Shown: positions 1 through 50,946 of the stretch, piece after piece | How the letters are laid out: each line of letters begins with the position of its first letter | Numbering within the stretch: position 1 is the first letter of the stretch | NCBI GenBank assembly: GCA_015069385.1 | Contig: SVIS01000003.1 | Location: 62,001-112,946 of the forward strand | Direction: 5' to 3' | Source: Clostridiales bacterium | GTDB taxonomy: Bacteria > Bacillota > Clostridia > Christensenellales > UBA1242 | Length of the DNA stretch: 50,946 nucleotides | Notes under the pieces: model-generated | Seen by the model: only the letters and a program-made list of their open reading frames with translations | The model's database searches: none | Told to the model about the DNA's origin: nothing | Translations under genes and position numbers: made by a program

Positions 1-30
1 GATACTTAAGAAAATTAAGGAGAAAAAATC

Positions 31-858
31 ATGAACTTTTTTGAAAAAATAGTCACATTTTTACAAACAAGAATGCCGGTTCCAACTCCATATGGTTGGT
101 TTCACCTTTTAAGTTTTGCCGTTGTAATTGGCGTTAGTGTTCTTTTGGCAATTAAATTAAGACACTCTGACAACAAAACTATTAAAAGATTTTTGCTTAT
201 TGTAAGCATTACTTTAATTGTACTTGAAATATATAAACAAATTGTATTTTGCTACAATGCCCAGTCAGATACATGGACATATCAATGGTATATTTTCCCA
301 TTTCAATTTTGTTCATCTCCTATGTATGTATGCTTACTTGCTGCACTTGTTAAAAAAGGTAATTTTCAAGACTATTTATATTCTTTCTTAGGCACATTTG
401 CACTTTTAGCAGGCGCTTTAATAATGTTTGTGCCAACCGATGTTTTTATGAGTTTTATTGGCGTAAACATTCAAACAATGGTGCATCACGGCGCTATGAT
501 TGTTGTAGGTGTTGTTCTTCTTGTAAATGGAGCATGCAAAACCAACCTTAAAACCATGCTTAAAGCTTCAGCAGTTTTTGGCGTTTTAGTTTTTATTGCC
601 CTTGCAATCGATTGCTCTTATATTTGGCTTGGCGGAACGGCAACTTGTAATATGTTTTTCATTAGCCCATACTTTAATACTTCTCTTCCTGTGTTTAGTT
701 CAATTCAACCAAATGTACCATATTTTGTATTCTTGCTTTTATATATCTTTGCTTTCTGCCTTGCCGCCTTTTTGGTGCTTGGCACAGCAATGCTTATTAA
801 AAAACTTGCATCAAAAAGAAAGGCTGCATCAAACAATTTAGATACAGCCAATAATTAA
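31..858 (+). CDS. Multi-pass integral membrane protein (about 7 predicted TM helices), function unknown
   Basis: 275-aa ORF preceded by the RBS 'aaggagaaaaaa'. Hydrophobic segments recur throughout. No catalytic motif recognised. Confidence 0.45.
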   Translation: MNFFEKIVTFLQTRMPVPTPYGWFHLLSFAVVIGVSVLLAIKLRHSDNKTIKRFLLIVSITLIVLEIYKQIVFCYNAQSDTWTYQWYIFPFQFCSSPMYVCLLAALVKKGNFQDYLYSFLGTFALLAGALIMFVPTDVFMSFIGVNIQTMVHHGAMIVVGVVLLVNGACKTNLKTMLKASAVFGVLVFIALAIDCSYIWLGGTATCNMFFISPYFNTSLPVFSSIQPNVPYFVFLLLYIFAFCLAAFLVLGTAMLIKKLASKRKAASNNLDTANN

Positions 859-890
859 AAAATATAATTTAATAATTAAGTTTAACATGG

Positions 891-1949
891 TTAATTAAAA
901 TCAATATTCCTTGTATAAAAGGTTGATTTTCGTTCACCATGTTTTATTATTTGCTTTTGGTTTAAAAGTTGTTTTAATGCACGCTCCACCGATACTTCAC
1001 TAATGCTTGGGCAAAGTTGCAATATATCTTTTTTCGTAAACTTTGCATACATAGTTTTAACAGCTTTTTCAACCTGCTTTGTGGCAGAAAGTTTGTTTTC
1101 ACCTACAACCTTAATTCTTTCTTCAAGCTCTCTATATGCCCTTAAAATAATTCGCAGCATATATTTAATAAACCAACTTACATTGTTCTCGTTCGCATTC
1201 CAACCAATTGAGCTTTGTTGCAGTGCATCATAATATTCAGTTTTTGTTTCTTCAATAAGTTTTTCTAAAGAAATATACTTACCAATAAAATAATCAAATT
1301 TATATAAAAGCAAAGTTGTAAGTAAACGGCTCATTCTTCCATTACCATCGTTAAATGGATGTATGCAAAGAAAATCTAATATAAATATTGGAATTAAAAT
1401 TAACGGGTCAACACTTGCCTTGCTTGCCACAATGTTAAACTCTTCACATAATCTTTCAACCGCCTCTGGGGTTTCATATGGCTCTAGTGGCATAAAACGA
1501 ACAAAACTTGTTCCATCTGCCCGTTGCTCAGATATATAGTTTTGTGAATTTTTAAACTTACCACCAATGGCTTTTTCAGAATATTTATATAAATCTTTAT
1601 GCAACTGCAAAATGTATGAACTTTTAATTGGAATATAACTAAAACTTTCATGAATTGTGTTTAAAACATCTCTGTAACCAAAAATTTCTTTTTCATCTCT
1701 GTTTTTAGGAGTTGTTTTATTTTCGCAAAGTTGTTTAATTCTTACACTGGTTGTAATAATACCTTCAATTTTATTTGAAGCCTCTGTGCTTTGAATTTTT
1801 GCAATTTCCACCAATTTATTAAATTTAAACTTGCTTATTCCATTTAGGTTGTTTTGTCTGCCCTTATATTCATGAATTTGAGCAACTAGCCCTAAAATTT
1901 CACTATCGTAAACCTTTTCAATATATTGACTATAATTAAAAATTTTCAT
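891..1949 (-). CDS. Fic/DOC family protein (class II Fic AMPylase with N-terminal auto-inhibitory helix and C-terminal winged-helix-like extension)
   Basis: Canonical Fic motif HPFxxGNGR ('IHPFNDGNGRMSRLL'). N-terminal inhibitory motif (S/T)xxxE(G/N) present as 'SNKIEG'. RBS 'aaggaag' upstream. Confidence 0.85.
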   Translation of the reverse strand: MKIFNYSQYIEKVYDSEILGLVAQIHEYKGRQNNLNGISKFKFNKLVEIAKIQSTEASNKIEGIITTSVRIKQLCENKTTPKNRDEKEIFGYRDVLNTIHESFSYIPIKSSYILQLHKDLYKYSEKAIGGKFKNSQNYISEQRADGTSFVRFMPLEPYETPEAVERLCEEFNIVASKASVDPLILIPIFILDFLCIHPFNDGNGRMSRLLTTLLLYKFDYFIGKYISLEKLIEETKTEYYDALQQSSIGWNANENNVSWFIKYMLRIILRAYRELEERIKVVGENKLSATKQVEKAVKTMYAKFTKKDILQLCPSISEVSVERALKQLLNQKQIIKHGERKSTFYTRNIDFN

Positions 1950-1960
1950 TCCAACTTCCT

Positions 1961-2049
1961 TTTATTGCATCATTTTATATTATTTGATGCAATAAATCAA
2001 GCATTTTTCCATTTTATTGCATCATTTTATATTATTTGATGCAATAAAT
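1961..2049. repeat. Two direct copies of a 37-bp element (1961-1997 and 2013-2049), each a perfect 12-bp-arm inverted repeat TTTATTGCATCA-N13-TGATGCAATAAA, immediately upstream of fic
   Basis: Read directly. Both copies are identical and the arms are perfectly complementary. The N13 spacer contains the -10-like TATAAAAT. A degenerate half-site 'ttattgatgc' follows at about 2053-2062. Confidence 0.8.
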
Positions 2050-2063
2050 TTTTTATTGATGCT

Positions 2064-2621
2064 TTAAATATCTGCAAACACCAAAATATATTCAGCCAAT
2101 TTGCAATATGGCTTTTTGCTCTTTTTGGCATAACTAATACTTTGCTTGGTGGAATCTTTTGGCATACATTCTTCTATTTTTAGTCTTTTTGCCGGCACAT
2201 AATTTTTATCATAATAAAACACACAATAATTACTATTATCTATCATTGCCCTATTGCGCCTTATACTTCCAGCCATACCATATGTCCAAGTTTTTTCTTT
2301 AAACCTTTCTTCACAACCAAGTTTAGTAATATCATAATTAAAATATTTTAAAAAGTCTTTTTTAAATTCTGTAATTTCATTTTCTAAATAAGCGCACTCA
2401 TATTTACAACAATAAACAACTCTTGTTAAATATGTATATTTTTGTTTTAACTCATAAACAATTTCATGACACAAATAATTAAACTCACCCTCACCATCAA
2501 AAATAAAAGTGGTGATATTTTTATTAACAATTAAATCTTCAATAAATGCTTTTAAACTATTTTTTAAAATAAAATTTGCCTTTATTCGATTATGACCTAT
2601 AAAGCAACAGGTTTTGTCCAT
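2064..2621 (-). CDS. Hypothetical protein, possible SLOG / DUF1273 (YpsA-like) family
   Basis: 185-aa ORF with RBS 'gaggga'. N-terminus 'CCFIGHNRI...FIFDGEGEFNYLCHEIVYELKQKY...YDKN' loosely resembles the Rossmann-like SLOG/YpsA pattern. The assignment is from memory only. Confidence 0.35.
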   Translation of the reverse strand: MDKTCCFIGHNRIKANFILKNSLKAFIEDLIVNKNITTFIFDGEGEFNYLCHEIVYELKQKYTYLTRVVYCCKYECAYLENEITEFKKDFLKYFNYDITKLGCEERFKEKTWTYGMAGSIRRNRAMIDNSNYCVFYYDKNYVPAKRLKIEECMPKDSTKQSISYAKKSKKPYCKLAEYILVFADI

Positions 2622-2760
2622 ATTATATCCCTCATTCGTAATTATTATGCATAAATATTACATAATACGGCAATAATATTACCATATTTCGAAAATTAAA
2701 TCAAATAATAAACGAAAATCGTAATATATCATAAGAAGATGCATTGTTAAGATATTTAAT

Positions 2761-3075
2761 ATGGAAGAATTAAATTTATCATACAAACAAATAATCAATC
2801 GAATAGGTTATTTTAGAAATTTACGAAAAATATCGGCATATAAACTTGGACAAGAATTAGGTCATTCTAAAACCTACTTTTATCGTATTGAAAGTGGAGA
2901 AATAAAATTAACTTTAGAAATGCTTTTAGAGGTATTAGAAATTTTACAAGTTACTACTTCAGAATTTTTCTCTCCAATATTAAAAGATGAAGATAAACAA
3001 GTTTTGGAAATGTTAGCAAACTTGTCAAATGAGAATAAACAAACCATTTTAGACTTAATGAAAAAATTAAAATAA
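2761..3075 (+). CDS. XRE-family helix-turn-helix transcriptional regulator
   Basis: 104 aa with an HTH_3-like segment 'YKLGQELGHSKTYFYRIESGE'. Divergent from the SLOG-like gene. Confidence 0.7.
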   Translation: MEELNLSYKQIINRIGYFRNLRKISAYKLGQELGHSKTYFYRIESGEIKLTLEMLLEVLEILQVTTSEFFSPILKDEDKQVLEMLANLSNENKQTILDLMKKLK

Positions 3076-3099
3076 TCTTTTAAAAATATCATTGACAAA

Positions 3100-3345
3100 A
3101 TATTTTTTGAGTTTTACAATACTTCCATATTGTAAAAATAGTTAAAGACAAGTAGTGCTATTACAATTCGCACAGAGAAGGGTTGGTTGGTGAAAAACCT
3201 AAGATAGTTTTAGTATGAAACCACTTTATGCATCTATTTTTAGTAATATTTAAAGAGTGGAAAGTTTTAAACTTTCAAAAAAGGTGGAACCGCGGTTTTT
3301 AAAATCGTCCTTTGTTTTATGGCAAGGGCGGTTTTTTTGTTTACC
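3100..3345 (+). promoter_or_regulatory. T-box riboswitch leader upstream of thrS
   Basis: The conserved T-box core 'AAGGTGGAACCGCGG' lies at 3281-3295. It is followed by a GC-rich hairpin and U-run ('ggcaagggcggtttttttgtttaccctgccc') overlapping the annotated ORF start. The position upstream of an aminoacyl-tRNA synthetase gene fits. A Thr codon ACC occurs in a candidate specifier region near 3200. Confidence 0.6.
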
Positions 3346-3387
3346 CTGCCCTTTTCAATAATTAAGGAATTAAAAGGAGAATTTAAA

Positions 3388-5136
3388 ATGGAACAAAATG
3401 AAAAACAAGAAAAAATGCAAATGTGCCGTCATAGCCTTTCGCATGTGCTTGCAAAAGCAATCAAAAATTTATATGGTAATGAAAATGTAAAACTTGCAAT
3501 TGGTCCTGCAATTGACAATGGTTTTTATTACGATTTTGACATGCCAAGCATAACTGCCGACAAATATGACGAAATTGAAAAAGAAATGAAAAAAATTCTA
3601 AATGCCAACGAGCCATTTAGAAGAGAAGAATTATCTAGAGAACAAGCCTTAGAATTATTTAAAAATGAGCCTTATAAGGTAGAACTTATTAACGACTTGC
3701 CAGACGAAGAAACAATTTCTGTTTACTATTTAGGTGACAACTTTGTTGACCTTTGCCGTGGCCCTCATGTTGAAAACACTTCTAAATTGCAATCATATGC
3801 TTATAAAATAAACAGAGTTAGTGGCGCTTACTGGAAAGGTAGCGAAAAAAACAAAATGCTTCAAAGAGTATATGTTTATGCCTTCCCTGACAAAAAACAA
3901 TTAACTGAATATATTAACCAAATAGAAGAAGCAAAAAAACGTGACCACAGAAAGTTGGGCAAAGAATTAGATTTATTCTTCTTTGATGAAACTGCTCCGG
4001 GCATGGCTTACTGGCTACCAAAAGGCTTTACAATGATGAACACTTTAATCGACTTTTGGCGCAAAGAGCACAAAACAAGAGATTATCTTGAGTTCTCTGC
4101 TCCACAATTAAACAGCAGTGTATTATGGAAAACATCAGGTCACTGGGACCATTACAAAGAAGACATGTTTGTTTTGACTGACGTTGATGGCAACGAGCAA
4201 GCGCTAAAGCCTATGAACTGCCCTAACAGTATTAAAATTTATCAAAGCAAAATGCGCAGTTATAAAGACTTACCTCTTCGTTTAAACGATATTGATGTTA
4301 TTCACAGAAACGAAAAATCTGGTCAATTAAATGGTTTGTTTAGAGTTAGAATGTTCCGTCAAGATGACGCACACAACTTTATTCGCCGTGACCAAATTGG
4401 CTCAGAAATTAAAAGCATTATAGATTTAATCAACAAACTTTATGGCGTTTTTGATTTACCACATATTTTAACATTATCTACAAGACCAGAAGATTTTATG
4501 GGTGAAATAGAAACTTGGAACGAAGCCGAAAAAGAGTTAAAAGCAGTTTTAAACGACCTATGTGGCGAAAATAACTACAGAATTAACGAAGGCGATGGTG
4601 CTTTTTATGGTCCAAAAATTGACATTAAAATGAAAGACTGTTTAGGTCGTGAATGGCAAATGGGCACAATTCAGTTAGACTTCCAATTGCCAGAGCGCTT
4701 TGATTTAACTTATGTAGACAGCAACGGCGAAAAAGCCCGCCCTATTATGATTCACAGAGCAATATTTGGCTCATTTGAACGTTTTATTGGCATTATTACT
4801 GAACACTTTGCAGGTGCCTTCCCACTATGGCTTGCCCCTGTACAAGTAAGAGTTATGAACATTTCAGAAAACAGTGCTGACTATGCACAAGAAATTTTTG
4901 CAAAACTAAACGAAAAAGGTTTTAGAGCAGAAATTGATATAAGAAACGAAAAAATTGGTTACAAAATTCGTGAATGTGTAGGTCAAAAAATACCATACAT
5001 GATTATTGTTGGCGATGGCGAAAAAGAAAACGGAACTATATCTATTCGTGGAAGAGGAAATGAAAATCAATCCGGCTTATTATTAGATGACTTTATTGCA
5101 AGGCTACAAGAAGAAATTAAAACTTTTAAAAAATAG
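3388..5136 (+). CDS. thrS: Threonyl-tRNA synthetase (short form lacking the N-terminal TGS domain)
   Basis: Class II aaRS motifs and ThrS-specific segments are present ('FRVRMFRQDDAHNF', 'GPKIDIKMKDCLGREWQMGTIQLDF'), plus an anticodon-binding C-terminus. The true start is taken as the ATG at 3388 after the RBS 'aaaaggag'. The track ORF start at 3319 lies inside the T-box terminator. Confidence 0.9.
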   Translation: MEQNEKQEKMQMCRHSLSHVLAKAIKNLYGNENVKLAIGPAIDNGFYYDFDMPSITADKYDEIEKEMKKILNANEPFRREELSREQALELFKNEPYKVELINDLPDEETISVYYLGDNFVDLCRGPHVENTSKLQSYAYKINRVSGAYWKGSEKNKMLQRVYVYAFPDKKQLTEYINQIEEAKKRDHRKLGKELDLFFFDETAPGMAYWLPKGFTMMNTLIDFWRKEHKTRDYLEFSAPQLNSSVLWKTSGHWDHYKEDMFVLTDVDGNEQALKPMNCPNSIKIYQSKMRSYKDLPLRLNDIDVIHRNEKSGQLNGLFRVRMFRQDDAHNFIRRDQIGSEIKSIIDLINKLYGVFDLPHILTLSTRPEDFMGEIETWNEAEKELKAVLNDLCGENNYRINEGDGAFYGPKIDIKMKDCLGREWQMGTIQLDFQLPERFDLTYVDSNGEKARPIMIHRAIFGSFERFIGIITEHFAGAFPLWLAPVQVRVMNISENSADYAQEIFAKLNEKGFRAEIDIRNEKIGYKIRECVGQKIPYMIIVGDGEKENGTISIRGRGNENQSGLLLDDFIARLQEEIKTFKK

Positions 5137-5144
5137 GAGAACCT

Positions 5145-5672
5145 ATGAAAGTTGTTATTGCAACTAAAAATGCAGGCAAAATTGAGGGCGCTAAAAACGC
5201 ACTACTTAGATATTTTGATAATGTAGAAATACAAGGAATACCAGCCCCATCAGACGTTAGCGAACAACCTGTAAATTTAGAAACCTATCAAGGTGCAAAA
5301 AACAGAGTTAAAAACTTAAAAAAATATTGCAAAGAAAACAATATTTCTGCCGACCTATATTTAGCCGTTGAAAGCGGAATTACAAATTCCCTTGGCCAGT
5401 GGGCAATTGCAAACATTGCCGTTATTGAAGACAATGATAATTTTCAAAGTTTTGGTGTAGGACCTTGTTTCCCAGTACCAGAAAAATATATAAAAGAAAT
5501 TATTGAAACTGACCTTTGCCAAGTTATGAATAAAATATTTGGCGAGGTGGAAAACCGAAAAGTTTATGGCGGCATTCAACTATTAACCCACAACCAAATA
5601 TCTAGAGTTTATTTAAATGAACTTGCCTTTACAATGGCACTAACAAAATACATTAACAAAGAATGGAATTAA
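5145..5672 (+). CDS. Non-canonical purine NTP phosphatase (inosine/xanthosine triphosphatase, YjjX/DUF84 family)
   Basis: 175 aa. The N-terminus 'MKVVIATKNAGKIEGAKNALLRYF' matches the YjjX pattern. The start is 8 bp after the thrS stop. Confidence 0.6.
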   Translation: MKVVIATKNAGKIEGAKNALLRYFDNVEIQGIPAPSDVSEQPVNLETYQGAKNRVKNLKKYCKENNISADLYLAVESGITNSLGQWAIANIAVIEDNDNFQSFGVGPCFPVPEKYIKEIIETDLCQVMNKIFGEVENRKVYGGIQLLTHNQISRVYLNELAFTMALTKYINKEWN

Positions 5673-5673
5673 C

Positions 5674-5706
5674 AAAAACCACCAGTTTTAAACTGGTGGT
5701 TTTATT
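5674..5706. terminator. Bidirectional rho-independent terminator between the ITPase gene and pncB
   Basis: Hairpin 'aaaaaccaccagttt taa aactggtggttttt' flanked by A and T runs. Confidence 0.65.
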
Positions 5707-5747
5707 TAACAATATTGCCTTATAGCATTTTGTTTTTATAATTAATC

Positions 5748-7196
5748 TTATTTTTCTATTTGACCACCTGCGTGCTCAAGTAAATCTTTTTTAGTTTGAC
5801 TAAGTTTATCTGACAAATTAATTGTGTAAGTATGTGGGTTTGTAAGTCTTAATGCCTCTGGCCAAAGAGTTGCAAGATTTTTCTTAACGTTCTCTCTTGT
5901 TTCTTCTATTGTAGGAAGATTATAAATTAATTTTCCGTTTTCAATCATTTGTACTTTTAAATCTACAACCTCGTAATCTTTAACTTCTTTTTTTGTCCAT
6001 GGATTATCTGGATGAGTTAAAATTTGCTTGCCTCGTGGCGCTTTTTCATTAAAGATTGTTAAAATATCGGTAATAAACTTTCCGTTATTTTTGTCATATA
6101 ATCTATAAATTTTTTTGAAGTGTGGATTTGTAACTTTTTCTACATTATCTGAAATTTTAATTTTTGGAATAAGCTTGCCATCTTTTTCAATTGCAACAAG
6201 TTTATATACACCACCAAACACTGGGTTGGACTTTGCGGTAATTAAGTTTTCGCCAACGCCAAAACTATCAATAGGTGCATTTTGAAGGAGTAAACTTTGA
6301 ATAACATATTCATCTAAACTATTAGATACACATATTTTAGTATCTTCAAGTCCTGCTTCATCTAGCATTTTTCTTGCTTCTTTTGTAAGATAAGCAAGGT
6401 CACCACTATCAATTCTTATACCCTTTAATTTTTTACCCATTGGTTTTAAAACTTCATTATGAACTTTAATTGCATTTGGCAAACCGCTTTGAAGTGTGTT
6501 GTAAGTATCAACAAGAAGTGTGCAAGAATCTGGAAAACTTTGTGCGTAGGCTTTAAATGCATCATACTCGGTATCAAAACTTTGAACAAAACTATGAGCC
6601 ATTGTGCCAAGAATAGGCACACCATATTTTTTGCCAGTAATTGTACAAGCAGTGCCAACTGCACCTGCAATATATGCATCAAGTGCGCCATCAACTGCAG
6701 CCTCAAAGCCTTGAGCCCTACGTGTTCCAAACTCCATAACTGCCCTGCCATTTGCTGCCCTAACAATTCTGTTTGTTTTAGTTGCAATAAGGCTTGCCCT
6801 ATTAAAGTATAACAAAAGTGCAGTTTCTACAAGTTGGGCCTCTAAGAGTGGTGCTTTAACAGTTATAACTGGCTCATTAGGAAAAACCACCGTGCCATCT
6901 TCAACTGCCCAAACGTCGCCTGTAAATTTAATATTTTTTAAACGTTCAATATATTCATTACTAAATAAATTTAGGCTTTTTAAATAATCAATATCGCTTT
7001 CTGAAAAGTGGAAATTGGTTAAATACTCCATGCATTTTTTAACGCCGTTTGCAATTACAAAACTACCACTATCTGGCACTTTTCTAAAGAACAAATCGAA
7101 GTATGCCATTGTATTATCTACCTTTTTGTTAAAGTAGCCTTGTCCCATTGTAAGTTCATAAAAGTCTATTAATAAATTTTTTGATTCTGTATTCAT
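5748..7196 (-). CDS. pncB: Nicotinate phosphoribosyltransferase
   Basis: 482 aa with the typical NAPRTase N-terminus 'LLIDFYELTMGQGYF' and length. Confidence 0.85.
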   Translation of the reverse strand: MNTESKNLLIDFYELTMGQGYFNKKVDNTMAYFDLFFRKVPDSGSFVIANGVKKCMEYLTNFHFSESDIDYLKSLNLFSNEYIERLKNIKFTGDVWAVEDGTVVFPNEPVITVKAPLLEAQLVETALLLYFNRASLIATKTNRIVRAANGRAVMEFGTRRAQGFEAAVDGALDAYIAGAVGTACTITGKKYGVPILGTMAHSFVQSFDTEYDAFKAYAQSFPDSCTLLVDTYNTLQSGLPNAIKVHNEVLKPMGKKLKGIRIDSGDLAYLTKEARKMLDEAGLEDTKICVSNSLDEYVIQSLLLQNAPIDSFGVGENLITAKSNPVFGGVYKLVAIEKDGKLIPKIKISDNVEKVTNPHFKKIYRLYDKNNGKFITDILTIFNEKAPRGKQILTHPDNPWTKKEVKDYEVVDLKVQMIENGKLIYNLPTIEETRENVKKNLATLWPEALRLTNPHTYTINLSDKLSQTKKDLLEHAGGQIEK

Positions 7197-7207
7197 AATT
7201 TTTCTCC

Positions 7208-7726
7208 TTATTTATTTAAATCTTGGTTTTTAAAATATTCTCTTGCATCTGGAATTAAATAAGCATAATATTCTTGCATATTATTTCTGAGGTTTGTAGA
7301 ATGAACAGGAATTTTTTCCCTATCTATTGCTAAAAATTCATATTCTGGGAAATACTCCTCATTATATGCCCTATAGCCCTCATCGGCAATTTTTACATTA
7401 ACAAACGGAAATTGCTTTTTAAATTTTGCTGCCCAAATGTCTCTATCCTGTGGGTAAGGCTTTAGGTTCGTTTCATCAAAAATTGCAACTTTTACCTTTT
7501 TATTATTTTGATAATGCTTTTCAAACCAATGTTTTATAAGCAAAGCATCTAAATTTTCAAAGCCAGTACCATTTTTAATTTGATTATTTCTAATTTCATT
7601 TTTGGAAATTATTATCCAAACCTCATCTAAAATATTTGAAGCGTAGTCAATAACTGACAAATGTCCCAAATGTGGTGGGTAAAATTTTCCAACAAAAGCA
7701 CCTATTTTTTTATTTTGTTTTTTCAT
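7208..7726 (-). CDS. Nicotinamide/nicotinate-nucleotide adenylyltransferase (NadM-like cytidylyltransferase fold)
   Basis: (H/T)xGH nucleotidyltransferase motif 'GKFYPPHLGHLSVI'. 172 aa. Placed in an NAD-salvage operon. Confidence 0.6.
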   Translation of the reverse strand: MKKQNKKIGAFVGKFYPPHLGHLSVIDYASNILDEVWIIISKNEIRNNQIKNGTGFENLDALLIKHWFEKHYQNNKKVKVAIFDETNLKPYPQDRDIWAAKFKKQFPFVNVKIADEGYRAYNEEYFPEYEFLAIDREKIPVHSTNLRNNMQEYYAYLIPDAREYFKNQDLNK

Positions 7727-8303
7727 ATTTTTCTAACCTTTTTTTATATACAAAAGCTTTTAACTGCAATAAACTTTGTAAACCAAATTTTTCAGCATCT
7801 AGCATTTTTTGTAGAGTATCAAAATCTACAATCTTTAATTTTATGTCTTCCGTGCTCTCTAATTTTTGTGGTTTAAAATTTCCAACTTCTGCCTCAAAGC
7901 AAGCAATGCTTTCATCTGTCATGCCTGCACTTGAATAACTTGGCTTAAACACCTCGGTAAGTTTTACCACATCTGCACCAATTTCTTCTTTTAACTCTCT
8001 TGCTGCTGCTTGCCTTAGCGTTTCGCCGTCATCTACTAGTCCTGCCGGAACTCCATAAATATAATCGTTTATAGCGTACCTAAACTCTTTAATAAGCACT
8101 ACATACATTTTTCCATTTAAATTAAAGTATGGTAAAATTCTAACGGCATCAACTACATTTTCGCCCTTACAAGAAAGCGTATTTAAATTTCTTCTTGATG
8201 CAACAAAGTATTTAAAAGGTTTACCATCTATGCTGTACTCTAACTCAAACATATTTAAATATTTGTTATTGGTTAATTGATTAACCTTTATTAATTTTTT
8301 CAT
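7710..8303 (-). CDS. NUDIX hydrolase, probable ADP-ribose pyrophosphatase
   Basis: Nudix box 'GVPAGLVDDGETLRQAAARELKEEIG'. Overlaps nadM by 17 bp, which suggests translational coupling. Confidence 0.7.
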   Translation of the reverse strand: MKKLIKVNQLTNNKYLNMFELEYSIDGKPFKYFVASRRNLNTLSCKGENVVDAVRILPYFNLNGKMYVVLIKEFRYAINDYIYGVPAGLVDDGETLRQAAARELKEEIGADVVKLTEVFKPSYSSAGMTDESIACFEAEVGNFKPQKLESTEDIKLKIVDFDTLQKMLDAEKFGLQSLLQLKAFVYKKRLEKYEKTK

Positions 8304-9196
8304 ACTCTCTCCGAATTTTTATTTTGTTTATTGTTTTTTACTTGTTTTTCTACTTTTTTAAATATTTTGTCAATTTGGCTATCGGCGTATACTTGTGCCA
8401 AAGTTGTAAACTTTTTACTTCCAACAATTGTATTAGCCAGTTCAATAATTTTTTTATCGTAACTATAAACATTATTTGTATACCAAACTCGCTCTTCTGG
8501 GTAGTTTAAAAGTTCAGTAAGTTCATTGCCATAATGCTGTGCTACAACTTTATCTCTTTTTTTTATTGCACTAAACAATGCTTTTTCTAATTGCTGGGTA
8601 TTTTCAGCATTTTTTTTAGTTTCACCAAATCTAACATTTTCTGTTTTTAAAATTTTTGCACCATTTGTATACATTTCGTATAGGGCTTTGTTATGCTCTA
8701 AATTTGCATTGTGTGTTTTACCATCAAAGGTTGCACAAGCATCGGCTACTACTCTAATTATTAGTTTTTTATTGTGCTTTTTTGCATACTCTAAATAACT
8801 ATTAACAAAGTTTTTAACGCATATATCTGTGCAACAACCTACAACGGTTACTTCCTCTATGTCATAGTTTTCAACTAATTTTCCAAAGGTATATGTTACA
8901 AAGCCGTTTGTTGTGTCTTTTTCTATATCAAAAGCAAAATCTTTTTGGTAAGGCTTAAGTTCATCAATTAATTCGCTTTCATAACTTCCTTTTAAACAGT
9001 GCTCAGGAAATACCTCAAATTCTGAGTCGTTTTTACTATGGCAGTCTCTAAAATTTATAATTGGAACGTTTTCCTTTTTTGCCTCTTTTATTAACTTTAT
9101 TATATTAGGTGTAATTTGATTTATTTTTGGATCTGCAAGCGCCCCTTGCTTAACAAACCCGTTTATCATATCTATTATTACTAAAATTTTTTTCAT
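8300..9196 (-). CDS. pncA: Nicotinamidase / isochorismatase-family hydrolase with C-terminal extension
   Basis: Isochorismatase fold with a catalytic Cys context 'VTVVGCCTDICV' and an N-terminal 'ILVIIDMINGF'. The start is taken at the ATG at 9196 with the RBS 'aaggag'. The track extension to 9271 would run into the operator region. Confidence 0.65.
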   Translation of the reverse strand: MKKILVIIDMINGFVKQGALADPKINQITPNIIKLIKEAKKENVPIINFRDCHSKNDSEFEVFPEHCLKGSYESELIDELKPYQKDFAFDIEKDTTNGFVTYTFGKLVENYDIEEVTVVGCCTDICVKNFVNSYLEYAKKHNKKLIIRVVADACATFDGKTHNANLEHNKALYEMYTNGAKILKTENVRFGETKKNAENTQQLEKALFSAIKKRDKVVAQHYGNELTELLNYPEERVWYTNNVYSYDKKIIELANTIVGSKKFTTLAQVYADSQIDKIFKKVEKQVKNNKQNKNSERV

Positions 9197-9226
9197 GTAT
9201 TTATCTCCTTTTTTATTATATGTTTT

Positions 9227-9357
9227 TGATATTGTCATTGTGATAATATCATTAAGAAAATATTTTGTCAAGTATTTTTTCGAAAATTATTGACTTATTT
9301 TTATCAAAATGATAATATCAAAACGAAATCCAATAAAATATGTTTAGATATTGTCAA
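9227..9357. promoter_or_regulatory. Bidirectional control region with a repeated palindromic motif (TGATATTGTCA / TGATAATATCA), candidate NrtR-type operators
   Basis: A near-palindrome 'TGATATTGTCAttgTGATAATATCA' lies at 9227-9251. 'TGATAATATCA' recurs at 9310-9320 and 'GATATTGTCA' at 9347-9356. They sit between the divergent pncA operon and the PRTase-nadE-ARH-NrtR-like operon. Confidence 0.4.
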
Positions 9358-9394
9358 AAATTAAACAATATATATAAAGGAGTTCTATACAAAA

Positions 9395-10206
9395 TGTATA
9401 TAAATAACAAACCATTCACAGCAAGACGTTTTTCTAGCGGAGAGTTAAAACTACTTCACCAAGACTTACAAGGTTATGTAAAAAACAATAAGGTAAATAT
9501 TGTATATAATAATGATGAATTAAGTTTATTTGAACTAATGATTATTATTAATTATTATACTAGTAAAAATATAATAGTAGATTTAACTTTATCTTATTTA
9601 CCTTACCAACGAATGAATCATGATAATGGTTATGAGGTCGAAACTTTAAAACATATTGCAAACATTTTTAATAATTTAAAGTTAAATAGCCTAAAGGTTG
9701 GCGAGCCACACTGCAAATTAAACTATTTTAATAATGCACAAAAAATTAACATTATTGAAAAGTTATTTAAAAAAGTATGCAAAGAAATTAACTTTAATTT
9801 AAATTCAGACATTTTATTTTTCACCGATAAAGGCAGTCGAGAAAAGTTTGGACATTTAAGCACTAACTCTGTATATTCAGAAAAAGTAAGAGATAAAAAA
9901 ACTGGACTTATTGCCCAGTACAACTTAGTTGGCGAACTTAAAAATGCAAATAAAATTTTAATAGTTGACGACATAATTTCTTCAGGTGACACCATATGCG
10001 AGGCAATAAAACAGATAAAGAAAAACTTTAAAACATCTGCTCTGCCAGAAATATTTATTTTAAGCGCACACTACGAAAACAACAAATATAATAAAAGATT
10101 ACTTGAAAATAAATATGTTAAAAAAATTTTTAGTTGTAATACCTTAAGAAAAACAGAGGCAACAAAATTAAAACTATATGATTTTTATAAATTAGTGGAG
10201 GAATAA
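9395..10206 (+). CDS. Phosphoribosyltransferase-domain protein (type I PRTase C-terminal domain; N-terminal domain unknown)
   Basis: PRPP-binding motif 'ILIVDDIISSGDTICEAI'. The start is taken at the ATG at 9395 after the RBS 'aaggag'. The track start at 9340 overlaps the operator motif. Confidence 0.5.
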
Positions 10207-10210
10207 AAAC

Positions 10211-10975
10211 ATGACAAAACAAAACGTACAACAAATAATTGATTGGATTAAAGAATATTTTAATAAAAATAGTTTTGCTAAAGGTGTTGTGCTTGGCATG
10301 AGTGGCGGTAAAGATAGTTTGGTTGTTGCTAAACTTTGCACTCTTGCACTTGGCAAAGAAAAAGTTTTTGGCGTAATTATGCCAAACGGCAAAATGAAAG
10401 ATATTAACGATGCCATTGTAACCTGCCAACTTCTTGGCATAGATTATGACATTGTTGATATTGAATCCTCATATAACGATATTATTACAAAAACAAAAGA
10501 AATTTTAGAAAAACGTGGTAAAACTTTAACCGATGTTTCTACAATAAACACAGCGCCAAGGCTACGCATGACAACTTTGTATGCAGTGGCTGGAAGCATG
10601 GGCTATTTAGTTGCAAACACATCTAACTTAAGCGAGCGCATGGTTGGCTATAGCACAAAATGGGGTGACAGCGTTGGCGACTTTGCTCCAATTGCCAACT
10701 TTACTAAAAACGAAGTATGCGAAATAGGCTTGCTTTTAGGCTTGCCGGTAAATCTTGTAACCAAAACGCCAAGCGATGGGCTTTCTGGCAAAAGTGATGA
10801 GGACAAATTAGGCATAACCTATGACTCACTAGATAACATAATTAGAACGGGCACAAAAAATAATGATTACGAAAAAATTTTGCGCATGTATAAAAACTCT
10901 ACCCATAAGCGTGGTAGCATTCCTGCCCCAAGCAGCAATATGAATAATTTTTTGGAGGAATTGACTCGTGAATAA
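10211..10975 (+). CDS. nadE: NH3-dependent NAD+ synthetase
   Basis: PP-loop 'GMSGGKDSLVV'. Length 254 aa. Confidence 0.85.
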   Translation: MTKQNVQQIIDWIKEYFNKNSFAKGVVLGMSGGKDSLVVAKLCTLALGKEKVFGVIMPNGKMKDINDAIVTCQLLGIDYDIVDIESSYNDIITKTKEILEKRGKTLTDVSTINTAPRLRMTTLYAVAGSMGYLVANTSNLSERMVGYSTKWGDSVGDFAPIANFTKNEVCEIGLLLGLPVNLVTKTPSDGLSGKSDEDKLGITYDSLDNIIRTGTKNNDYEKILRMYKNSTHKRGSIPAPSSNMNNFLEELTRE

Positions 10976-11822
10976 ATATAGCATTTATGGAGCAATTATT
11001 GGCGATGTTGCCGGCTCACACCTAGAAGTTTTAGAAATGAAAGAAAAAGAAAATGGCTACAAAGTAAGTAGCCAAAAAAGAGAAAAGGTTTTAGACCCAA
11101 ACACTATCCTTTTTACTGATGATTGCTCATTAACAGATGATAGCATATTAACAGTTGCACTTGCCGATGCCCTGTTAAATAACAAAGATTATTGTAAATA
11201 TTTAAAAGAATATGGAAAACAAGAAATTGACCTTGGTAAAGACAAATACGGCAGAAGTCGTTTTGGAAAATGTTTTTGCGAGTGGCTTAACGGTGATTTT
11301 ATAGGAAATAGTTTTGGTAATGGTTGCGCAATGAGAATATCCCCCATTGCTTATGCTTTCTCTAGCCTAGAGGAAACATTAAAAGAATGTAATAAAGCAA
11401 CAATATGCACGCATAATCATGAGGATTCTTTAAAATGTGCTAGAGCAGTTTGTGGAGCCATTTATTTGGCACGAACAAACAAAAGTAAAGAAGAAATTAA
11501 AAATTTTGTAGAAAAAGAACTAGACATTAAGTTAAATTTTGATTTAAAATATTTAAGAGATAATTACATATTTACATCAAAAGCAATTAATTCTGTTCCT
11601 CAAGCAATTTATTGCTTTTTGGTATCTAACTCGTTCGAAGAAACACTTAGAAATACCCTATCAATTGGTGGCGATGTAGACACAACAGCGGCAATATCAT
11701 GTTCAATTGCATCGGCTTTTTATAATATTCCTCAAAACTTTATAAATAAAGTAAAAGAATATATTAAACCTGAATATTTAAAAATTTTAGAACAATTTTC
11801 TATAACATATTTGGAGGCATAA
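10968..11822 (+). CDS. ADP-ribosylglycohydrolase family protein (ARH/DraG-like)
   Basis: Motifs 'IGDVAGSHLE', 'TDDCSLTDDSI' and 'GGDVDTTAAISCSIASAFY' are typical of ADP-ribosylglycohydrolases. Confidence 0.75.
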   Translation: MNKYSIYGAIIGDVAGSHLEVLEMKEKENGYKVSSQKREKVLDPNTILFTDDCSLTDDSILTVALADALLNNKDYCKYLKEYGKQEIDLGKDKYGRSRFGKCFCEWLNGDFIGNSFGNGCAMRISPIAYAFSSLEETLKECNKATICTHNHEDSLKCARAVCGAIYLARTNKSKEEIKNFVEKELDIKLNFDLKYLRDNYIFTSKAINSVPQAIYCFLVSNSFEETLRNTLSIGGDVDTTAAISCSIASAFYNIPQNFINKVKEYIKPEYLKILEQFSITYLEA

Positions 11823-12677
11823 ATGAAGTTAAGTAGCGAAGATAAAACTTTTTTAGCACTATATTCCGACAGCGAATACGAAAAACCAAGCGTAACCGTT
11901 GATGGTGTTATTTTTAGATTAGTAAATAAAGAAAATGACAATTACCGAAAACTTCCAGAAAAAAAACTGCAAGTGTTTTTATCTAAACGCTCCTACCCTC
12001 CTTATAAAGATTGTTATGGTGTTGTTGGTACTTTTATTGACCTTAAAACCGAACTTACTACTACCATGGAATTATGCATTAAAAACAAAGTTGGATTAGA
12101 AAATTTTTATAGCGAACAACTTTTTACATTTGGTGAAAAATCTCGTGACCCAAGAACACGTGTACTTTCAGTAAGTTATATGATTTTAACTAGTCAAGAA
12201 GAAAAAATTGAAAATGGTGAATGGTTTGATATAAATATTTCAAAAATAACCAATAAAACATCAACATCTATAACTCAAGAAATTAATATATTGCTTTGCA
12301 ACGAAAATAATCAATTTGAAAACAAATTAGAATTAAAAATTGACAAAAAAGGCTTAAAAACAACAAAAACTCTCAATATTCTACAAAATACATTGGCATT
12401 TGACCATATTAACCTTATATATCACGCACTAGAAAGGCTAAAAAACAAATTAGAATATACAGATATAATTTTTAATTTACTGCCTAAAACTTTTACTCTA
12501 ACAGAGTTAAAACAAAGTTATGAAGAAATTTTAAACGAAAAATTGCTCGATGCCAACTTTAGACGTAAAATTGCTAAAATGGTTGTTGCAACCAACGATT
12601 ATGAAGTGGGCAAAGGTCATCGCTCTAGTAAATATTTTGCGCCAAACCCAACATATAGTTTTATTGATATTGATTAA
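11823..12677 (+). CDS. NrtR-like regulator (Nudix-related N-domain plus C-terminal winged-helix domain), candidate repressor of the NAD cluster
   Basis: N-terminal Nudix-like beta-strand 'VTVDGVIFRL' without an intact catalytic Nudix box. The C-terminal 'FTLTELKQSYEEILNEKLLDANFRRKI' resembles the NrtR DNA-binding domain. The genomic context is NAD/ADP-ribose genes. Confidence 0.45.
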   Translation: MKLSSEDKTFLALYSDSEYEKPSVTVDGVIFRLVNKENDNYRKLPEKKLQVFLSKRSYPPYKDCYGVVGTFIDLKTELTTTMELCIKNKVGLENFYSEQLFTFGEKSRDPRTRVLSVSYMILTSQEEKIENGEWFDINISKITNKTSTSITQEINILLCNENNQFENKLELKIDKKGLKTTKTLNILQNTLAFDHINLIYHALERLKNKLEYTDIIFNLLPKTFTLTELKQSYEEILNEKLLDANFRRKIAKMVVATNDYEVGKGHRSSKYFAPNPTYSFIDID

Positions 12678-12705
12678 GATGCTTTAATAAAAGCATCTTT
12701 TTTTA
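12677..12705 (+). terminator. Rho-independent terminator after the NrtR-like gene
   Basis: Hairpin 'aagatgcttt aataa aagcatctt' followed by T7. Confidence 0.65.
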
Positions 12706-12823
12706 AAATGCAAGAATAATACAAACGAAGAAAGTGTTTTCTTTTAAAATTGCCTCTTGAAAAACTTTTATAAGTGTGATAACATAAACTTGAATAAAAT
12801 CAATTTTTAAGGCAGGTATATTT

Positions 12824-14347
12824 ATGGCAAAACAACAAGTATATAAATTAGAAAACGGCTCTACTTTAGTTTATCAAAAACAAAGCGCTTTTAATGGCTA
12901 TTCGTTTGTTATTGGTTTTAGGGGTGGTTCCCAATTAGATGGCAAATATAAAGGTTTAAGCCATCTACTTGAGCATTTGCTTTTTAGAACACCAAACCCA
13001 AAAGCAAACAATATTTTATTAGATAACATTGTTAAATATACAGTAAGCCAAAATGCTACAACAACTCAGAACTCTATTTCAGTGGAGTTTTCAACAGTAT
13101 ATAAAAATGTTGATGCAGCGCTTGATAATTGCATGTCTAATTTGCTTACTAGAAAAAAATTCACAAAAGAACAAATTGCTCGCGAAATAGAAATAGTTAA
13201 ACATGAAATTAATATGGTTAAAGATGAAGAAGACTTAGATATGCCTACTGCGCTAGATTGTTTAATAGAAAATTTAGTAAAAAATCCTAATGATTTTTCT
13301 GATACAGACATTTTGGGAAATAGCCGCACTTTAAACATGGTAACTCCAGAAATTTTAACTAACTACGTAAAAAAATATTTTAATTTAGACAATTTAATTG
13401 TATCGGTTACAACAAATAAGTCAATTGAAGATGTTGTTGAACTTTGCAATAAACATATATACCCTAAACTCAAAAATGCTTCTAGTCCAAAATATATTGT
13501 TCCGGCACCAAAAGAAAAACAATTCCTTGAAAAAAATCTTCTTGTTGCATTACCAGATGATTTAACAAAAAGCCTTTCTATTTGTTTACTTTTGCGCGAG
13601 CGCTCTGGTAAAGCAGAAGACATTAATTTAGAATATGCTTATGATATTATTGAAGAATATTTAATTAATCATATGGGTGGCATGCTTTGGGATTCACTCA
13701 GAATGAAAAATCAATTAGTTTATTTAAGCGCATTATATAATTTAAATTTTGACACAGTTAAATTAAAGGCATTTACTGCACTTACAACTGCTCCAAAAAT
13801 GCGTAAAACAATTTCTGAAATTTGTAAAATTATTCGTGAAATTGGCCTAAATGGTGTACCAAAAGAAAAGTTTGAAATGATTAAAAATGTTTTGTGTGAT
13901 ACAGAATCTGCAAACCTTAACAAATTAAAAAAGACTTCTGCTGCAGGCAACTTCTATAATGTTTTGTTTGAAAAAGAATTTATAGATTATAAAAAAGTAA
14001 ATTCTTACATTCAAAAAATGACATGGGAAGAATTTAACCAACATATAATGCCTATTTATTCTGCAGCAAACGTATCTTGTGCAATTCAAGGCAATTTTGA
14101 TGCTCGAAAATGCTATACATTAATAGAAATTGAAAAAATGCTTGGAAATTATTCACATGTAGAATTTGAAAAACAATTAAATCTTCCTCGCATTGAAGAA
14201 ACTCCTATCGTTCAAGATCCAATGCAAGCTTTTGCAAAAATGCTTGGCGTTGACTCTATTGAATTTGAATATGAAACTGAAAATACTGAAGAAAAAAAAT
14301 CTACCCCCCCCCAAGCAGTCACAATCGACAACGAGGTAATCAAATAA
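12824..14347 (+). CDS. M16-family (pitrilysin/insulinase-like) zinc peptidase
   Basis: Inverted zinc-binding motif HxxEH ('HLLEHLLF'). 507 aa. A C9 homopolymer lies near the 3' end at 14304-14312. Confidence 0.7.
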   Translation: MAKQQVYKLENGSTLVYQKQSAFNGYSFVIGFRGGSQLDGKYKGLSHLLEHLLFRTPNPKANNILLDNIVKYTVSQNATTTQNSISVEFSTVYKNVDAALDNCMSNLLTRKKFTKEQIAREIEIVKHEINMVKDEEDLDMPTALDCLIENLVKNPNDFSDTDILGNSRTLNMVTPEILTNYVKKYFNLDNLIVSVTTNKSIEDVVELCNKHIYPKLKNASSPKYIVPAPKEKQFLEKNLLVALPDDLTKSLSICLLLRERSGKAEDINLEYAYDIIEEYLINHMGGMLWDSLRMKNQLVYLSALYNLNFDTVKLKAFTALTTAPKMRKTISEICKIIREIGLNGVPKEKFEMIKNVLCDTESANLNKLKKTSAAGNFYNVLFEKEFIDYKKVNSYIQKMTWEEFNQHIMPIYSAANVSCAIQGNFDARKCYTLIEIEKMLGNYSHVEFEKQLNLPRIEETPIVQDPMQAFAKMLGVDSIEFEYETENTEEKKSTPPQAVTIDNEVIK

Positions 14348-14358
14348 TTACTATATAC

Positions 14359-14393
14359 AAAAACGCATCGCTAATTAAAGCGATGCGTTTTTA
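14359..14393. terminator. Bidirectional terminator between the M16 peptidase gene and the convergent membrane-protein gene
   Basis: Hairpin 'aaaaacgcatcgct aatt aaagcgatgcgttttt'. Confidence 0.65.
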
Positions 14394-15107
14394 TTACTCT
14401 TCAATATCTTCTACTTCAACGTCCATTTTGTGCATTTTTTTAATATGAAATGTTTTTAAAAAGTTGTTATCAATTTTTTGTGCAATTATTGTAAATATTA
14501 CTCCCACAATTGCTCCACCAAAACCAAAACAAAGGTCAATCATTGTATCAAACAAAGCAGCCTGCCCAATTAAAACTTCGCCAGCATAAGTTACATAACG
14601 TTGATACCCCATATTAAATATCAAATCAAAAACAAACTCACCTATTTCCCAAATAGCACATATTGCCATTGTAAAACTAACCATAAACAAATAAGTAAAT
14701 AATTTATTATGGCGGCTTCTATCTTTTTTATAAACTGTAACATTTAATACATAAATACTCAAAACCGCTACACACATACCCATTAAAAAATGAATAATCA
14801 TATCCCAAAAACTAAGTTTAACATAAAGTTCAAGCACTACTCCTAAAAAACCTGCTAAAAACATATAGGCATAATAAACAATGCCCACTACACATGAAAA
14901 ACTTATTTTAAATAGTTTTTTTACTAAAAATGGCACACAAAGCAGTAAAAGCAATACAAATCTATAAATAAGTTTACTTATAGCCAAGTTTCCTCTTCCA
15001 AACTCAACAATACCAATTATAAGTGAAACTAAAAAGCAAATAAAAACTGAATAAAATATTGTTAAATTTACAAAGTCCCAAAAATGATATCTATGTTTTT
15101 CTTTCAT
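14394..15107 (-). CDS. Integral membrane protein, function unknown
   Basis: 237 aa with about 6 hydrophobic helices and no recognised motif. Confidence 0.4.
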   Translation of the reverse strand: MKEKHRYHFWDFVNLTIFYSVFICFLVSLIIGIVEFGRGNLAISKLIYRFVLLLLLCVPFLVKKLFKISFSCVVGIVYYAYMFLAGFLGVVLELYVKLSFWDMIIHFLMGMCVAVLSIYVLNVTVYKKDRSRHNKLFTYLFMVSFTMAICAIWEIGEFVFDLIFNMGYQRYVTYAGEVLIGQAALFDTMIDLCFGFGGAIVGVIFTIIAQKIDNNFLKTFHIKKMHKMDVEVEDIEE

Positions 15108-15176
15108 AACACCTCTTTATTTTTTGAATTTTAGCATACTTCGGGCAATTTTGACAAACAAAACATATAATGAAGT

Positions 15177-15677
15177 ATGTTAAAAGTAAATAAATATAAT
15201 CGAAATTTAGCAGTTGACTATGCAATAAAGTATGCCCTTGTACGCAATAATAAATATTTTGATTACACAAATATTGGTGGCAACTGCACAAACTATATCT
15301 CTCAGTGCCTATTTGCCGGTGCCCCACAAATGAATTTTTCTAGCAATGGCTGGTTTTATATTTCACCTGCAAACACTTCGATTTCTTGGGCAAATGTTGA
15401 GCCATTTTATAACTTTATTACTACAAATACAGGCATTGGAATTTTTGCAAAAGAGAGTCCTTTATCTATGTGCGAAGCAGGTGATGTTATTCAATTAAAA
15501 TTTAAGAATAAAAACATATTTTCGCATGCTTTGCTTGTAACAAAAATAAATGCTCCTAATCCAAAAGATATAATTGTTTGCGCAAACACTCGAGATATTA
15601 AAAATGTGCCGTTATCGTATTATACGTACGAAAAAATGCGACTTATACATATTTTAGGTTTTAGAACCGAAATTTAA
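15177..15677 (+). CDS. Putative amidase-domain protein (Amidase_6-like)
   Basis: 'AVDYAIKYAL...YTNIGGNCTNYISQCLFAGAP...NGWFY' resembles the 'putative amidase domain' signature with its conserved Cys. Confidence 0.5.
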   Translation: MLKVNKYNRNLAVDYAIKYALVRNNKYFDYTNIGGNCTNYISQCLFAGAPQMNFSSNGWFYISPANTSISWANVEPFYNFITTNTGIGIFAKESPLSMCEAGDVIQLKFKNKNIFSHALLVTKINAPNPKDIIVCANTRDIKNVPLSYYTYEKMRLIHILGFRTEI

Positions 15678-15730
15678 CTTGAAAAATGCATAAACTTTTG
15701 ATACACTGAAAAAAAAGGAGTATTTAAATT

Positions 15731-16063
15731 ATGGAAACAAAAACTGCTCACGGAATAGTAGATGCTCTTGCCATCTCGGGCGAGGTTTTAATTCCTCTAG
15801 TAATATTAAAATCTAATCAAGAAAATTCTCAAAATTTTTTAGGATTTATTCCTGGATTTACTATGAAAACTATAGTCGAATCTTCAGAAGATATATGTAA
15901 AGAGAAATTAAAAAAATATTTAGTATCTAAGTTAAAAACAATGAAGGAACTTGGTGAACCTTTTCCATTCTTTCCTACTCGTGCCGAAATAATGTCTGAA
16001 TATGACAATGTTAAGTGCATTGAATTTGTAAAGGTTAAATCAGAACAAAGAAAAGATCAATAA
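15731..16063 (+). CDS. Hypothetical small protein
   Basis: 110-aa ORF with the RBS 'aaaaggag' and a terminator hairpin at 16070-16095. Confidence 0.3.
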   Translation: METKTAHGIVDALAISGEVLIPLVILKSNQENSQNFLGFIPGFTMKTIVESSEDICKEKLKKYLVSKLKTMKELGEPFPFFPTRAEIMSEYDNVKCIEFVKVKSEQRKDQ

Positions 16064-16097
16064 TTAAAAAAAATCACTTTTTAAAGTGATTTTTTAT

Positions 16098-17216
16098 TTA
16101 ATTTTTTAGCAAAATTAATGGCACAAGCATTTCATCTGTAAGCGAAGTATGATGCCCTTTAAAACGTATATCATCTGCATAAAATACTGCTTGTTTATAT
16201 GTATGAGTATTTACAGCAATAAAATCACCTAAAAGTTCCGCCTTATTGCCAAACTCTCCAAAAACTCCCTTTTGCAAAAGGTCTGAAGTTTTAAACAATA
16301 TAAAATCTTCACTATAAGTATTTTTAAAATGCTCTTCAAATTGTTGCATATATTCTTTTTTTACTTTAAATGATGGCGCACGGGATTCCATATATGGTGG
16401 AGTTTCTAAATATGAATACATTTTTTCATCTTTGTAAAAATCCACATAACCATTTATATCTACTTGCCCGTGGTCGGCTGTTATAATAAATAAAGTATCT
16501 TTTGTCTGTTTATACAAATTTTTTATATTACTAGAAATGCTAGTAATTACTTGCTTTGTTTTCTGACTTGTTACACCAAAGTCATGCATAGTATGGTCTG
16601 GTTCATCAAAGTATGCATAAACAAATTGCTTACCTGGTTTATTGCATACATACCATAACTTACAGCACAAATCTTCCTCATCAGAAATTGTTAAATTACG
16701 TTCATTATGCTTTACTGCCACATATGGCGGAAAGATAGTATTAATTTCGTAATCGGAATTAGCATTATCAAAATAATAATCTATTTCTGCAAGCGGAGAA
16801 TCTGTTATTTTTACTTTTTGATGAGTTTTTGCATCAGTATTTAAAAATATTTCAATATTTTTACCTATGTCTTCAAAATACATACTCCAACCAAACCAAC
16901 CATGCTCTAGTGGATATTTATTTAACAGCAAAGAGGTTGTTGCGTTAGTAGTTGTTGATGGAAAAGTTGAAGTCAATGTTTGCACAATATTTTTTCTTAA
17001 AAAGTCGTTTGGTTTTAAATTTTTTTCAATTGGGTTTATACCTAAGCCATCAAAACAAATAAACACAACATTTTTATAATTTTTAGCGAGTTCCTCTTTT
17101 AATATCGAAAGTGTGGGCTTATTGTTTGGAGCACCTAAAAACTCGGCAAGTGTTGCCGATATATTTAAATTACAGTTTTTAAAGTCTGGAAAAATCAATT
17201 TTTTATCTTTATTCAT
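16098..17216 (-). CDS. Alkaline-phosphatase-superfamily protein (nucleotide pyrophosphatase/phosphodiesterase-like)
   Basis: 'FICFDGLG' and 'IITADHGQ' resemble the metal-ligand segments of type I phosphodiesterase/NPP-family enzymes. Confidence 0.5.
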   Translation of the reverse strand: MNKDKKLIFPDFKNCNLNISATLAEFLGAPNNKPTLSILKEELAKNYKNVVFICFDGLGINPIEKNLKPNDFLRKNIVQTLTSTFPSTTTNATTSLLLNKYPLEHGWFGWSMYFEDIGKNIEIFLNTDAKTHQKVKITDSPLAEIDYYFDNANSDYEINTIFPPYVAVKHNERNLTISDEEDLCCKLWYVCNKPGKQFVYAYFDEPDHTMHDFGVTSQKTKQVITSISSNIKNLYKQTKDTLFIITADHGQVDINGYVDFYKDEKMYSYLETPPYMESRAPSFKVKKEYMQQFEEHFKNTYSEDFILFKTSDLLQKGVFGEFGNKAELLGDFIAVNTHTYKQAVFYADDIRFKGHHTSLTDEMLVPLILLKN

Positions 17217-17260
17217 AATTACACCTATAAAACAAAAAGCACTAAATGTGCTTTTATTTT

Positions 17261-18136
17261 TTAATCTAAATAATTGTTAATACAAGTAGCCACTGCTAAA
17301 GCGCCAGCACCAATATGGCAAGAAACACTAAGCGATAGAGGATCAACAAACCTAAATTTTACATTAGGAAGTTTAGCCATAATTTCCTCTTTAAATTTTA
17401 ATGCCTCTTCTTCGTTTTGGGTGTGAGCAACCGAGATTGTCATTTTACCCGCCTCGTATTCTTGTTTAAATGTTGTTTCTAAATCTTGTTTTATTTTCAT
17501 TATCATTTTTGTTTTTGCTTGATTCATCGCTAGTGCTATACCATACTTTTCAAATTTTAAACCATTACTATAAAGTATTGGTTTAACTTTTAAAATGTCT
17601 CCAAGCATAGCAGCGGCAGGAGATATTCTTCCACCTTTCTTTAAATATTTTAGCACTGCTGGCACAATATAAATTGACATTTTATCTTTTGTACTTTCTA
17701 AATATTCTTTAATTTCAGCAGCAGTTTTACCTTGTTTTGCAAGCGCAAGTGCTTCAAAAACACTTTCTTTTTGAGTTACTGAAATTCTTAAATTATCTAC
17801 AACAAAAACCTTTCCATTAAAATTCTCTGCTAGTTTTTGAGCATTTTCACATGTTTTACTAAGCCCACTAGACATTGGAATATATAAAAGTTCATCATAA
17901 TCTTTTAAAAGTTCAGTCCATAATTCTTCTAAATAATATTGTGAAGGTTGAGAAGTTGTAACCTCAGCACCTTTTGCAAGATGTTCAAAAAATTGTTCTT
18001 GTGACATTGTAATTTCTTCAAAATACTCTTCACCATTAATAGTAAAAGGCATTGGAATTACAAATAAATCTAATTGTTTGCCTTCTTCTTGTAAAATTCC
18101 AGAGTTAGAATCTGTAATGATTTTTATTTTACTCAT
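17261..18136 (-). CDS. DegV-family fatty-acid-binding protein
   Basis: N-terminus 'IKIITDSNSGI' and overall DegV pattern. 291 aa. Confidence 0.8.
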   Translation of the reverse strand: MSKIKIITDSNSGILQEEGKQLDLFVIPMPFTINGEEYFEEITMSQEQFFEHLAKGAEVTTSQPSQYYLEELWTELLKDYDELLYIPMSSGLSKTCENAQKLAENFNGKVFVVDNLRISVTQKESVFEALALAKQGKTAAEIKEYLESTKDKMSIYIVPAVLKYLKKGGRISPAAAMLGDILKVKPILYSNGLKFEKYGIALAMNQAKTKMIMKIKQDLETTFKQEYEAGKMTISVAHTQNEEEALKFKEEIMAKLPNVKFRFVDPLSLSVSCHIGAGALAVATCINNYLD

Positions 18137-18282
18137 TTGTTATCTCCCCATATGGTAGTATATTATAAAAATATGTAAACATTCCTTTTTATTGCTACAT
18201 ATTTACATATTATAACAAAATAGTCTATTATTTTCAATATAAATTCTAAATAAAATAAAAATAATGTCCATATAAGTGGACA

Positions 18283-19455
18283 TTATTTGCTATTTTTTTT
18301 ATCTATAAGTTCATTAAACAATGTTTGATATTTAAGTGCTACTTGTTTCCAACTTTCACCAAATATTGTATTTATATTTTCACAAACTTTATTATATAAT
18401 TCTTTGTTATGTAAAACTTCGTAAATTCTATCTCCATATTCTTCAATAGTATAATTAGATAAAAATCCATTTTGGTTGTCAGTTATTCTTTCACTTGAAC
18501 CTGTACCTTTAATCACAACGCTTGGCGTTCCAACTTGCGCAGCTTCTAAAATAACTAAAGCGTCATTATCAAAAGTAGATGGCAACAAGAATAAATGTGA
18601 TTGGCTATAATGTTTAGCCAAAATATTTTTATCACCAATATAGCCCAAAAACTCAACATTATTTTGTAAATTTAATTTTTTTGTTAATTTTTTAAGAGTT
18701 TTTTCGTATTTTCCTGAACCTACAATTGAAAATTTAAAATTACTGAAGTTTTTTGTATTTTTTAAATATGCAAGACTTCTTAACGAAAATTGAATATTTT
18801 TAACTTTAATTACATGCCCTACAAAGAACAAATTAAAAACATCACTTTGCTCTTTATCTTGAAGTTTAGGTGCAGTTTTGTCAAAATAATCAACACCATT
18901 TTTAATAATCTTGTAATCTTTTTTAAAACCTTCACCTTTAAGTTGAAGCCCAAGGTCATTCGAAACACAAACAATTTCATCGGTACGATTTAATTTTTTA
19001 ACTAAAGAGTTTAAAAGCATTTTTGTAATTATTTTACTATGGCATGAGTCATAAAAAGCATCTTTAAATTTAGTATGCATAGTTGCTATACAAGGAATAT
19101 TTAGTTTTTTTGCTGCCCTTAACGCCATTCTTGCCATTCCGTTTGCAGTGCAATAATATATAATATCAGGAGCAAATTCTTTTACAATTTTAAATATTCT
19201 ATTAAAATCACAAAATGAGAAAACCATTTTGTCGCTTTTAGATAAACTTAAACTTTTTACCCTATGTACAGGAAATTCAGTAAATGTTTGCTCCCTATGG
19301 TAATCTGGCGCAAATAAAATTACTTCATTTCCAAGTTCAATTAAACTTTTACATAAGTTATATGTGGCGAGTTCTGTTCCGCCTCTTACCGGTAAAAAAC
19401 TATCAGTAAAAACTGCTATTTTTAAATTTTTCATATGTTCCTCACTTTTTTGCAC
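18283..19455 (-). CDS. Glycosyltransferase family 4 (GT-B fold)
   Basis: 'KIAVFTDSFLPVRGGTELATYNL' N-terminus and a C-terminal EX7E-type region. A terminator hairpin lies at about 18250-18282. Confidence 0.75.
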   Translation of the reverse strand: MQKSEEHMKNLKIAVFTDSFLPVRGGTELATYNLCKSLIELGNEVILFAPDYHREQTFTEFPVHRVKSLSLSKSDKMVFSFCDFNRIFKIVKEFAPDIIYYCTANGMARMALRAAKKLNIPCIATMHTKFKDAFYDSCHSKIITKMLLNSLVKKLNRTDEIVCVSNDLGLQLKGEGFKKDYKIIKNGVDYFDKTAPKLQDKEQSDVFNLFFVGHVIKVKNIQFSLRSLAYLKNTKNFSNFKFSIVGSGKYEKTLKKLTKKLNLQNNVEFLGYIGDKNILAKHYSQSHLFLLPSTFDNDALVILEAAQVGTPSVVIKGTGSSERITDNQNGFLSNYTIEEYGDRIYEVLHNKELYNKVCENINTIFGESWKQVALKYQTLFNELIDKKNSK

Positions 19456-20320
19456 AAAGCCTTATTAAATGTTCATAAATATCTACTTTGGTTGTGTTAT
19501 AAAAATTATATAAATTTGCAGTTGGGTTTACTTCGCACACAAGCGAACCAGTTACTCCACGCAACATATCTACTACAGCAAAATCACACCCCATTGCATT
19601 TGTTGCCTCTATGGCAAGTTTGGTTTCTACAATAGTTGGAATATAAGGTGTAAGCCTGCCACCTAAACTTGCATTACTTCTAAAATTTCCATCGGCACTT
19701 TCACGGCGTAGTGCTGTAATAACTTTGCCTTTTATAACAACAATACGAACATCTGTGCCAGCCGATTCGGCAATAAATTCTTGAAGCAAAATGCCTTCAC
19801 CCTTAAATTTGTCTATTACAGCAAAAACATCTTCTTTGCGCTTAGCAAGATAAACACCCTCACCAGATTCACCATACCATTTTTTAATAACAATTGGTAA
19901 TGATAATTCATTTATCGCTTCATTAACAAATTTTTCAATACCTTCCCTTTTATAAACATTTAAAGCTGGTAATATAAAGGTTTTTGGAATGCTAATTTTA
20001 TGAGCAATCATTTCTTGATATAAATTTGCTTTATTTTCGCAAAGCAAAAATGCACGACTATTATTTATTACCCGCATGCCAAGCATTTCTAAATTTTTGG
20101 CAAGGTATGCATCGTGGTCAAAAAATAAACAACAATCATAATTTAAATTGCCAGAAAAACTTTTAACCGAGTTTGTGTTTAAAAATGTATAAACCTCAGA
20201 ATTACTTTTTAATGTTACATCAAAATTATATTTTTTTGCCATTTCTAATAAACGAGCATTTTTTTCCTTAAATTTTTCATCCGGAATACTTTCGTTAAAA
20301 ACAACTAATAAATTTTTCAT
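19442..20320 (-). CDS. ATP-grasp domain protein (RimK / alpha-L-glutamate-ligase-like)
   Basis: ATP-grasp C-terminal pattern 'LLQEFIAESAGTDVRIVVIKGKV...EVNPT'. Overlaps the GT4 gene by 14 bp. Confidence 0.55.
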   Translation of the reverse strand: MKNLLVVFNESIPDEKFKEKNARLLEMAKKYNFDVTLKSNSEVYTFLNTNSVKSFSGNLNYDCCLFFDHDAYLAKNLEMLGMRVINNSRAFLLCENKANLYQEMIAHKISIPKTFILPALNVYKREGIEKFVNEAINELSLPIVIKKWYGESGEGVYLAKRKEDVFAVIDKFKGEGILLQEFIAESAGTDVRIVVIKGKVITALRRESADGNFRSNASLGGRLTPYIPTIVETKLAIEATNAMGCDFAVVDMLRGVTGSLVCEVNPTANLYNFYNTTKVDIYEHLIRLCAKK

Positions 20321-20364
20321 AGTTTCTCCATTATGTTATTTCTTATATAGTTTAACATAAGAAA

Positions 20365-21612
20365 CTATTTTTGTAAATGTTTGTTTATAATAGCAACTAT
20401 TTTATTTTTAAATTGTTCTTGGCAAATTATAACAAAATTATTATCTTTTGCTAAAAAATCACAAAATAGTGCCATGTTTTTTACCTTTTTTTGTATTTTT
20501 TTAATTATTTTTAAATCAAATTCTGTAATTTTAATGTTCGAAAACATTGTAATTTTTACACAGTTAGAAGTTTGAATAATATCTTTTAATTTAGAAAATT
20601 TATTTTTTGGAACATACACCTGCTTACAAATTATAAAATAACCTGTGTTAAGTTTAATAATTTTTTCTATATGAGTCCAACTTTTTATTTTATTAAAACT
20701 ATTTGATATGTCACTCAAATATATTACAAGTACTTTATTAACACATATAAAAAGGTTAGAAAAACAAAAATCGGAGTTCACTAAGATAGTTCCTGCTGCA
20801 TTTGGTATGTTTGTATTTTTAACCATTAAAATAACACGTGAATTTTTAAGTTCTTTAAACGCGCTTTTATGTACAACTTCTGTACCAGCATCTGCCATAA
20901 ACTCAGCAGTTTTATAATTTAAAATAGGTAAACTCTTTGCTTTAGTAAATAACGTAGGAGTTTTATCAAAAACACCATTTACATCTGTATAATTTTCATA
21001 TACCTCTGCATTTAAAACCTTTGCAATAATTGCTCCTGTAATATCAGAGCCACCACGCTCAAAAGTTATAATGTTTCCATTAATGTCGCCACCATAATAA
21101 CCACCAATTACAAACTTTTTTTGATTGGGTAATTTTTTAAATCTGGTTTGAGTTTGTTTATAGTTAATTTTGCCTTCTTTATTAAAAATTATATAATCTT
21201 TTGCATCTAAAAATGTAAAACCTAAAAACTTAGCATATAGTTTTGCACTTAAATATTCTCCTCTAGAAACCAAAAAATCTTTATTTGCCACTCCATGTTT
21301 TAAATAAGATAATATTAATTGTTTATCTTTTTCAAAATTTATGTCTACTTTTAACTTTTTTGCCATATTTTCATATCTTTTAAAAACATTTTGTAATTTG
21401 TCACAATAGTCAAGACCTAATTTATAGGCATAAAATATTTCAAAAAGGCAATCTGTAACTTTTTTTTCTTCGGTTTCACTTTTACCAAGTGCAGAAACAA
21501 CCACAAATTGACAATTAGCATTTTTAAGCACAATATCTTTTATATTTTTGGCGCTACAAAAACCAGCAACACTTGTGCCGCCAAACTTACAAACAATCAT
21601 ATTCTTGCCCAA
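20365..21612 (-). CDS. lysC: Aspartate kinase
   Basis: Amino-acid-kinase motif 'KFGGTSV' and a C-terminal ACT-like region. Sits immediately downstream of dapA. Confidence 0.7.
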   Translation of the reverse strand: MGKNMIVCKFGGTSVAGFCSAKNIKDIVLKNANCQFVVVSALGKSETEEKKVTDCLFEIFYAYKLGLDYCDKLQNVFKRYENMAKKLKVDINFEKDKQLILSYLKHGVANKDFLVSRGEYLSAKLYAKFLGFTFLDAKDYIIFNKEGKINYKQTQTRFKKLPNQKKFVIGGYYGGDINGNIITFERGGSDITGAIIAKVLNAEVYENYTDVNGVFDKTPTLFTKAKSLPILNYKTAEFMADAGTEVVHKSAFKELKNSRVILMVKNTNIPNAAGTILVNSDFCFSNLFICVNKVLVIYLSDISNSFNKIKSWTHIEKIIKLNTGYFIICKQVYVPKNKFSKLKDIIQTSNCVKITMFSNIKITEFDLKIIKKIQKKVKNMALFCDFLAKDNNFVIICQEQFKNKIVAIINKHLQK

Positions 21613-22486
21613 TTATTTTTTCGAGTTCAAATTTTAGTTTTTCAAAATTCTCTTTACTAATTTTTGTAAGAGGCAACCTTAGTTCGTTTTTGCAAAGCCC
21701 CAAATGCCATAAAGCAGCTTTAACAGGTATAGGGTTTACCTCAACAAAAAGTACTTTTATAATATCGTGTACACCCCTTTGCAATATGAACATTTTTTCA
21801 TATTGTTTTTCTTTTGAGAAATTACACATTTTAACAACCAGTTTTGGCAAAACATTAGAAAGTACAGATATAGTTCCACTAGCGCCCATGCTCATAAATA
21901 TTGCGTTTAAACTATCTTCCCCAGAATAAATGGAAATTTTAGACCCAACCAATTTAAAGATTTGTAAAACTTGTTCTATATTTCCACTTGCCTCTTTAAC
22001 CCCATTAATATTTTTAATTTTTGCCAAAGACAGCATAGTTTCAGGCAAAATATTTACACCCGTTCGCCCCGGCACGTTATAAACAATAATTGGCAGTTCA
22101 CCGCTACTAGCAATTGCTTTATAATGCTCTATAATTCCTTTTTGTGTACATTTATTGTAATATGGCGTAACAATTAGGGCACCATCGGCACCTAAACTTT
22201 CCGCCTGTTTATATAGTTTTATCGCATGACTAGTTGAGTTTGAACCACAACCAACAATGACTTTAATTTTTTTATCGGCAGTAGCAATTGCCGTTTTAAT
22301 AATTTTTTCTCTCTCAATTTCGCTTATTGTTGCAGGCTCGCCTGTTGTACCAAGCACAATAATTGCACTTACGCCAGCCTTTATTTGCCTTTGAATTAAT
22401 CCTTTTAAAGCCAAATAATCAATCTCATTACCACTAAAAGGAGTAACTAACGCTGTACCTACTCCATTAAATATTTCATTTTTCAT
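21587..22486 (-). CDS. dapA: 4-hydroxy-tetrahydrodipicolinate synthase
   Basis: 'GTALVTPF...VLGTTGE' DHDPS signature. 299 aa. Confidence 0.85.
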   Translation of the reverse strand: MKNEIFNGVGTALVTPFSGNEIDYLALKGLIQRQIKAGVSAIIVLGTTGEPATISEIEREKIIKTAIATADKKIKVIVGCGSNSTSHAIKLYKQAESLGADGALIVTPYYNKCTQKGIIEHYKAIASSGELPIIVYNVPGRTGVNILPETMLSLAKIKNINGVKEASGNIEQVLQIFKLVGSKISIYSGEDSLNAIFMSMGASGTISVLSNVLPKLVVKMCNFSKEKQYEKMFILQRGVHDIIKVLFVEVNPIPVKAALWHLGLCKNELRLPLTKISKENFEKLKFELEKIIGQEYDCL

Positions 22487-22557
22487 ATTCTTTTATTATG
22501 TATTTTATTATCTTTTTGTTAAAAAAACCGACAATACATGTCGGTTTTTTTAATTTT

Positions 22558-23172
22558 TTAGTTATCCGCCAAAGGTACCATAAAATAGCCTTGATCGTAA
22601 CCACACATTGGACAATTTTTAGGTGCTTCCTTTTCGGTTAATTCTGTACCACAATTTGTACATTTCCATTTATTCATCTTTTGCATTCTATACATTTTGC
22701 CGCTAGACATTTTTTCATATAGTTCTTTCAACAATAAATGATGGCAATGCTCAACTTGAACAACATGGTGAAAAGCGTTTGCAACATCTTGATAACCTTC
22801 ATCTAAGGCAGTTTGTTCAAAATGTTTATAAATTTCATCACACTCATGAAGTTCTACATCACTTTCCATTTTTAAAGATTCTGGCATTACATAATTTGGA
22901 AACGGAAAGCCGAAGCATAAATCAATATTATCATAACCCCAATCTTTACAATCGGTTGCATCACCAAGTTTGCCTTTATTTAATAAAAAATCATAAAACA
23001 CTCTTGCATGTGCCATTTCGTTTTTTGCAAGCATTTTTAATGTGTTAGATATAAAGCCATAACCATTTGCTTTTGCGTCTTTTGCCATAAATTGATATCT
23101 AGCCCCACCGGTAACTTCGGCAACAAATGCCCTTGCTAAATTGTCTTTAGTTTTACTTTCATCAAAATTCAT
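22558..23172 (-). CDS. rbr: Rubrerythrin
   Basis: N-terminal ferritin-like di-iron domain plus a C-terminal rubredoxin-like 'CTNCG...CPMCG'. A terminator hairpin 'aaaaaaccgaca..gtcggttttttt' lies at about 22524-22551. Confidence 0.85.
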   Translation of the reverse strand: MNFDESKTKDNLARAFVAEVTGGARYQFMAKDAKANGYGFISNTLKMLAKNEMAHARVFYDFLLNKGKLGDATDCKDWGYDNIDLCFGFPFPNYVMPESLKMESDVELHECDEIYKHFEQTALDEGYQDVANAFHHVVQVEHCHHLLLKELYEKMSSGKMYRMQKMNKWKCTNCGTELTEKEAPKNCPMCGYDQGYFMVPLADN

Positions 23173-23605
23173 AACTACTCCTTTTAAATCAAGAATAGTT
23201 TTGCCAAATATTTAAAAATCATACGCTAAAAATCTTACAAACACAAAAATTATAATTAATTAAAGCCCCGGAAACTACTCTTAGAAGCAATAGAAAATCA
23301 TTAAAATAACTTTTCTATCACTCATTTTATCAATTATTATTTAAATTATGTCAAATATAACAAAATCTCAATCAAATTGACTATCTTTTCTGACTTTTAA
23401 TCAACTCAACCAAATATCGCAGTTACGATTTGATGCACTTTAGAACATTTTGGCAGTTTGAGCGCACTTACCAAGTTAAAAATGCTAAACAGTAGTTTTT
23501 GATGTATTTCTAAAATTTTTATAAAATGGTTGTAAGAAAAACAAAAAAAGTGATATAGATATTAATATCTATTAGTACAATATATGTAAATTTTTAGGAG
23601 GAAGA

Positions 23606-24523
23606 ATGAAAAAGAAAATTATTAGTTTAAATTTACTTTTATGTTTAAGTTTTCTTTGTATTTGCTTAACAGGTTGTTTCTCTCCAAGAGTTGAGAAATT
23701 AGAGGTTCAATATACATCTAATATTCAATTCTTTGTAGGTGAAGATTGGCACGATGATTTAATTAAGGGAACTGCAATTTATTCAGATGATACTGAAAAA
23801 GATGTAACAGAAGATTTGAATATTGATACTTCTGATTATGACAAAACACAAGTTGGAGAATACGATATTGTATTTGAATATGAAGATATTGAAGTAAAAT
23901 ATCAAGTAAAAGTTGTTGAAGAAATGACTAACTTAACTTCAATTCAAAAACGAATTGAGCCTTGCTTCCAAAATGCTTTTAAAGCACAAAATGGTGTTTT
24001 AGAATTTTCTGCTACAATTTCTGAATATGTTGAAGAAGATTTATATTTAAAACAAACAATTCAATATAAACTTGAGAATAATACTCTAAAAGAATATTAT
24101 AAACTTGAATATACAAATGAAAGCGAATCAGATTGTATGTCTCTATTTGAAATTCTTTATGTAGGAGATTTAACTAACGGAACTTTAACAAACAAATACT
24201 ATACTACTGATGATGATATTACATATTATTATGATGTGAATTCAAAACAAGGAACATGGGTAGAGTTTGAAGAAGCAATCCCTCAAATTGCAACATTATA
24301 TGGAGCTTCAACTTATGTAGATGCTAAACAATGGTTAAATTTTTATACTGACTACTATCCAAATATTTATCCATTAAAATTAACAAAATCGGCAAATACA
24401 TATACAATAAAACTATCAAATAATCAAACTATCAAAATTGACAACGAAGGATATATGTCTGAATATTGTGGAATAGAATTCTCAAAAACTACTAATATCC
24501 CAAGCGAATTAACAGCAGAATAA
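23606..24523 (+). CDS. Lipoprotein, function unknown
   Basis: Signal peptide with the lipobox 'LTGC'. RBS 'aggagg'. A terminator hairpin lies at about 24531-24560. Confidence 0.5.
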   Translation: MKKKIISLNLLLCLSFLCICLTGCFSPRVEKLEVQYTSNIQFFVGEDWHDDLIKGTAIYSDDTEKDVTEDLNIDTSDYDKTQVGEYDIVFEYEDIEVKYQVKVVEEMTNLTSIQKRIEPCFQNAFKAQNGVLEFSATISEYVEEDLYLKQTIQYKLENNTLKEYYKLEYTNESESDCMSLFEILYVGDLTNGTLTNKYYTTDDDITYYYDVNSKQGTWVEFEEAIPQIATLYGASTYVDAKQWLNFYTDYYPNIYPLKLTKSANTYTIKLSNNQTIKIDNEGYMSEYCGIEFSKTTNIPSELTAE

Positions 24524-24765
24524 AAATTATAGGAACTATCCCGTGTTGGATAGTTCTTTTATTATATGGAGAAAATATATGAGATTATAGCAATTAATAT
24601 AGTTTTAATTATGTTAATCAAGAGATTATAATAGGTCTTATTATGCTCCATTGATGTCGTTTGGCACTATAAATCAAAAACCAAGTCAATTAAAACCCCC
24701 GGATAGTTTCCGGGGTTTTCTAATATGAAATAGAGAAGTCATTTTTAATTATAACTGAAAATTAT

Positions 24766-25015
24766 GTTCCCACAGGGAATCGAACCCCGAACTAGCCCTT
24801 AGGAGGGGCACTACTTTTTGAAAAAAAGTTTGTTTAGCCACAGGCGCAACAAGCCCCATTAAACAAACTTTGTAAAACACTAATATTGGTGTTCCCACAG
24901 GGAATCGAACCCCGAACTAGCCCTTAGGAGGGGCTCTACTTTTTGAAAAAAAGTTTGTTTAGCCGCAGGCGCAACAAGCCCCATTAAACAAACTTTGTAA
25001 AACGCTAATATTGGT
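24766..25015 (-). repeat. Two tandem 125-bp units, each made of a tRNA-Arg 3' fragment (anticodon stem to CCA, about 48 nt) plus about 77 bp of the tRNA-downstream terminator region
   Basis: The units start at 24766 and 24891 and are near-identical, with 3 to 4 substitutions. Each carries the T-arm GGTTCGATTCC and an ACCA tail but lacks the 5' half of the tRNA. The intact tRNA follows at 25012-25086. Confidence 0.8.
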
Positions 25016-25086
25016 GTTCCCACAGGGAATCGAACCCCGAACTAGCCCTTAGGAGGGGCTTGTTATATCCGTTTAACTATGAGAAC
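25012..25086 (-). tRNA. tRNA-Arg (anticodon CCT)
   Basis: Cloverleaf folded by hand with a 7-bp acceptor stem, D-arm, anticodon stem AGCCC/GGGCT, loop CTCCTAA, T-arm GGGGTTCGATTCCCTG and an encoded CCA. Confidence 0.75.
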
Positions 25087-25168
25087 ATGATTATTTGCTT
25101 TTGCAAGTTTAGCACAAATAATGTATAAAAGCAAATATTAATTTTAAATAAGCCCGTGTATAATTATG

Positions 25169-25777
25169 TTATTTTAATAATTTTTCTAATTTTCTTTTTG
25201 TTCGTGCAATTGCATTATCAACTGCCTTTGTAGTAATGTTAATACGTTTTGCAATTTCAAAATAAGAATAGCCACTTAAATAAAGTTGCAACACCCTTTT
25301 TTCTTTTACCGAAAGGTTATTGTTTATTGCCTCATTTAATTCAACTTTTCGCTCTTCTTGCAACATTATATCTTCGGGATCAAGTATGCCAGATGGAATA
25401 TATAAACTTATTTCTTCATCATCTTCATCTTTGCCTTCCATTACTACTGCACCTTGGTTATTTAAAGTCAAACTTTCATTTAGTAATTTATTTTTTAATC
25501 TATTTGCCTTTTTTACAGCCGTTTGAATTGATCTGGTTATACACAAAGTTGCAAAAGATTTGAAACTTGAATATGCTTCGTCATATGTTCTACAAGCACT
25601 ATAAAGTCCAAGCATAGCTTCTTGCAAAATATCTTCACCTTCAGCGCCAATTAAAAAATAACTTCTAGCAATTTTACTTGCAAGCAGTTTATATTTAGAC
25701 AACAAAAAATCTAGTGCTTTTTCATCACCACTTTTATATCTTTTTAAAATTTGCTCATCAGATAATTTACTATACAA
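25169..25777 (-). CDS. sigH: RNA polymerase sigma factor SigH (sigma-70 family, sporulation/stationary phase)
   Basis: 'RSYFLIGAEGEDILQEAMLGLY', 'FATLCITRSI' and the region-4 'LYLSGYSYFEIAKRIN...AVDNAIARTKRKLEKLL' closely parallel Bacillus SigH. Sits downstream of rlmB. Confidence 0.8.
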   Translation of the reverse strand: MYSKLSDEQILKRYKSGDEKALDFLLSKYKLLASKIARSYFLIGAEGEDILQEAMLGLYSACRTYDEAYSSFKSFATLCITRSIQTAVKKANRLKNKLLNESLTLNNQGAVVMEGKDEDDEEISLYIPSGILDPEDIMLQEERKVELNEAINNNLSVKEKRVLQLYLSGYSYFEIAKRINITTKAVDNAIARTKRKLEKLLK

Positions 25778-25804
25778 AACATTTTTCCTTATATTAGCAA
25801 TATT

Positions 25805-26524
25805 TTATCCACGTTGTCTTACAATTTCATAAACTACAACAGCCGTTGCTACACTGGCATTTAAACTATTAACGCTACCTTTTAATTTTATAGATAGTGT
25901 TGCATCACAAAGTTCACGAGAAAGCCTACTAACTCCCTTACCTTCGCTTCCAACCACAACAGCAATTGCACCTTTAAGATTTTGAGAAGTCATTTCTTGA
26001 CCACCTGTTTCTAAACAATAAACCCAAATGCCTTGTTTTTTTAATATTTCTATTGTGTTGTTAATATTTCCAACTCTAGCAATAAGCATATTTGTTGCGG
26101 CACCCGCACTTGTTTTAAGTACTGTATCATTAACGGCACAAGCCCTATGCTCTGGAATAATAATTCCATGCACACCGGCACATTCACACGTTCTAATAAT
26201 TGCACCAAAATTATGCGGATCCTCTATACCATCTAAAATTACAATAAAAGCATCTTCACTTTTTTGTTTTGCTATGTTTAAAATATCTTCCACCTCGCAA
26301 TACTCAAACTCGGTAGTGTAACAAACAAAGCCTTGGTGTCTGTTAGAAGTTTTTTTATCTAACATATCTTTAGATACAAAATCAATGCGAATACCCTTTG
26401 ACTTTGCAAGTTTAATTATTTGATTACTTGCGTTATCTGTTAAATTGTTTTGTACAAACATTTTATTAATTGTTATGTTGTTTTTAAGTGCCTCTAAAAC
26501 AACATTTTTACCCTCTATAATCAT
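25805..26524 (-). CDS. rlmB: 23S rRNA (guanosine-2'-O)-methyltransferase, TrmH/SpoU family
   Basis: SpoU MTase motifs 'IVILDGIEDPHNFGAIIRT' and 'GSEGKGVS'. Confidence 0.8.
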   Translation of the reverse strand: MIIEGKNVVLEALKNNITINKMFVQNNLTDNASNQIIKLAKSKGIRIDFVSKDMLDKKTSNRHQGFVCYTTEFEYCEVEDILNIAKQKSEDAFIVILDGIEDPHNFGAIIRTCECAGVHGIIIPEHRACAVNDTVLKTSAGAATNMLIARVGNINNTIEILKKQGIWVYCLETGGQEMTSQNLKGAIAVVVGSEGKGVSRLSRELCDATLSIKLKGSVNSLNASVATAVVVYEIVRQRG

Positions 26525-26533
26525 ATTAACCTC

Positions 26534-26935
26534 TTATTTTTTTAATATTTCTTCAAGTCTGTTAAAGTCACCTTTTAAATATAAATATCCTACAAGGGCT
26601 TCAAAACTTGTTGCTTTTTTATATGTTTCTAAATCGCTATTTTTTGCAATGTTGTTTGTTTTTGCGTTTCTAGCACGACGTACAATGTTTTGTTCGTCCT
26701 CATTTAACATAGGTAAAATTTGCTGCAACTTAATTGCTTGGCTTTTTGCATTGCACTCTTTTGCACTATGCCCATGACACGACCCGACAAGCATGTTGCA
26801 ATTTTTAACCACTTTGTCACGAACAAACAATGTATGCACCCCATCACCAATAAAAGCAAGAACAATTGGATTAAGTTCTTTAATTTCGGCAAGACTAAGT
26901 GAAGGCATAAATAAATCTTGTAAATTTTGTGACAT
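26534..26935 (-). CDS. mrnC: Mini-ribonuclease III
   Basis: 133 aa. The RNase III-like signature 'LAFIGDGVHTLFVRD' matches the YazC/Mini-III type. Confidence 0.75.
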   Translation of the reverse strand: MSQNLQDLFMPSLSLAEIKELNPIVLAFIGDGVHTLFVRDKVVKNCNMLVGSCHGHSAKECNAKSQAIKLQQILPMLNEDEQNIVRRARNAKTNNIAKNSDLETYKKATSFEALVGYLYLKGDFNRLEEILKK

Positions 26936-27129
26936 AATTATTCCTTTTATTCCAAAAATATTTTAAATCTTTTTTACAATTTTTACAATAGATTTTTGCA
27001 TATTGCATTAACATTTAATTATTTGAATAAATACAAATTTAATATGAATAAATTATTCGTGCATTTTTTAATTACATTTTTGCAAACATGCTCCGCAAAC
27101 CGAAATGTTTTTCACGAAAATAAAGGAAA

Positions 27130-27253
27130 TGGGGATAAGTTTTAAAAGTTATCCACATTTCCACAAACTAATGTTTATACATTTTAGTTAATAATTATTC
27201 AATTTTTATGCAAAATGGGCAAATTGGGGATAAATATGGAGAAGTTATCCACA
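27130..27253. promoter_or_regulatory. Cluster of four consensus or near-consensus DnaA boxes next to an AT-rich tract (candidate oriC segment or DnaA-box cluster)
   Basis: TTATCCACA at 27149-27157 and 27245-27253. TGGGGATAA (reverse complement of TTATCCCCA) at 27130-27138 and 27225-27233. The boxes form two convergent pairs inside a roughly 35-bp direct repeat. A highly AT-rich stretch lies at 26940-27060. Confidence 0.55.
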
Positions 27254-27365
27254 TTTCCACATTAAATGTTTGAAAAATTTTAAAATAGTATTGTATTTTA
27301 CTTGACACCACTATATGTTGGGCTGTTTGTCATAAAACTCAAAAGTTTGTCAAATCAAACATTTT

Positions 27366-28070
27366 TTATAGCGGCTTAACTCTTGGCAGGTTTTTGCTTC
27401 TAGGATATTTTGTTGGTGTAGTTTTAACTTTGTCAACAACTACAAAAGCACGCTCAGCATCAATTTCTTCAATAAACACTTTTTGTACTTGTTTAACCTT
27501 TCCTCCTAAAAGTTCTATTGCATTTTTAGCAAGAAGAATCTCCTCTTCGTAGTTGCTACCTTTTAATGCTACAAATTGCCCACCTAATTTTACAAATGGA
27601 ATACAATATTCGCTTAAAGTATTCAACCCTGCAACAGCGCGAGCAACAGCAATATCAAACTTTTCTCTATTAGCCAAAGCATAATCTTCGGCTCTTGCAT
27701 GAATTGCTTGTATATCTTTTAGTCCAAGTGAATTTATAACCATATTTAAAAAGTTTACCCGTTTGTTTAAACTATCTAACATAACAATATTAAGGTCTGG
27801 GCGAATTATTTTAAGAGGAATACTAGGAAACCCTGCGCCAGCGCCTATATCAATAACACTTGAACCTTTTTTTAACAAAGCATGTGGCAAACAACAATCT
27901 AAAAAATGTTTTATTGCAAAATCTGATTTTTCTGTAATTGCCGTTAAGTTATATTTTTTATTTTCTTCAATAACTAGGTTATAAAACATAATAAGTGAGT
28001 CAATTTGTTGTTGAGTAACATCTATATTATATTTTTTAAAAAGTTCGCTTAAAAGTTGTTCCATAAACAA
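27366..28070 (-). CDS. rsmG: 16S rRNA (guanine527-N7)-methyltransferase
   Basis: GidB family, with the SAM motif 'VIDIGAGAGFP'. Confidence 0.85.
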   Translation of the reverse strand: MFMEQLLSELFKKYNIDVTQQQIDSLIMFYNLVIEENKKYNLTAITEKSDFAIKHFLDCCLPHALLKKGSSVIDIGAGAGFPSIPLKIIRPDLNIVMLDSLNKRVNFLNMVINSLGLKDIQAIHARAEDYALANREKFDIAVARAVAGLNTLSEYCIPFVKLGGQFVALKGSNYEEEILLAKNAIELLGGKVKQVQKVFIEEIDAERAFVVVDKVKTTPTKYPRSKNLPRVKPL

Positions 28071-28075
28071 TCCTT

Positions 28076-29932
28076 TTATTTAATTGATTTTAAATAGATT
28101 ATTAAAACAGAAATATCTGCAGGGCTAACACCGGAAATTCTTGAGGCTTGACCAACATTTAGTGGACGAATTTTATCTAATTTTTCTCTTGCCTCCATTC
28201 TAAGACCCTTTAAACTTAAATAATCAATATTTTCAGGAATTTTAATTGCTTCTTGTTTTAAAAGTTTAGCGATGTCTTCATCTTCTTGTGCAATGTATCC
28301 CTCATATTTAACTTCAGTGTTTACATATTCTAAAATTCGCTTATCGTAATTAGTAAACAAACCATAATATTCTTCTATATCAAAAATATTAATATTGCTG
28401 CGTTTTATCGCTTTTTTAACACTCATTCCAACCGTAGGAGCACTTTCACCTTTTGCTTTAAAAAGCGCAAAAAGAGTATCATCTAATTTTAGTTTTGTGT
28501 CTAATAAAGCCTTAACCTTTAAAACCTGTGCTTGCTTTTGTTTAAATGCATTATACCTAACATCATTTACAAGCCCAATTTTTCTACCTATTTCAGTTAG
28601 CCTTACATCAGCATTATCTTGCCTTAACACAAGCCTGTATTCAGCTCGAGACGTCATCATTCTGTAAGGCTCGTTTGTGCCTTTTGTTACTAAATCATCA
28701 ATTAAAACGCCAATATATGCCTCGTTACGCTTTAACACTAATTGCTCTTTTTCTTCTAAAGCAAGTGCGGCATTTATTCCAGCAATAAGTCCTTGCGCAG
28801 CAGCCTCTTCATAGCCGCTTGTGCCATTTACTTGACCAGCAAAAAATAAATTCTTTACTAATTTACTTTCAAGCGTTGGTTTTAACTGGGTGGAGTCAAT
28901 AGCATCATATTCGATTGCATAAGCATCACGCATTAGCATTGCGTTCTCTAACCCCTTAATGCTTGAATACATTAACTTTTGAACATCTACCGGAAGCGAA
29001 GTAGAAACGCCTTGAACATAATATTCATTAGTGTTTAACCCTTCGGGTTCTAAAAATATTTGATGCCTATCTTTATCTGCAAATCTTACAATTTTACTTT
29101 CTATGCTAGGGCAATATCTTGGACCAACCGAAGATATTTCCCCATTATACATAGGTGCTCTATTTAAATTATCTAAAATAATTTTGTGAGTGTTTAAATT
29201 TGTATAAGTTAAATAACAACAAGTTTTATTTTCAGGTGTTTGCTCACTTAAAAAACTAAAACTTTGAATATTATTATCACCTTTTTGGATTTCCATAGCA
29301 GAAAAATCAATTGTTCTGCCATTTAATCTTGCAGGGGTACCTGTTTTAAATCTTATAATACTATGCCCTAAACTTGCAAGGCTTTCTGTTAAATCTTCTG
29401 CTCTTGAAAAGCCGTTTGGACCAACGTTTTTAGAATACTCACCAATAATAATTCTACTTTTTAAATAAACCCCTGTAGCAACAACAATTGTTTTAGCATA
29501 ATATGTTTCACCCTGCTGAGTAACAACACCACTAACTTGCCCACCTGCAGTTAAAATTTGTTTTACTTCGGCTTGTTTAATAAATACATTTGGCTCATTT
29601 TCAAGCACTCGTTTCATACGATTATGGTATTCTTGCTTATCGACCTGTGCTCTTAACGAATAAACGGCTGGACCTTTGCCTGCATTTAACATTCTAATTT
29701 GAATGCTTGTAGCATCGGTATTAATACCCATTTCGCCACCAAGAGCATCAATCTCACATACCAAATGTCCTTTAGCCGTGCCCCCTATGGATGGATTGCA
29801 TGCCAAAAAAGAGATAGCATCTAACGATATTGTTAATAATGCCACTTTGTGTCCTTTTCTTGCAAGGGCCAAACAAGCCTCTACACCTGCATGTCCAGCG
29901 CCTATTACTATGGAATCAAATTGTTCGTTCAT
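28076..29932 (-). CDS. mnmG: tRNA uridine 5-carboxymethylaminomethyl modification enzyme
   Basis: FAD-binding '[11 protein letters not shown]'. 618 aa. Pairs with rsmG as in other bacteria. Confidence 0.9.
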
Positions 29933-30038
29933 ACTTTATGCTCCCAAAAATCAACAAATTGTACCACAATTTATATGCCATTTACAATACAAAAAAGGAA
30001 GAAATTTAAATTTCCTCCTTATTTTAAGCAATATTAAA

Positions 30039-30323
30039 TTATTCCTCATCTCCAGTAATGGCTGCGCTGCAATTAGGACATTTATTAACGCCTCGCTCTA
30101 CCCTAGAACCACAATATCTACATTTAACAGTATTAGCCTCCTCTACTGCCTCGTTCATCTTAGTTGCCATTTGTTGTAACGATTCAAATATATTAAAATT
30201 AGAATTGGGCTCAACTGAAGCATCGCCATTTTTTATCTTTTTTTGTTGGCTTTTTACAATACAAATTACAATAAGCACAAATATAATAAAGATAACTATA
30301 GGCGCTAAAAAAAATAAAAACAT
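30039..30323 (-). CDS. Small membrane-anchored zinc-ribbon protein
   Basis: 94 aa from the ATG at 30323 (RBS 'aaagaggga'). One TM helix followed by 'CRYCG...CPNC'. The longer 211-aa track ORF overlaps tlyA and is rejected. A terminator hairpin lies at about 29985-30012. Confidence 0.45.
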   Translation of the reverse strand: MFLFFLAPIVIFIIFVLIVICIVKSQQKKIKNGDASVEPNSNFNIFESLQQMATKMNEAVEEANTVKCRYCGSRVERGVNKCPNCSAAITGDEE

Positions 30324-30438
30324 ATATACTCCCTCTTTAGTTATATAAATAGTATAACTTTTTATGTAATTTTTTGCAAGATATATAACCAAGATTTTTA
30401 AGGTTGATTTATCTGACAACAATATATATAATAAAATT

Positions 30439-31164
30439 ATGAAAAGATTAGATGTTTTGCTATTTGAAAAAAACTTTTTCCCAACAAGAGAAAAATCAAA
30501 AGAAGCAATTGAACAAGGAATTATTAAACTCAATGGCAATATTTGTATTAAACCGGGAATAAAAGTAAATGATGATGCCATAATTGAAATTTGTGGCAAT
30601 ATTTTAAAATATGTATCTCGAGCAGGCTTAAAACTAGAAAAAGCCGCTAGTTTATGGAACATTAATTTTAACAATAAAATAGTTTTAGATGTTGGTGCTT
30701 CAACAGGTGGGTTTACCGATTTTGCTCTTCAAAATGGTGCTTATAAGGTATTTGCTGTTGATGTTGGCACTAATCAACTACATAGTAGTTTACAAAACAA
30801 CAAAAGGGTTATAAATTTAGAAAAAACTGACTTTAGAAGCATGCAAAATTTATCAGAGGAAATAGATATTGCTGTTTGTGATTGTTCATTTATTTCTTTA
30901 AAACTTTTGCTTCCAAAATTTTGTGAGGTTTTAACAAGTGGTAAAGAATTGGTTACATTAATTAAGCCTCAGTTTGAATGTGGTAAACAAATTGCTCAAA
31001 AATATAAAGGTGTAATAAAAGATTCTTATTTGCAAGAAAAAATTAAAAATGAAATAATTTTAGAGTTTTGCAAGGCAGGCTTTAAACTTATGGGAGCATG
31101 TGAATCACCCATTCTTGGTACTGCCGGGAATAAAGAATTTTTGGCATATTTTATTAAAGAATAA
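30439..31164 (+). CDS. tlyA: TlyA-family rRNA 2'-O-methyltransferase (S4 domain plus FtsJ-like MTase)
   Basis: N-terminal S4-like 'RLDVLL...' and the MTase motif 'VLDVGASTGGFTD'. Confidence 0.8.
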   Translation: MKRLDVLLFEKNFFPTREKSKEAIEQGIIKLNGNICIKPGIKVNDDAIIEICGNILKYVSRAGLKLEKAASLWNINFNNKIVLDVGASTGGFTDFALQNGAYKVFAVDVGTNQLHSSLQNNKRVINLEKTDFRSMQNLSEEIDIAVCDCSFISLKLLLPKFCEVLTSGKELVTLIKPQFECGKQIAQKYKGVIKDSYLQEKIKNEIILEFCKAGFKLMGACESPILGTAGNKEFLAYFIKE

Positions 31165-31195
31165 ATAAAAATACAGCATAAATATTGCTGTATTT

Positions 31196-31546
31196 TTATT
31201 TAACAAAAACTATTGTCATGCCTGCGTTCGCATTATTTAAATCTTCACCATCATACCCACTTTTAAGCGAAGTTAAAAGTTTAAAACATTTGGGATTATC
31301 TAAATTCCAATCTTCGCCAAAAATATATTCTTTAATAATTCTTTGTTTTTTTAATGAAACTAGGCGCTCTCTTACCGCTTTGCAAATAGAGCCGCCCACA
31401 CCACTGCTACCATAGCCATGAATAAATTTTATTGCCTTAATTCCACTTACTTTTGCAAGTTCAATTTCCAATTCCATATTGCAAAGTGCAATTTCTACAG
31501 GTGGCATGTCTTCTTTTAAATTAACAACTATTAAATCTGTATCCAT
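31196..31546 (-). CDS. Smr-domain protein
   Basis: 'IHGYGSSG' resembles the Smr signature. 116 aa. Confidence 0.45.
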   Translation of the reverse strand: MDTDLIVVNLKEDMPPVEIALCNMELEIELAKVSGIKAIKFIHGYGSSGVGGSICKAVRERLVSLKKQRIIKEYIFGEDWNLDNPKCFKLLTSLKSGYDGEDLNNANAGMTIVFVK

Positions 31547-31670
31547 AATGTTTTTATTATATCTAAATTATAAATTAATTTCAATGTAAATTTATAAATT
31601 ACTACTCATTTTTTGAAGTTTAAAAATATAAAAATATGTCAATAAATAAAGTAACTGGAGGTATAATAAT

Positions 31671-31895
31671 TTGAGAGCAAATGTTAATGCTTTAAACGAA
31701 ATAAAAGAAAGAATTGCAAACTTAAAGGGCAACTCAATTAACTTAAGCGTAAACCGAGGAAGAAAAAAAATTGATAAACTACAAGGTTTTATAGAAAACA
31801 TATACCCAAGTGTTTTTACTTTTATGACAGACTCAAAAGCCCGCGAAACTTTTTCATACTTTGATGTGCTTTGTGGCCTAGTAGTATTAGAATAA
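31671..31895 (+). CDS. veg: Veg protein (DUF1021)
   Basis: 'LKGNSINLSVNRGRKKIDKLQGFIENIYPSVFTF...SYFDVL' closely parallels B. subtilis Veg. Uses a TTG start after 'ggagg'. A terminator hairpin lies at about 31913-31945. Confidence 0.75.
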   Translation: MRANVNALNEIKERIANLKGNSINLSVNRGRKKIDKLQGFIENIYPSVFTFMTDSKARETFSYFDVLCGLVVLE

Positions 31896-31972
31896 AACAA
31901 TTTATGATATATAAAAAGGCACTTTAAAAGTGCCTTTTTTTAAATGAAACTTTAATTTTTAAATTATATTTG

Positions 31973-33301
31973 CTACGCAATTACTAGTTTAAATGCTGGA
32001 CGAACGCCACAGTCAATATCGTCGTATACACTGCTAAGGTCTATATCACCATCACTGTATACACACCTCACGCAAGAGTCGTTGTTTGATGGGGAACATG
32101 CGAGAGGCGAACGTAACCACCAACAATCGACAGACCCCTCTAATAGTTTTGCTCCACCTTGTGCCGTAGTAAATAGCCCAGTATATTCTAATGTGCTTAA
32201 TAGCCATAATGATTGATTTATAGTTGATTGTGAATATGGTGTTGCTATTATTCGTCCATTTGTGTCATCTTTGTCATATTCTTCACCACCAAGCGTTCTT
32301 GTAGTTATTTGGCTATATACTCCTGAATATTTCTCTGCACCAAAGTTATATTTTGTATATAATCCTGTTGTTCCGTTTACATAGTTTTGTATGGTTGAAT
32401 TGTTATAGTGAATACCATAGTCATTTGCTTCTGTACAATTTTCACTTTCATTAAACGCTATATAGTCACTATCTGTATTTTTTAATATGTATTCTGATAT
32501 AAAGTAGTATGTTCCTGCTGGAACGTTTGTAGAAGTTGTATCAGTAAAAGTATCTACTGCTACCATGCCATCTTCGCCTACTGCATCGCTGCCTGTTGCA
32601 CTATAGGCAAAAGCATACCAGCGAAGGGCTGTGCCGTTTTCATCTTCACCCATCTCTACATAGAGTTTTGTTTTTGCTTTTTCTGTTTCATCTACTAGGC
32701 CTGTCATTGCTCCAGTTTTTAATACCTTTCTATCAAATGTGTATTTTTTAAACTCCATATTGGCGGAGAAATTTGCTTCAAAGTCTCCTATTGTTTCTAT
32801 ATCTAACAATGTAAAGGTTATTGTTAAGTCTTCCTTTTGTGCATCTTTTGCTAGTGTAAATGATTGGGCTGACGTTACTCCGCTTATTGAGGTTATTTCC
32901 TCTGTGCTTGTTGTATCATATGCCACTGGGTTTGGTATGTTACATACTATTGTATAGTCTGACATGTTTGTTATTGTCATTTCTATTACTACTGTGTTTC
33001 CATCGTTTGCTAAGTCTGTAAATGCTAGGTCTGTTCCAAATGATTGGCTCTTTGTTATTTCCTCTGCTGTGCTTCCGCCAACTATTACACTACCCGTTGT
33101 TTCTGTTTTGGTTGTTGTGTTTGTTTTAGTATACGAGGTTACTGTATAGTCCACTTGTACTTTACAATTATGCGCTGTAAAGCCTATTGTTCCGGTGGCG
33201 GTAAGTGAGGCTTGTTTGGCTGCATATATGCCTATTGCCATGGCACATATGCATAAACATATTGCTACTATGTTTATTAGCCATTTATAGTTCTTCTTCA
33301 T
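31973..33301 (-). CDS. Variable surface protein, paralog A (signal peptide, variable Thr/Ser-rich middle, conserved C-terminal domain ending CGVRPAFKLVIA)
   Basis: The first 44 aa and the C-terminal block are identical to the ORF at 42718-44010. RBS 'aagaggag'. Confidence 0.6.
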   Translation of the reverse strand: MKKNYKWLINIVAICLCICAMAIGIYAAKQASLTATGTIGFTAHNCKVQVDYTVTSYTKTNTTTKTETTGSVIVGGSTAEEITKSQSFGTDLAFTDLANDGNTVVIEMTITNMSDYTIVCNIPNPVAYDTTSTEEITSISGVTSAQSFTLAKDAQKEDLTITFTLLDIETIGDFEANFSANMEFKKYTFDRKVLKTGAMTGLVDETEKAKTKLYVEMGEDENGTALRWYAFAYSATGSDAVGEDGMVAVDTFTDTTSTNVPAGTYYFISEYILKNTDSDYIAFNESENCTEANDYGIHYNNSTIQNYVNGTTGLYTKYNFGAEKYSGVYSQITTRTLGGEEYDKDDTNGRIIATPYSQSTINQSLWLLSTLEYTGLFTTAQGGAKLLEGSVDCWWLRSPLACSPSNNDSCVRCVYSDGDIDLSSVYDDIDCGVRPAFKLVIA

Positions 33302-33332
33302 TGTTTTCTCCTCTTTTTAAGATCATATTTGT

Positions 33333-33359
33333 ATTCTACCCCCCCCAGCCGATTATCAA
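33333..33359 (-). promoter_or_regulatory. Promoter of paralog A with a G8 tract inside the -35/-10 spacer (15-bp spacer, predicted weak/OFF state)
   Basis: On the gene strand: TTGATA-atcggctGGGGGGGG-TAGAAT. The C8 run is at 33339-33346 on the + strand. Confidence 0.65.
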
Positions 33360-33457
33360 CTAATTTTTTATGTTTTTAAAATAAAAATTTAATATCAATT
33401 ATTTTATAATTACATTAGTAAAATAAAAAACAACCGTATACAACGGTTGTCAATGTG

Positions 33458-33532
33458 TGGTACCCATATGCGGAATCGAACCGCAGACTTCGCCGTGAGA
33501 GGGCGACGTATTAACCTCTTTACCATATGGGC
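33458..33532 (-). tRNA. tRNA with anticodon CTC (Glu-type by anticodon)
   Basis: Folded by hand with acceptor GCCCATA/TATGGGT (G-U at 1-72), anticodon stem TCGCC/GGCGA, loop CTCTCAC, T-arm TGCGGTTCGATTCCGCA and an encoded CCA. A terminator hairpin 'caaccgtatacaacggttg' plus T-run follows. Confidence 0.6.
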
Positions 33533-33738
33533 ATATAGTTTCAATTTTGTGCGAACTATTTAATAGATCTTTTTTATTTGCCTTGGACTTGTGCTTTAAT
33601 TTTAACAAAAGCATATTAGCACACTTTTTATATTTTTGCAACAAAAATTTTTACATATAAATAACATCTAGTTTTTATAAATTTTTAAATTCAATTTTTA
33701 ACTACAAAAAAATAAGCACCAAATTTGGTGCTTTATTT

Positions 33739-34251
33739 TTATTCATCATCATCTTCGTCATCATAATCTTCATAGTCATCATCATCTTCGTAGTCGTCAA
33801 AGTCATCATCAGAGTCAGAGTCAAATTCTTCGCTTAAGTCTTCATCATCAACAATGCCATCAAGGTCATCATCTGGTAAAAGACCATCATCTAAATCATC
33901 ATCGTCATCATCAAGACCCAAGTCTTTAACACTTGACATATCGCCAAGTTCTTCACTATCAGAATCACCCATTTCATCATCTTCATCGCGATTTATATAT
34001 TGGCTCCACTCAGCATCTTCTTCGCCGTCATAATTAGGGTCATTTAAACGATCAGCATAACAACTAGGGCACATAATTTCATCTGGCTGAATATAGTTTG
34101 TTTTACAAATTGGGCAAAGTTCTAATTCAGATTCATCAACCTCTCCACCACCAACTTGCATTTCTTGTTTACAAACGCTGCAATACTTTTCATCTTTTGT
34201 AATATAATTAAGTTCACAACGTGGACATCTAATATAAGTAACTTTTGTCAT
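33739..34251 (-). CDS. Tandem zinc-ribbon protein with an extremely acidic (poly-Asp/Glu) C-terminal tail
   Basis: Two CxxC-N-CxxC ribbons ('CPRCELNY...CSVC', 'CPICKTNY...CPSC'), then about 90 residues that are more than 60% D/E. The start is taken at 'MTKVTY' after the RBS 'agagggga'. Confidence 0.5.
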   Translation of the reverse strand: MTKVTYIRCPRCELNYITKDEKYCSVCKQEMQVGGGEVDESELELCPICKTNYIQPDEIMCPSCYADRLNDPNYDGEEDAEWSQYINRDEDDEMGDSDSEELGDMSSVKDLGLDDDDDDLDDGLLPDDDLDGIVDDEDLSEEFDSDSDDDFDDYEDDDDYEDYDDEDDDE

Positions 34252-34349
34252 AAAATAATCCCCTCTAGGTAATTTAAAAAAATCAACCATAGTATACATA
34301 TGCAAATAATTTATGTCTAGCAATTTTAAGCATTTTTTTATTTTTTAAT

Positions 34350-35636
34350 TTAAATAATTTTAATTTCAACATCAACACTTATTTGAGTATTTTCAATTAT
34401 ATCTTCAAGTGTATTACCCATGCGTATGTATTCCATATAATCATTATAGTTATTTGCATAAAAAATGTCATTAAGTTTTAAAATATCAAGTTTTAGTCTT
34501 TTGCTTTCTTTAGTTGCAAGTGAAATTTGCTGTCTTATAACTTTCCCAATATCTCGTTTTATTTCTTCGCCCACTAAATCATAATTTATTTCTATGTTTT
34601 TTTCATCTATGTCAACAATTTCATCTATATCTAGCGAAATTAATATTTTAACTGACATAAAAGGCATTTTTTTATAAAAAAATGTTTCAGTAAATACTTT
34701 TTTATTTAAAATATCAAAATTAATACTTGCGCCTTTTAATCTTTTGTCGCTAGAAACTGGAACTAAAATTTCTTTAGGACTATAGTCACCGCTTAGCCAA
34801 TCAAGGCCCTGCGATACAAACTCATCTAGTACTACTTCTAGTTTACCATCTTTAAAAATAGCCACCTCGCCACGATTAGAAATAAATTTTGAGCCATCAT
34901 TGCTTGAGGCTTTATTTTCTGAACTACCACCCATGTTTGATTCATTTGTTTGGCTCTGAGCATTGCCCGATTGCTCTTTTTGTACTATGGCAGTTGAACT
35001 AACACCTTGCATTTGTTCACTAGTCAAATTAACAGCATTTATTTTAGAAATACCACTTTGGCTAAAATATCCTTTATAAAAAGAGTCTATGTTAGAATTA
35101 AGTGAAGTTGTGCTAGTTTCTTGCTGATGACACAAAATGTCGCTTAGTCTAAGTCCCGTTTCCTTTTTTAACTCAACACCGGTATTTAACATTTCTTCAA
35201 CACTACTAGAACAGTAAATTAATTGCACAATATTACGAATTTTGTTAGTTCTAATAAGTCTATCTAAAAGACTTGTTACATTTTGTTGTGATATAGTAGA
35301 ACCTATTAATACAAACCGAGTGTGCCCAAGTTTTAATTTACGTCCAAATATTAAATTTAAATTGGCAAAGGCATCGCCAACCGTTTTACCAGATGCTGAT
35401 AAAATTTTGCTATTTTCTGCCAAACTCTCACTTACCGAAGATATACTTATTTCTGAGTAAATAACAATATCGCTATTTTCATTCATGTCAATTCCAACAG
35501 CCGTAACAATTGCCGAGCGAAAAGAAATTGAATTACGATTTATTGCCGAAGGCAAAAGAGTAAAACAGATTATAGCAAAAATAAGCAAAACTGGAGATTT
35601 AAAAACACTTTTAAAAAACTTTTTAGCCTGTTTCAT
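34350..35636 (-). CDS. Spore germination protein, GerAC-like (Ger(x)C family)
   Basis: Third gene of a gerA-type operon with an N-terminal signal/anchor. Its size and position after gerAB match the Ger(x)C family. Confidence 0.55.
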   Translation of the reverse strand: MKQAKKFFKSVFKSPVLLIFAIICFTLLPSAINRNSISFRSAIVTAVGIDMNENSDIVIYSEISISSVSESLAENSKILSASGKTVGDAFANLNLIFGRKLKLGHTRFVLIGSTISQQNVTSLLDRLIRTNKIRNIVQLIYCSSSVEEMLNTGVELKKETGLRLSDILCHQQETSTTSLNSNIDSFYKGYFSQSGISKINAVNLTSEQMQGVSSTAIVQKEQSGNAQSQTNESNMGGSSENKASSNDGSKFISNRGEVAIFKDGKLEVVLDEFVSQGLDWLSGDYSPKEILVPVSSDKRLKGASINFDILNKKVFTETFFYKKMPFMSVKILISLDIDEIVDIDEKNIEINYDLVGEEIKRDIGKVIRQQISLATKESKRLKLDILKLNDIFYANNYNDYMEYIRMGNTLEDIIENTQISVDVEIKII

Positions 35637-36726
35637 GTTTTTTCTCCTTTTTAAGCCAAGTAAAAATTGCAAGCATAAGTGGAACCAAAATTAAAATTGC
35701 TGTTGCAAAATAACAAAGAGTGTTTTCTGCAAAAGCCACATACTTTAAATAGTCATTTAAATATAAAAACTCAGCAGCAAGCAGCATTAAGTTTATAAAT
35801 CCATACGAAATAACTGTATTTTTAAAATTAAATACCTTTTTAAAACATTCATTGGCACAATACATAAATATTGACCCCTGTAAATATATATTAAATAAAA
35901 ATACTACAATTGCAAAAATATCCATATGCCAGCCACTTGCTGTCCCTATTGCATATTGCACAACGTCACTTATTAAATTTGTGTGAAAAAGTGATGTTTC
36001 TTGATATAACAAATAATACATAGCACTAACTACAACAAGAACAACAACGCTAATAATAAATGGAATAAAAATTTGCTTTAGTTTGCCTTTTTTTATTTCA
36101 ATTTTATCCATAAATATTAATAGTGCAAAAAGGTCACCTGTCCAAAAAGAAAGCCTAAAAAGTGAAGAAAAAAATCCCGAAAATCCTTCACGTGTTAATG
36201 CACCCATACCAAAATTAACTTCTGGCACAACAGCAAATGCAATTGCTAAAACAAAACAAATAATTATTACAGGAAAGAAAAACTCACAAGTACGAGCCAT
36301 TGTTCTAATTCCGCTATAAGCCATTGCTGTAATTATTGGTAGCAAACAAATAAACAAATTAAATAAACTAAATTCTTCATCTACAACATCTTTAATAAAT
36401 GTAAAACTATCACTAATAATTAATAGTATTTTAAAAAAGAAAAAAGCAAAAAAGGCAAAATAAATTATTTTAGTAACTATAACACCTAAACGCTTGCAAA
36501 GTATTGCGTAAAAATCTTCATTAGGAAACTTTTTTTTAACCCAAACAAGCAACAATAAAAACAAAAAGTTGAGCGCCATTACAAAAATAATACTTAAAAT
36601 TCCGCCCGAGCCATTATATTCATACAAAAGCGAAGGAAGAGTGGTTAATTTTAATGTAAAAAGAAGTATTCCTGCAATTATACCGGTTTGATGAGCCGAA
36701 ACTGTCTTGCCGTTATTCATTACCAT
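35623..36726 (-). CDS. Spore germination protein, GerAB-like (spore permease family, about 10 TM)
   Basis: 367-aa polytopic membrane protein. Overlaps gerAA by 14 bp. Confidence 0.65.
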   Translation of the reverse strand: MVMNNGKTVSAHQTGIIAGILLFTLKLTTLPSLLYEYNGSGGILSIIFVMALNFLFLLLLVWVKKKFPNEDFYAILCKRLGVIVTKIIYFAFFAFFFFKILLIISDSFTFIKDVVDEEFSLFNLFICLLPIITAMAYSGIRTMARTCEFFFPVIIICFVLAIAFAVVPEVNFGMGALTREGFSGFFSSLFRLSFWTGDLFALLIFMDKIEIKKGKLKQIFIPFIISVVVLVVVSAMYYLLYQETSLFHTNLISDVVQYAIGTASGWHMDIFAIVVFLFNIYLQGSIFMYCANECFKKVFNFKNTVISYGFINLMLLAAEFLYLNDYLKYVAFAENTLCYFATAILILVPLMLAIFTWLKKEKKHETG

Positions 36727-38140
36727 CTGCCTCCTTTTGCCTTATTTTATTTGCGTTAGAAATTGCAACTGGTCGTTTTTTCATATCATAAAGCGGCCGT
36801 TTAAAAATACCATCTTTTAAATCATCTTTAATTTGCGGTGCAAAAGGTGCTAAATATGGTGTACCATAAGCATTTAATGTGTTTAAATAATTTATTATAT
36901 ATACAACGCCACCAATTATACCAAGCAAACCAACTGTTGCTCCTAAAACTACAAAAACAGCCCTTAAAACAGTTAATTGCGATGCCTGAGAAGGAATTGT
37001 ATAAATAGCCATAATACTAACAGCAACAATAATAACTCCCGGCGGAGAAATTAAACCTGCCTTAACACCGGTATCACCAAGCACCAACGCCCCCACAATA
37101 GATGTTGCAAGACCTAAATATTGAGGCAAACGCAAACTTACTTCATATAAAATTTGAAATAAAAGCAAAATAAACATAATTTCTAGCACTGGAGTAAAAG
37201 GTAAATTTCGTGTGGAGTTAGAAATAATAATTATGTAGTTTAATGGTAATGTTGTGTAACTATAAAGCCTAATACTTAAATATAATCCTGGAACTATTGT
37301 AGCAAGCGCTATGCCTATTGTTCTTATAATTCTAATAAAGTTTACAAATACATAATTTGTATAATAATCATTACTACTTTGCAGGTCTTCAAAAACCATA
37401 TATGGAACTGTTAAAACAATAGGGGAACCATCTACCAATATTGCAATTCTGCCCTCTAAAACCTTAGCAACAACAATATCTGGCTTTTCTTGAAACCCCA
37501 CCTGTTCGAACATAGAATATGGTCGTTTTTTTAAAAAGTTGGCTATATAAAACGAGTCAACAACGCCATCTATATCAATCGCCTTTAATTTAGAGGTTAT
37601 TTCTTTTACAATTGATTTATTTGCTATGTTTTTTAAATATAAAACACTAATTTTAGTATTTGTTTCTCTACCAACATTTAAGTTTTCTATTTTTAAATTT
37701 TTAGTTGGAAGTCGCCGTCTTAAAAGTGAAATATTTGTTGCAATAGCCTCTACAAACCCCTCACGTGGTCCATATATATTTGGTGAGGTAGGTGGCTCAC
37801 TTGGCATTCTTGTTGGGAATTTTTCTAAATCTACCGACAAATATTTCTCTTTAAAAACAACAACAACTTGGTTTTTTAAAATATATTCAACAATTTGATT
37901 TCGCTTAATTGGCGCAATATCGGCAGCACGAATAATTTTTGTTTGTAAAGCAATAAAATCAAATTGGTTTTTATATGAAATAATTGGCTCTATAATTTCT
38001 CTTGCAATTGCAGTTTTGTCTACCATGCTTTTTAAAAACATTAATAAAACTTCGCCCGAATTTGTTGTAACTGTGCGACAAATAAAATCTAAATTATTAG
38101 ACAATTCTTTTTTTACTTCTTCTTGCAACAAAAAAGACAT
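36713..38140 (-). CDS. Spore germination protein, GerAA-like (GerA family)
   Basis: 475 aa with a soluble N-domain plus a C-terminal 5-TM region, the typical GerA architecture. First gene of the operon. Confidence 0.7.
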   Translation of the reverse strand: MSFLLQEEVKKELSNNLDFICRTVTTNSGEVLLMFLKSMVDKTAIAREIIEPIISYKNQFDFIALQTKIIRAADIAPIKRNQIVEYILKNQVVVVFKEKYLSVDLEKFPTRMPSEPPTSPNIYGPREGFVEAIATNISLLRRRLPTKNLKIENLNVGRETNTKISVLYLKNIANKSIVKEITSKLKAIDIDGVVDSFYIANFLKKRPYSMFEQVGFQEKPDIVVAKVLEGRIAILVDGSPIVLTVPYMVFEDLQSSNDYYTNYVFVNFIRIIRTIGIALATIVPGLYLSIRLYSYTTLPLNYIIIISNSTRNLPFTPVLEIMFILLLFQILYEVSLRLPQYLGLATSIVGALVLGDTGVKAGLISPPGVIIVAVSIMAIYTIPSQASQLTVLRAVFVVLGATVGLLGIIGGVVYIINYLNTLNAYGTPYLAPFAPQIKDDLKDGIFKRPLYDMKKRPVAISNANKIRQKEADGNE

Positions 38141-38196
38141 ACTACTTAAACTCCTATTTTTACAAGTAGTATGTCTTTATTTAATTAAATATATTC

Positions 38197-39873
38197 TTAA
38201 GATAATTGTACTGTAACTGCAGATGAACCTGTTTGATATTGATTTACAGAAACAGCAGCAATTGTCATGCTTAAAACTTCTGCTTCAAAAAAATCTGTAA
38301 AATCTGCCGTTAATTTTAACCTTGACAACATGCCTTCTGACAATTGTTCTTGAATAAGTTCGCTTGTATATAAAACATGCTCACTTAATGAATAATTGCC
38401 ATCGTTTAATGTTACAACAACTTTAAACTTTTCAGGAACATAAAAGTAAGAAAACACTTCAAAAGTCAACAAATTTGTTTGAGAATTAAAATTTGCATTG
38501 TTTGGTGTTTGCAATGTGTCGTAATATTCGTAAGTATATGTATTGGTAAAATTGCTATTTACATAATAAGTACCCTCGGTTGCAACTGCCTCTATTGTTA
38601 TATTATATTCGCCAGGACCATACACATTTAAAGTGGTTAAATCAAAAGACATTAAACCTTCGCCTTGGGCAAGTTCAATATATTCAACACTATCGGTATC
38701 TGAATTTACCATATAATATACTTTATAGTAAGCAGCGTTTTCTATTACGTTCCAAGTTAAAACTTCATCTTGACAGAATACAACCGGTGTGTCTAATTTT
38801 ATATAATTTACAATTTGTTTTTCTTCTGAATAATCACTATGTGCTTTTTGGGTTGCCCCAAGAGCCCTTACTTTAATTGTAAACTCACCAGGTTGACTAA
38901 AATAATTTGCCATTTCAACAATATTAGAAGTACTTGTAAATACTGTTTGAGTTTGACCGTGAATTACAACAACCTCATATTTTTGTACATTTTCAATTTT
39001 ATCAATAACTAAAGTTGTGCCATAAGAACGTTCAAATATTTCAAAGTTAGGTGTAAGTAATTTTGTATTAATTTTAATATTATGTACTACTAAAGCAACA
39101 ATTATGGCAATTAATACAGCAGCAACACCGCAAACAACAGGTATTAATATTTTTTTGTTAGCCTTTTTTAACCATGATTTTAATTTACATTCTTTTTTTT
39201 CTTTTGGCTGTTTTACCTTTTTTTCTTTTTTAGGTTTTTCTTCACTTTGCTCTTGTTCTTGATCGCTATTCATTTCCTCTTGAGGCTGCTCTACTAAATC
39301 AACTTGTTCTTCCTCATCTTCAGACAAAGAATTTACAACGTTTTCTTCAGATTGATCATTTTGCTCTTGTGCTTGCTCTGTTTTTTTCTTTCTTCCTCTT
39401 TTTTTAGGCTTTTCTTCGTTCGTTACTAGTTCTTCTGTGTTTTCATTAGAAGCAAGAACATCTTCTGCCGTTTCTTGTTCTAAAACATTTTCACTAGCCT
39501 CTTCTGATGGTGTGTTTTCTTCGCTTAACTCTTGCGTATTTTGATTTTCTTCAGTATTTAAAACTTCTTCCTTATTTTTTTTCTTTTTTTCTTTTTTAGG
39601 TTTTTCTTCTTTAACCTTTTTTTCTTTTACCTTTTTATCCTTAGCAGGTGCTTTTTCATTGGTTGGTTGCTCAGGCAAAGAATCTTCAGTTGAAAAAGTT
39701 TCTAAATCTGAATTGGCATTAACATTTTGCTCTGGTTTTGCATCTTGGTTTGTTGGTTTCTCCTCTTTTTTAGAAGTGGTTGAACCAAATAAACTATCTC
39801 CCGATTGTTGCAAAAAATCAAAACTATCGTCAAATAGATTATTATCATCAAAATCATTAAACAAATTTGCCAT
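38197..39873 (-). CDS. Membrane-anchored protein with a long K/E-rich disordered N-terminal region and a C-terminal extracytoplasmic domain
   Basis: About 225 low-complexity residues with KEKK repeats, a single TM helix 'ILIPVVCGVAAVLIAIIVALVV', then about 300 aa of beta-rich domain. Confidence 0.4.
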   Translation of the reverse strand: MANLFNDFDDNNLFDDSFDFLQQSGDSLFGSTTSKKEEKPTNQDAKPEQNVNANSDLETFSTEDSLPEQPTNEKAPAKDKKVKEKKVKEEKPKKEKKKKNKEEVLNTEENQNTQELSEENTPSEEASENVLEQETAEDVLASNENTEELVTNEEKPKKRGRKKKTEQAQEQNDQSEENVVNSLSEDEEEQVDLVEQPQEEMNSDQEQEQSEEKPKKEKKVKQPKEKKECKLKSWLKKANKKILIPVVCGVAAVLIAIIVALVVHNIKINTKLLTPNFEIFERSYGTTLVIDKIENVQKYEVVVIHGQTQTVFTSTSNIVEMANYFSQPGEFTIKVRALGATQKAHSDYSEEKQIVNYIKLDTPVVFCQDEVLTWNVIENAAYYKVYYMVNSDTDSVEYIELAQGEGLMSFDLTTLNVYGPGEYNITIEAVATEGTYYVNSNFTNTYTYEYYDTLQTPNNANFNSQTNLLTFEVFSYFYVPEKFKVVVTLNDGNYSLSEHVLYTSELIQEQLSEGMLSRLKLTADFTDFFEAEVLSMTIAAVSVNQYQTGSSAVTVQLS

Positions 39874-40074
39874 ATTATTCTCCTTCGGCGATAATTAATT
39901 TTGCAAAAAATGCAATAATTAAAAATATTTTAATAAAACCTACTTTTTTTGTCAAATTGATTTAATATTATTAAAATATATTTTATAACTATTATTTATA
40001 TAGTTTACTCCAAAATATATATTTTTATAAAAGGTTATTAAAAAAACATTTGCTTTAGAGCAAATGCTTTCTAA

Positions 40075-40275
40075 TTATTTATTAGCCTCGTTTAATTTAT
40101 TTAATAATAATTCAATATCTATTTCATGAACTTCGGCGGCTTCTTCTAATGTTTCAGAAAGTGCACAAGGACAAGAAAAACAATGCATACCAAACCCCAT
40201 TAAAATATCTTTTAAATTTTCATTTGCAGACAATACTTCTGCAATTGTCATATCTTTATTAAATGCTTTTTTCAT
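40075..40275 (-). CDS. DUF1858-domain small protein (hybrid-cluster-protein-associated redox-like domain)
   Basis: 66 aa, 'GMHCFSCPCA'. A terminator hairpin 'catttgctttagagcaaatg' lies at 40047-40066. Confidence 0.55.
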   Translation of the reverse strand: MKKAFNKDMTIAEVLSANENLKDILMGFGMHCFSCPCALSETLEEAAEVHEIDIELLLNKLNEANK

Positions 40276-40289
40276 ATATTTACCTCTTT

Positions 40290-41420
40290 TTATTCAACAA
40301 ATTCTTCACCACATAAAGAGCAATGTTTTGCCAAAATATTATTTTCGCCACCACAATTTAAACACCTTTTTGTAGTTGTACTATGAGTATATAACCTATC
40401 TAAATTTAAGTCAACAAAAGTTTTTTCTTTCTTTTTAGGTTCAACACTTTTAATTTGTATTTCACCTTGTGTTTTTTCTTCAATTTTAAAATTGCCAAAA
40501 GGAACATATTCATCAATTGGCTCACTATTTATAGAACTTTGTTCTTCATTATTTTGTTCGTTTAATTTTTCATTATACTTAATTTCTTGATTATTTACTA
40601 ATACCTTATTTTCTTCAAAAACATTTTCGTTTAACTCTTCATTTTGGGAAGTATTTTCAGCCACCGTTTCAGTTTGTGCCACAATTTCTTGTTCTTGCTG
40701 TTTTAACTTTTCTTCTTGCGCTTTTATTGCATTATCACTTGCCTCTTGATATTTGCTTGGCAATTTATATTTATATATTCTAACATCACAAAGTTCAAGG
40801 CCTGCAGTATTAAATAGTTTAGAAATAGCCAACTTTAATTTTTCAGCAATTATAGGATTGTTATTTATAACATCATCTAACATAAAATTATTTTTTTCTA
40901 AAACATCTACTATTAAATCATTTACCCATGCCTCTATTAGTTCCTCAGCCTCACCTGTTTTAATAAAGTCATATTCATTTAAAAGAGATTGCATAAATTC
41001 TTGAACATTGCCAACTTTATATGAATAAACTCCAAAAACATGTGCTTTAAAAATGCCATATGCTTTGGTACCCATTTCTACTTTTCTATATGTTTTAAAT
41101 TTGCCCGCATGTAAATTTTTATCAACAAAATATTGCTCTGCTGAAAATTTATCTTTTTGTTTGCCATCTTGAATTTTATCTATGCCAAATTTTCTACACA
41201 TATAAGGTAAGTTTGCAAAGTTTAAAAAATATTCCCCCGTTTCAAACTTATCTGCTACTTTACCATTTTTACCAAGTACAAAAAAATATCCATCTGGCAC
41301 AACAAGTTTTGCATTAATTTTTACCACACCTCTAGCACCAGAGTAATTTGTAACCAAACACTTTAAGTCCTCTTGTTTTGGACATATGTCATATTTGTTT
41401 TTATTCCAAAATAATCCCAT
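40290..41420 (-). CDS. Hypothetical protein with a C-terminal zinc ribbon, possibly SPFH-like (COG4260-type)
   Basis: C-terminal 'CLNCGGEN...CSLCGEEF'. A central coiled-coil/low-complexity region rich in Q, E and N. The N-terminus starts 'MGLFW'. Confidence 0.35.
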   Translation of the reverse strand: MGLFWNKNKYDICPKQEDLKCLVTNYSGARGVVKINAKLVVPDGYFFVLGKNGKVADKFETGEYFLNFANLPYMCRKFGIDKIQDGKQKDKFSAEQYFVDKNLHAGKFKTYRKVEMGTKAYGIFKAHVFGVYSYKVGNVQEFMQSLLNEYDFIKTGEAEELIEAWVNDLIVDVLEKNNFMLDDVINNNPIIAEKLKLAISKLFNTAGLELCDVRIYKYKLPSKYQEASDNAIKAQEEKLKQQEQEIVAQTETVAENTSQNEELNENVFEENKVLVNNQEIKYNEKLNEQNNEEQSSINSEPIDEYVPFGNFKIEEKTQGEIQIKSVEPKKKEKTFVDLNLDRLYTHSTTTKRCLNCGGENNILAKHCSLCGEEFVE

Positions 41421-41630
41421 AATTTAATAGTATCATATTAAAATTTAATTTGCAATTCAACAATAGTAAATTTGTCATACTTTTGTCAGTAAACGCAAAG
41501 CAAAAAATATATTTACATTTTCTAAACAAAAACAATTTAATTACTGATAAATGTATGACAAACAACAATAAAAATTTTTTTTGCTTTATTTAATATTTTT
41601 TTTATGTTACCATATATAAAAGGAAAAAAT

Positions 41631-42623
41631 ATGGAATATATAATATCATACAATTCACAATCAAAAAATTTATGTTTTTTAGAATTAAAAAAATTAAATT
41701 GTAATTTTAAAGAAATTGATAGTTTGTCTAACGAACAAAGCCTTATAAACCTTGATATAGATAATGAAAAATTAATTAAAATTATTAATACAAAACCTAT
41801 AATTTTTTTAAGACATATTATTAAAATTACTAAAAAATTTAATAAAAATTACAATAAAACTGATTTTTTTAACACAATTTTAAATAATTTAAGTAAAAAT
41901 TTAACATTTAGTATTCAATTTTTAAGTAATATTAACAAACAAGATTGCTCAATTAACATTCAAACTTTGGCTGATGAATTAGAAAAGAATAACTATATTT
42001 TAAATGTAAAACAACCAGAGCAAATTATATCAATTTACGAAACACAAAATACCATTATGCTTGGTTTTGGCAACGAAAATTTAAACCTTTCTACCTTTAA
42101 AGGTGGAGCGCCCCATTTTTCTAAAAAACAAGAATTTGTGTCAAGAGCAGAATATAAATTATTAGAAGCAACAAATTTAACTAATTTAGAATTATCTAAA
42201 ATTTCATCTGCTGCTGACCTTGGTGCAGCACCAGGCGGCTGGACAAAAGTACTTGCAAGTAAAAATATTAATGTTCACTCAATAGACCCCGCTCACCTAA
42301 GCCCAGAAATAAAAAACATAAAAAATGTTAAACACTTTCAAATGCTAACTGAAGAGTTTTTGCAAAAATTTAATTTCACATACGATTTAATAGTAAATGA
42401 TATGAAAATGGACATATCGCTTAGTACCGACATAATACTTTCATTCTACCCTCGCCTTAATACAAACGGCTATGTTATTATGACATTTAAATTAGCAAAA
42501 AATTTTACATACTCACAAATCATTAATCAACTAAAACGCCTAACCGAAAAATATAAACTTGTTCTTGCAAGACAACTTTTTCATAACAGAAGCGAAATAA
42601 CAGTTGTGTTAAAAAAATTATAA
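41631..42623 (+). CDS. RlmM/FtsJ-like SAM-dependent RNA 2'-O-methyltransferase
   Basis: 'AADLGAAPGGWTKVL' matches the RrmJ/RlmM SAM-binding motif. An N-terminal THUMP-like region is present. The start is taken at 'MEYIIS'. Confidence 0.55.
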   Translation: MEYIISYNSQSKNLCFLELKKLNCNFKEIDSLSNEQSLINLDIDNEKLIKIINTKPIIFLRHIIKITKKFNKNYNKTDFFNTILNNLSKNLTFSIQFLSNINKQDCSINIQTLADELEKNNYILNVKQPEQIISIYETQNTIMLGFGNENLNLSTFKGGAPHFSKKQEFVSRAEYKLLEATNLTNLELSKISSAADLGAAPGGWTKVLASKNINVHSIDPAHLSPEIKNIKNVKHFQMLTEEFLQKFNFTYDLIVNDMKMDISLSTDIILSFYPRLNTNGYVIMTFKLAKNFTYSQIINQLKRLTEKYKLVLARQLFHNRSEITVVLKKL

Positions 42624-42717
42624 ATAACTTTATAATATGTTTTTTACTTTCAATAAAATAAGCCCCAAAAGTCAAACCACTTTTGAGGCTTCTTTTAATC
42701 TTATATAATTTTTTTTA

Positions 42718-44010
42718 TTATGCTATTACTAGTTTAAAAGCTGGACGAACACCACAATATAAATAAGAGTTTTTTGGTCCACTGAAATTAAGATTACCAG
42801 ACTCCGTCACAACCGATATTCGAGATTCAATACCAGCAGTTTGAGTTGTGCGTAACCACCAACTTTTATTAGAACCACCAAGCGAGCTTGCCTTACCTTG
42901 CACCGATGAGAATAGACCGCGATATTCTGATGTGCTTAATAGCCATAAAGATTGATCTATAGTTGATTGTGTTGTTGGGTTTGCTATGGTTTCATAATTT
43001 GAACCAAACTCTATATATTGCTCACCACCAAGCGTTCTTGTAGTTATTTGCCCATACACTCCTGAATATTTGTCTGCACTAAAGTTATATTTTGTATATA
43101 ACCCTGTTGTACCATTTACATAATTTTGTACGGTTGAATTGTTGTAATTTACGCTACCTGTTGAATCAAAATCAATACTGTCACTATCAATATTTTTTAG
43201 TACATATTCTGATATAAAGTAGTATGTACCTGCTGGAACTGATGTAGAATCTGTTGCTGTAAACTCATCTACTGCTACCATGCCATTTGCACCTACTTCT
43301 TCGCTGCCTGTTGCACTATAGGCAAAAGCATACCAGCGAAGGGCTGTGCCGTTTTCATCTTCACCCATCTCTACATAGAGTTTTGTTTTTGCGTTTTCTG
43401 TTGTATCTGGTAAGCCACTCATTGCTCCAGTTTTTAATGCACTTCTATCAAATGTATATTTTTTAAACTCTAGGTTTGCATCAAATATTGCTGATATTTC
43501 TGAGGCGGTTTCTATGTCTGTTAAAGTGAATTTTATTGTTATATCTTTATACTCACCTTTTGTTGATAATACAAATGATTGGTGTGAGGTTACTCCTTGT
43601 ATTGTTGTTATTTGGGTTGTTGTACTATTTGAATCATACGCTACTGGGTTTGGTATGTTACATAGTACTGGAAAGTCTGAGTCGCTTGTTATTTTTAAGT
43701 TTATTGTTATTGTATTTCCTTCTTCTACCAAATCACTAAAGTACATTGCTGGAAGAGGTAGTTCTTCTCCTTCTTCATCTACTAGTGTTTCTGCTATTGT
43801 TGCTTCTGTTCCTGTTAGTTTTGTGGTGAAATCTTCATCATATGCATCTATTGTTCCTGACACCTTTACCTTACAGCCATGCGCTGTAAAGCCTATTGTT
43901 CCGGTGGCAGTAAGTGAGGCTTGTTTTGCTGCATATATGCCTATTGCCATGGCACATATGCATAAACATATTGCTACTATGTTTATTAGCCATTTATAGT
44001 TCTTTTTCAT
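42718..44010 (-). CDS. Variable surface protein, paralog B
   Basis: 430 aa. Its N-terminal 44 aa and the C-terminal 'CGVRPAFKLVIA' are identical to paralog A, and the middle has diverged. Confidence 0.6.
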   Translation of the reverse strand: MKKNYKWLINIVAICLCICAMAIGIYAAKQASLTATGTIGFTAHGCKVKVSGTIDAYDEDFTTKLTGTEATIAETLVDEEGEELPLPAMYFSDLVEEGNTITINLKITSDSDFPVLCNIPNPVAYDSNSTTTQITTIQGVTSHQSFVLSTKGEYKDITIKFTLTDIETASEISAIFDANLEFKKYTFDRSALKTGAMSGLPDTTENAKTKLYVEMGEDENGTALRWYAFAYSATGSEEVGANGMVAVDEFTATDSTSVPAGTYYFISEYVLKNIDSDSIDFDSTGSVNYNNSTVQNYVNGTTGLYTKYNFSADKYSGVYGQITTRTLGGEQYIEFGSNYETIANPTTQSTIDQSLWLLSTSEYRGLFSSVQGKASSLGGSNKSWWLRTTQTAGIESRISVVTESGNLNFSGPKNSYLYCGVRPAFKLVIA

Positions 44011-44041
44011 ATATCTTTCTCCTTTTTAATGATATATTTGT

Positions 44042-44070
44042 ATTCTACCCCCCCCCCAGCCGGTTGTCAA
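44042..44070 (-). promoter_or_regulatory. Promoter of paralog B with a G10 tract in the spacer (consensus -35 TTGACA, 17-bp spacer, -10 TAGAAT; predicted ON state)
   Basis: On the gene strand: TTGACA-accggctGGGGGGGGGG-TAGAAT. The C10 run is at 44048-44057. Confidence 0.7.
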
Positions 44071-44167
44071 GCAAATTTAAATAGGTTTTTAATAATTTTA
44101 AAATGATACTTTTTTACATAAAGATACAAAAAATACCAATACTAATTTTAAAGGTGAGGTATTTTGT

Positions 44168-44947
44168 ATGGCACATTCTTATAAAGGAGCAATTTCATTT
44201 GGCTTGGTATATATTCCAATTACCTTAAGTGTAAGTGTAAAACAAAATGATATTGGTTTTAATATGCTCGATAAAAACACTATGAGTAGAGTAAAATATA
44301 AAAAAACTTGCGTGGATTGTAAAAACAAAGAGGTTAAAAATGAAGACATTGTAAAGGGTTATCAATATCAAAAGGGCAAATATGTAATTTTTACTGATAA
44401 AGATTTTGAAAAAATAAAATCACCAAAAGATAAAAACATTGTAATTGAGCAATTTGTTAACTTAGAAGAAATTGACCCAATATATTTTGACAAAGCATAT
44501 TATGTTAAACCATCTGGTGCTGATAAAGCATTTAATGTTTTACTTGCAGCCATGGAAAAAGAAAAGAAAGCCGGCATTGCCAAAACAGTTCTCGGTACTA
44601 AAGAAACACTGTTTTTAATTAGAGCAAAAGATGGCAAAATGTATGCAAGCACAATGTATTTTAAAGATGAAATTCAAAAATGCGAAGAAGTTAAAAAAAG
44701 CAAGATTGATAAAAAAGAATTAGATCTTGCAATAAATTTGATTAACCAAATGACTTCAAAATTCGCTCCTGAAAAATTTAAAGATGAATATACCGAAAAA
44801 ATAAAAAAAGCAATTAAGCGAAAAATTTCTGGAAACGATATTGTGGCAACATCAGAAAAGACTGAACAAAACAATGTTATTAACTTAATGGACGCTCTTC
44901 AAAAAAGTTTGTCTGGCACAAAACTTAAAGCAGGAGCAAGCAAATGA
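44168..44947 (+). CDS. ku: Ku protein (NHEJ DNA-end-binding)
   Basis: N-terminus 'YKGAISFGLVYIPITL' is the bacterial Ku signature. 259 aa. Confidence 0.85.
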   Translation: MAHSYKGAISFGLVYIPITLSVSVKQNDIGFNMLDKNTMSRVKYKKTCVDCKNKEVKNEDIVKGYQYQKGKYVIFTDKDFEKIKSPKDKNIVIEQFVNLEEIDPIYFDKAYYVKPSGADKAFNVLLAAMEKEKKAGIAKTVLGTKETLFLIRAKDGKMYASTMYFKDEIQKCEEVKKSKIDKKELDLAINLINQMTSKFAPEKFKDEYTEKIKKAIKRKISGNDIVATSEKTEQNNVINLMDALQKSLSGTKLKAGASK

Positions 44948-46374
44948 GTTTAGAAAAATACAACGAAAAAAGAGATTTTTCTCAAACTAAAGAACCAAAA
45001 GGCATTACAAAAAAAACACAATCTAAAAGTCTTAAATTTGTAATTCAGTTTCATAGAGCAACCACAGACCACTACGACCTACGTCTAGAATATAATGGGG
45101 TACTTCTTAGTTGGGCTGTGCCAAAAGGGCTTTCCACTAATCCAAATGTTAAACGGCTTGCTGTTATGGTTGAAGAACACCCAATAAAATATGCCGATTT
45201 TGAGGGTGTAATTCCTAAAGGTAATTATGGTGCTGGTGTTGTTGAAATTTTTGATAGTGGAACTTACGAGCAAACTGAAGACTTTAAGTTAGGTTTAAAA
45301 AACGGCAATTTGAAATTTTTCCTTAATGGAAACAAATTAAAGGGTTTGTGGACATTAGTAAAAACCGACAAAAACAACTGGCTTGTTATAAAAATTAATG
45401 ATAAATTTACAAAAAAAGAAGAAAAAACCTCAAAAAAACCTAAAAATCCATTCAAAAATGTTCCTGTAATGTTGGCAACACTATCTAATAATATACCAAC
45501 AGGAAAAGATTGGTTATTTGAAATAAAGTATGATGGCTATAGAATCACAGCATACAAAAGCGACAAAAGTGTGCAACTTTTTTCTCGTAATGGAAATGAT
45601 TATTCTAAAAAATTTTCATCTATTGTTGAAAGCGTAAGCCAAATTGCAAAAGATATTCCCTTTGTTTTAGATGGTGAAGTTGTTAGTTTTAATAAAGATG
45701 GTGTTTCTGATTTTTCTCTCTTGCAACAAAATATTAAAAGCAGTAATGATAATTTTAGTTATGTAGTATTTGACCTGCTTGCTCTAAACGGAAAAGACCT
45801 TCGCAATACTCCCCTAATAGAAAGAAAAGAATATTTGAAAAATATACTCGAAGGCACAGATAATAAAATAATTTATAGCACTCATGTTATTGGCAATGGT
45901 AAAAAATGTTTTAACTTAGCAAAAAAATTAAATTTAGAAGGAATTGTTGCTAAAAAAATCAACTCAACATATGTTGGTAATCGCAATGAAGATTGGCTAA
46001 AAATTAAATGTTATAAGCGCCAAGAATTTATAATTATTGGTTTTACTACAACTGAAAAAAACAAAATATTAAGTGCAATTTTGGTGGGTTTTTATAAAGA
46101 CAACGCACTAATTTTTGCCGGTAAAGTAGGCACCGGTTTTTCAGAAAATATGAAAAAAGAACTTGTTTCTAAGTTTAAAAAAATTGAAACAAATACTTGC
46201 CCACTTGCAGAAAAAATTGATATAAAAGCCAACTGGTTAAAGCCTAAACTGATTGCTGAAATAAAGTATGCTGAATTTACCAAAGACGGACTCCTTCGTC
46301 AGCCAAGTTTTGTTGGCTTAAGAGAAGATAAAAAACCTAGTAATGTTGTTTTGGAGGAAAAAGGTGGAAGTTAA
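44944..46374 (+). CDS. ligD: ATP-dependent DNA ligase LigD (phosphoesterase domain plus ligase domain)
   Basis: PE-domain 'FVIQFHRATTDHYDLRLE' followed by the ligase motif I 'KYDGYR'. Overlaps ku by 4 bp. Confidence 0.85.
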   Translation: MSLEKYNEKRDFSQTKEPKGITKKTQSKSLKFVIQFHRATTDHYDLRLEYNGVLLSWAVPKGLSTNPNVKRLAVMVEEHPIKYADFEGVIPKGNYGAGVVEIFDSGTYEQTEDFKLGLKNGNLKFFLNGNKLKGLWTLVKTDKNNWLVIKINDKFTKKEEKTSKKPKNPFKNVPVMLATLSNNIPTGKDWLFEIKYDGYRITAYKSDKSVQLFSRNGNDYSKKFSSIVESVSQIAKDIPFVLDGEVVSFNKDGVSDFSLLQQNIKSSNDNFSYVVFDLLALNGKDLRNTPLIERKEYLKNILEGTDNKIIYSTHVIGNGKKCFNLAKKLNLEGIVAKKINSTYVGNRNEDWLKIKCYKRQEFIIIGFTTTEKNKILSAILVGFYKDNALIFAGKVGTGFSENMKKELVSKFKKIETNTCPLAEKIDIKANWLKPKLIAEIKYAEFTKDGLLRQPSFVGLREDKKPSNVVLEEKGGS

Positions 46375-47209
46375 AATTGATGGAATTACAATAACTAATC
46401 CTGACAAAATAATATATCCTAAAGAAAAAATAACAAAACTTGATGTAGTTAAATATTACAAAACAGTTGCAAAATATATGCTTCCATATTTAAAAAATAG
46501 AGTACTTTGTGCCATTAGGTGTCATGGCGGAATTAATGAAGAATGTTTTTTTAAAAAACACCCCACTACCGAAACGGAAAATGTAAATACTATAAAAATA
46601 AATGGCGAAGAATATTTTTATATAAAAACCGAAAAAGACATAATTTATCAGGCACAAATGGGCACGCTAGAATTTCATACTTGGGGAAGCAAAATAAAAT
46701 CAATTAATAACCCTGACTTTATGATTTTTGACTTAGACCCAGCAACAAATGTTAATTTACAAAAATTAAGGCAAGGTGTTTTGCTCGTTAAAGAAATTCT
46801 AGACAATTTAAATTTAAAATCGTATTTAAAAACAAGCGGTGGAAAAGGTTATCATATTGTTGTGCCTTTTGCAAAATGCAAAAATTGGCAAAGTTTTAAA
46901 CATTTTTCACATAATATTGCTCTTTTATGTGAAAAATTACACCCTACTCTTTTTACAACTTCTATTCGTAAAAAAGACCGAACTGGCAAAATTTTTGTTG
47001 ATTACTTAAGAAACGAAAAAGGCTCAACCTGTGTTTGTGCATATTCGCTTAGGGCGCGAATTGGTGCCCCTGTATCGTTGCCAATTTCATGGCAAAATTT
47101 AAATAAGATTACACCAAACGAAATTAATATGCAAACTGCACTTAAACTAATTAACACTCAAAATCCTTGGAAAAATATTTATGAAACGAATCAAAGTTTA
47201 AATAAATAA
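46364..47209 (+). CDS. LigD polymerase/primase domain protein (separate Pol subunit)
   Basis: LigD-Pol-like sequence. The likely GTG start at 46364 follows 'ggagg'; the track ATG at 46343 overlaps the ligD 3' end. A bidirectional terminator lies at about 47215-47250. Confidence 0.7.
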   Translation: MEVKIDGITITNPDKIIYPKEKITKLDVVKYYKTVAKYMLPYLKNRVLCAIRCHGGINEECFFKKHPTTETENVNTIKINGEEYFYIKTEKDIIYQAQMGTLEFHTWGSKIKSINNPDFMIFDLDPATNVNLQKLRQGVLLVKEILDNLNLKSYLKTSGGKGYHIVVPFAKCKNWQSFKHFSHNIALLCEKLHPTLFTTSIRKKDRTGKIFVDYLRNEKGSTCVCAYSLRARIGAPVSLPISWQNLNKITPNEINMQTALKLINTQNPWKNIYETNQSLNK

Positions 47210-47256
47210 TATTTTAATTAAAAAAAGAATTTGCAAAATGCAAATTCTTTTTTAAT

Positions 47257-48123
47257 TTATCTACCTTTAGTTGTATCAACAACAATTTTTTTAGCTTCTT
47301 CAATTTCTTTTGTTCTATCGTTGCTTTTTTGAATTTGTTTTTGATAATTTTTTCTAATTTCAGCCTCATGAAGTGCAGAAACTTTAGCACATTCTACTAA
47401 ATAATTTAAACATTTTTTATATGTAGGTAAAAACTTTTCTTCATAATCTTTTTTTGCTTCATCATAATTAATATCTTTTACAACAATAGTTGCTAAACTT
47501 GTATTTGCCAAAAACATTTCCGAAAATTCATCTTTAGTTAAAACTGGTTGTTCATAATAATGACTTGGTTCATTAAAAGTTAAAGCAGGTGTACCATCTT
47601 TTGCATATCCAAGTATTTCGCCTTGAAAATCAACCGCAACAATTTTGCCCTTATTAATTAAACTTTGTAACTTTCTTTGAGAATAAACTTTTGTTGTAGA
47701 TAACTTAACATCATCTTTAGCATAAACATAAAGAAGAGCATTATAATTTTGAAGTTTGTTATCATGTCTATCTGAAACAAATTTTGCCTTTATTTCTTTA
47801 TAAATAGGAAAATTTCTTGAAATTAATGCTTTATTAACTTTGCTTAATTTATAGTCATCAAGTTCATAATATTTTTTAAGTGCATTAAAACGTTCAAATT
47901 CCAAAAGATATGGTAAGCGATAAACATCTTTTTTAACACTTGCTTTATAATCTTTTAATTCTTGTAATAAAGTTTTAATTTCTTCTGATTTTAAAACTAT
48001 TGGTTCAGCCTTATCAATATCTGTTAATGTGGTAGTTTTTCTGTAAGAACTTTCCAATAATTCTTCAATTCTACCATTTAAAAATTCAACTATATGATTT
48101 GGTTTATAAGTAAAAAATTCCAT
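47257..48123 (-). CDS. Hypothetical protein
   Basis: 288-aa ORF with no recognised motif. Confidence 0.3.
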   Translation of the reverse strand: MEFFTYKPNHIVEFLNGRIEELLESSYRKTTTLTDIDKAEPIVLKSEEIKTLLQELKDYKASVKKDVYRLPYLLEFERFNALKKYYELDDYKLSKVNKALISRNFPIYKEIKAKFVSDRHDNKLQNYNALLYVYAKDDVKLSTTKVYSQRKLQSLINKGKIVAVDFQGEILGYAKDGTPALTFNEPSHYYEQPVLTKDEFSEMFLANTSLATIVVKDINYDEAKKDYEEKFLPTYKKCLNYLVECAKVSALHEAEIRKNYQKQIQKSNDRTKEIEEAKKIVVDTTKGR

Positions 48124-48379
48124 AAATATACTCCATTAATAAATTTGCATGTATATTGTAACATACAAAAAATACCTTGTCAATGCTCGTTTTTTTTTAA
48201 TAATTTATTTAAATATATGTATATAAATAATTCTTTATTAATATTTTATCTTCTATTACATATAATAAATAAACCAAATCAAATTTGGTGAATGAAAAAA
48301 TTTTTGAATATATTTGACATATTTAAAATTCATTTGATAGTATATATATGATAAAAATTTAATTAAAGGAGATATTTTA

Positions 48380-49105
48380 ATGAAAAAGAAAATTTTAGGA
48401 ATAGTTCTTGCTTTTTGCTTAATGATTCCTTGCATGTTTATGGTTGCTGGTTGTGGCGATACAGCAATTTATGCTGGCACTGACTTAACTTTAGCCGAAG
48501 CACTTACTCAAGTAGAAACAGGTGGCACAATTAAATTAGATGCTGATATTGTTTTAGATGCAGAACTAAGAATTGCAAAAAAAGTTACAATTGACCTTAA
48601 TGGATATACAATTAGTAACACAGTAGACATTTGGAATGATGCTGCTGGCGAAAATGAAACTGACTCTTGGTCTTTAATTTCTGTTAGAGCAAATGGTGAT
48701 TTAACAATTAAAAATGGCACGCTTGCCGCAAAAGAAAACGATTGTTATGCTCTTGATGTTCGCTATGGTGGTAAGTTAACTATTGAAAGTGGCGAATATG
48801 TAGGAAATGTTTCAGCAGTGTATGTTGTAGAAGGCGAATTAAATATTTTAGGTGGAAAATTTAATATTCAACAATTAGATAATAGAACAAATGATAGCCG
48901 TTATACAATTAACTGTAATGATGCTAATCATACTGCACAAACAGCAATTGTAAAAATTTCTGGTGGTCAATTTGCAAATTATAATCCAGCAGGAAGTACA
49001 AGCGAATATCCAACAATTAATTTCTTAGAAGAAGGTTATGTTGCAACTGCTGATGCACAGGCAGATGAAAATGGCGATATTTGGTATACAGTTACAGCCG
49101 AATAA
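48380..49105 (+). CDS. Lipoprotein with probable parallel beta-helix repeats
   Basis: Lipobox 'VAGC'. Repetitive 'G..L.I..G' segments. A sigma-A-like promoter TTGACA-N18-TAGTAT lies at about 48316-48345. Confidence 0.5.
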   Translation: MKKKILGIVLAFCLMIPCMFMVAGCGDTAIYAGTDLTLAEALTQVETGGTIKLDADIVLDAELRIAKKVTIDLNGYTISNTVDIWNDAAGENETDSWSLISVRANGDLTIKNGTLAAKENDCYALDVRYGGKLTIESGEYVGNVSAVYVVEGELNILGGKFNIQQLDNRTNDSRYTINCNDANHTAQTAIVKISGGQFANYNPAGSTSEYPTINFLEEGYVATADAQADENGDIWYTVTAE

Positions 49106-49213
49106 TTATTGAAATAAAAATACCGCATAAGGTCATCAACTTTTGAAACTAGTAAAAAATAACAAACTTTACAATAAAGTTTGTTATTTTTTTATTTACG
49201 TTTTAATTTGAAT

Positions 49214-50002
49214 TTATTTTTTTATTGTAAATGCATATAATCTACGATTTAATCTTATGCCTTTTGAAGTTAAAAATTTATCGAGATATTTTTTTAATGT
49301 CTTGTCATCTTGCTTCTCATCATAATAATCTAAAATAGGTGTGTGTGTTAATAAATACTTTAAATCATCAATTGTTTTATAATATTCTATCTCTTCAAAT
49401 TTTAAAAATTTTATTTCAGAAAATCCTGCATCAAGACATTCATTCATAACCTTTTTGTATAAAGGTTCTTTGTTATAATCTTGACCTCGCTTAAACAAAT
49501 CTTTTAGTTCTTGACAGTCGTCTTCCGAATAATCTTCGGAAATAAAAACGCCACCTTTCTTTAAAACTCTAAACACCTCTTTCATGTTTGCGCCACAATG
49601 GCGAGAAACAACCAAATCAAAAGAGTTATCTGGAAAGTTGAATGGTCCATTGCAATCTAAAATTCTAAAATTAAACTTCTTTTTAATTTTTGGAATTTCA
49701 TCATAATATTTTTCAACATTCTTTTTTGCCTTCTTTAACATTTCTGATTCAAAATCTGTTAAATAGATTTTGTTCGCAAGACTATAAAACCTTGTTGTTT
49801 TTTCAGCACTTCCACAACCAATGTCTAACATTTTTGTTGTTGGAGTTATGTGTTTCACTACTTCTTTGTAATAATCATAATCACTTAAATGGTCAACAGA
49901 ATAATTCATTTTTGCAAAGTTCCAACCAATTTCTGTTCCAATTTCTTTGTAATCAAATTTTTTCATAATATTTCTCCTTAATAATTTTTGTTTTAATTTC
50001 AA
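49214..50002 (-). CDS. Class I SAM-dependent methyltransferase
   Basis: Motif I 'MLDIGCGSAEKT'. 262 aa. Confidence 0.7.
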   Translation of the reverse strand: MKLKQKLLRRNIMKKFDYKEIGTEIGWNFAKMNYSVDHLSDYDYYKEVVKHITPTTKMLDIGCGSAEKTTRFYSLANKIYLTDFESEMLKKAKKNVEKYYDEIPKIKKKFNFRILDCNGPFNFPDNSFDLVVSRHCGANMKEVFRVLKKGGVFISEDYSEDDCQELKDLFKRGQDYNKEPLYKKVMNECLDAGFSEIKFLKFEEIEYYKTIDDLKYLLTHTPILDYYDEKQDDKTLKKYLDKFLTSKGIRLNRRLYAFTIKK

Positions 50003-50273
50003 AGTGTTTTGGTTGTAAAATAAAAAACCTCCTTTATCTCAAATAGCAAAAAACAACCATAATAATTGCATATTGATTATTTTTTTGCCATTCATAAAGA
50101 AGATTTTAACCTAGTCTTTATTATTATTCTTACGTAACACATCGCGAATGGTCGAATTGAAATGCTACACTTGCATATTAACATAAAATTATTTTGATGT
50201 CAATACATTATATAAGTGTCATTGCTTCGCTCCAACCGACTAGCACACATCTATGAACTAAATGATTTTAACG

Positions 50274-50946
50274 TTAACCTTGATAGTTGTATACTTTAGT
50301 AGCATTTGTAAGAGGGGCGTTGCTTGTGTCAATAGTTATAGCGTTCCATTCTTCTTCTGTGCCAGTATAATTTACTGTAGTTAATAAAGGACAATTCATA
50401 AATGCATTTGTTTTAATTTCTGTCAAACTATTTGAAAGAGTGAGATTTTCTAAATTAACAGAACTTGAAAAGCAAGAGGTTGATATAATTGTTATTCCAC
50501 GTCCAATTACAAGTTTAGTAATTTTAAAGTTAGTACAAGCATACTCGCCAATGCTCGTAACACTATCTGGTATTATAAATGTTCCTGTTATTCCACTACA
50601 ACCATTAAATGCATACATTCCAATACTAGTTAATGTTGAAGGTAGGGTTATACTAGTAATTCCGGTGCAACCATAAAATGAAGATTTTGCTCCTGGGTTT
50701 GTGTCTGGAATACTTACAACTGTACATTCTTCACCATTAAAAATAACTTTTGATGGAATTATTAAATCGCCAGTTGGTTTATTAGATGAGTTTGCTACCA
50801 CGCTTAATGTTTTTGCATCTGCATCTAAAACCGAGAATGTTAGATTGGTATAAGTAGAAGCATCTAATACTTCTTCTTCGACTACTGGCTCAGTGCTTTG
50901 CAATTGAATATTAAAACCATAGTTGCCGGTTACTGATTCATTATCA
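50274..50946 (-). CDS. BspA-type leucine-rich-repeat (LRR_5) surface protein, 5'-partial (runs off the window end)
   Basis: Repeats such as 'CTGITSITLPSTLTSIGMYAFNGCSGIT' and 'IPDSVTSIGEYAC'. The reading frame stays open to 50946. Confidence 0.6.
   Translation of the reverse strand, partial: DNESVTGNYGFNIQLQSTEPVVEEEVLDASTYTNLTFSVLDADAKTLSVVANSSNKPTGDLIIPSKVIFNGEECTVVSIPDTNPGAKSSFYGCTGITSITLPSTLTSIGMYAFNGCSGITGTFIIPDSVTSIGEYACTNFKITKLVIGRGITIISTSCFSSSVNLENLTLSNSLTEIKTNAFMNCPLLTTVNYTGTEEEWNAITIDTSNAPLTNATKVYNYQG

What the first reader, a model, noticed from the sequence alone, without database searches (positions are those of the whole stretch)
24766..25086. Tandem array of tRNA-Arg(CCT) 3' fragments downstream of the intact gene
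Downstream of the intact tRNA-Arg(CCT) (25012-25086, minus strand) there are two further 125-bp units. Each reproduces the tRNA from the anticodon stem to the CCA end (T-arm intact) plus the same about 77-bp terminator-bearing spacer, but lacks the tRNA 5' half. The units are nearly identical. The repeat boundary at the anticodon stem is the classical crossover region of tRNA-targeting tyrosine integrases, so these may be attB/attR scars of repeated integration and excision. No integrase is present in the window. They could alternatively be pseudo-tRNA minihelix transcripts.
Basis: seen in the sequence. Interest (0 to 1): 0.6.

Follow-up and report, generated by a model that had tools for sequence, protein, structure and literature searches.

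The report
Leftover integration scars behind a tRNA-Arg gene
Behind an intact arginine tRNA gene of an uncultured gut Clostridia bacterium sit two copies of the tRNA's back half separated by a 76-bp spacer, most likely the worn-down footprint of a mobile element that once inserted into the tRNA; this is an ordinary kind of genomic scar, unusual only for how little is left.

Summary
The repeat is real, but its layout differs from the finding. On the minus strand it reads: intact tRNA-Arg(CCT), CCA, 76-bp spacer, 3' fragment with CCA, 76-bp spacer, 3' fragment of 46 nt without CCA or spacer. That is 2.4 copies of a 125-bp period.

All three copies are identical from tRNA nt 28 to the discriminator (nt 73). 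The block therefore starts at the anticodon stem, as in anticodon-centred attachment sites of tyrosine integrases.

Neither fragment scores as a tRNA. No integrase lies in the window, and no donor element was found in any collection.

Ten relatives (61-77% SigH identity) have no tRNA downstream of sigH. In five of them sigH abuts the rubrerythrin gene, so about 1.9 kb (tRNA, array and a lipoprotein gene) is lineage-specific.

Near-identical conspecific contigs carry either one or two spacers, so copy number varies within the species.

Best reading (about 0.6): scars of site-specific integration whose interior was deleted, then expanded or contracted by unequal exchange between the 46-bp cores. 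Integrase involvement is inferred, not shown.

This is a known kind of feature and of low interest.

The parts
25012..25086 (-). Intact tRNA-Arg(CCT), 75 nt with encoded CCA. Its nt 27-76 form the first 49 nt of repeat unit 1.
   Evidence: ARAGORN; Rfam RF00005 59.9 bits.
25106..25134 (-). Promoter-like site for the tRNA: TTGCTT, 17 nt, TGcTAAACT (extended -10). Read by eye.
   Evidence: Read from the sequence. The consensus scan did not list it. Inference only.
24936..25011 (-). Spacer S1, 76 bp, the C,C variant. It holds a 12-bp perfect inverted repeat (24950..24996) followed by T7, so it is terminator-like.
24887..24935 (-). Fragment 1: tRNA nt 27-73 plus CCA (49 nt). No 5' half.
   Evidence: Rfam scores it 23.0 bits, below the gathering score of 29.
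24811..24886 (-). Spacer S2, 76 bp, the T,T variant (two CpG to TpG differences from S1). Hairpin at 24825..24871.
24765..24810 (-). Fragment 2: 46 nt. The first base is T instead of A27, then nt 28-73. It ends at the discriminator base, with no CCA, and is followed by unrelated sequence (TAATTTTCAG).
   Evidence: Rfam scores it 23.2 bits, below the gathering score of 29.
24697..24715 (.). G+C-rich bidirectional terminator-like hairpin, 50 nt beyond fragment 2. It lies between the array and the convergent lipoprotein gene.
23496..24582 (+). Lipoprotein gene cassette (gene 23606..24523, 305 aa, LTGC lipobox, weak Big_3 match). The same cassette, at 82-88% DNA identity, sits next to a 293-aa tyrosine recombinase gene in other genomes. 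Its link to the array is circumstantial.
23216..25168 (.). Segment of about 1.9 kb between sigH and the rubrerythrin leader that has no counterpart in relatives. The left edge is approximate.

Best explanation
The array is the decayed footprint of site-specific integration into tRNA-Arg(CCT) by an element with an anticodon-loop-type tyrosine integrase.

**Proposed steps**
1. The element's attP carried a copy of the tRNA from the anticodon stem to the 3' end. That copy had an encoded CCA and its own terminator hairpin.
2. Integration rebuilt a working tRNA from the host 5' half and the element's 3' part. It displaced the older 3' part downstream; this is the last fragment, which has no CCA and a different flank.
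3. The element interior, including the integrase, was then deleted. Only 76 bp remained between the two 46-bp cores: the hairpin-bearing P' arm plus about 10 nt of the P arm.
4. Unequal exchange between the cores, either homologous or by an integrase acting in trans, produced the two-spacer allele in the window. Exchange between the tRNA's core and fragment 1 gives exactly the one-spacer allele seen in other contigs.

**Shown:** the anatomy, the boundaries of the identity block, absence from relatives, the copy-number polymorphism, and the lack of an integrase.

**Inferred:** integrase involvement, the internal deletion, and the exchange mechanism.

The fragments are probably silent DNA.
For: 1. 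**Position of the identity block.** It runs from nt 27/28, the first bases of the anticodon stem, to the discriminator, in direct orientation downstream of the intact gene. This matches the anticodon-centred tDNA signature, recorded for 2083 of 3919 Islander islands (PMC4383910).
2. **The spacer is extra DNA.** It is flanked by 46-bp direct repeats. The proximal copies encode CCA and the distal copy does not, so the tRNA 3' ends have two different origins. A simple tandem duplication would not produce that.
3. **The locus is not ancestral.**
   - Seven genome relatives and three more contigs have no tRNA after sigH.
   - In five of them sigH abuts the rubrerythrin gene, with 85-237 bp between them.
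4. **Copy number varies within the species.** Two independent contigs (ERZ27248436, ERZ27248446) have tRNA, spacer (T,T variant), fragment (T). The window, L018 and L002 have two spacers.
5. **Mobile-DNA company.**
   - The neighbouring lipoprotein cassette lies beside a tyrosine recombinase gene in three other lineages.
   - In L026 it lies among MobL, Bro-N and serine recombinase genes.
   - One homologue of that recombinase sits 257 bp downstream of a tRNA-Ser gene.
6. **Other genomes show the same hot spot.** tRNA-Arg(CCT) genes with the same 5' half and T arm show a 3' fragment starting at nt 31 (L043), a 5' fragment, and a Thoeris defence island (L044).
7. **Precedent.** Partial tRNAs left by degenerated elements are described for tycheposons (bioRxiv 10.1101/2020.12.28.424599). 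[quoted passage not shown]
Against: - No integrase or integrase remnant lies in the window.
- No element carrying the core with the spacer arms was found. The six DNA-pattern scans of viral contigs, two metagenome scans, and the phage and plasmid collections were all empty.
- No empty or occupied allele was seen.
- A remnant of only 76 bp, with about 10 nt left of one arm, requires a very tidy deletion.
- The middle fragment starts with A27, whereas simple unequal exchange predicts T. An extra substitution or a short conversion tract is needed.
- The lipoprotein cassette shares no sequence with the spacer or the fragment flank in other genomes, so its link to the array is only by position.
- The recombinase family next to it also occurs in seemingly chromosomal settings.
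Confidence: 0.6

Rival explanations
1. Truncated tandem gene copy, with no mobile element involved. The lineage once had two tandem tRNA-Arg(CCT) genes. A deletion removed the promoter-proximal spacer and nt 1-26/27 of the second gene. Unequal exchange then changed the copy number.
For: - No integrase or donor element was found.
- The native tRNA-Glu in the window has an encoded CCA followed closely by a terminator, like the CCA-plus-spacer arrangement here.
- Copy-number change needs only homologous recombination.
Against: - The deletion end would fall at the anticodon-stem boundary by coincidence.
- T27 opposite T43 in the last fragment is not a tRNA-compatible pair.
- CCA is encoded in one copy but not the other.
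- A hairpin with a T-run between co-oriented tandem tRNA genes is atypical (from my own knowledge).
- AGG makes up only 14% of Arg codons, so two gene copies are not expected.
- The whole locus is absent from relatives.
Confidence: 0.15
2. The whole 1.9-kb segment, including the tRNA gene itself, is the remnant of a mobile element that carried its own tRNA-Arg(CCT) and landed between sigH and the rubrerythrin gene. The fragments record later integration into that imported tRNA. This is a variant of the best explanation that differs on where the tRNA came from.
For: - Ten relatives have no tRNA at this locus.
- The lipoprotein cassette keeps mobile-DNA company elsewhere.
- In L044 an intact tRNA-Arg(CCT) with the same 5' half and T arm sits just downstream of a displaced 5' fragment of another tRNA-Arg(CCT). 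It looks as if it was brought in with a defence island.
Against: - No flanking repeats or recombinase mark the ends of the 1.9-kb segment.
- GC content is not anomalous: 0.30-0.31 against a window range of 0.24-0.35.
- The nearest relatives are distant (at most 77% SigH identity), so a lineage-specific relocation of a native tRNA is equally possible.
Confidence: 0.2
3. Functional RNA array. The 3' halves would be transcribed and act as minihelix or tRNA-mimic RNAs, for example as substrates or decoys for CCA-adding enzymes, nucleases or integrases.
For: - Each fragment can still form the anticodon and T hairpins.
- The cores are perfectly conserved across all three copies.
Against: - No promoter-like site lies inside the array on the tRNA strand.
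- A hairpin with a T7 run precedes each fragment.
- The fold energy of the fragment equals that of shuffles, z = 0.00.
- The fragments score below the tRNA threshold.
- No gene lies downstream that they could regulate; a terminator and a convergent gene follow.
- Copy number varies between near-identical strains.
- Perfect identity is expected anyway for recent repeats.
Confidence: 0.04
4. Assembly artefact: the repeat was duplicated or collapsed by the assembler.
For: - The source is a short-read metagenome assembly.
- Several contigs break at the repeat edges: L003 at 25059, L021 at 24795, L024 at 24773.
Against: - The two-spacer layout was recovered in three assemblies: the window, L018 and L002.
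- The units differ at three positions, and these are consistently phased across assemblies.
- The one-spacer allele was recovered twice, independently, at k=141, which is longer than the distance from the unique tRNA 5' half to the first variant site.
Confidence: 0.02

Closest known systems
tDNA integration signature of genomic islands and prophages (Islander; Williams 2002 sublocation classes, anticodon-centred site)
   Same: - An intact tRNA gene with a cognate 3' end fragment downstream in direct orientation.
- The identity block starts at the anticodon stem and runs to the tRNA 3' end.
- The regenerated gene carries a foreign 3' flank: an encoded CCA and its own terminator-like hairpin.
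   Different: - Only 76 bp lie between the tRNA and the fragment, whereas Islander requires at least 2 kb and an integrase gene.
- No integrase lies anywhere in the 51 kb.
- The scar is itself tandemly repeated.
Tandem arrays and degenerate remnants at tRNA hot spots (tycheposon islands of Prochlorococcus; Islander tandem islands)
   Same: - Several partial tRNA copies follow one full-length tRNA.
- They are interpreted as the result of successive events, with older material pushed distally.
- Remnants without integrases are reported, and strains are heterogeneous.
   Different: - In those arrays each partial tRNA delimits kilobases of cargo.
- Here the two units are 98% identical 125-bp copies. 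They reflect duplication of one scar rather than separate integrations.
CIME (cis-mobilisable elements: att-flanked remnants of integrative conjugative elements lacking recombination genes, Streptococcus thermophilus). Recalled from my own knowledge, not checked in the paper library.
   Same: - A segment bounded by attL-like and attR-like cores with no integrase of its own.
- In principle an integrase supplied in trans could act on it.
   Different: - CIMEs are kilobases long, and their mobilisation has been shown experimentally.
- Here the segment is 76 bp, and nothing shows that it is a substrate for any integrase.
tRNA gene fragments mis-annotated as tRNA genes (PMC9897764)
   Same: Partial, non-functional tRNA-like sequences produced by integration of foreign elements into tRNA genes.
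   Different: These fragments fall below the detection thresholds (23 bits against 29), so they are not mis-called.

Membership tests
tDNA-integrated genomic island (Islander criteria) | An intact tDNA plus a cognate tDNA fragment on the same strand, with the 3' fragment downstream of the gene | tested here: met
   three identical 45-nt cores, all on the minus strand, with both fragments downstream of the gene.
tDNA-integrated genomic island (Islander criteria) | The fragment is an end fragment reaching the discriminator or 3' end, and starts at a recognised crossover sublocation (anticodon-centred or T-stem) | tested here: met
   The block spans nt 27/28 to 73 (or 76). The cmscan alignment places A27 as the first base of the anticodon stem. 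The classes are as given in PMC4383910.
tDNA-integrated genomic island (Islander criteria) | A tyrosine integrase gene between the tDNA and the fragment | tested here: not met
   Only 76 bp separate them. tblastn with four tyrosine recombinases against the window gives E >= 0.014. Pfam and NCBIfam scans of 30 window ORFs found no PF00589 match.
tDNA-integrated genomic island (Islander criteria) | Island length of 2-200 kb | tested here: not met
   The spacers are 76 bp.
tDNA-integrated genomic island (Islander criteria) | An empty site (attB) in related genomes, or a circular or attP form of the element | tested here: inconclusive
   Relatives lack the tRNA at this locus altogether. No attP-like sequence turned up in viral or metagenome scans. 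The metagenome collection did not return even the known JGI contig of this species.
CIME-like att-flanked remnant | Bounded by att cores and lacking its own recombination module | tested here: met
CIME-like att-flanked remnant | Derived from, and mobilisable by, a related integrase-bearing element | not testable with these tools
   No related element was found. Recombination assays or the full genome would be needed.
Functional tRNA gene (for the two fragments) | Scores at or above the Rfam RF00005 gathering threshold, or is called by ARAGORN with a complete cloverleaf | tested here: not met
   23.0 and 23.2 bits against 29. ARAGORN calls only the intact gene. No match to the 5' half elsewhere, with up to 5 substitutions allowed.
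Intrinsic terminator (for the spacer hairpin) | A stable stem-loop immediately followed by a T-run | tested here: inconclusive
   A 12-bp perfect inverted repeat plus T7. Fold energy -16 to -17 kcal/mol but z only -0.7 to -1.5. The consensus scan, which needs a loop of 3-8 nt and at least 3 G-C pairs, did not list it.
Tandem duplicated tRNA genes | Similarity between the copies extends over the whole gene, including the 5' half | tested here: not met
   Upstream of each fragment lies spacer sequence, with no similarity to tRNA nt 1-26.

The most novel reading that the evidence does not exclude
The 125-bp unit (att core plus a 76-bp arm remnant) is a miniature non-autonomous att-flanked module. 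A tyrosine integrase encoded elsewhere in the genome, or by a visiting element, expands and contracts its copy number by attL x attR exchange between sister chromosomes. The result is a variable array of spare landing sites behind a horizontally acquired tRNA-Arg(CCT).
Probability: 0.08. Interest if true: 0.4.

Novelty: new member of a known kind. Interest (0 to 1): 0.2.

Why it matters
- It marks a recombination hot spot, and probably a past mobile-element visit, in an uncultured gut or rumen Clostridia lineage.
- It shows how far an integration scar can shrink (76 bp) and still be recognisable.
- It shows that such scars can behave like a small variable-number tandem repeat between near-identical strains.
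- For annotation, the two fragments should not be called tRNA genes, and the locus should be flagged as a degenerate att site.
- It opens no new biological question.

Tried and rejected
**Searches for a donor element: all empty or uninformative**
- Six exact-pattern scans of viral contigs: core 39-mer, T-arm/acceptor 22-mer, spacer 23-mer, spacer-right plus core, CCA plus spacer-left, and anticodon-arm 21-mer.
  - The first five gave nothing.
  - The anticodon-arm 21-mer hit 120 or more contigs. The 80 loci inspected base by base were full tRNA-Arg(CCT) genes of another clade, apart from one cut off at a locus end.
- Two protein-seeded viral scans, with the recombinase and the lipoprotein, gave one distant hit and none.
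- The metagenome scan with the 45-mer gave nothing, although a JGI contig of this species carries it. The collection therefore does not cover this species.
- The metagenome scan with the 22-mer gave only three contigs from another organism.
- Phage and plasmid collections returned only generic tRNA matches, and no protein match for the lipoprotein.

**Other tests**
- **Integrase remnant next to the lipoprotein gene:** none found by tblastn.
- **Lipoprotein as cargo at a prophage end:** weakened. The SSB and deacetylase genes near it in L027 and L034 also occur together in chromosomal context in L166. The 293-aa recombinase also sits in seemingly chromosomal settings, always upstream of a variable surface-protein gene.
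- **tRNA-Ser fragment closing an island in L166:** none within 11 kb.
- **Spacer plus fragment as a decayed full tRNA:** rejected. The cmscan alignment is weak (23 bits), and the 3' halves are identical while the supposed 5' halves share nothing.
- **Small ORFs across the units (47-49 aa, GTG start inside the tRNA):** judged trivial.
- **Link between AGG codon use and the island gene:** none. The lipoprotein gene has no AGG codon.
- **L022:** first counted as a one-spacer allele, then withdrawn. The contig stops at the edge of its second core, so it is uninformative.

Full report
**Observation**

The minus strand between 25086 and 24765 holds an intact tRNA-Arg(CCT) (ARAGORN; Rfam 59.9 bits). 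It is followed by a tandem repeat with a 125-bp period, 2.4 copies, 98% matches and TRF score 571.

Read base by base, the layout is:
- **Intact tRNA:** nt 1-76 with an encoded CCA, at 25086..25012.
- **Spacer S1:** 76 bp, at 25011..24936.
- **Fragment 1:** nt 27-73 plus CCA, at 24935..24887.
- **Spacer S2:** 76 bp, at 24886..24811.
- **Fragment 2:** 46 nt, at 24810..24765.

Fragment 2 begins with T instead of A27 and ends at the discriminator base. It lacks both CCA and a spacer, and runs into unrelated sequence (TAATTTTCAG). About 50 nt further on lies a G+C-rich bidirectional terminator-like hairpin at 24697..24715.

S1 and S2 differ at two positions, both CpG to TpG. The 45-nt core occurs three times and nowhere else in the 51 kb, even with 10 substitutions allowed.

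Each spacer contains a perfect 12-bp inverted repeat followed by T7. It is terminator-like, but its fold energy is not exceptional (z -0.7 to -1.5), and the consensus scan did not list it.

The fragments are not tRNAs. They score 23.0 and 23.2 bits against a gathering score of 29, and reach that only by borrowing spacer bases as a false 5' half.

**Context**

The window is chromosomal DNA of a low-GC (about 30%) spore-forming Clostridia bacterium.
- Genes near the array include mnmG, rsmG, rlmB, sigH, rubrerythrin, dapA and aspartate kinase.
- Further away are spore germination genes and Ku/LigD.
- The exact lipoprotein sequence is held by NCBI as a MAG protein of a 'Clostridiales bacterium'.
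- No integrase is present. tblastn with four tyrosine recombinases gave nothing, and Pfam or NCBIfam scans of 30 ORFs found no PF00589 match.

**Relatives**

A genome scan with SigH found seven relatives at 67-73% identity, all gut or rumen Clostridia MAGs. None has a tRNA downstream of sigH.

In five of them sigH is followed directly by the rubrerythrin gene, with 85-237 bp between. Only the last 40 bp or so before the rubrerythrin start codon is conserved with the window.

Three further contigs carrying SigH homologues of 74-77% identity also lack the tRNA.

So about 1.9 kb, roughly 23216..25168, is lineage-specific. It holds the tRNA, the array and a convergent 305-aa lipoprotein gene. By contrast, the tRNA-Glu(CTC) 8 kb away is syntenic in relatives.

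**Variation within the species**

Contigs that are 99.9-100% identical to the window carry different copy numbers.
- **Two spacers:** L018 (JGI) and L002 (ENA) have the two-spacer layout with the same phased variants.
- **One spacer:** Two independent ENA contigs (L001, which is the same record as L019, and L020) have tRNA, spacer (T,T variant), fragment starting with T.

The one-spacer allele is exactly what recombination between the tRNA's core and fragment 1 would leave. The structure is therefore real, recent and unstable. It is neither an ancient fixed duplication nor a collapse artefact.

**What it is**

Whichever register is chosen, the spacer is extra DNA flanked by 46-bp direct repeats. 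Those repeats coincide with tRNA nt 28-73. The proximal tRNA 3' ends carry CCA and a hairpin, while the distal one carries neither.

Two different origins for the tRNA 3' end are what site-specific integration into a tRNA gene produces. So are an identity block that starts at the anticodon stem and the direct orientation downstream of the gene. The element supplies a new 3' part and displaces the old one (PMC4383910, where anticodon-centred sites account for 2083 of 3919 islands).

Partial tRNAs left by degenerated elements are documented, as are tandem junctions within cultures. Such remnants are considered pervasive in prokaryotic genomes.

The missing interior must have been deleted. The near-identity of the two units points to duplication of one scar by unequal exchange, not to two separate integrations.

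**Circumstantial support**

- **Lipoprotein cassette.** Window 23496..24582 recurs at 82-88% DNA identity in other genomes.
  - There it lies immediately downstream of a 293-aa tyrosine recombinase gene.
  - The recombinase is intact in L027-L029 and L034, and split in L026.
  - In L026 it lies among MobL, Bro-N and serine recombinase genes.
- **Recombinase next to a tRNA.** One homologue of that recombinase lies 257 bp downstream of a tRNA-Ser gene.
- **Same tRNA type in another organism.** tRNA-Arg(CCT) genes with the same 5' half, T arm and acceptor stem show three features:
  - a 3' fragment starting at nt 31;
  - a displaced 5' fragment;
  - a Thoeris and methylase island directly downstream.

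**Limits**

- No donor element, empty site or occupied site was found. All eight viral scans, both metagenome scans, and the phage and plasmid searches came back without one.
- The metagenome collection evidently does not cover this species.
- The lipoprotein cassette shares nothing with the spacer or the fragment flank in other genomes.
- Its companion recombinase also occurs in chromosomal-looking settings next to variable surface-protein genes. That link is therefore weak.
- The A at the start of the middle fragment needs one extra substitution or a short conversion tract.

**Rivals**

- **Truncated second tandem gene, no mobile element (0.15).** It cannot be excluded from sequence alone. 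Several points count against it:
  - the boundary at the anticodon stem would be a coincidence;
  - T27 faces T43 in the last fragment;
  - the copies differ in CCA;
  - AGG codons are scarce (14% of Arg codons);
  - relatives lack the locus.
- **The tRNA itself was imported with the 1.9-kb segment (0.2).** This is a variant of the main reading, not a contradiction of it.
- **Functional RNA (0.04).** It lacks a promoter, a downstream target and any structural signal.
- **Assembly artefact (0.02).** Phased variants agree across independent assemblies.

**Verdict**

This is a degenerate attachment-site scar at a tRNA gene, tandemly duplicated and variable in copy number. It is a new example of a well-known kind of feature. 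It is notable only for its extreme reduction (76 bp between cores) and its repeat behaviour. Interest is low.

Noticed in passing
window 23474..23496: Three contigs from separate assemblies (L001/L019, L022, L024) all begin exactly at window 23474, and L025 begins at 23490. Homology with the L026 lipoprotein cassette starts at 23496. This looks like an assembly-graph branch point, so the cassette may sit in a second context in the same communities.
   Followed up: partly
L027-L029, L034, L026, L166-L173: A 293-aa tyrosine recombinase family is always followed, after about 220-240 bp, by a variable putative surface-protein gene: a 305-aa lipoprotein, a 652-aa protein, or a 660-aa LRR_5 protein. 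In L166 and L167 it lies 257 bp downstream of tRNA-Ser(GGA), with no tRNA-Ser fragment in the next 11 kb. It could be a small integrase-plus-cargo island or a phase-variation recombinase.
   Followed up: partly
window 23555..23572: An 18-bp perfect palindrome, ATAGATATTAATATCTAT, lies between the promoter-like site (23499..23527) and the ribosome-binding site of the lipoprotein gene. The surrounding region matches the homologous cassettes in both orientations.
   Followed up: no
L044 about 483..524 and 673..747: A promoter-preceded 5' fragment (nt 1-43) of one tRNA-Arg(CCT) lies about 150 bp upstream of an intact tRNA-Arg(CCT) with a different acceptor stem. Downstream come Thoeris genes (ThsA with SIR2 and STALD domains, and two ThsB), a DUF2971 gene and a C5 DNA methylase gene. 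It looks like an island that brought its own complete tRNA.
   Followed up: partly
L042 versus L044 versus L043: L042 has an extra segment of about 138 bp directly after the CCA of its tRNA-Arg(CCT), which L044 lacks. The same segment, 87% identical, follows the 3' fragment in L043. L042 has no second core, so this may be another arm remnant.
   Followed up: partly
window 24979 and 24940 versus 24854 and 24815: Both differences between the two spacers are CpG in S1 against TpG in S2. This would fit deamination of methylated cytosine, but with only two sites it may be chance.
   Followed up: no
window 3135..3315 (+): A T-box leader (Rfam 94.1 bits, just above the gathering score of 93) lies upstream of a 605-aa ORF at 3319..5136.
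   Followed up: no
window 44168..47209 (+): A Ku gene, a 476-aa ORF and a LigD primase-polymerase domain gene lie together. This is a non-homologous end-joining cluster.
   Followed up: no
window 31973..33301 and 42718..44010 (-): Two paralogous proteins of 430-442 aa with C-terminal DUF6273 domains lie 10 kb apart.
   Followed up: no
window 8300..12677: An NAD salvage and ADP-ribose cluster: isochorismatase-like protein, phosphoribosyltransferase, NAD synthase, ADP-ribosylglycohydrolase and an NrtR-type regulator. A Fic/DOC protein gene lies at 891..1949.
   Followed up: no

Follow-up and report, generated by a model that had tools for sequence, protein, structure and literature searches.

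Genes of the rsmG-mrnC locus

The window, by which we mean the whole stretch of 50,946 bp analyzed in this study, is taken from a 113-kb metagenomic contig, of which it forms the last 51 kb; the contig is assigned to the metagenome-assembled genome (MAG) of an uncultured member of the Clostridia. The genes mnmG, rsmG, mrnC, rlmB, and that of a SigH-like sigma factor follow one another in this order on the minus strand of the window, and the intergenic region between rsmG and mrnC carries a cluster of DnaA boxes, hereafter called the module.

28076-29932, minus strand: mnmG (gene call)
27366-28070, minus strand: rsmG (gene call), the upstream neighbor of the module at this locus but no constant partner of it
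26936-27365: intergenic region between rsmG and mrnC, 430 bp, carrying the DnaA-box module
26534-26935, minus strand: mrnC, mini-RNase III (Pfam Ribonuclease_3), the first gene of its operon, adjoining the module
25805-26524, minus strand: rlmB, 23S rRNA Gm2251 methyltransferase (Pfam; NCBIfam TIGR00186 at 233.7 bits, above the cutoff)
25169-25777, minus strand: SigH-like sigma factor (Pfam Sigma70_r2 and r4_2), 27 bp after rlmB

An earlier note on this DNA had named these genes mnmG, rsmG, mrnC, rlmB, and sigH, and the Pfam and NCBIfam searches agree with all of the names. The best NCBIfam matches of the sigma factor are SigH equivalogs, with a score of 173 bits, which is under the 208-bit cutoff. 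Its gene is probably cotranscribed with rlmB, from which it is separated by the 27-bp gap, and is followed by a tRNA-Arg gene on the same minus strand. The gene calls also bear out that yacP is absent between rlmB and sigH, as the note had pointed out. Among the window ORFs scanned with Pfam (approximately 10 to 51 kb), dnaA, dnaN, parA, parB, noc, jag, and mnmE were not found. In Bacillus subtilis, mnmG-rsmG, as well as mnmE (found here at the related locus L152) and rpsL-rpsG-fusA (found at L154), are origin-proximal genes.

The called start of rsmG lies 6 nt after a TTG start, and a look-up with the TTG-start form of RsmG gave no match. The contig terminus is on the predicted origin side, and the LRR gene at the right end of the window is the terminus of all contigs on that side.

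Architecture of the DnaA-box module

The module consists of two units of DnaA boxes, an AT-rich spacer between them, and a conserved block upstream of unit 1. The features are located as follows.

27281-27325, minus strand: conserved block upstream of unit 1 (CCCAACATATAGTGGTGTCAAGTAAAATACAATACTATTTTAAA), approximately 45 bp, with a -10-like TA(C/T)AAT inside
27245-27261, plus strand: unit 1 tandem pair TTATCCACATTTCCACA, the perfect box at 27245-27253 and a two-mismatch box at 27253-27261
27245-27253, plus strand: DnaA box TTATCCACA, perfect, unit 1
27225-27233, minus strand: DnaA box TTATCCCCA, opposite box of unit 1, 11 bp from the pair
27166-27224: inter-unit spacer, 81% AT, with conserved blocks
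27149-27165, plus strand: unit 2 tandem pair TTATCCACATTTCCACA, with the perfect box at 27149-27157
27149-27157, plus strand: DnaA box TTATCCACA, perfect, unit 2
27130-27138, minus strand: DnaA box TTATCCCCA, opposite box of unit 2, 10 bp from the pair

The four boxes previously reported within about 125 bp, two of them perfect and two on the opposite strand, were found and span 124 bp. Each perfect box is directly followed by a second box with two mismatches (ATTTCCACA), which the earlier note had missed, and each unit is composed of three boxes, i.e., the tandem pair and one opposite box. Read along the direction of the genes, the pair of unit 1 is TGTGGAAATGTGGATAA. The direct repeat that contains the boxes was confirmed, with a length of 41 nt, an identity of 76%, and a period of 96. 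The boxes had been described as convergent pairs; in fact they are divergent: the two boxes of a pair have their 5' TTAT ends on the inner side and point apart.

The window contains only two perfect boxes, both in the cluster, and 15 one-mismatch boxes, two of which are in the cluster. The total of 17 boxes with at most one mismatch compares with 16.5 expected by chance, and since this total is at the chance level, the clustering alone is the unusual feature. We simulated the window 300 times with a first-order Markov model; the densest cluster within 125 bp had three boxes, which occurred five times, and four were never reached. The Mackiewicz criterion, as quoted in PMC7561715, calls for at least three DnaA boxes with a mean spacing of less than 100 bp, and the cluster has four boxes, none with more than one mismatch, within its 124 bp.

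In the direction of the genes, the order is the upstream block, unit 1, the AT-rich spacer, unit 2, CTTTATTTT, a variable stretch, the promoter, and mrnC. The module measures approximately 150 to 220 bp, the two units are 96 bp apart in the window, and the opposite boxes are located 10 to 12 bp from the pairs. Two blocks are recognizable in the inter-unit spacer. One is TT(A/T)TGCATAAAAA, which takes the palindromic form TTATGCATAA in several relatives; the other, AAAATG(T/A)ATAAA(C/T)AT, lies immediately before unit 2. In the closer relatives, an AT-rich and unconserved spacer of approximately 25 bp separates the upstream block from unit 1. The stretch between CTTTATTTT and the sigma-A promoter of mrnC varies from 24 to 300 bp across the lineages.

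Conservation among related loci

Related loci were fetched by RsmG and RlmB homology. Both 17-bp pairs are present in 10 lineages, exactly in nine of them and with one substitution in unit 2 in L152; the pair of unit 1 does not vary among the 10 related lineages. The pairs are 95 to 97 bp apart in these lineages and 105 bp apart in L085. The identity of the encoded proteins meanwhile drops to 46 to 47% for MrnC, 58 to 64% for RlmB, and 51 to 53% for SigH. Distances of 95 to 97 bp and 105 bp correspond to approximately 9 and 10 helical turns, respectively, which would place both pairs on one face of the DNA. At the opposite position of unit 1, nine of the 10 relatives have TTATCCACA, TTACCCCCA, TTGTCCACA, TTGTCCATA, or TTATCCACT, and no recognizable box was found at this position in L094; the opposite box of unit 2 is degenerate yet box-like in the relatives. 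The upstream block is kept in the window, L001, L024, L026, L086, L151, and L152 (in L086 despite a different upstream gene) and is absent from L153, L154, and L094. In the rest of the intergenic region, no conservation was found among the relatives.

Across 199,747 bp from the 10 lineages there are 26 perfect DnaA boxes, all of them inside the module and none elsewhere. The module is also present in four of the four loci that were retrieved by RlmB homology alone, a sample free of motif bias. A repeat or mobile element was ruled out as an explanation, as each locus has just two copies of the 17-mer and the approximately 200 kb contain no perfect boxes outside the module. A metagenome scan with the exact 17-mer gave at least 120 loci; the matches listed are mostly unrelated, many of them are true origins, and three are family members.

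Linkage to the mrnC operon

The gene upstream of the module is rsmG in the window, L001, L024, L026, L151, and L152. Elsewhere this position is taken by ytxC (L094) or by a gene for a cation ATPase (L154), a Na/Ca exchanger (L153), or an NAD-dependent epimerase (L086). On the downstream side, the operon always opens with mrnC-rlmB (metG-mrnC-rlmB in L094), and mrnC orthologues follow the module in nine lineages; in L094 the module is present, and sigH does not follow rlmB. Where rsmG precedes genes other than mrnC, i.e., a gene for an Rce1-like protein in L025 and parA-parB in L027, the module was not found. Since the upstream gene varies, the downstream operon is constant, and rsmG alone lacks the module, the module belongs to the mrnC operon. 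The association with mnmG-rsmG that the earlier note had drawn from the neighborhood in the window is therefore not upheld: L086, L153, L154, and L094 on one side and L025 and L027 on the other show that the module goes with mrnC-rlmB.

The same comparison qualifies the proposal of a synteny breakpoint at this spot. The upstream edge of the module is a recurrent breakpoint among the relatives, but a local recent rearrangement is not indicated because the lack of yacP and the junction of rsmG and mrnC are common to several lineages. Two further loci have related arrangements: L085 has a looser double unit with the 105-bp spacing ahead of hisS, and L120 has a similar cluster after rsmG, between convergent genes.

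Evidence against a replication origin

Firmicute origins comprise a box pair, a GC cluster, DnaA-trios, and an unwinding element (PMC7561715). The earlier note had read the cluster as a possible oriC, or as part of a split oriC, and a chromosomal origin or one half of a split origin that has parted from dnaA does have features in its favor here. The tandem box pair is the same as that at the unwinding side of Firmicute origins, AT-rich DNA follows each pair (81% AT at 27166-27224 and 90% at 27262-27300), and mnmG-rsmG are typical genes of the origin region. By its sequence, the 17-mer is a known DnaA target, namely the box pair of bona fide origins adjacent to dnaA. It adjoins dnaA in at least about 20 of the metagenome matches listed, which are unrelated Firmicutes; e.g., L142, a relative of Bacillus, has GGGGTTATCCACATTTCCACA-GCCCC-TATTACTACTACTAT, then AT-rich DNA, and then dnaN.

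The surroundings of the pairs at our locus are, however, not those of an origin. We searched the DNA after the box pairs for GC clusters and for runs of three or more DnaA-trios, 3'-[G/A]A[T/A]-5'. None of the 22 pairs in the family is followed by a GC cluster, and the longest run of trios is one to three, whereas seven of the 16 dnaA-adjacent loci that served as positive controls clearly have both elements (L097, L124, L142, L134, L059, L065, and L081). The number of boxes, just four to six, is also low in comparison with the 9 to 19 and 5 to 9 boxes of Clostridial oriC1 and oriC2, respectively (PMC7561715).

Sliding-window GC skew stays below zero to the left and right of the site, with the cumulative curve descending straight through it. 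We calculated the GC skew at third codon positions by gene strand on each side, which splits the replication bias from the coding bias. To the left of the site, the values are -0.289 for genes on the plus strand and +0.126 for those on the minus strand; to the right, they are -0.200 and +0.041, respectively. The polarity is the same on both sides, and thus the minus strand is G-rich and leading on both, and replication forks cross the site along the direction of transcription. Genes on the two sides of the site run in one direction in the window, L026, L153, and L154, and nearly all window genes at 14 to 44 kb are on the minus strand.

The earlier note had also made its origin reading depend on the position of dnaA; in Firmicutes the origin usually, though not obligatorily, adjoins dnaA or dnaN. 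A tblastn search with B. subtilis DnaA as the query, which detected dnaA in 20 other loci, gave no match anywhere in the window or in the family loci, 266 kb in all, and neither dnaA nor dnaN was found within 10 kb of the module in any lineage. A parS or ParB centromere region was likewise ruled out, as the window contains no parS with up to three mismatches. On these grounds (skew, gene orientation, and the absence of dnaA and trios, in the window and the loci on metagenomic contigs, none of which is a closed genome), oriC was rejected, and we regard an origin or a separated half of one as highly improbable. What is supported is a genuine and selected DnaA-box cluster, of the kind found outside oriC.

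Candidate promoter and terminator-like feature of the module region

The intergenic region contains a candidate promoter for mrnC and a terminator-like feature that overlaps unit 2.

26960-26988, minus strand: sigma-A-type promoter candidate of mrnC (TTGTAA, 17 nt, TAAAAT), 24 nt ahead of the start codon
27117-27162, minus strand: terminator-like feature, consisting of the unit 2 hairpin at 27125-27162 (ΔG of -14 kcal/mol) and then a T-run, CTTTATTTT, at 27117-27125

The tract at 26940-27060 had been put forward as a possible DNA-unwinding element. Its AT content is indeed extreme, at 85% versus 70% for the window and in the top 1% of 121-bp windows, but the unwinding role is not supported; the tract is not conserved among the relatives and holds the candidate promoter and the leader of mrnC. 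Promoters of like form are present at the same distance, 153 to 162 nt past unit 2, in L001, L086, and L151, and L153 has TTGACA-17-TATACT 47 nt past unit 2. Altogether, a sigma-A promoter past unit 2 was found in seven of the 10 loci scanned (the window, L001, L026, L085, L086, L151, and L153), with the distance kept in four. A second candidate in the window, TTGAAT-17-TATAAA between the units, was rejected, as its -35 element is unconserved and its -10 element is without the final T.

Unit 2 has the elements of an intrinsic terminator, i.e., a stable hairpin directly before a T-run on the transcribed strand; in the window, the tail of the hairpin is TTATTTTC. A simple terminator scan missed this hairpin because its stem contains an internal mismatch. 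Hairpins of -10 to -20 kcal/mol with a T-run occur at the same place in seven of 11 lineages (the window, L026, L086, L151, L152, L153, and L154), the hairpin of L001 is weaker (-5.3 kcal/mol), and the pairing registers differ between lineages. No other terminators were found between rsmG and unit 1. The opposite boxes could be retained partly for the terminator hairpin rather than for DnaA.

Together with the -10-like TA(C/T)AAT upstream of unit 1, the terminator-like end after unit 2 raises the question of whether the conservation has to do with DnaA at all. The region from the upstream block to the unit 2 hairpin might be a small RNA, or the units might be the target of another protein such as Spo0A, whose box TGTCGAA resembles TGTGGAA. 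No match was found in Rfam at an E value of up to 1, which excluded a known RNA family or riboswitch among our candidates. In RNAalifold, none of the 34 predicted pairs is compensatory and the covariation term is unfavorable (+4.3); a structured small RNA was rejected for this lack of covariation. The absence of an Rfam match and of compensatory changes implies that the invariant part is a DNA site and not an RNA. As for Spo0A, five lineages have 0A-like boxes at -93 and -73 relative to unit 1, and six close loci have seven matches where approximately two are expected; Spo0A boxes were set aside as this enrichment is only weak. A sigma-E-like reading of the upstream block is a tentative lead; the block is missing in L153, L154, and L094 even though both units are kept there. 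Moreover, the invariant part is an exact nine-of-nine DnaA box, arranged as at true origins. We consider it improbable that a small RNA or a protein other than DnaA accounts for the conservation.

Proposed function

On balance, we think that the module is probably a non-oriC DnaA-box cluster of the B. subtilis kind, which would regulate mrnC-rlmB-sigH in cis and insulate it. As judged from the sequence, it most likely links the mrnC operon to the replication initiator. In the mechanism that we propose, DnaA would bind both units cooperatively and bridge them, and the bridged DnaA would block the DNA, as a stable nucleoprotein complex, immediately ahead of the sigma-A promoter that serves mrnC-rlmB-sigH. 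Transcription of the operon for ribosome maturation and SigH would then depend on the amount or state of DnaA, by either repression or activation. The block, together with the hairpin and T-run of unit 2, may stop read-through from the co-oriented upstream gene, and a side effect would be that some DnaA is kept from oriC. The distance to the promoter, which varies from 24 to approximately 300 nt, fits poorly with a strict activator or operator geometry. The regulated function does not appear to be specifically SigH, given that in L094 rlmB is not followed by sigH and that L085 has a similar double unit before hisS.

A pure titration role would likewise explain the conservation of the boxes. 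The module might be a DnaA-controlling site, acting by titration, which has been proposed for the box clusters of B. subtilis and for E. coli datA, or by a DARS-like change of the nucleotide state of DnaA, with no role in transcription, in which case the neighborhood of mrnC would be historical. The high-affinity boxes, the fixed helical phasing, and the conserved AT-rich spacer, which could take a bending protein, are consistent with such a site, as is the layout of each unit, in which two boxes point one way and one is opposed as in the DARS core (PMC5742627). In B. subtilis, deletion of six clusters leads to over-initiation, and the clusters are mostly origin proximal (PMC3245932). The cluster of L120, located between convergent genes, serves no promoter. 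On the other hand, the module stayed upstream of mrnC through at least four independent changes of neighbor and is never found after rsmG alone, whereas pure sequestration needs no operon linkage; so strict a link to the mrnC operon speaks for regulation in cis. A controlling site without a role in transcription is the main rival reading, and we consider it rather unlikely.

As far as we know, these spore-forming Clostridia have neither Sda nor the Bacillus phosphorelay. With DnaA directly upstream of the SigH-like operon, the status of initiation might gate the entry into sporulation via sigH transcription; alternatively, the doubled three-box units might play the part of DARS or datA in Firmicutes. 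We mention both as tentative ideas of low probability. Spo0A may bind the neighboring 0A-like boxes. If DnaA does control sigH, replication and sporulation would be linked by a route other than Sda, i.e., the checkpoint would be rewired.

Evidence that DnaA acts as a transcription factor comes mainly from B. subtilis, Escherichia coli, and Caulobacter. The module is a sharply defined and deeply conserved candidate DnaA target in uncultured spore-forming Clostridia of the gut or rumen, and it is located ahead of 23S rRNA maturation genes and the gene of an early sporulation sigma factor. Our literature search on sigH and mrnC in Clostridia gave one unrelated match and no account of DnaA boxes at either gene; Clostridia, sigH, and rRNA genes are not mentioned in a 2021 review of DnaA (PMC8203912). 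The reuse of the origin-type tandem pair outside origins, without DnaA-trios, is a warning for the prediction of origins in MAGs from box clusters alone.

Comparison with known DnaA systems

DnaA-box clusters outside oriC are a known kind of element, and this module is a new instance. The genes ywlC, yydA, gcp, and trmE function in tRNA or rRNA modification. B. subtilis DnaA stably binds six intergenic clusters outside oriC and acts as a repressor of ywlC and yydA and as an activator of sda (PMC2533591, PMC3245932, PMC8203912), and the clusters jointly damp initiation (PMC3245932). Like the module, these clusters are intergenic, have several close boxes including perfect ones, are conserved in relatives, and lie upstream of operons. 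They combine box density with conservation at the same locus, as the module does (26 of 26 perfect boxes; 10 lineages). Unlike them, the module is located at mrnC-rlmB-sigH in uncultured Clostridia and is known here from its sequence; it also has a strict two-unit plan with a period of 95 to 97 bp, an invariant 17-bp pair, and a terminator-like hairpin in unit 2.

The basal unwinding system of Firmicute oriC2 is given in PMC7561715, which cites Richardson 2016/2019, as a box pair, a GC cluster, DnaA-trios, and an AT-rich DUE. Compared with oriC2 as described there, the module has the identical tandem pair, TTATCCACA(A/T)(A/T)TCCACA, followed by AT-rich DNA. It differs from that description in that it has no GC cluster, trios, dnaA or dnaN neighbor, or skew switch and in that the pair is duplicated in one orientation, with an opposed box at each copy. 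According to PMC13438810, the DnaA boxes of Pseudomonas aeruginosa oriCII by gidA/gidB also act in transcription and not in replication; these boxes lie upstream of gidA and control gidAB(-parAB), whereas the module is downstream of rsmG (gidB) and belongs to the next operon.

The B. subtilis sda promoter resembles the module in that DnaA boxes lie ahead of a gene for entry into sporulation (PMC8203912). The target is a kinase inhibitor in the case of sda and would be a SigH-like factor, encoded by the third gene of the operon, in the case of the module, which in L094 occurs without sigH after rlmB.

IHF and Fis are not known as Firmicute proteins. E. coli DARS1, DARS2, and datA are, like the module, noncoding clusters outside oriC that bind DnaA (PMC5742627), although binding to the module is predicted. 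The DARS core consists of three boxes, of which box I is opposed to boxes II and III, and the region between the boxes of datA is bent by a protein (PMC5742627); each unit of the module has the same arrangement by orientation, in a comparison that leaves spacing aside. In contrast, DARS and datA are Proteobacterial and depend on IHF and Fis (PMC5742627), whereas the module is tied to a promoter region.

Sequence elements flanking the DnaA-box module

On the upstream side of unit 1, i.e., the 17-mer tandem box pair with its opposite box, two kinds of sequence element were observed.

27281-27325, minus strand: conserved block, ACATAT-N14-AATACAAT
27330-27360, minus strand: Spo0A-box-like heptamers, with equivalents in L001, L024, L026, and L152

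The ACATAT-N14-AATACAAT block, which we take to resemble a sigma-E-type sporulation promoter, is kept in L086 despite a different upstream gene and is absent from L153, L154, and L094 (all four being related loci that carry the module). The Spo0A-box-like heptamers precede unit 1 by 93 and 73 nt; a perfect TGTCGAA is present in L001 and L026, and the other loci have one mismatch. Seven matches were found in six loci, compared with approximately 2 expected.

The spacer between units 1 and 2 contains the palindrome TTATGCATAA in several relatives, and a degenerate form is present in the window (27200-27212). In L151, three further copies of the palindrome lie in the interval that separates unit 2 from the promoter (L151:5152-5595).

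Other genes of the window

3135-3315: T-box leader (Rfam, 94 bits)
3319-5136: threonyl-tRNA synthetase gene, directly downstream of the T-box leader
31973-33301 and 42718-44010: paralogous pair of DUF6273 proteins, each approximately 430 to 440 residues long
44168-47209: nonhomologous end joining operon encoding Ku, LigD (phosphoesterase and ligase), and LigD primase-polymerase

A third DUF6273 copy occupies the same relative place in L025, a relative without the module, and in L151. In the right half of the window, gene orientation changes only once, next to the Ku-LigD operon.

DnaA-box clusters in other loci

L085:53-577: ORF with a TilS C-terminal domain at its end
L085:781-2061: downstream hisS
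L027:10716-10731: parS
L120:11440-11500 and L120:3358-4230: DnaA-box features

The TilS-domain ORF and hisS of L085 share their first 30 residues, which suggests that the double DnaA-box unit of this locus is flanked either by a duplication of the 5' end of hisS or by a chimeric assembly.

L027, a relative, has the gene order rsmG-parA-parB. The 830-nt region 3' of parB (L027:12694-13522) contains five DnaA boxes, three of them perfect and two near-perfect, together with three exact parS sites, TGTTTCACGTGAAACA, and may represent an origin-proximal cluster or part of an origin in this lineage.

The locus of the 40%-GC organism (L120) takes the classical order dnaN-dnaA-oriC1, followed by rpmH, mnmE, and mnmG-rsmG, and its oriC1 contains at least 11 DnaA boxes. 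A second, separate cluster, which includes the same 17-mer as the window module, lies approximately 130 nt past rsmG; it is preceded by a clear terminator, and the flanking genes are convergent.

The 17-mer at replication origins

The metagenome scan for the exact 17-mer TGTGGAAATGTGGATAA yielded at least the loci L028 to L147. Among the 120 matches listed, dnaA lies within a few hundred base pairs of the 17-mer in approximately 20, and after many of these dnaA-adjacent copies come a GC cluster and CTA/TTA trios. The exact 17-mer is a recurrent signature of true origins, and it could act as a search seed for the unwinding side of Firmicute origins.

Follow-up and report, generated by a model that had tools for sequence, protein, structure and literature searches.

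Poly-G promoters and mosaic paralogs around a gerA segment of a gut Clostridiales bacterium: a probable phase-variable repertoire of lectin-like surface proteins

The stretch of DNA analysed here (the window) comprises 50,946 nt of contig SVIS01000003.1 from a Clostridiales MAG and harbors two paralogous genes, both read from the minus strand. Paralog A (31973-33301) is a full-length open reading frame of 442 aa and paralog B (42718-44010) one of 430 aa with the same architecture; no other copy of the gene lies in the window. The two proteins are 61% identical (272/446, BLASTP), and B is identical to the NCBI MAG protein E7376_01670 (P0005). The repeated unit extends from about 95 nt 5' of the ATG to about 20 nt beyond the stop codon (A, 31951-33384; B, 42694-44095), that is, about 1.43 kb per gene with a start-to-start distance of 10,709-10,745 nt. 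The 9,416 nt between the genes (33302-42717) carry a tRNA-Glu(CTC) gene (33458-33532), gerAC, gerAB and gerAA (34350-38140, encoding GerAC, GerAB and GerAA), and genes for a zinc-ribbon/acidic protein, a 558-aa protein of unknown family, a 66-aa DUF1858 protein, an SPFH/Band7 protein and an FtsJ-like methyltransferase. The sequence-only reading of two direct-repeat paralogs of about 1.4 kb around a 9.4-kb gerA segment is thus borne out, and three independent assemblies contain the same fixed two-copy arrangement, in the parental order only. A hairpin 3' of A (31894-31958, inverted repeat I3) is likely a terminator common to A and the convergent veg gene, and a terminator-like hairpin follows B on the minus strand (42660-42691).

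Each protein is composed of three parts, which in A are a signal peptide or signal anchor (aa 1-28), an Ig-like β-sandwich (aa 33-186) and a C-type-lectin-like DUF6273 domain (aa 195-442). The C-terminal domain had been considered unassignable to a characterised family, but it belongs to a named one: the Pfam DUF6273 (PF19789) HMM scores 40.9 bits in A and 36.1 bits in B, above its gathering cut-off of 23.5, covering profile positions 6-170 and 2-170, respectively, of 172 (E value of 7.8e-9 in the Pfam search with the paralog pair). An AF2 model of moderate confidence (pLDDT 76.7) has a transmembrane helix, a β-sandwich and an α/β domain with the C-type-lectin-like fold of the solved DUF6273 domain, and in BFVD the model comes closest to a phage DUF6273 protein; NF053819 gives a weak, sub-threshold match to the N-terminal part. 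The DUF6273 fold has been solved in the IgA protease of Thomasclavelia ramosa (PDB 9QA6; PMC12237041, PMC12402451). Diversity-generating retroelements (DGRs) frequently target this domain in phages, and the variable region is then its C-terminus (PMC10743442, PMC11792537). No LPXTG, SLH or other anchor was found at the C-terminus of A or B, both of which end in ...CGVRPAFKLVIA. A sortase-anchored (LPXTG) surface protein was rejected as a candidate, since neither C-terminus has the LPXTG motif with hydrophobic stretch and charged tail that would be expected. With a Sec signal, a β-sandwich and a ligand-binding domain of the DUF6273 type, A and B are probably variable surface proteins, as part of the wider explanation developed below; their display at the surface and the existence of a ligand are predicted from this architecture.

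Conservation between A and B is unevenly distributed along the genes. Their first 44 codons (A, 33170-33301; B, 43879-44010), a leader that is the hallmark of the family, specify the same protein, with three synonymous differences in the first 40 codons, and the last 12 residues, CGVRPAFKLVIA, are also the same. The near-identity proposed for the two ends therefore stands for the proteins; the sequence ttactagtttaaa.gctggacgaac, which had been placed downstream, is the plus-strand reading of the VRPAFKLV codons and hence coding. The proposed divergence of the central 300 or so codons is contradicted by the alignment, in which aa 178-340 are the best conserved part (80-100% nucleotide identity), apart from an 8-codon indel near aa 290. 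Within this core lies a tract of 92 nt, codons 209-239 of A, that is perfectly identical in both genes (A 32586-32677, B 43301-43392); not one of 20,000 column shuffles reached such a run, even when only the conserved core was shuffled. Most of the divergence falls into two blocks: aa 45-175, with 48-79% nucleotide identity, and aa 340-430, in which identity drops as low as 33%. Block 1 (A 32777-33169, B 43492-43878) corresponds to the β-sandwich domain and is 44-80% identical between A and B in the block comparison with other paralogs, whereas B is 86-100% identical there to P0003 and P0006, two paralogs from other contigs. The second includes a hypervariable block (A 32003-32110, aa 398-433; B 42757-42849) with 33-60% nucleotide identity, which is flanked by WWLRS and CGVRPAF at the C-terminal end of the DUF6273 domain. 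It occupies the position to which the DGR variable regions of other proteins with this domain have been mapped (PMC11792537, PMC10743442).

Comparison of A, B, P0003 and P0006 revealed that the closest paralog switches by block: A equals B in the leader and codons 216-238, B equals P0003 and P0006 at aa 45-185, and A equals P0003 at aa 280-345 and 404-411. Synonymous sites behave in the same way, as pS along successive blocks is 0.10/0.50/0.14/0.00/0.21/0.39/0.40/0.61 for A-B and 0.41/0.16/0.28/0.41/0.07/0.38/0.50/0.60 for B-P0003, so that in block 1 the value is 0.50 for the former pair and 0.16 for the latter. Site patterns are clustered, with 130 switches against 243.5 ± 8.9 expected, a value reached by none of 10,000 permutations; the PHI test on the four sequences was not significant (83/500). 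The change of nearest paralog from block to block, synonymous sites included, indicates recombination among at least four dispersed paralogs. A and B thus belong to a multigene family whose history is mosaic, as gene conversion or recombination between paralogs would produce.

The family is represented in this MAG by at least ten DUF6273-type copies (nine named E7376_ paralogs plus A), in addition to LRR-type relatives, and A and B are dispersed among housekeeping genes. The leader pattern was found at 43 loci in four related MAGs (RGIG4566, HGM11346, HGM11367 and one other), and each of three related Clostridia MAGs has 11-17 leader-bearing genes. Of 1.84 billion cluster representatives in the database, only 336 gave a match, in many cases by the N-terminal module alone. 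Judging by these matches, the family is restricted to one lineage of uncultured gut Clostridia, with 10-17 copies. Every copy examined (A, B, P0003, P0006 and others) is a complete open reading frame with its own promoter, and there is a single 5'-truncated copy, from another sample (L005).

The promoters of these genes share an unusual layout. That of A (33333-33359, minus strand) consists of the -35 hexamer TTGATA (33359-33354), ATCGGCT, a run of eight G (33346-33339) and the -10 hexamer TAGAAT (33338-33333); the run reads as C8 on the plus strand. Its spacer of 15 nt is sub-optimal and it was not called by a promoter scan set to spacers of 16-18 nt, which fits the spacer being too short. 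The promoter of B (44042-44070, minus strand) consists of TTGACA, ACCGGCT, G10 (44057-44048) and TAGAAT; it scored 11/12 in the independent scan and its 17-nt spacer is the optimum. The same order of TTGACA or TTGATA, 7 nt, G8, G9 or G10 and TAGAAT, about 31 nt 5' of the ATG, is found in A, B, P0003, P0006 and L050:1682, and these five near-identically flanked promoters of one genome carry G8, G9, G9, G9 and G10. Both A and B possess one of the marks of a phase-variable promoter, a homopolymer of at least seven nucleotides between the -35 and -10 hexamers. Across the four related MAGs, 37 of 51 family gene starts have a G run between these hexamers, with spacers of 15-17 nt and run lengths of eight (5 genes), nine (29) or ten (2), plus one interrupted tract (L012). 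Of the 42 runs of at least seven G in 467 kb, 37 sit in the family promoter context; in the window, the only G/C runs longer than five are the two promoter tracts and one C9. This layout is the architecture of slipped-strand phase variation, by which these promoters may switch, and nothing else in the data argues as strongly for a variation system as the poly-G run within each promoter spacer. The tracts do not appear in the sequence-only reading. In a Spirochaetia MAG, Flg_new/LRR_5/FGE-sulfatase lipoprotein genes are preceded by TTGACA-ATCGGCT-G9/G10-TAGAAT.

Several other readings of these data have to be considered. An old duplication with ordinary divergence, in which unequal constraint along the protein gave rise to the mosaic without exchange between copies, would explain why conservation follows the signal peptide and core elements of the DUF6273 fold, and why the WWLR and GVRPAF motifs are kept family-wide. 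Nevertheless, synonymous sites are equally mosaic (A-B pS 0.00-0.61), the closest relative differs from block to block and the 92-nt perfect run beats every shuffle, and this reading is considered very unlikely. Even less credit is given to a DGR having written the hypervariable C-terminal block, as in the DUF6273 proteins of phages and Faecalibacterium, in spite of the same fold and of a variable block that likewise sits at the C-terminus of DUF6273. The window open reading frames of at least 280 aa and the Pfam lists of neighbouring loci yielded no reverse transcriptase, and about 0.5 Mb of loci no template-repeat-like second copy of a DUF6273 3' end; moreover, the identity of only 33% between A and B in this block makes one common template impossible, and A and B are each identical across assemblies. 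A cassette system such as pilE/pilS, tprK or vlsE was also rejected: a segmental mosaic shared between paralogs does exist, but in place of one expression site with promoterless donors the copies examined are complete and have promoters. The earlier suggestion of an antigenic-variation family kept up by gene conversion or cassettes hence keeps its first half, supported by a mosaic that includes synonymous sites, and loses its second, silent donor cassettes not having been found among the copies examined.

More weight is given to two alternatives that concern the promoters and the repeats, although both are judged doubtful. The G run could be a fixed functional part of the promoter, serving a family-specific regulator or promoter geometry rather than acting as a hypermutable switch, in which case paralogs would have come to differ in tract length by rare evolutionary events that play no part in population heterogeneity; we see this as possible, at well under even chances. 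It would agree with the strong predominance of G9 (29 of 37), which reaches ten out of ten promoters in RGIG4566, and with the same length being kept at each locus in every available assembly: no length change was found at a single locus (A has G8 in all five assemblies and B G10 in the two that cover it), which is a weak test, as these are near-clonal consensus sequences. Contig L003 starts within the G run of B. On the other hand, tracts of 8-10 G are known to be intrinsically slippage-prone, as in porA, and the occurrence of G8, G9 and G10 among near-identical promoters of one genome implies that the tract does change by single units; lengths also range from 8 to 10 in HGM11367. Furthermore, the bases beside the run vary between MAGs (ATCGGCT, ACTTCGC, ACGC), yet the run and the 15-17-nt spacer are retained, and one tract is interrupted (L012). 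As for the repeats, it had been proposed that they mediate deletion or duplication of the segment between them, and one public metagenome contig is of the appropriate kind. L001 matches the A locus from 33677 down to 32586 and continues with the B locus from 43300 down to 39474, differing by a single SNP over 4,919 nt, and so joins the 5' half of A to the 3' half of B. The switch falls within the 92 identical nucleotides, so that the data do contain a junction of the recombination type between A and B; it is of the duplication or circle type, not the deletion type, and may be an assembler chimera. If genuine, it would be the junction of a tandem duplication or excised circle of the 10,715-bp unit 32586-43300, generated by a RecA-type crossover in the 92-nt tract and creating a third, chimeric paralog (P0002). 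The location of the switch exactly in the longest identical tract, flanks from differing loci (tRNA-Glu upstream, FtsJ/Band7/DUF1858 downstream) and a source sample other than those of the parental contigs speak for such active rearrangement. Against it, L001 is a single 4.9-kb contig, probably of low coverage, and an exact repeat shorter than a typical read or large k-mer on a short contig is where assemblers make chimeras, so a mis-join is plausible; the three other assemblies have the parental arrangement only, and the reciprocal, deletion-type hybrid (B 5', A 3') is absent from both protein databases. Rearrangement of the locus is accordingly judged rather improbable: the proposal retains one possible duplication-type junction and no deletion.

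The combination of promoter tracts and paralog recombination resembles several known systems. In Neisseria meningitidis, the homopolymeric tract of porA lies between the -35 and -10 boxes. Such poly-G/poly-C promoter tracts have been described for porA and also for opc (PMC3639595). The likeness consists in a G/C homopolymer in a σ70-type promoter of a surface protein gene, whose length sets spacer and expression. However, the Neisseria genes encode single outer-membrane proteins of a Gram-negative pathogen, and their switching was demonstrated experimentally, whereas here a 10-17-copy family of a spore-forming gut Firmicute shares the layout and is predicted to switch. The vlp family of Mycoplasma hyorhinis reportedly has poly-A in the -35/-10 spacer and independent ON/OFF switching. 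It is likewise a surface-protein family with conserved promoter and signal peptide, diverged mature regions and a homopolymer in the spacer, but vlp genes are clustered and encode lipoproteins with internal tandem repeats, while the present genes are dispersed, carry poly-G and encode a β-sandwich and a lectin-like domain. In Treponema pallidum, poly-G tracts lie upstream of several tpr genes, and tprK undergoes gene conversion. Paralogous surface proteins, poly-G-dependent transcription and recombination between paralogs are united there, as is proposed here; in contrast, tprK has promoterless donor cassettes, of which none was found here, and the protein folds are unrelated. With DGR variable proteins (phage tentaclins, Faecalibacterium prophage targets, TvpA, Mtd; PMC10743442, PMC11792537) the domain family, the fold and the C-terminal face as the most variable segment are shared, but here, in the loci searched, there is neither reverse transcriptase nor template repeat, and the variation is found among fixed paralogs rather than inside a single gene. 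The T. ramosa IgA protease (PDB 9QA6), a sortase-anchored metallopeptidase, has DUF6273 as an N-terminal accessory module that its activity does not require, whereas in A and B, proteins of 430-440 aa without a peptidase, it makes up the C-terminal effector domain.

The favoured model, held with fair but not high confidence, proposes a phase-variable, recombining repertoire of lectin-like surface proteins. Each gene is a self-contained unit with its own σA-type promoter bearing G8-G10 between the -35 and -10 hexamers. Slipped-strand mispairing would alter the length of the G run and set the spacer at 15, 16 or 17 nt, so that transcription of each paralog would go up or down without regard to the others. 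For the spacers present in the window, the prediction is that B (17 nt) is on and that A (15 nt) is weak or off. Exchange between the dispersed paralogs, by homologous recombination or gene conversion, would shuffle domain-sized and sub-domain blocks, yielding the mosaic and the 92-nt perfect tract, and both processes together would vary the lectin-like binding specificities that a cell displays. As a by-product, the direct copies might recombine with each other, duplicating or excising the 10.7-kb gerA-containing unit. A broader and more tentative possibility is that in gut anaerobes from two or more phyla promoters with poly-G in the spacer precede whole repertoires of surface proteins with C-type-lectin folds or LRRs, each cell stochastically expressing a subset of specificities while recombination between paralogs renews the repertoire. 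If true, spore-forming commensals would possess a contingency-locus system that offers an alternative, free of retroelements, to the diversification of this domain by DGRs.

The two paralogous surface-protein genes, A (31973-33301, 442 aa) and B (42718-44010, 430 aa), are complete ORFs on the minus strand and the only copies of their family within the window. Their products share 61% identity, and the DNA similarity runs from about 95 nt 5' of the ATG to about 20 nt 3' of the stop codon, the repeat units (A 31951-33384, B 42694-44095) lying in direct orientation 10,709-10,745 nt apart. Among the contents of the 9,416-nt segment between them are genes for tRNA-Glu(CTC), GerAC, GerAB and GerAA, a double-zinc-ribbon protein with an acidic tail, a 558-aa protein without family, a 66-aa DUF1858 protein, an SPFH/Band7 protein and an FtsJ-like methyltransferase. 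Locating these ORFs, repeat units and intervening genes bore out the sequence-only reading in its coordinates, its gene content and its description of A and B as direct repeats. The surroundings are housekeeping genes (ThrRS, NAD salvage, GidA/GidB, Ku/LigD). The window corresponds to the last 50.9 kb of the JGI contig Ga0318466_10003779, and other assemblies show the identical two-copy arrangement of A and B. The gene for the 558-aa protein (38197-39873, minus strand) is directly upstream of gerAA. The protein matches neither a Pfam nor an NCBIfam family; its long N-terminal half is of low complexity, rich in Lys and Glu and encoded by imperfect direct repeats (39178-39674), and after it come a transmembrane segment and a beta-rich C-terminal half. 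The double-zinc-ribbon protein (33739-34323, minus strand), between gerAC and tRNA-Glu, ends in an Asp/Glu tail of extreme acidity, for which GAT/GAA-type repeats (33740-33871) code. Directly upstream of the B promoter, and divergent from it, lie Ku, the LigD ligase and the LigD primase-polymerase (44168-47209, plus strand), NHEJ genes typical of spore formers.

The C-terminal domain of A and B could not be assigned to a characterised family from the sequence alone, but in an HMM search the C-terminal halves of both proteins match Pfam DUF6273 above threshold, and among viral proteins the best match is to a DUF6273 protein of a phage. A family alignment of 21 sequences gave an AlphaFold model (pLDDT 76.7, pTM 0.81) with a hydrophobic helix at the N-terminus (3-28), then a beta-sandwich (33-186) and finally an alpha/beta domain (195-442). 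The helix would be either cleaved after IYA, before AKQ, or kept as an anchor; no C-terminal anchor motif is present in A or B. B is identical to the NCBI MAG protein E7376_01670, and eight further E7376_ proteins are paralogs with 64-29% identity to A, while several LRR_5 proteins have only the N-terminal module in common with the family. Of 1.84 billion cluster representatives, A matches just 336, many of them over residues 1 to about 120-200 only, and because the matches are so few and often confined to the N-terminus, the family is regarded as small and lineage-restricted, defined by an N-terminal module on varying C-termini. Searching related Clostridia MAGs for the leader pattern, in a collection that does not contain the window's own MAG, gave 43 loci: 11 in RGIG4566 from roe deer, 15 in HGM11346 and 16 in HGM11367, both from human gut, and 1 in a fourth MAG. 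A BspA-type LRR_5 protein is also encoded at the window edge (50274-50903, minus strand) and at L002:2-673. Other LRR_5 proteins of the MAG (P0016, P0020, P0026 and P0027) carry the family N-terminal module, P0020 without a poly-G promoter.

Sliding identity along A and B confirms that their conservation is mosaic, as the sequence-only reading had noticed, but places the best-conserved part in the middle of the genes, which that reading took to be diverged. Codons 1-44 encode the same residues in both genes, the first 40 of them differing by 3 synonymous changes; codons 45-175 have diverged strongly (48-79% nucleotide identity); codons 178-340 are the most conserved (80-100%), with an 8-codon indel near codon 290; and codons 340-357 and 378-430 are diverged again, down to 33%, before the last 12 residues, which are identical. 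What had been taken for a conserved downstream motif (ttactagtttaaa.gctggacgaac) consists of the VRPAFKLV codons read on the plus strand. Within the conserved core lies a perfectly identical tract of 92 nt (A 32586-32677, B 43301-43392), longer than the longest run in any of 20,000 column shuffles, also when shuffling was limited to the core. A codon alignment of four paralogs (A, B, P0003 from contig L006 and P0006 from contig L050) shows by block-wise identity that partners change along the gene: in the leader A, B and P0006 cluster with P0003 apart; at aa 45-185 B, P0003 and P0006 cluster (86-100%) with A apart; at codons 216-238 A equals B (100%), with P0003 at 78%; at aa 241-279 B is closest to P0003 (96%); and at aa 280-345 and 404-411 A pairs with P0003. 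Site patterns switch 130 times against 243.5 +/- 8.9 expected, none of 10,000 permutations being as clustered, and synonymous divergence by block ranges from 0.00 to 0.61 for A-B and from 0.07 to 0.60 for B-P0003, the low blocks differing between pairs. The PHI test on the four sequences was not significant (83/500); the case for recombination is built on the triplet site-pattern clustering, the block-wise synonymous divergence and the longest-run tests. Unequal constraint cannot account for a block mosaic that synonymous sites show as well; segment exchange among dispersed paralogs can.

Other origins of the variation have been considered. DUF6273 is often a target of diversity-generating retroelements (DGRs), with the variable region at the C-terminus of the domain (PMC10743442, PMC11792537), and the IgA-protease DUF6273 domain has been described as a decorated C-type-lectin-like core of unknown function (PMC12237041). 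The most variable A/B block, A aa 398-433 between WWLRS and CGVRPAF, occupies the same domain position as the variable region of those DGR targets. As no reverse transcriptase is found among the larger ORFs of the window, and no copy of any DUF6273 3' end that resembles a template repeat in the fetched loci, DGR involvement is unsupported by these sequences. A mobile-element or integron-like cassette origin was likewise rejected, since the larger window ORFs include no integrase or transposase and the A/B homology stops at the promoter and just past the stop codon without boundary repeats. The proposal of antigenic variation by gene conversion or cassette recombination is partly supported, for recombination between paralogs but not for a system with silent donors: no promoterless donor cassette was found, save one 5'-truncated A copy in another sample (contig L005). 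In this contig (L005:1-1404, JGI 3300019378), positions 185-1404 match A at 99.8% identity (2 SNPs), beginning near codon 105 and extending beyond the stop, after 184 nt of AT-rich non-coding DNA unrelated to A; it is a 5'-truncated promoterless A copy, an insertion or rearrangement, or a chimera.

A junction between the paralogs, as had been anticipated, is present in one contig, but it is of the duplication or circle type and not a deletion. The database protein P0002 is a chimera with its N-terminal part from A and its C-terminal part from B, and contig L001 (JGI 3300018475, 4,919 nt) follows the window in descending order from 33677 to 32586 and then from 43300 to 39474, differing from it by one SNP (at 40814), and has the A-to-B switch inside the 92-nt tract. 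Gene conversion is not the explanation because the upstream flank is that of A (tRNA-Glu) and the downstream flank that of B (FtsJ, Band7, DUF1858). On the plus strand 43300 is joined back to 32586, the arrangement that a tandem duplication of the 10,715-bp unit, or its excised circle, would give; that L001 records such a real rearrangement is, on balance, doubtful. The junction may instead be an assembler mis-join, to which an exact repeat of 92 nt in a short contig is prone. Neither of the two protein databases searched contains the reciprocal, deletion-type hybrid, and an exact 59-nt probe from the tract had no match in metagenome_contigs, which excludes the source samples.

Each gene is preceded, about 31 nt 5' of its ATG, by a sigma-70/sigma-A-type promoter whose spacer contains a G run: TTGATA-ATCGGCT-G8-TAGAAT for A (15-nt spacer) and TTGACA-ACCGGCT-G10-TAGAAT for B (17-nt spacer). 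An independent promoter scan called B (11/12, 17-nt spacer) and missed A, because a 15-nt spacer falls outside its 16-18 range. Paralogs on other contigs (P0003, P0006 and L050:1682) have G9 and a 16-nt spacer. The pattern TTGACA-N4-7-G(6-10)-N0-3-TAnnnT precedes 37 of 51 family gene starts in four MAGs, with runs of 8 (5 genes), 9 (29) or 10 (2) and one interrupted tract, and spacers of 15 (7 genes), 16 (27) or 17 nt (3). In the window, at 30% GC, the only G/C runs longer than 5 are those of the A and B promoters and one C9, and 37 of the 42 runs of at least seven G in 467 kb are in family-promoter context. The flanks of the run vary between MAGs, but the run itself persists and the spacer stays within its window, and near-identical paralog promoters differ by single G units. 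Per locus, the almost clonal consensus assemblies give G8 for A in five and G10 for B in two. An artefact of two-colour sequencing chemistry was rejected, the runs being internal, precisely placed and recurrent in four independent MAG projects. The A/B-family promoters have the architecture of slipped-strand transcriptional phase variation. The vlp family of Mycoplasma hyorhinis and the tpr genes of T. pallidum have this architecture too. It is also known from porA (PMC3639595).

The C9 (plus strand, 14304-14312) lies within a peptidase M16-like gene (12824-14347), in its 3' end (codons ..TPPQ..); its minus-strand reading, TTGTGA-CTGCTT-G9-TAGATT, resembles a family promoter with no family gene 3' of it, and it may be what is left of a promoter, or else a coding tract prone to frameshifts. 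In RGIG4566 (L014, L017, L026, L038, L041), many family genes have long 5' leaders with reiterated GTGAAAA/AGTAAAA motifs (e.g. AAGTGAAAAGTGAAAAAGTAAAAGTGAAGAGTGAAAA), downstream of the poly-G promoter and about 20-170 nt 5' of the ATG. Contig L003 (1-41, JGI 3300032167) starts within the poly-G run of the B promoter (GGGGTAGAAT...), and many family loci in related MAGs likewise lie at the end of a contig; assembly appears to be interrupted by the conserved leader and the G runs. Exact TTGACA-ATCGGCT-G9/G10-TAGAAT promoters also precede lipoprotein genes at L051:3532-3551, L052:3172-3191 and L053:431-450 and 7278-7297, the last contig having one copy with G9 and one with G10. One of these lipoprotein genes (L053:5059-7233) has Flg_new, LRR_5 and FGE-sulfatase (C-type-lectin-fold) domains. 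These contigs belong to a MAG of 47-49% GC whose EF-G is 99% identical to that of 'MAG: Spirochaetia bacterium'. The search pattern forced the 7-nt spacer but not the -10 box, the G length or the downstream surface-protein gene, and common descent is not claimed because of this forced spacer and because, in a collection of this size, chance would yield the 20-mer a few times.

Judged from sequence, A and B are best taken as two members of a recombining and probably phase-variable family of lectin-like surface proteins, a variant of a well-known type of system in a host group where it is unusual, with slippage switching as the proposed key step. Pathogens such as Neisseria, Mycoplasma and Treponema have been studied extensively for phase-variable surface repertoires. 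The phase switches described to date in gut Firmicutes are mostly invertible promoters, and DUF6273 is otherwise known chiefly as a DGR target. The poly-G promoters and the conserved leader would explain the contig breaks of these MAGs at family genes, and database entries for hybrid genes like P0002 may have arisen in assembly. If the reading is true, a lectin-like family of 10-17 genes would have each member gated by a slippage-prone promoter, DUF6273 would have a second route of diversification besides DGRs, and uncultured spore-forming commensals would use contingency loci to vary adhesion or to evade phage, IgA or other host factors.

Follow-up and report, generated by a model that had tools for sequence, protein, structure and literature searches.

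Poly-G tracts in the promoter spacers of a paralogous gene family for exported proteins: a putative slipped-strand contingency system in gut Clostridia

Introduction

Contingency loci that work by slipped-strand mispairing are a classic trait of pathogens adapted to a host, among them Neisseria, Haemophilus, Campylobacter, Helicobacter, Treponema, and Mycoplasma; for gut commensals, phase variation has been linked mostly to invertible promoters. The vlp/vmm-type families of the low-GC, Firmicutes-related mycoplasmas are surface-protein families with a conserved promoter/leader cassette and a repeat in the spacer between the -35 and -10 elements. The tracts of Campylobacter jejuni lie mostly within reading frames, where they serve as translational ON/OFF switches.

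Measurements of tract behavior are available for several of these organisms. The poly-G tracts of C. jejuni have a modal length of nine, with G8 biased toward insertion and G11 toward deletion (PMC3401435). At porA of Neisseria meningitidis, adding or removing one G shifts the transcript level stepwise (PMC3899988), and at tprL of Treponema pallidum, tract lengths range from 7 to 11, G9 being the most common, and the activity of the promoter depends on the length (PMC7864442).

The locus analyzed here lies in a 50,946-nucleotide stretch of DNA, hereafter the window. It resembles porA in that the spacer of a sigma-70-type promoter, driving a putative surface-protein gene, contains a poly-G tract, and in the graded control that we propose for it. 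Like T. pallidum, it has poly-G promoter tracts on several paralogous putative surface proteins (tprE/G/J and tprL in that organism), and it shares with Treponema tp0126 the location of the tract between -35 and -10. However, porA is a single gene of a Gram-negative pathogen and T. pallidum belongs to the Spirochaetota, with variation and its effect demonstrated experimentally, whereas the present family comprises at least eight paralogues in an uncultured spore-forming lineage of gut Clostridia, and its variation is putative. The proteins are also unrelated, being outer-membrane beta-barrels in T. pallidum and combinations of a signal helix, a beta-sandwich, and a C-lectin or LRR domain here. 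C. jejuni offers a parallel in its AT-rich genome with many tracts of G8 to G11 and a mode of nine; unlike its mostly in-frame tracts, those described here occupy promoter spacers. The Mycoplasma vlp/vmm-type families have A or TA repeats and lipobox lipoproteins, whereas we find poly-G and no canonical lipobox in a walled spore-former.

Paralogous genes and their promoters

The minus strand of the window carries two paralogous genes of the same architecture, copy A (31973..33301; ATG at 33301; 442 aa) and copy B (42718..44010; ATG at 44010; 430 aa; E7376_01670 in NCBI). Pairwise comparison gave 61% identity overall for their proteins, with residues 1 to 44 and the final 12 residues (CGVRPAFKLVIA) identical. 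Direct reading of the sequence confirmed the promoter geometry claimed in a first-pass annotation of this DNA. The copy A promoter (33333..33359, minus strand) consists of TTGATA (33359-33354), a 15-bp spacer made up of ATCGGCT and a G8 homopolymer (33339..33346), and TAGAAT (33338-33333). The copy B promoter (44042..44070, minus strand) consists of TTGACA (44070-44065), a 17-bp spacer made up of ACCGGCT and a G10 homopolymer (44048..44057), which is the proposed slippage site, and TAGAAT (44047-44042). The annotation had further held that the promoters differ mainly by the G run, and the sole indel between the two copies from the -35 element to the RBS is indeed the 2-nt difference in the tract. 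Among the parts that it listed as shared, the leader, the TAGAAT element, and the C-terminal 12 residues are identical, but the RBSs are only similar. In a consensus scan that accepts spacers of 16 to 18 bp, the copy B promoter was the top call of its region, with 11 of 12 consensus matches and a 17-bp spacer; the copy A promoter received no call because its 15-bp spacer falls outside that range.

Directly upstream of copy A on the minus strand is a tRNA-Glu(CTC) gene (33458-33532) with its own terminator hairpin (33429-33451; whole unit, 33429..33532), which is predicted to shield the copy A cassette from read-through. A terminator-like hairpin downstream of copy B (42660..42691, minus strand) is consistent with copy B being a monocistronic unit. 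The Rfam scan of the 5' region recovered this tRNA-Glu and no other RNA element.

Two other routes to variation were considered and rejected. The promoters do not form an inverton: the search for inverted repeats flanking both of them returned only AT-rich low-complexity inverted matches, and no recombinase domain was found in the window ORFs scanned with Pfam or in the existing annotations of the neighbors of the two copies and of the genes that separate them. Within the window, the genes are likewise not DGR targets, as no reverse transcriptase domain was detected among the window ORFs scanned and the 3'-terminal 200 nt of each gene matched only paralogue 3' ends in the window and loci L001 to L010, with no template-like repeat. 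Unlike the DUF6273/C-type-lectin-fold proteins that are DGR targets, the present genes showed neither a reverse transcriptase nor a template repeat in the window or in the fetched loci examined; their diversity stems from paralogy and, putatively, from slippage at the promoter.

A cassette family within the organism

We counted the family in 134.6 kb of this organism's sequence (MAG "Clostridiales bacterium"; locus tags E7376_) and recovered at least eight paralogues with a common promoter/5'UTR/leader cassette, six with G9, one with G8, and one with G10. The gene family claimed from the two copies is therefore not a chance pair. From the -35 element to the RBS, the eight cassettes are near-identical, and indels occur only inside the G tract. 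Two further leader-bearing genes, P0029 and a 241-aa gene at L004:14302, have no tract and possess ordinary AT-rich spacers. A third family member, of the LRR_5 type, is represented in the window by its C-terminal two thirds (50274..50946, minus strand), with its 5' end and promoter beyond the window; by its sequence DNESVTGNYGFNIQLQSTEP it resembles the P0021-P0027 type. Exchangeable modules are combined in mosaic fashion among the paralogues, as in other contingency families, and we count this mosaicism toward a contingency locus. One contig (L007) joins the 5' half of copy A to the 3' half of copy B.

At 30% GC, G/C runs of eight or more are not expected by chance, as the first-pass annotation had argued for runs of 8 to 10: the 134.6 kb contain nine, versus 0.067 expected, and eight of these nine sit at the family promoter position, between -35 and -10. 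In the window itself, runs of G7 or longer gave nine overlapping matches at three sites, versus 0.27 expected from shuffles. The third long run of the window, a C9 at 14304-14312 that had been overlooked earlier, was rejected as a family promoter, since it falls at the 3' end of an M16 peptidase gene, inside the final 15 codons.

Homologs in other species and tract length

Three further uncultured species yielded homologs with TTGACA, 4 to 10 nt, and G9 ahead of a -10 box, in four cassettes. Their spacers are of three types, namely, ACTTCGC and G9 followed by TACACT (two paralogues), ACGC, G9, and ATA followed by TATAAT, and AAATGTATCC and G9 followed by TACAAT. The four tract-bearing species are uncultured Clostridia from animal guts with genomes of 30 to 34% GC, and their tracts are exactly G9 in 10 of 12 cases. 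The non-G bases of the spacer differ between species in both sequence and number (7 nt in three of the four species), but the G9 tract is kept. Retention of G9 while the flanking bases diverge, in genomes of about 30% GC, is what selection on the tract itself predicts, and the tract, being both over-represented relative to base composition and kept across homologs, appears to be maintained by selection.

The leader-based scan of genome contigs recovered one locus (L005), that of metagenome contigs gave, among the matches listed, only a distant relative without the tract (L006), and the promoter-pattern scan of viral contigs produced no matches. An RpoB search to place the lineage matched Clostridia/Firmicutes MAGs, with relatives down to 93% identity and, at about 72%, the first hits that bear a source name.

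Among the assembled contigs, differences between G8, G9, and G10 are seen only between paralogues. The copy A tract is G8 in three samples that are possibly non-independent (the window; 3300032167, contig L003; and 3300018475, contig L007), and the roe-deer-type gene P0009 has G9 in two assemblies, also possibly non-independent (L005 and L009); thus, in same-locus comparisons across assembled contigs (copy A, n = 3; P0009, n = 2), the length was unchanged. In a second sample, one contig (L002) stops within the G10 tract of copy B; this break is the only hint of heterogeneity, and Illumina poly-G errors could explain it equally well. In the family cassettes, a tract of G10 gives a spacer of 17 bp, G9 one of 16 bp, and G8 one of 15 bp. 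In one of the other species (species 3), the spacer is 19 bp at G9, and this observation does not fit a simple model in which G9 is near-optimal.

Encoded proteins

The products of copies A and B comprise a signal/anchor helix, a beta-sandwich resembling those of adhesins and pilins, and a C-terminal C-type-lectin-like DUF6273 domain (Pfam PF19789), which exceeded the gathering threshold of the family HMM; some paralogues have an LRR_5 domain in place of DUF6273. These proteins look exported and ligand binding, in the manner of adhesins. In the NCBIfam search, the sole similarity, below threshold, was that of the N terminus to the leader of an enterococcal LPXTG protein, and the C terminus has no LPXTG, so we rejected their assignment as sortase substrates. 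The description of the family as surface antigens thus agrees with the exported, ligand-binding appearance of its members but goes further than their motifs, as no LPXTG, lipobox, or other anchor motif was found in the family proteins, and their exposure at the surface is presumed.

Discussion

We propose that the G tracts probably act as a slipped-strand "volume control" of the kind known from porA and Treponema tp0126. According to this proposal, they would be hypermutable homopolymers separating the -35 and -10 elements of a strong sigma-A-type promoter, and the promoter, 5'UTR, and signal/anchor leader of about 45 codons would form one cassette that copying or gene conversion has placed in front of many genes, all encoding exported binding proteins of the DUF6273 or LRR_5 type. 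Slipped-strand mispairing during replication, the rate of which we infer, would add or remove one G, shifting the spacing of the -35 and -10 elements and thereby altering the contact of the RNA polymerase holoenzyme with both hexamers. The transcriptional effect predicted for each length is an optimal spacing at G10 (17 bp, as in copy B), an intermediate one at G9 (16 bp, the modal resting state), and a poor one at G8 (15 bp, as in copy A). As slippage would occur by one G at each promoter, each paralogue could be tuned up or down independently and reversibly, giving a clonal population with mixed protein repertoires. The selective agent may be host immunity, phage, or the binding of a substrate or partner. 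The promoter-spacer contingency locus put forward in the first-pass annotation is thus upheld in its geometry, its family, and its cross-species tract, but the clean ON/OFF pair that it envisaged is not supported, since a modal G9 with a 16-bp spacer suggests graded tuning around an intermediate resting state.

The constancy of the tract could instead be read as that of a fixed cis-regulatory element, with G9 serving either as the site of a family-specific regulator or as a rigid block of GC on which the basal strength of the promoter depends; it would have been inherited with the cassette, and the G8 of copy A and the G10 of copy B would be rare neutral or slightly deleterious indels. Exact G9 in 10 of 12 tracts over four species, the constant G8 of copy A in three samples, and the 7-nt non-G part in three of the four species, by which the 16-bp total looks conserved, all accord with such an element. 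We nevertheless regard it as unlikely. Between species, the homopolymer alone is kept and the adjoining bases change, a pattern atypical of protein-binding sites, and across the eight cassettes, indels are confined to the tract. Moreover, measurements in C. jejuni and T. pallidum show poly-G tracts of eight or more to be unstable (PMC3401435, PMC7864442), and a modal G9 is the mutational equilibrium at which genuine contingency tracts are reported to settle (PMC3401435).

The near-identity of the cassettes within the first species, the mosaic module structure of the paralogues, and the contig that fuses halves of copies A and B would also be expected of a G run without a function of its own that spread passively by recent duplication or gene conversion of the cassette. 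Such hitchhiking does not account for the retention of G9 at this promoter position in three other species, whose cassettes have diverged and whose genomes have 30 to 34% GC, and we hold it to be quite improbable. Homopolymer lengths are prone to error, and a contig end within a tract might raise the suspicion of a sequencing or assembly artifact, through two-color Illumina poly-G or homopolymer miscalls. However, independent JGI and ENA assemblies, produced in different projects with different assemblers, show the tract at the same place in the promoter, and do so in four species; moreover, the tracts are internal to contigs and flanked on either side by unique sequence, so that an artifactual origin is scarcely credible.

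With slippage as the favored explanation, a wider and more tentative suggestion is that these tracts represent a genome-wide contingency system in spore-forming herbivore-gut Clostridia, possibly built on a single portable promoter/5'UTR/leader cassette with G9 at mutational equilibrium, spread by gene conversion to many genes with differing binding domains (C-type-lectin-like DUF6273 or LRR_5). A literature search on slipped-strand phase variation for the Clostridia group turned up no description, in line with the earlier statement that such a system is undescribed for this lineage. If the cassette switches, repeat-mediated switching would extend to commensal Firmicutes, and DUF6273 and LRR proteins with the family leader would be flagged as probable interaction factors. 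Per-locus tract-length spectra would then provide a cheap metagenomic gauge of heterogeneity and selection in gut populations. For the organism itself, a single slip from G9 would bring activity to its full level (17 bp) or to its minimum (15 bp), and the family would afford a commensal Firmicute combinatorial variation of its binding repertoire that is heritable yet reversible.

G tracts in the promoter spacers of two paralogous genes

Direct reading of the sequence confirmed both genes and both promoters where the first-pass annotation had placed them. Copy A (31973 to 33301, minus strand; 442 aa) and copy B (42718 to 44010, minus strand; 430 aa) encode proteins with 61% identity, in which residues 1 to 44 and the final 12 residues are identical, in line with the claim of a shared leader and C terminus. 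Their DNA homology begins just upstream of the -35 hexamer, and the sole indel from -35 to the RBS is the 2 nt by which the G tracts differ. The copy A promoter (minus strand) consists of TTGATA (33359 to 33354), ATCGGCT, G8 (33346 to 33339), and TAGAAT (33338 to 33333), with a 15-bp spacer; that of copy B (minus strand) consists of TTGACA (44070 to 44065), ACCGGCT, G10 (44057 to 44048), and TAGAAT (44047 to 44042), with a 17-bp spacer. A consensus scan scored the latter 11/12 and upheld its consensus geometry; the copy A promoter could not be called because its 15-bp spacer falls outside the range of the scan. Three sites in the window hold runs of at least G7, versus 0.27 hits expected from shuffles, and such runs are indeed improbable by chance in DNA of ~30% GC. 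In copy A (33352 to 33380, minus strand), the variant TTGATA and the next AT also form a -10-like hexamer, GATAAT, with TTTAAA 17 bp upstream, a 9/12 match that is at chance frequency for such AT-rich DNA; were it used as the -10 element, the G tract would fall within the 5' UTR.

Exact copy A and copy B proteins were found on JGI metagenome contigs (samples 3300031555, 3300032167, and 3300018475) and in the NCBI MAG "Clostridiales bacterium" (locus tags E7376_). Around them lie chromosomal genes for housekeeping and for sporulation/germination (GerA/GerAC/spore permease, YabP/YqfD, Ku/LigD, MnmG, ThrRS, and NAD metabolism). An RpoB search matched Clostridia/Firmicutes MAGs, those that bear a source name beginning at ~72% identity.

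A family of tract-bearing cassettes in one genome

Protein searches recovered many paralogues in the same MAG (P0003 to P0007, P0010, P0014, and P0016), together with LRR_5 proteins (P0021 to P0029) that have in common with the family only the leader of ~45 residues (MKKNxKWLIN..CLCxCAxAIGxYAAKQASLTATGTIGFTA). The first-pass annotation had suggested enumerating the family by its leader; a scan of the DNA retrieved around family members for G runs and leader-coding genes yielded at least eight tract-bearing cassettes in the source organism (species 1). Besides copies A and B, G9 with a 16-bp spacer precedes P0003 (L004:9955), P0005 (L008:9955), a frameshifted paralogue (L008:1638), P0013 (L010:9954), the LRR_5 protein P0027 (L013:9957), and a 520-aa DUF6273 protein (L013:19107). 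The eight aligned cassettes are near-identical from TTGACA to the RBS, with indels confined to the G tract. Two leader-bearing genes have no G tract and carry ordinary AT-rich 17-bp spacers; one encodes the LRR protein P0029 and the other a protein of 241 aa in L004.

The 134,652 bp of nonoverlapping species 1 DNA contain nine G/C runs of at least 8 versus 0.067 expected, and 8 of these are family promoters. The only one outside them, which is also the third long run of the window, is C9 at 14304 to 14312 (plus strand), within the final 15 codons of a gene (12824 to 14347) for an M16-family peptidase. A slip there would alter only a short C-terminal tail, with a stop a few residues early at C8 or C11 and ~34 extra residues at C7 or C10. 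Read on the minus strand, the run lies in CTT-G9-TAGAT, a context loosely similar to that of the cassette.

Further features were observed at family loci. The region from 50274 to 50946 (minus strand) encodes the C-terminal two-thirds of an LRR_5 member of the leader family (DNESVTGNYGFNIQLQSTEP...), whose 5' end and promoter lie beyond the window edge; the window therefore probably holds three family genes. The frameshifted paralogue (L008, 1682 to 2970) passes from frame 0 to frame 2 near GGGGG at ~2680, its conserved C terminus (WWLRSP...GIRPAFKLVIA) continuing in another frame, and either is a pseudogene, marks a second site of slippage, or results from an error in sequencing. Directly upstream of P0003 lies a 3,257-aa ORF (L004, 101 to 9874) with no Pfam match on record.

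The paralogues are mosaic: in an alignment of copy A, copy B, and P0002 to P0008, leaders of two subtypes, N domains of two types, and C domains of several types assort independently, a pattern suggestive of segmental gene conversion among family members. One contig of sample 3300018475 (Ga0187907_10083885, 1 to 1675; protein P0002) joins the upstream region (tRNA-Glu and G8 promoter) and 5' half of copy A to the 3' half and downstream genes of copy B; it is either an assembly chimera formed through the middle segment common to both or a genuine junction, by recombination or duplication, between the two paralogues.

Conservation in other species

A scan of genome collections recovered a homologue in the MAG "Clostridia bacterium RGIG4566" (roe-deer rectum) with the promoter TTGACA-ACTTCGC-G9-TACACT; the ENA contig encoding this protein carries two paralogues (TTGACA-ACTT[C/T]GC-G9-TACACT), the spacer being 16 bp in each. 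In a third species (ERZ27316975) the promoter is TTGACA-AAATGTATCC-G9-TACAAT, with a 19-bp spacer, and a fourth (ERZ964367, gut metagenome) has TTGACA-ACGC-G9-ATA-TATAAT, with a 16-bp spacer and a 5' UTR of ~100 nt. The tract is absent from a much more distant relative (L006). Between species, the homopolymer and its place inside the spacer are kept while the -10 hexamer, the UTR, and the spacer bases next to the tract vary; in genomes of 30 to 34% GC, this pattern speaks for selection of the homopolymer as such.

Encoded proteins

Both proteins carry a C-terminal DUF6273 domain above the Pfam gathering threshold. An AlphaFold model (21-sequence alignment; pLDDT 75) has an N-terminal helix (5 to 26), a beta-sandwich (32 to 184), and a mixed alpha/beta domain (190 to 430). 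The basic n-region, hydrophobic helix, and possible signal-peptidase site (I-Y-A|A) make export likely, with surface retention putative; neither a C-terminal LPXTG nor a canonical lipobox was seen, and similarity to the enterococcal surface-protein leader in NCBIfam is subthreshold. Inside the predicted signal/anchor helix, both proteins have an L-C-x-C-A motif (residues 16 to 20) that does not match the canonical lipobox; in 21 homologues, L16, C17, and C19 are invariant and A20 is present in at least 90%.

Proposed tract slippage and alternative explanations

The layout has counterparts in known switches. In Neisseria meningitidis porA, which likewise has poly-G in the -35/-10 spacer, gain or loss of one G alters transcription (PMC3899988). 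Treponema pallidum tp0126 similarly has poly-G between -35 and -10, several tpr family promoters also carry poly-G tracts, and at tprL lengths of 7 to 11 coexist with G9 dominant (PMC7864442). The modal length here is also G9 (10 of 12 tracts), the same as in Campylobacter jejuni, where a mode of nine was put down to mutational bias, G8 tending to insertion and G11 to deletion (PMC3401435). Rather than the ON/OFF switch of the first-pass annotation, we propose, from these parallels and the modal G9, a graded expression dial, whose resting state would be G9/16 bp, with copy B a single slip above it at the 17-bp optimum and copy A a single slip below it at 15 bp.

The sole direct hint of heterogeneity is a 30.4-kb contig (sample 3300032167) that terminates inside the copy B tract, although Illumina poly-G errors could equally cause this. 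Several observations speak against active switching. Copy A has G8 in each of the three samples and the roe-deer-type gene has G9 in both assemblies compared, although these samples may not be independent, and the 19-bp spacer of the third species misfits a simple spacing model. That G9 is instead a fixed regulatory element seems to us rather unlikely. Passive carriage of the tract by a gene-converted cassette leaves its retention across species unexplained. Because the tract recurs across independent assemblies and species, a sequencing or assembly artifact is ruled out, as are an inverton, given the lack of inverted repeats flanking the promoters, and, for the window, a diversity-generating retroelement, given the lack of a template-like repeat or RT; an Rfam scan of the region found only tRNA-Glu.

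The best available, though unproven, interpretation of the tract family and its geometry is a contingency locus that would operate by tract slippage. The original observation is confirmed and considerably extended. Literature searches found no earlier description of such tracts in Clostridia or on DUF6273 proteins, which agrees with the claim that the family was undescribed in this lineage. The class of mechanism is already known; what is new is the lineage, the protein family, and the portable cassette.
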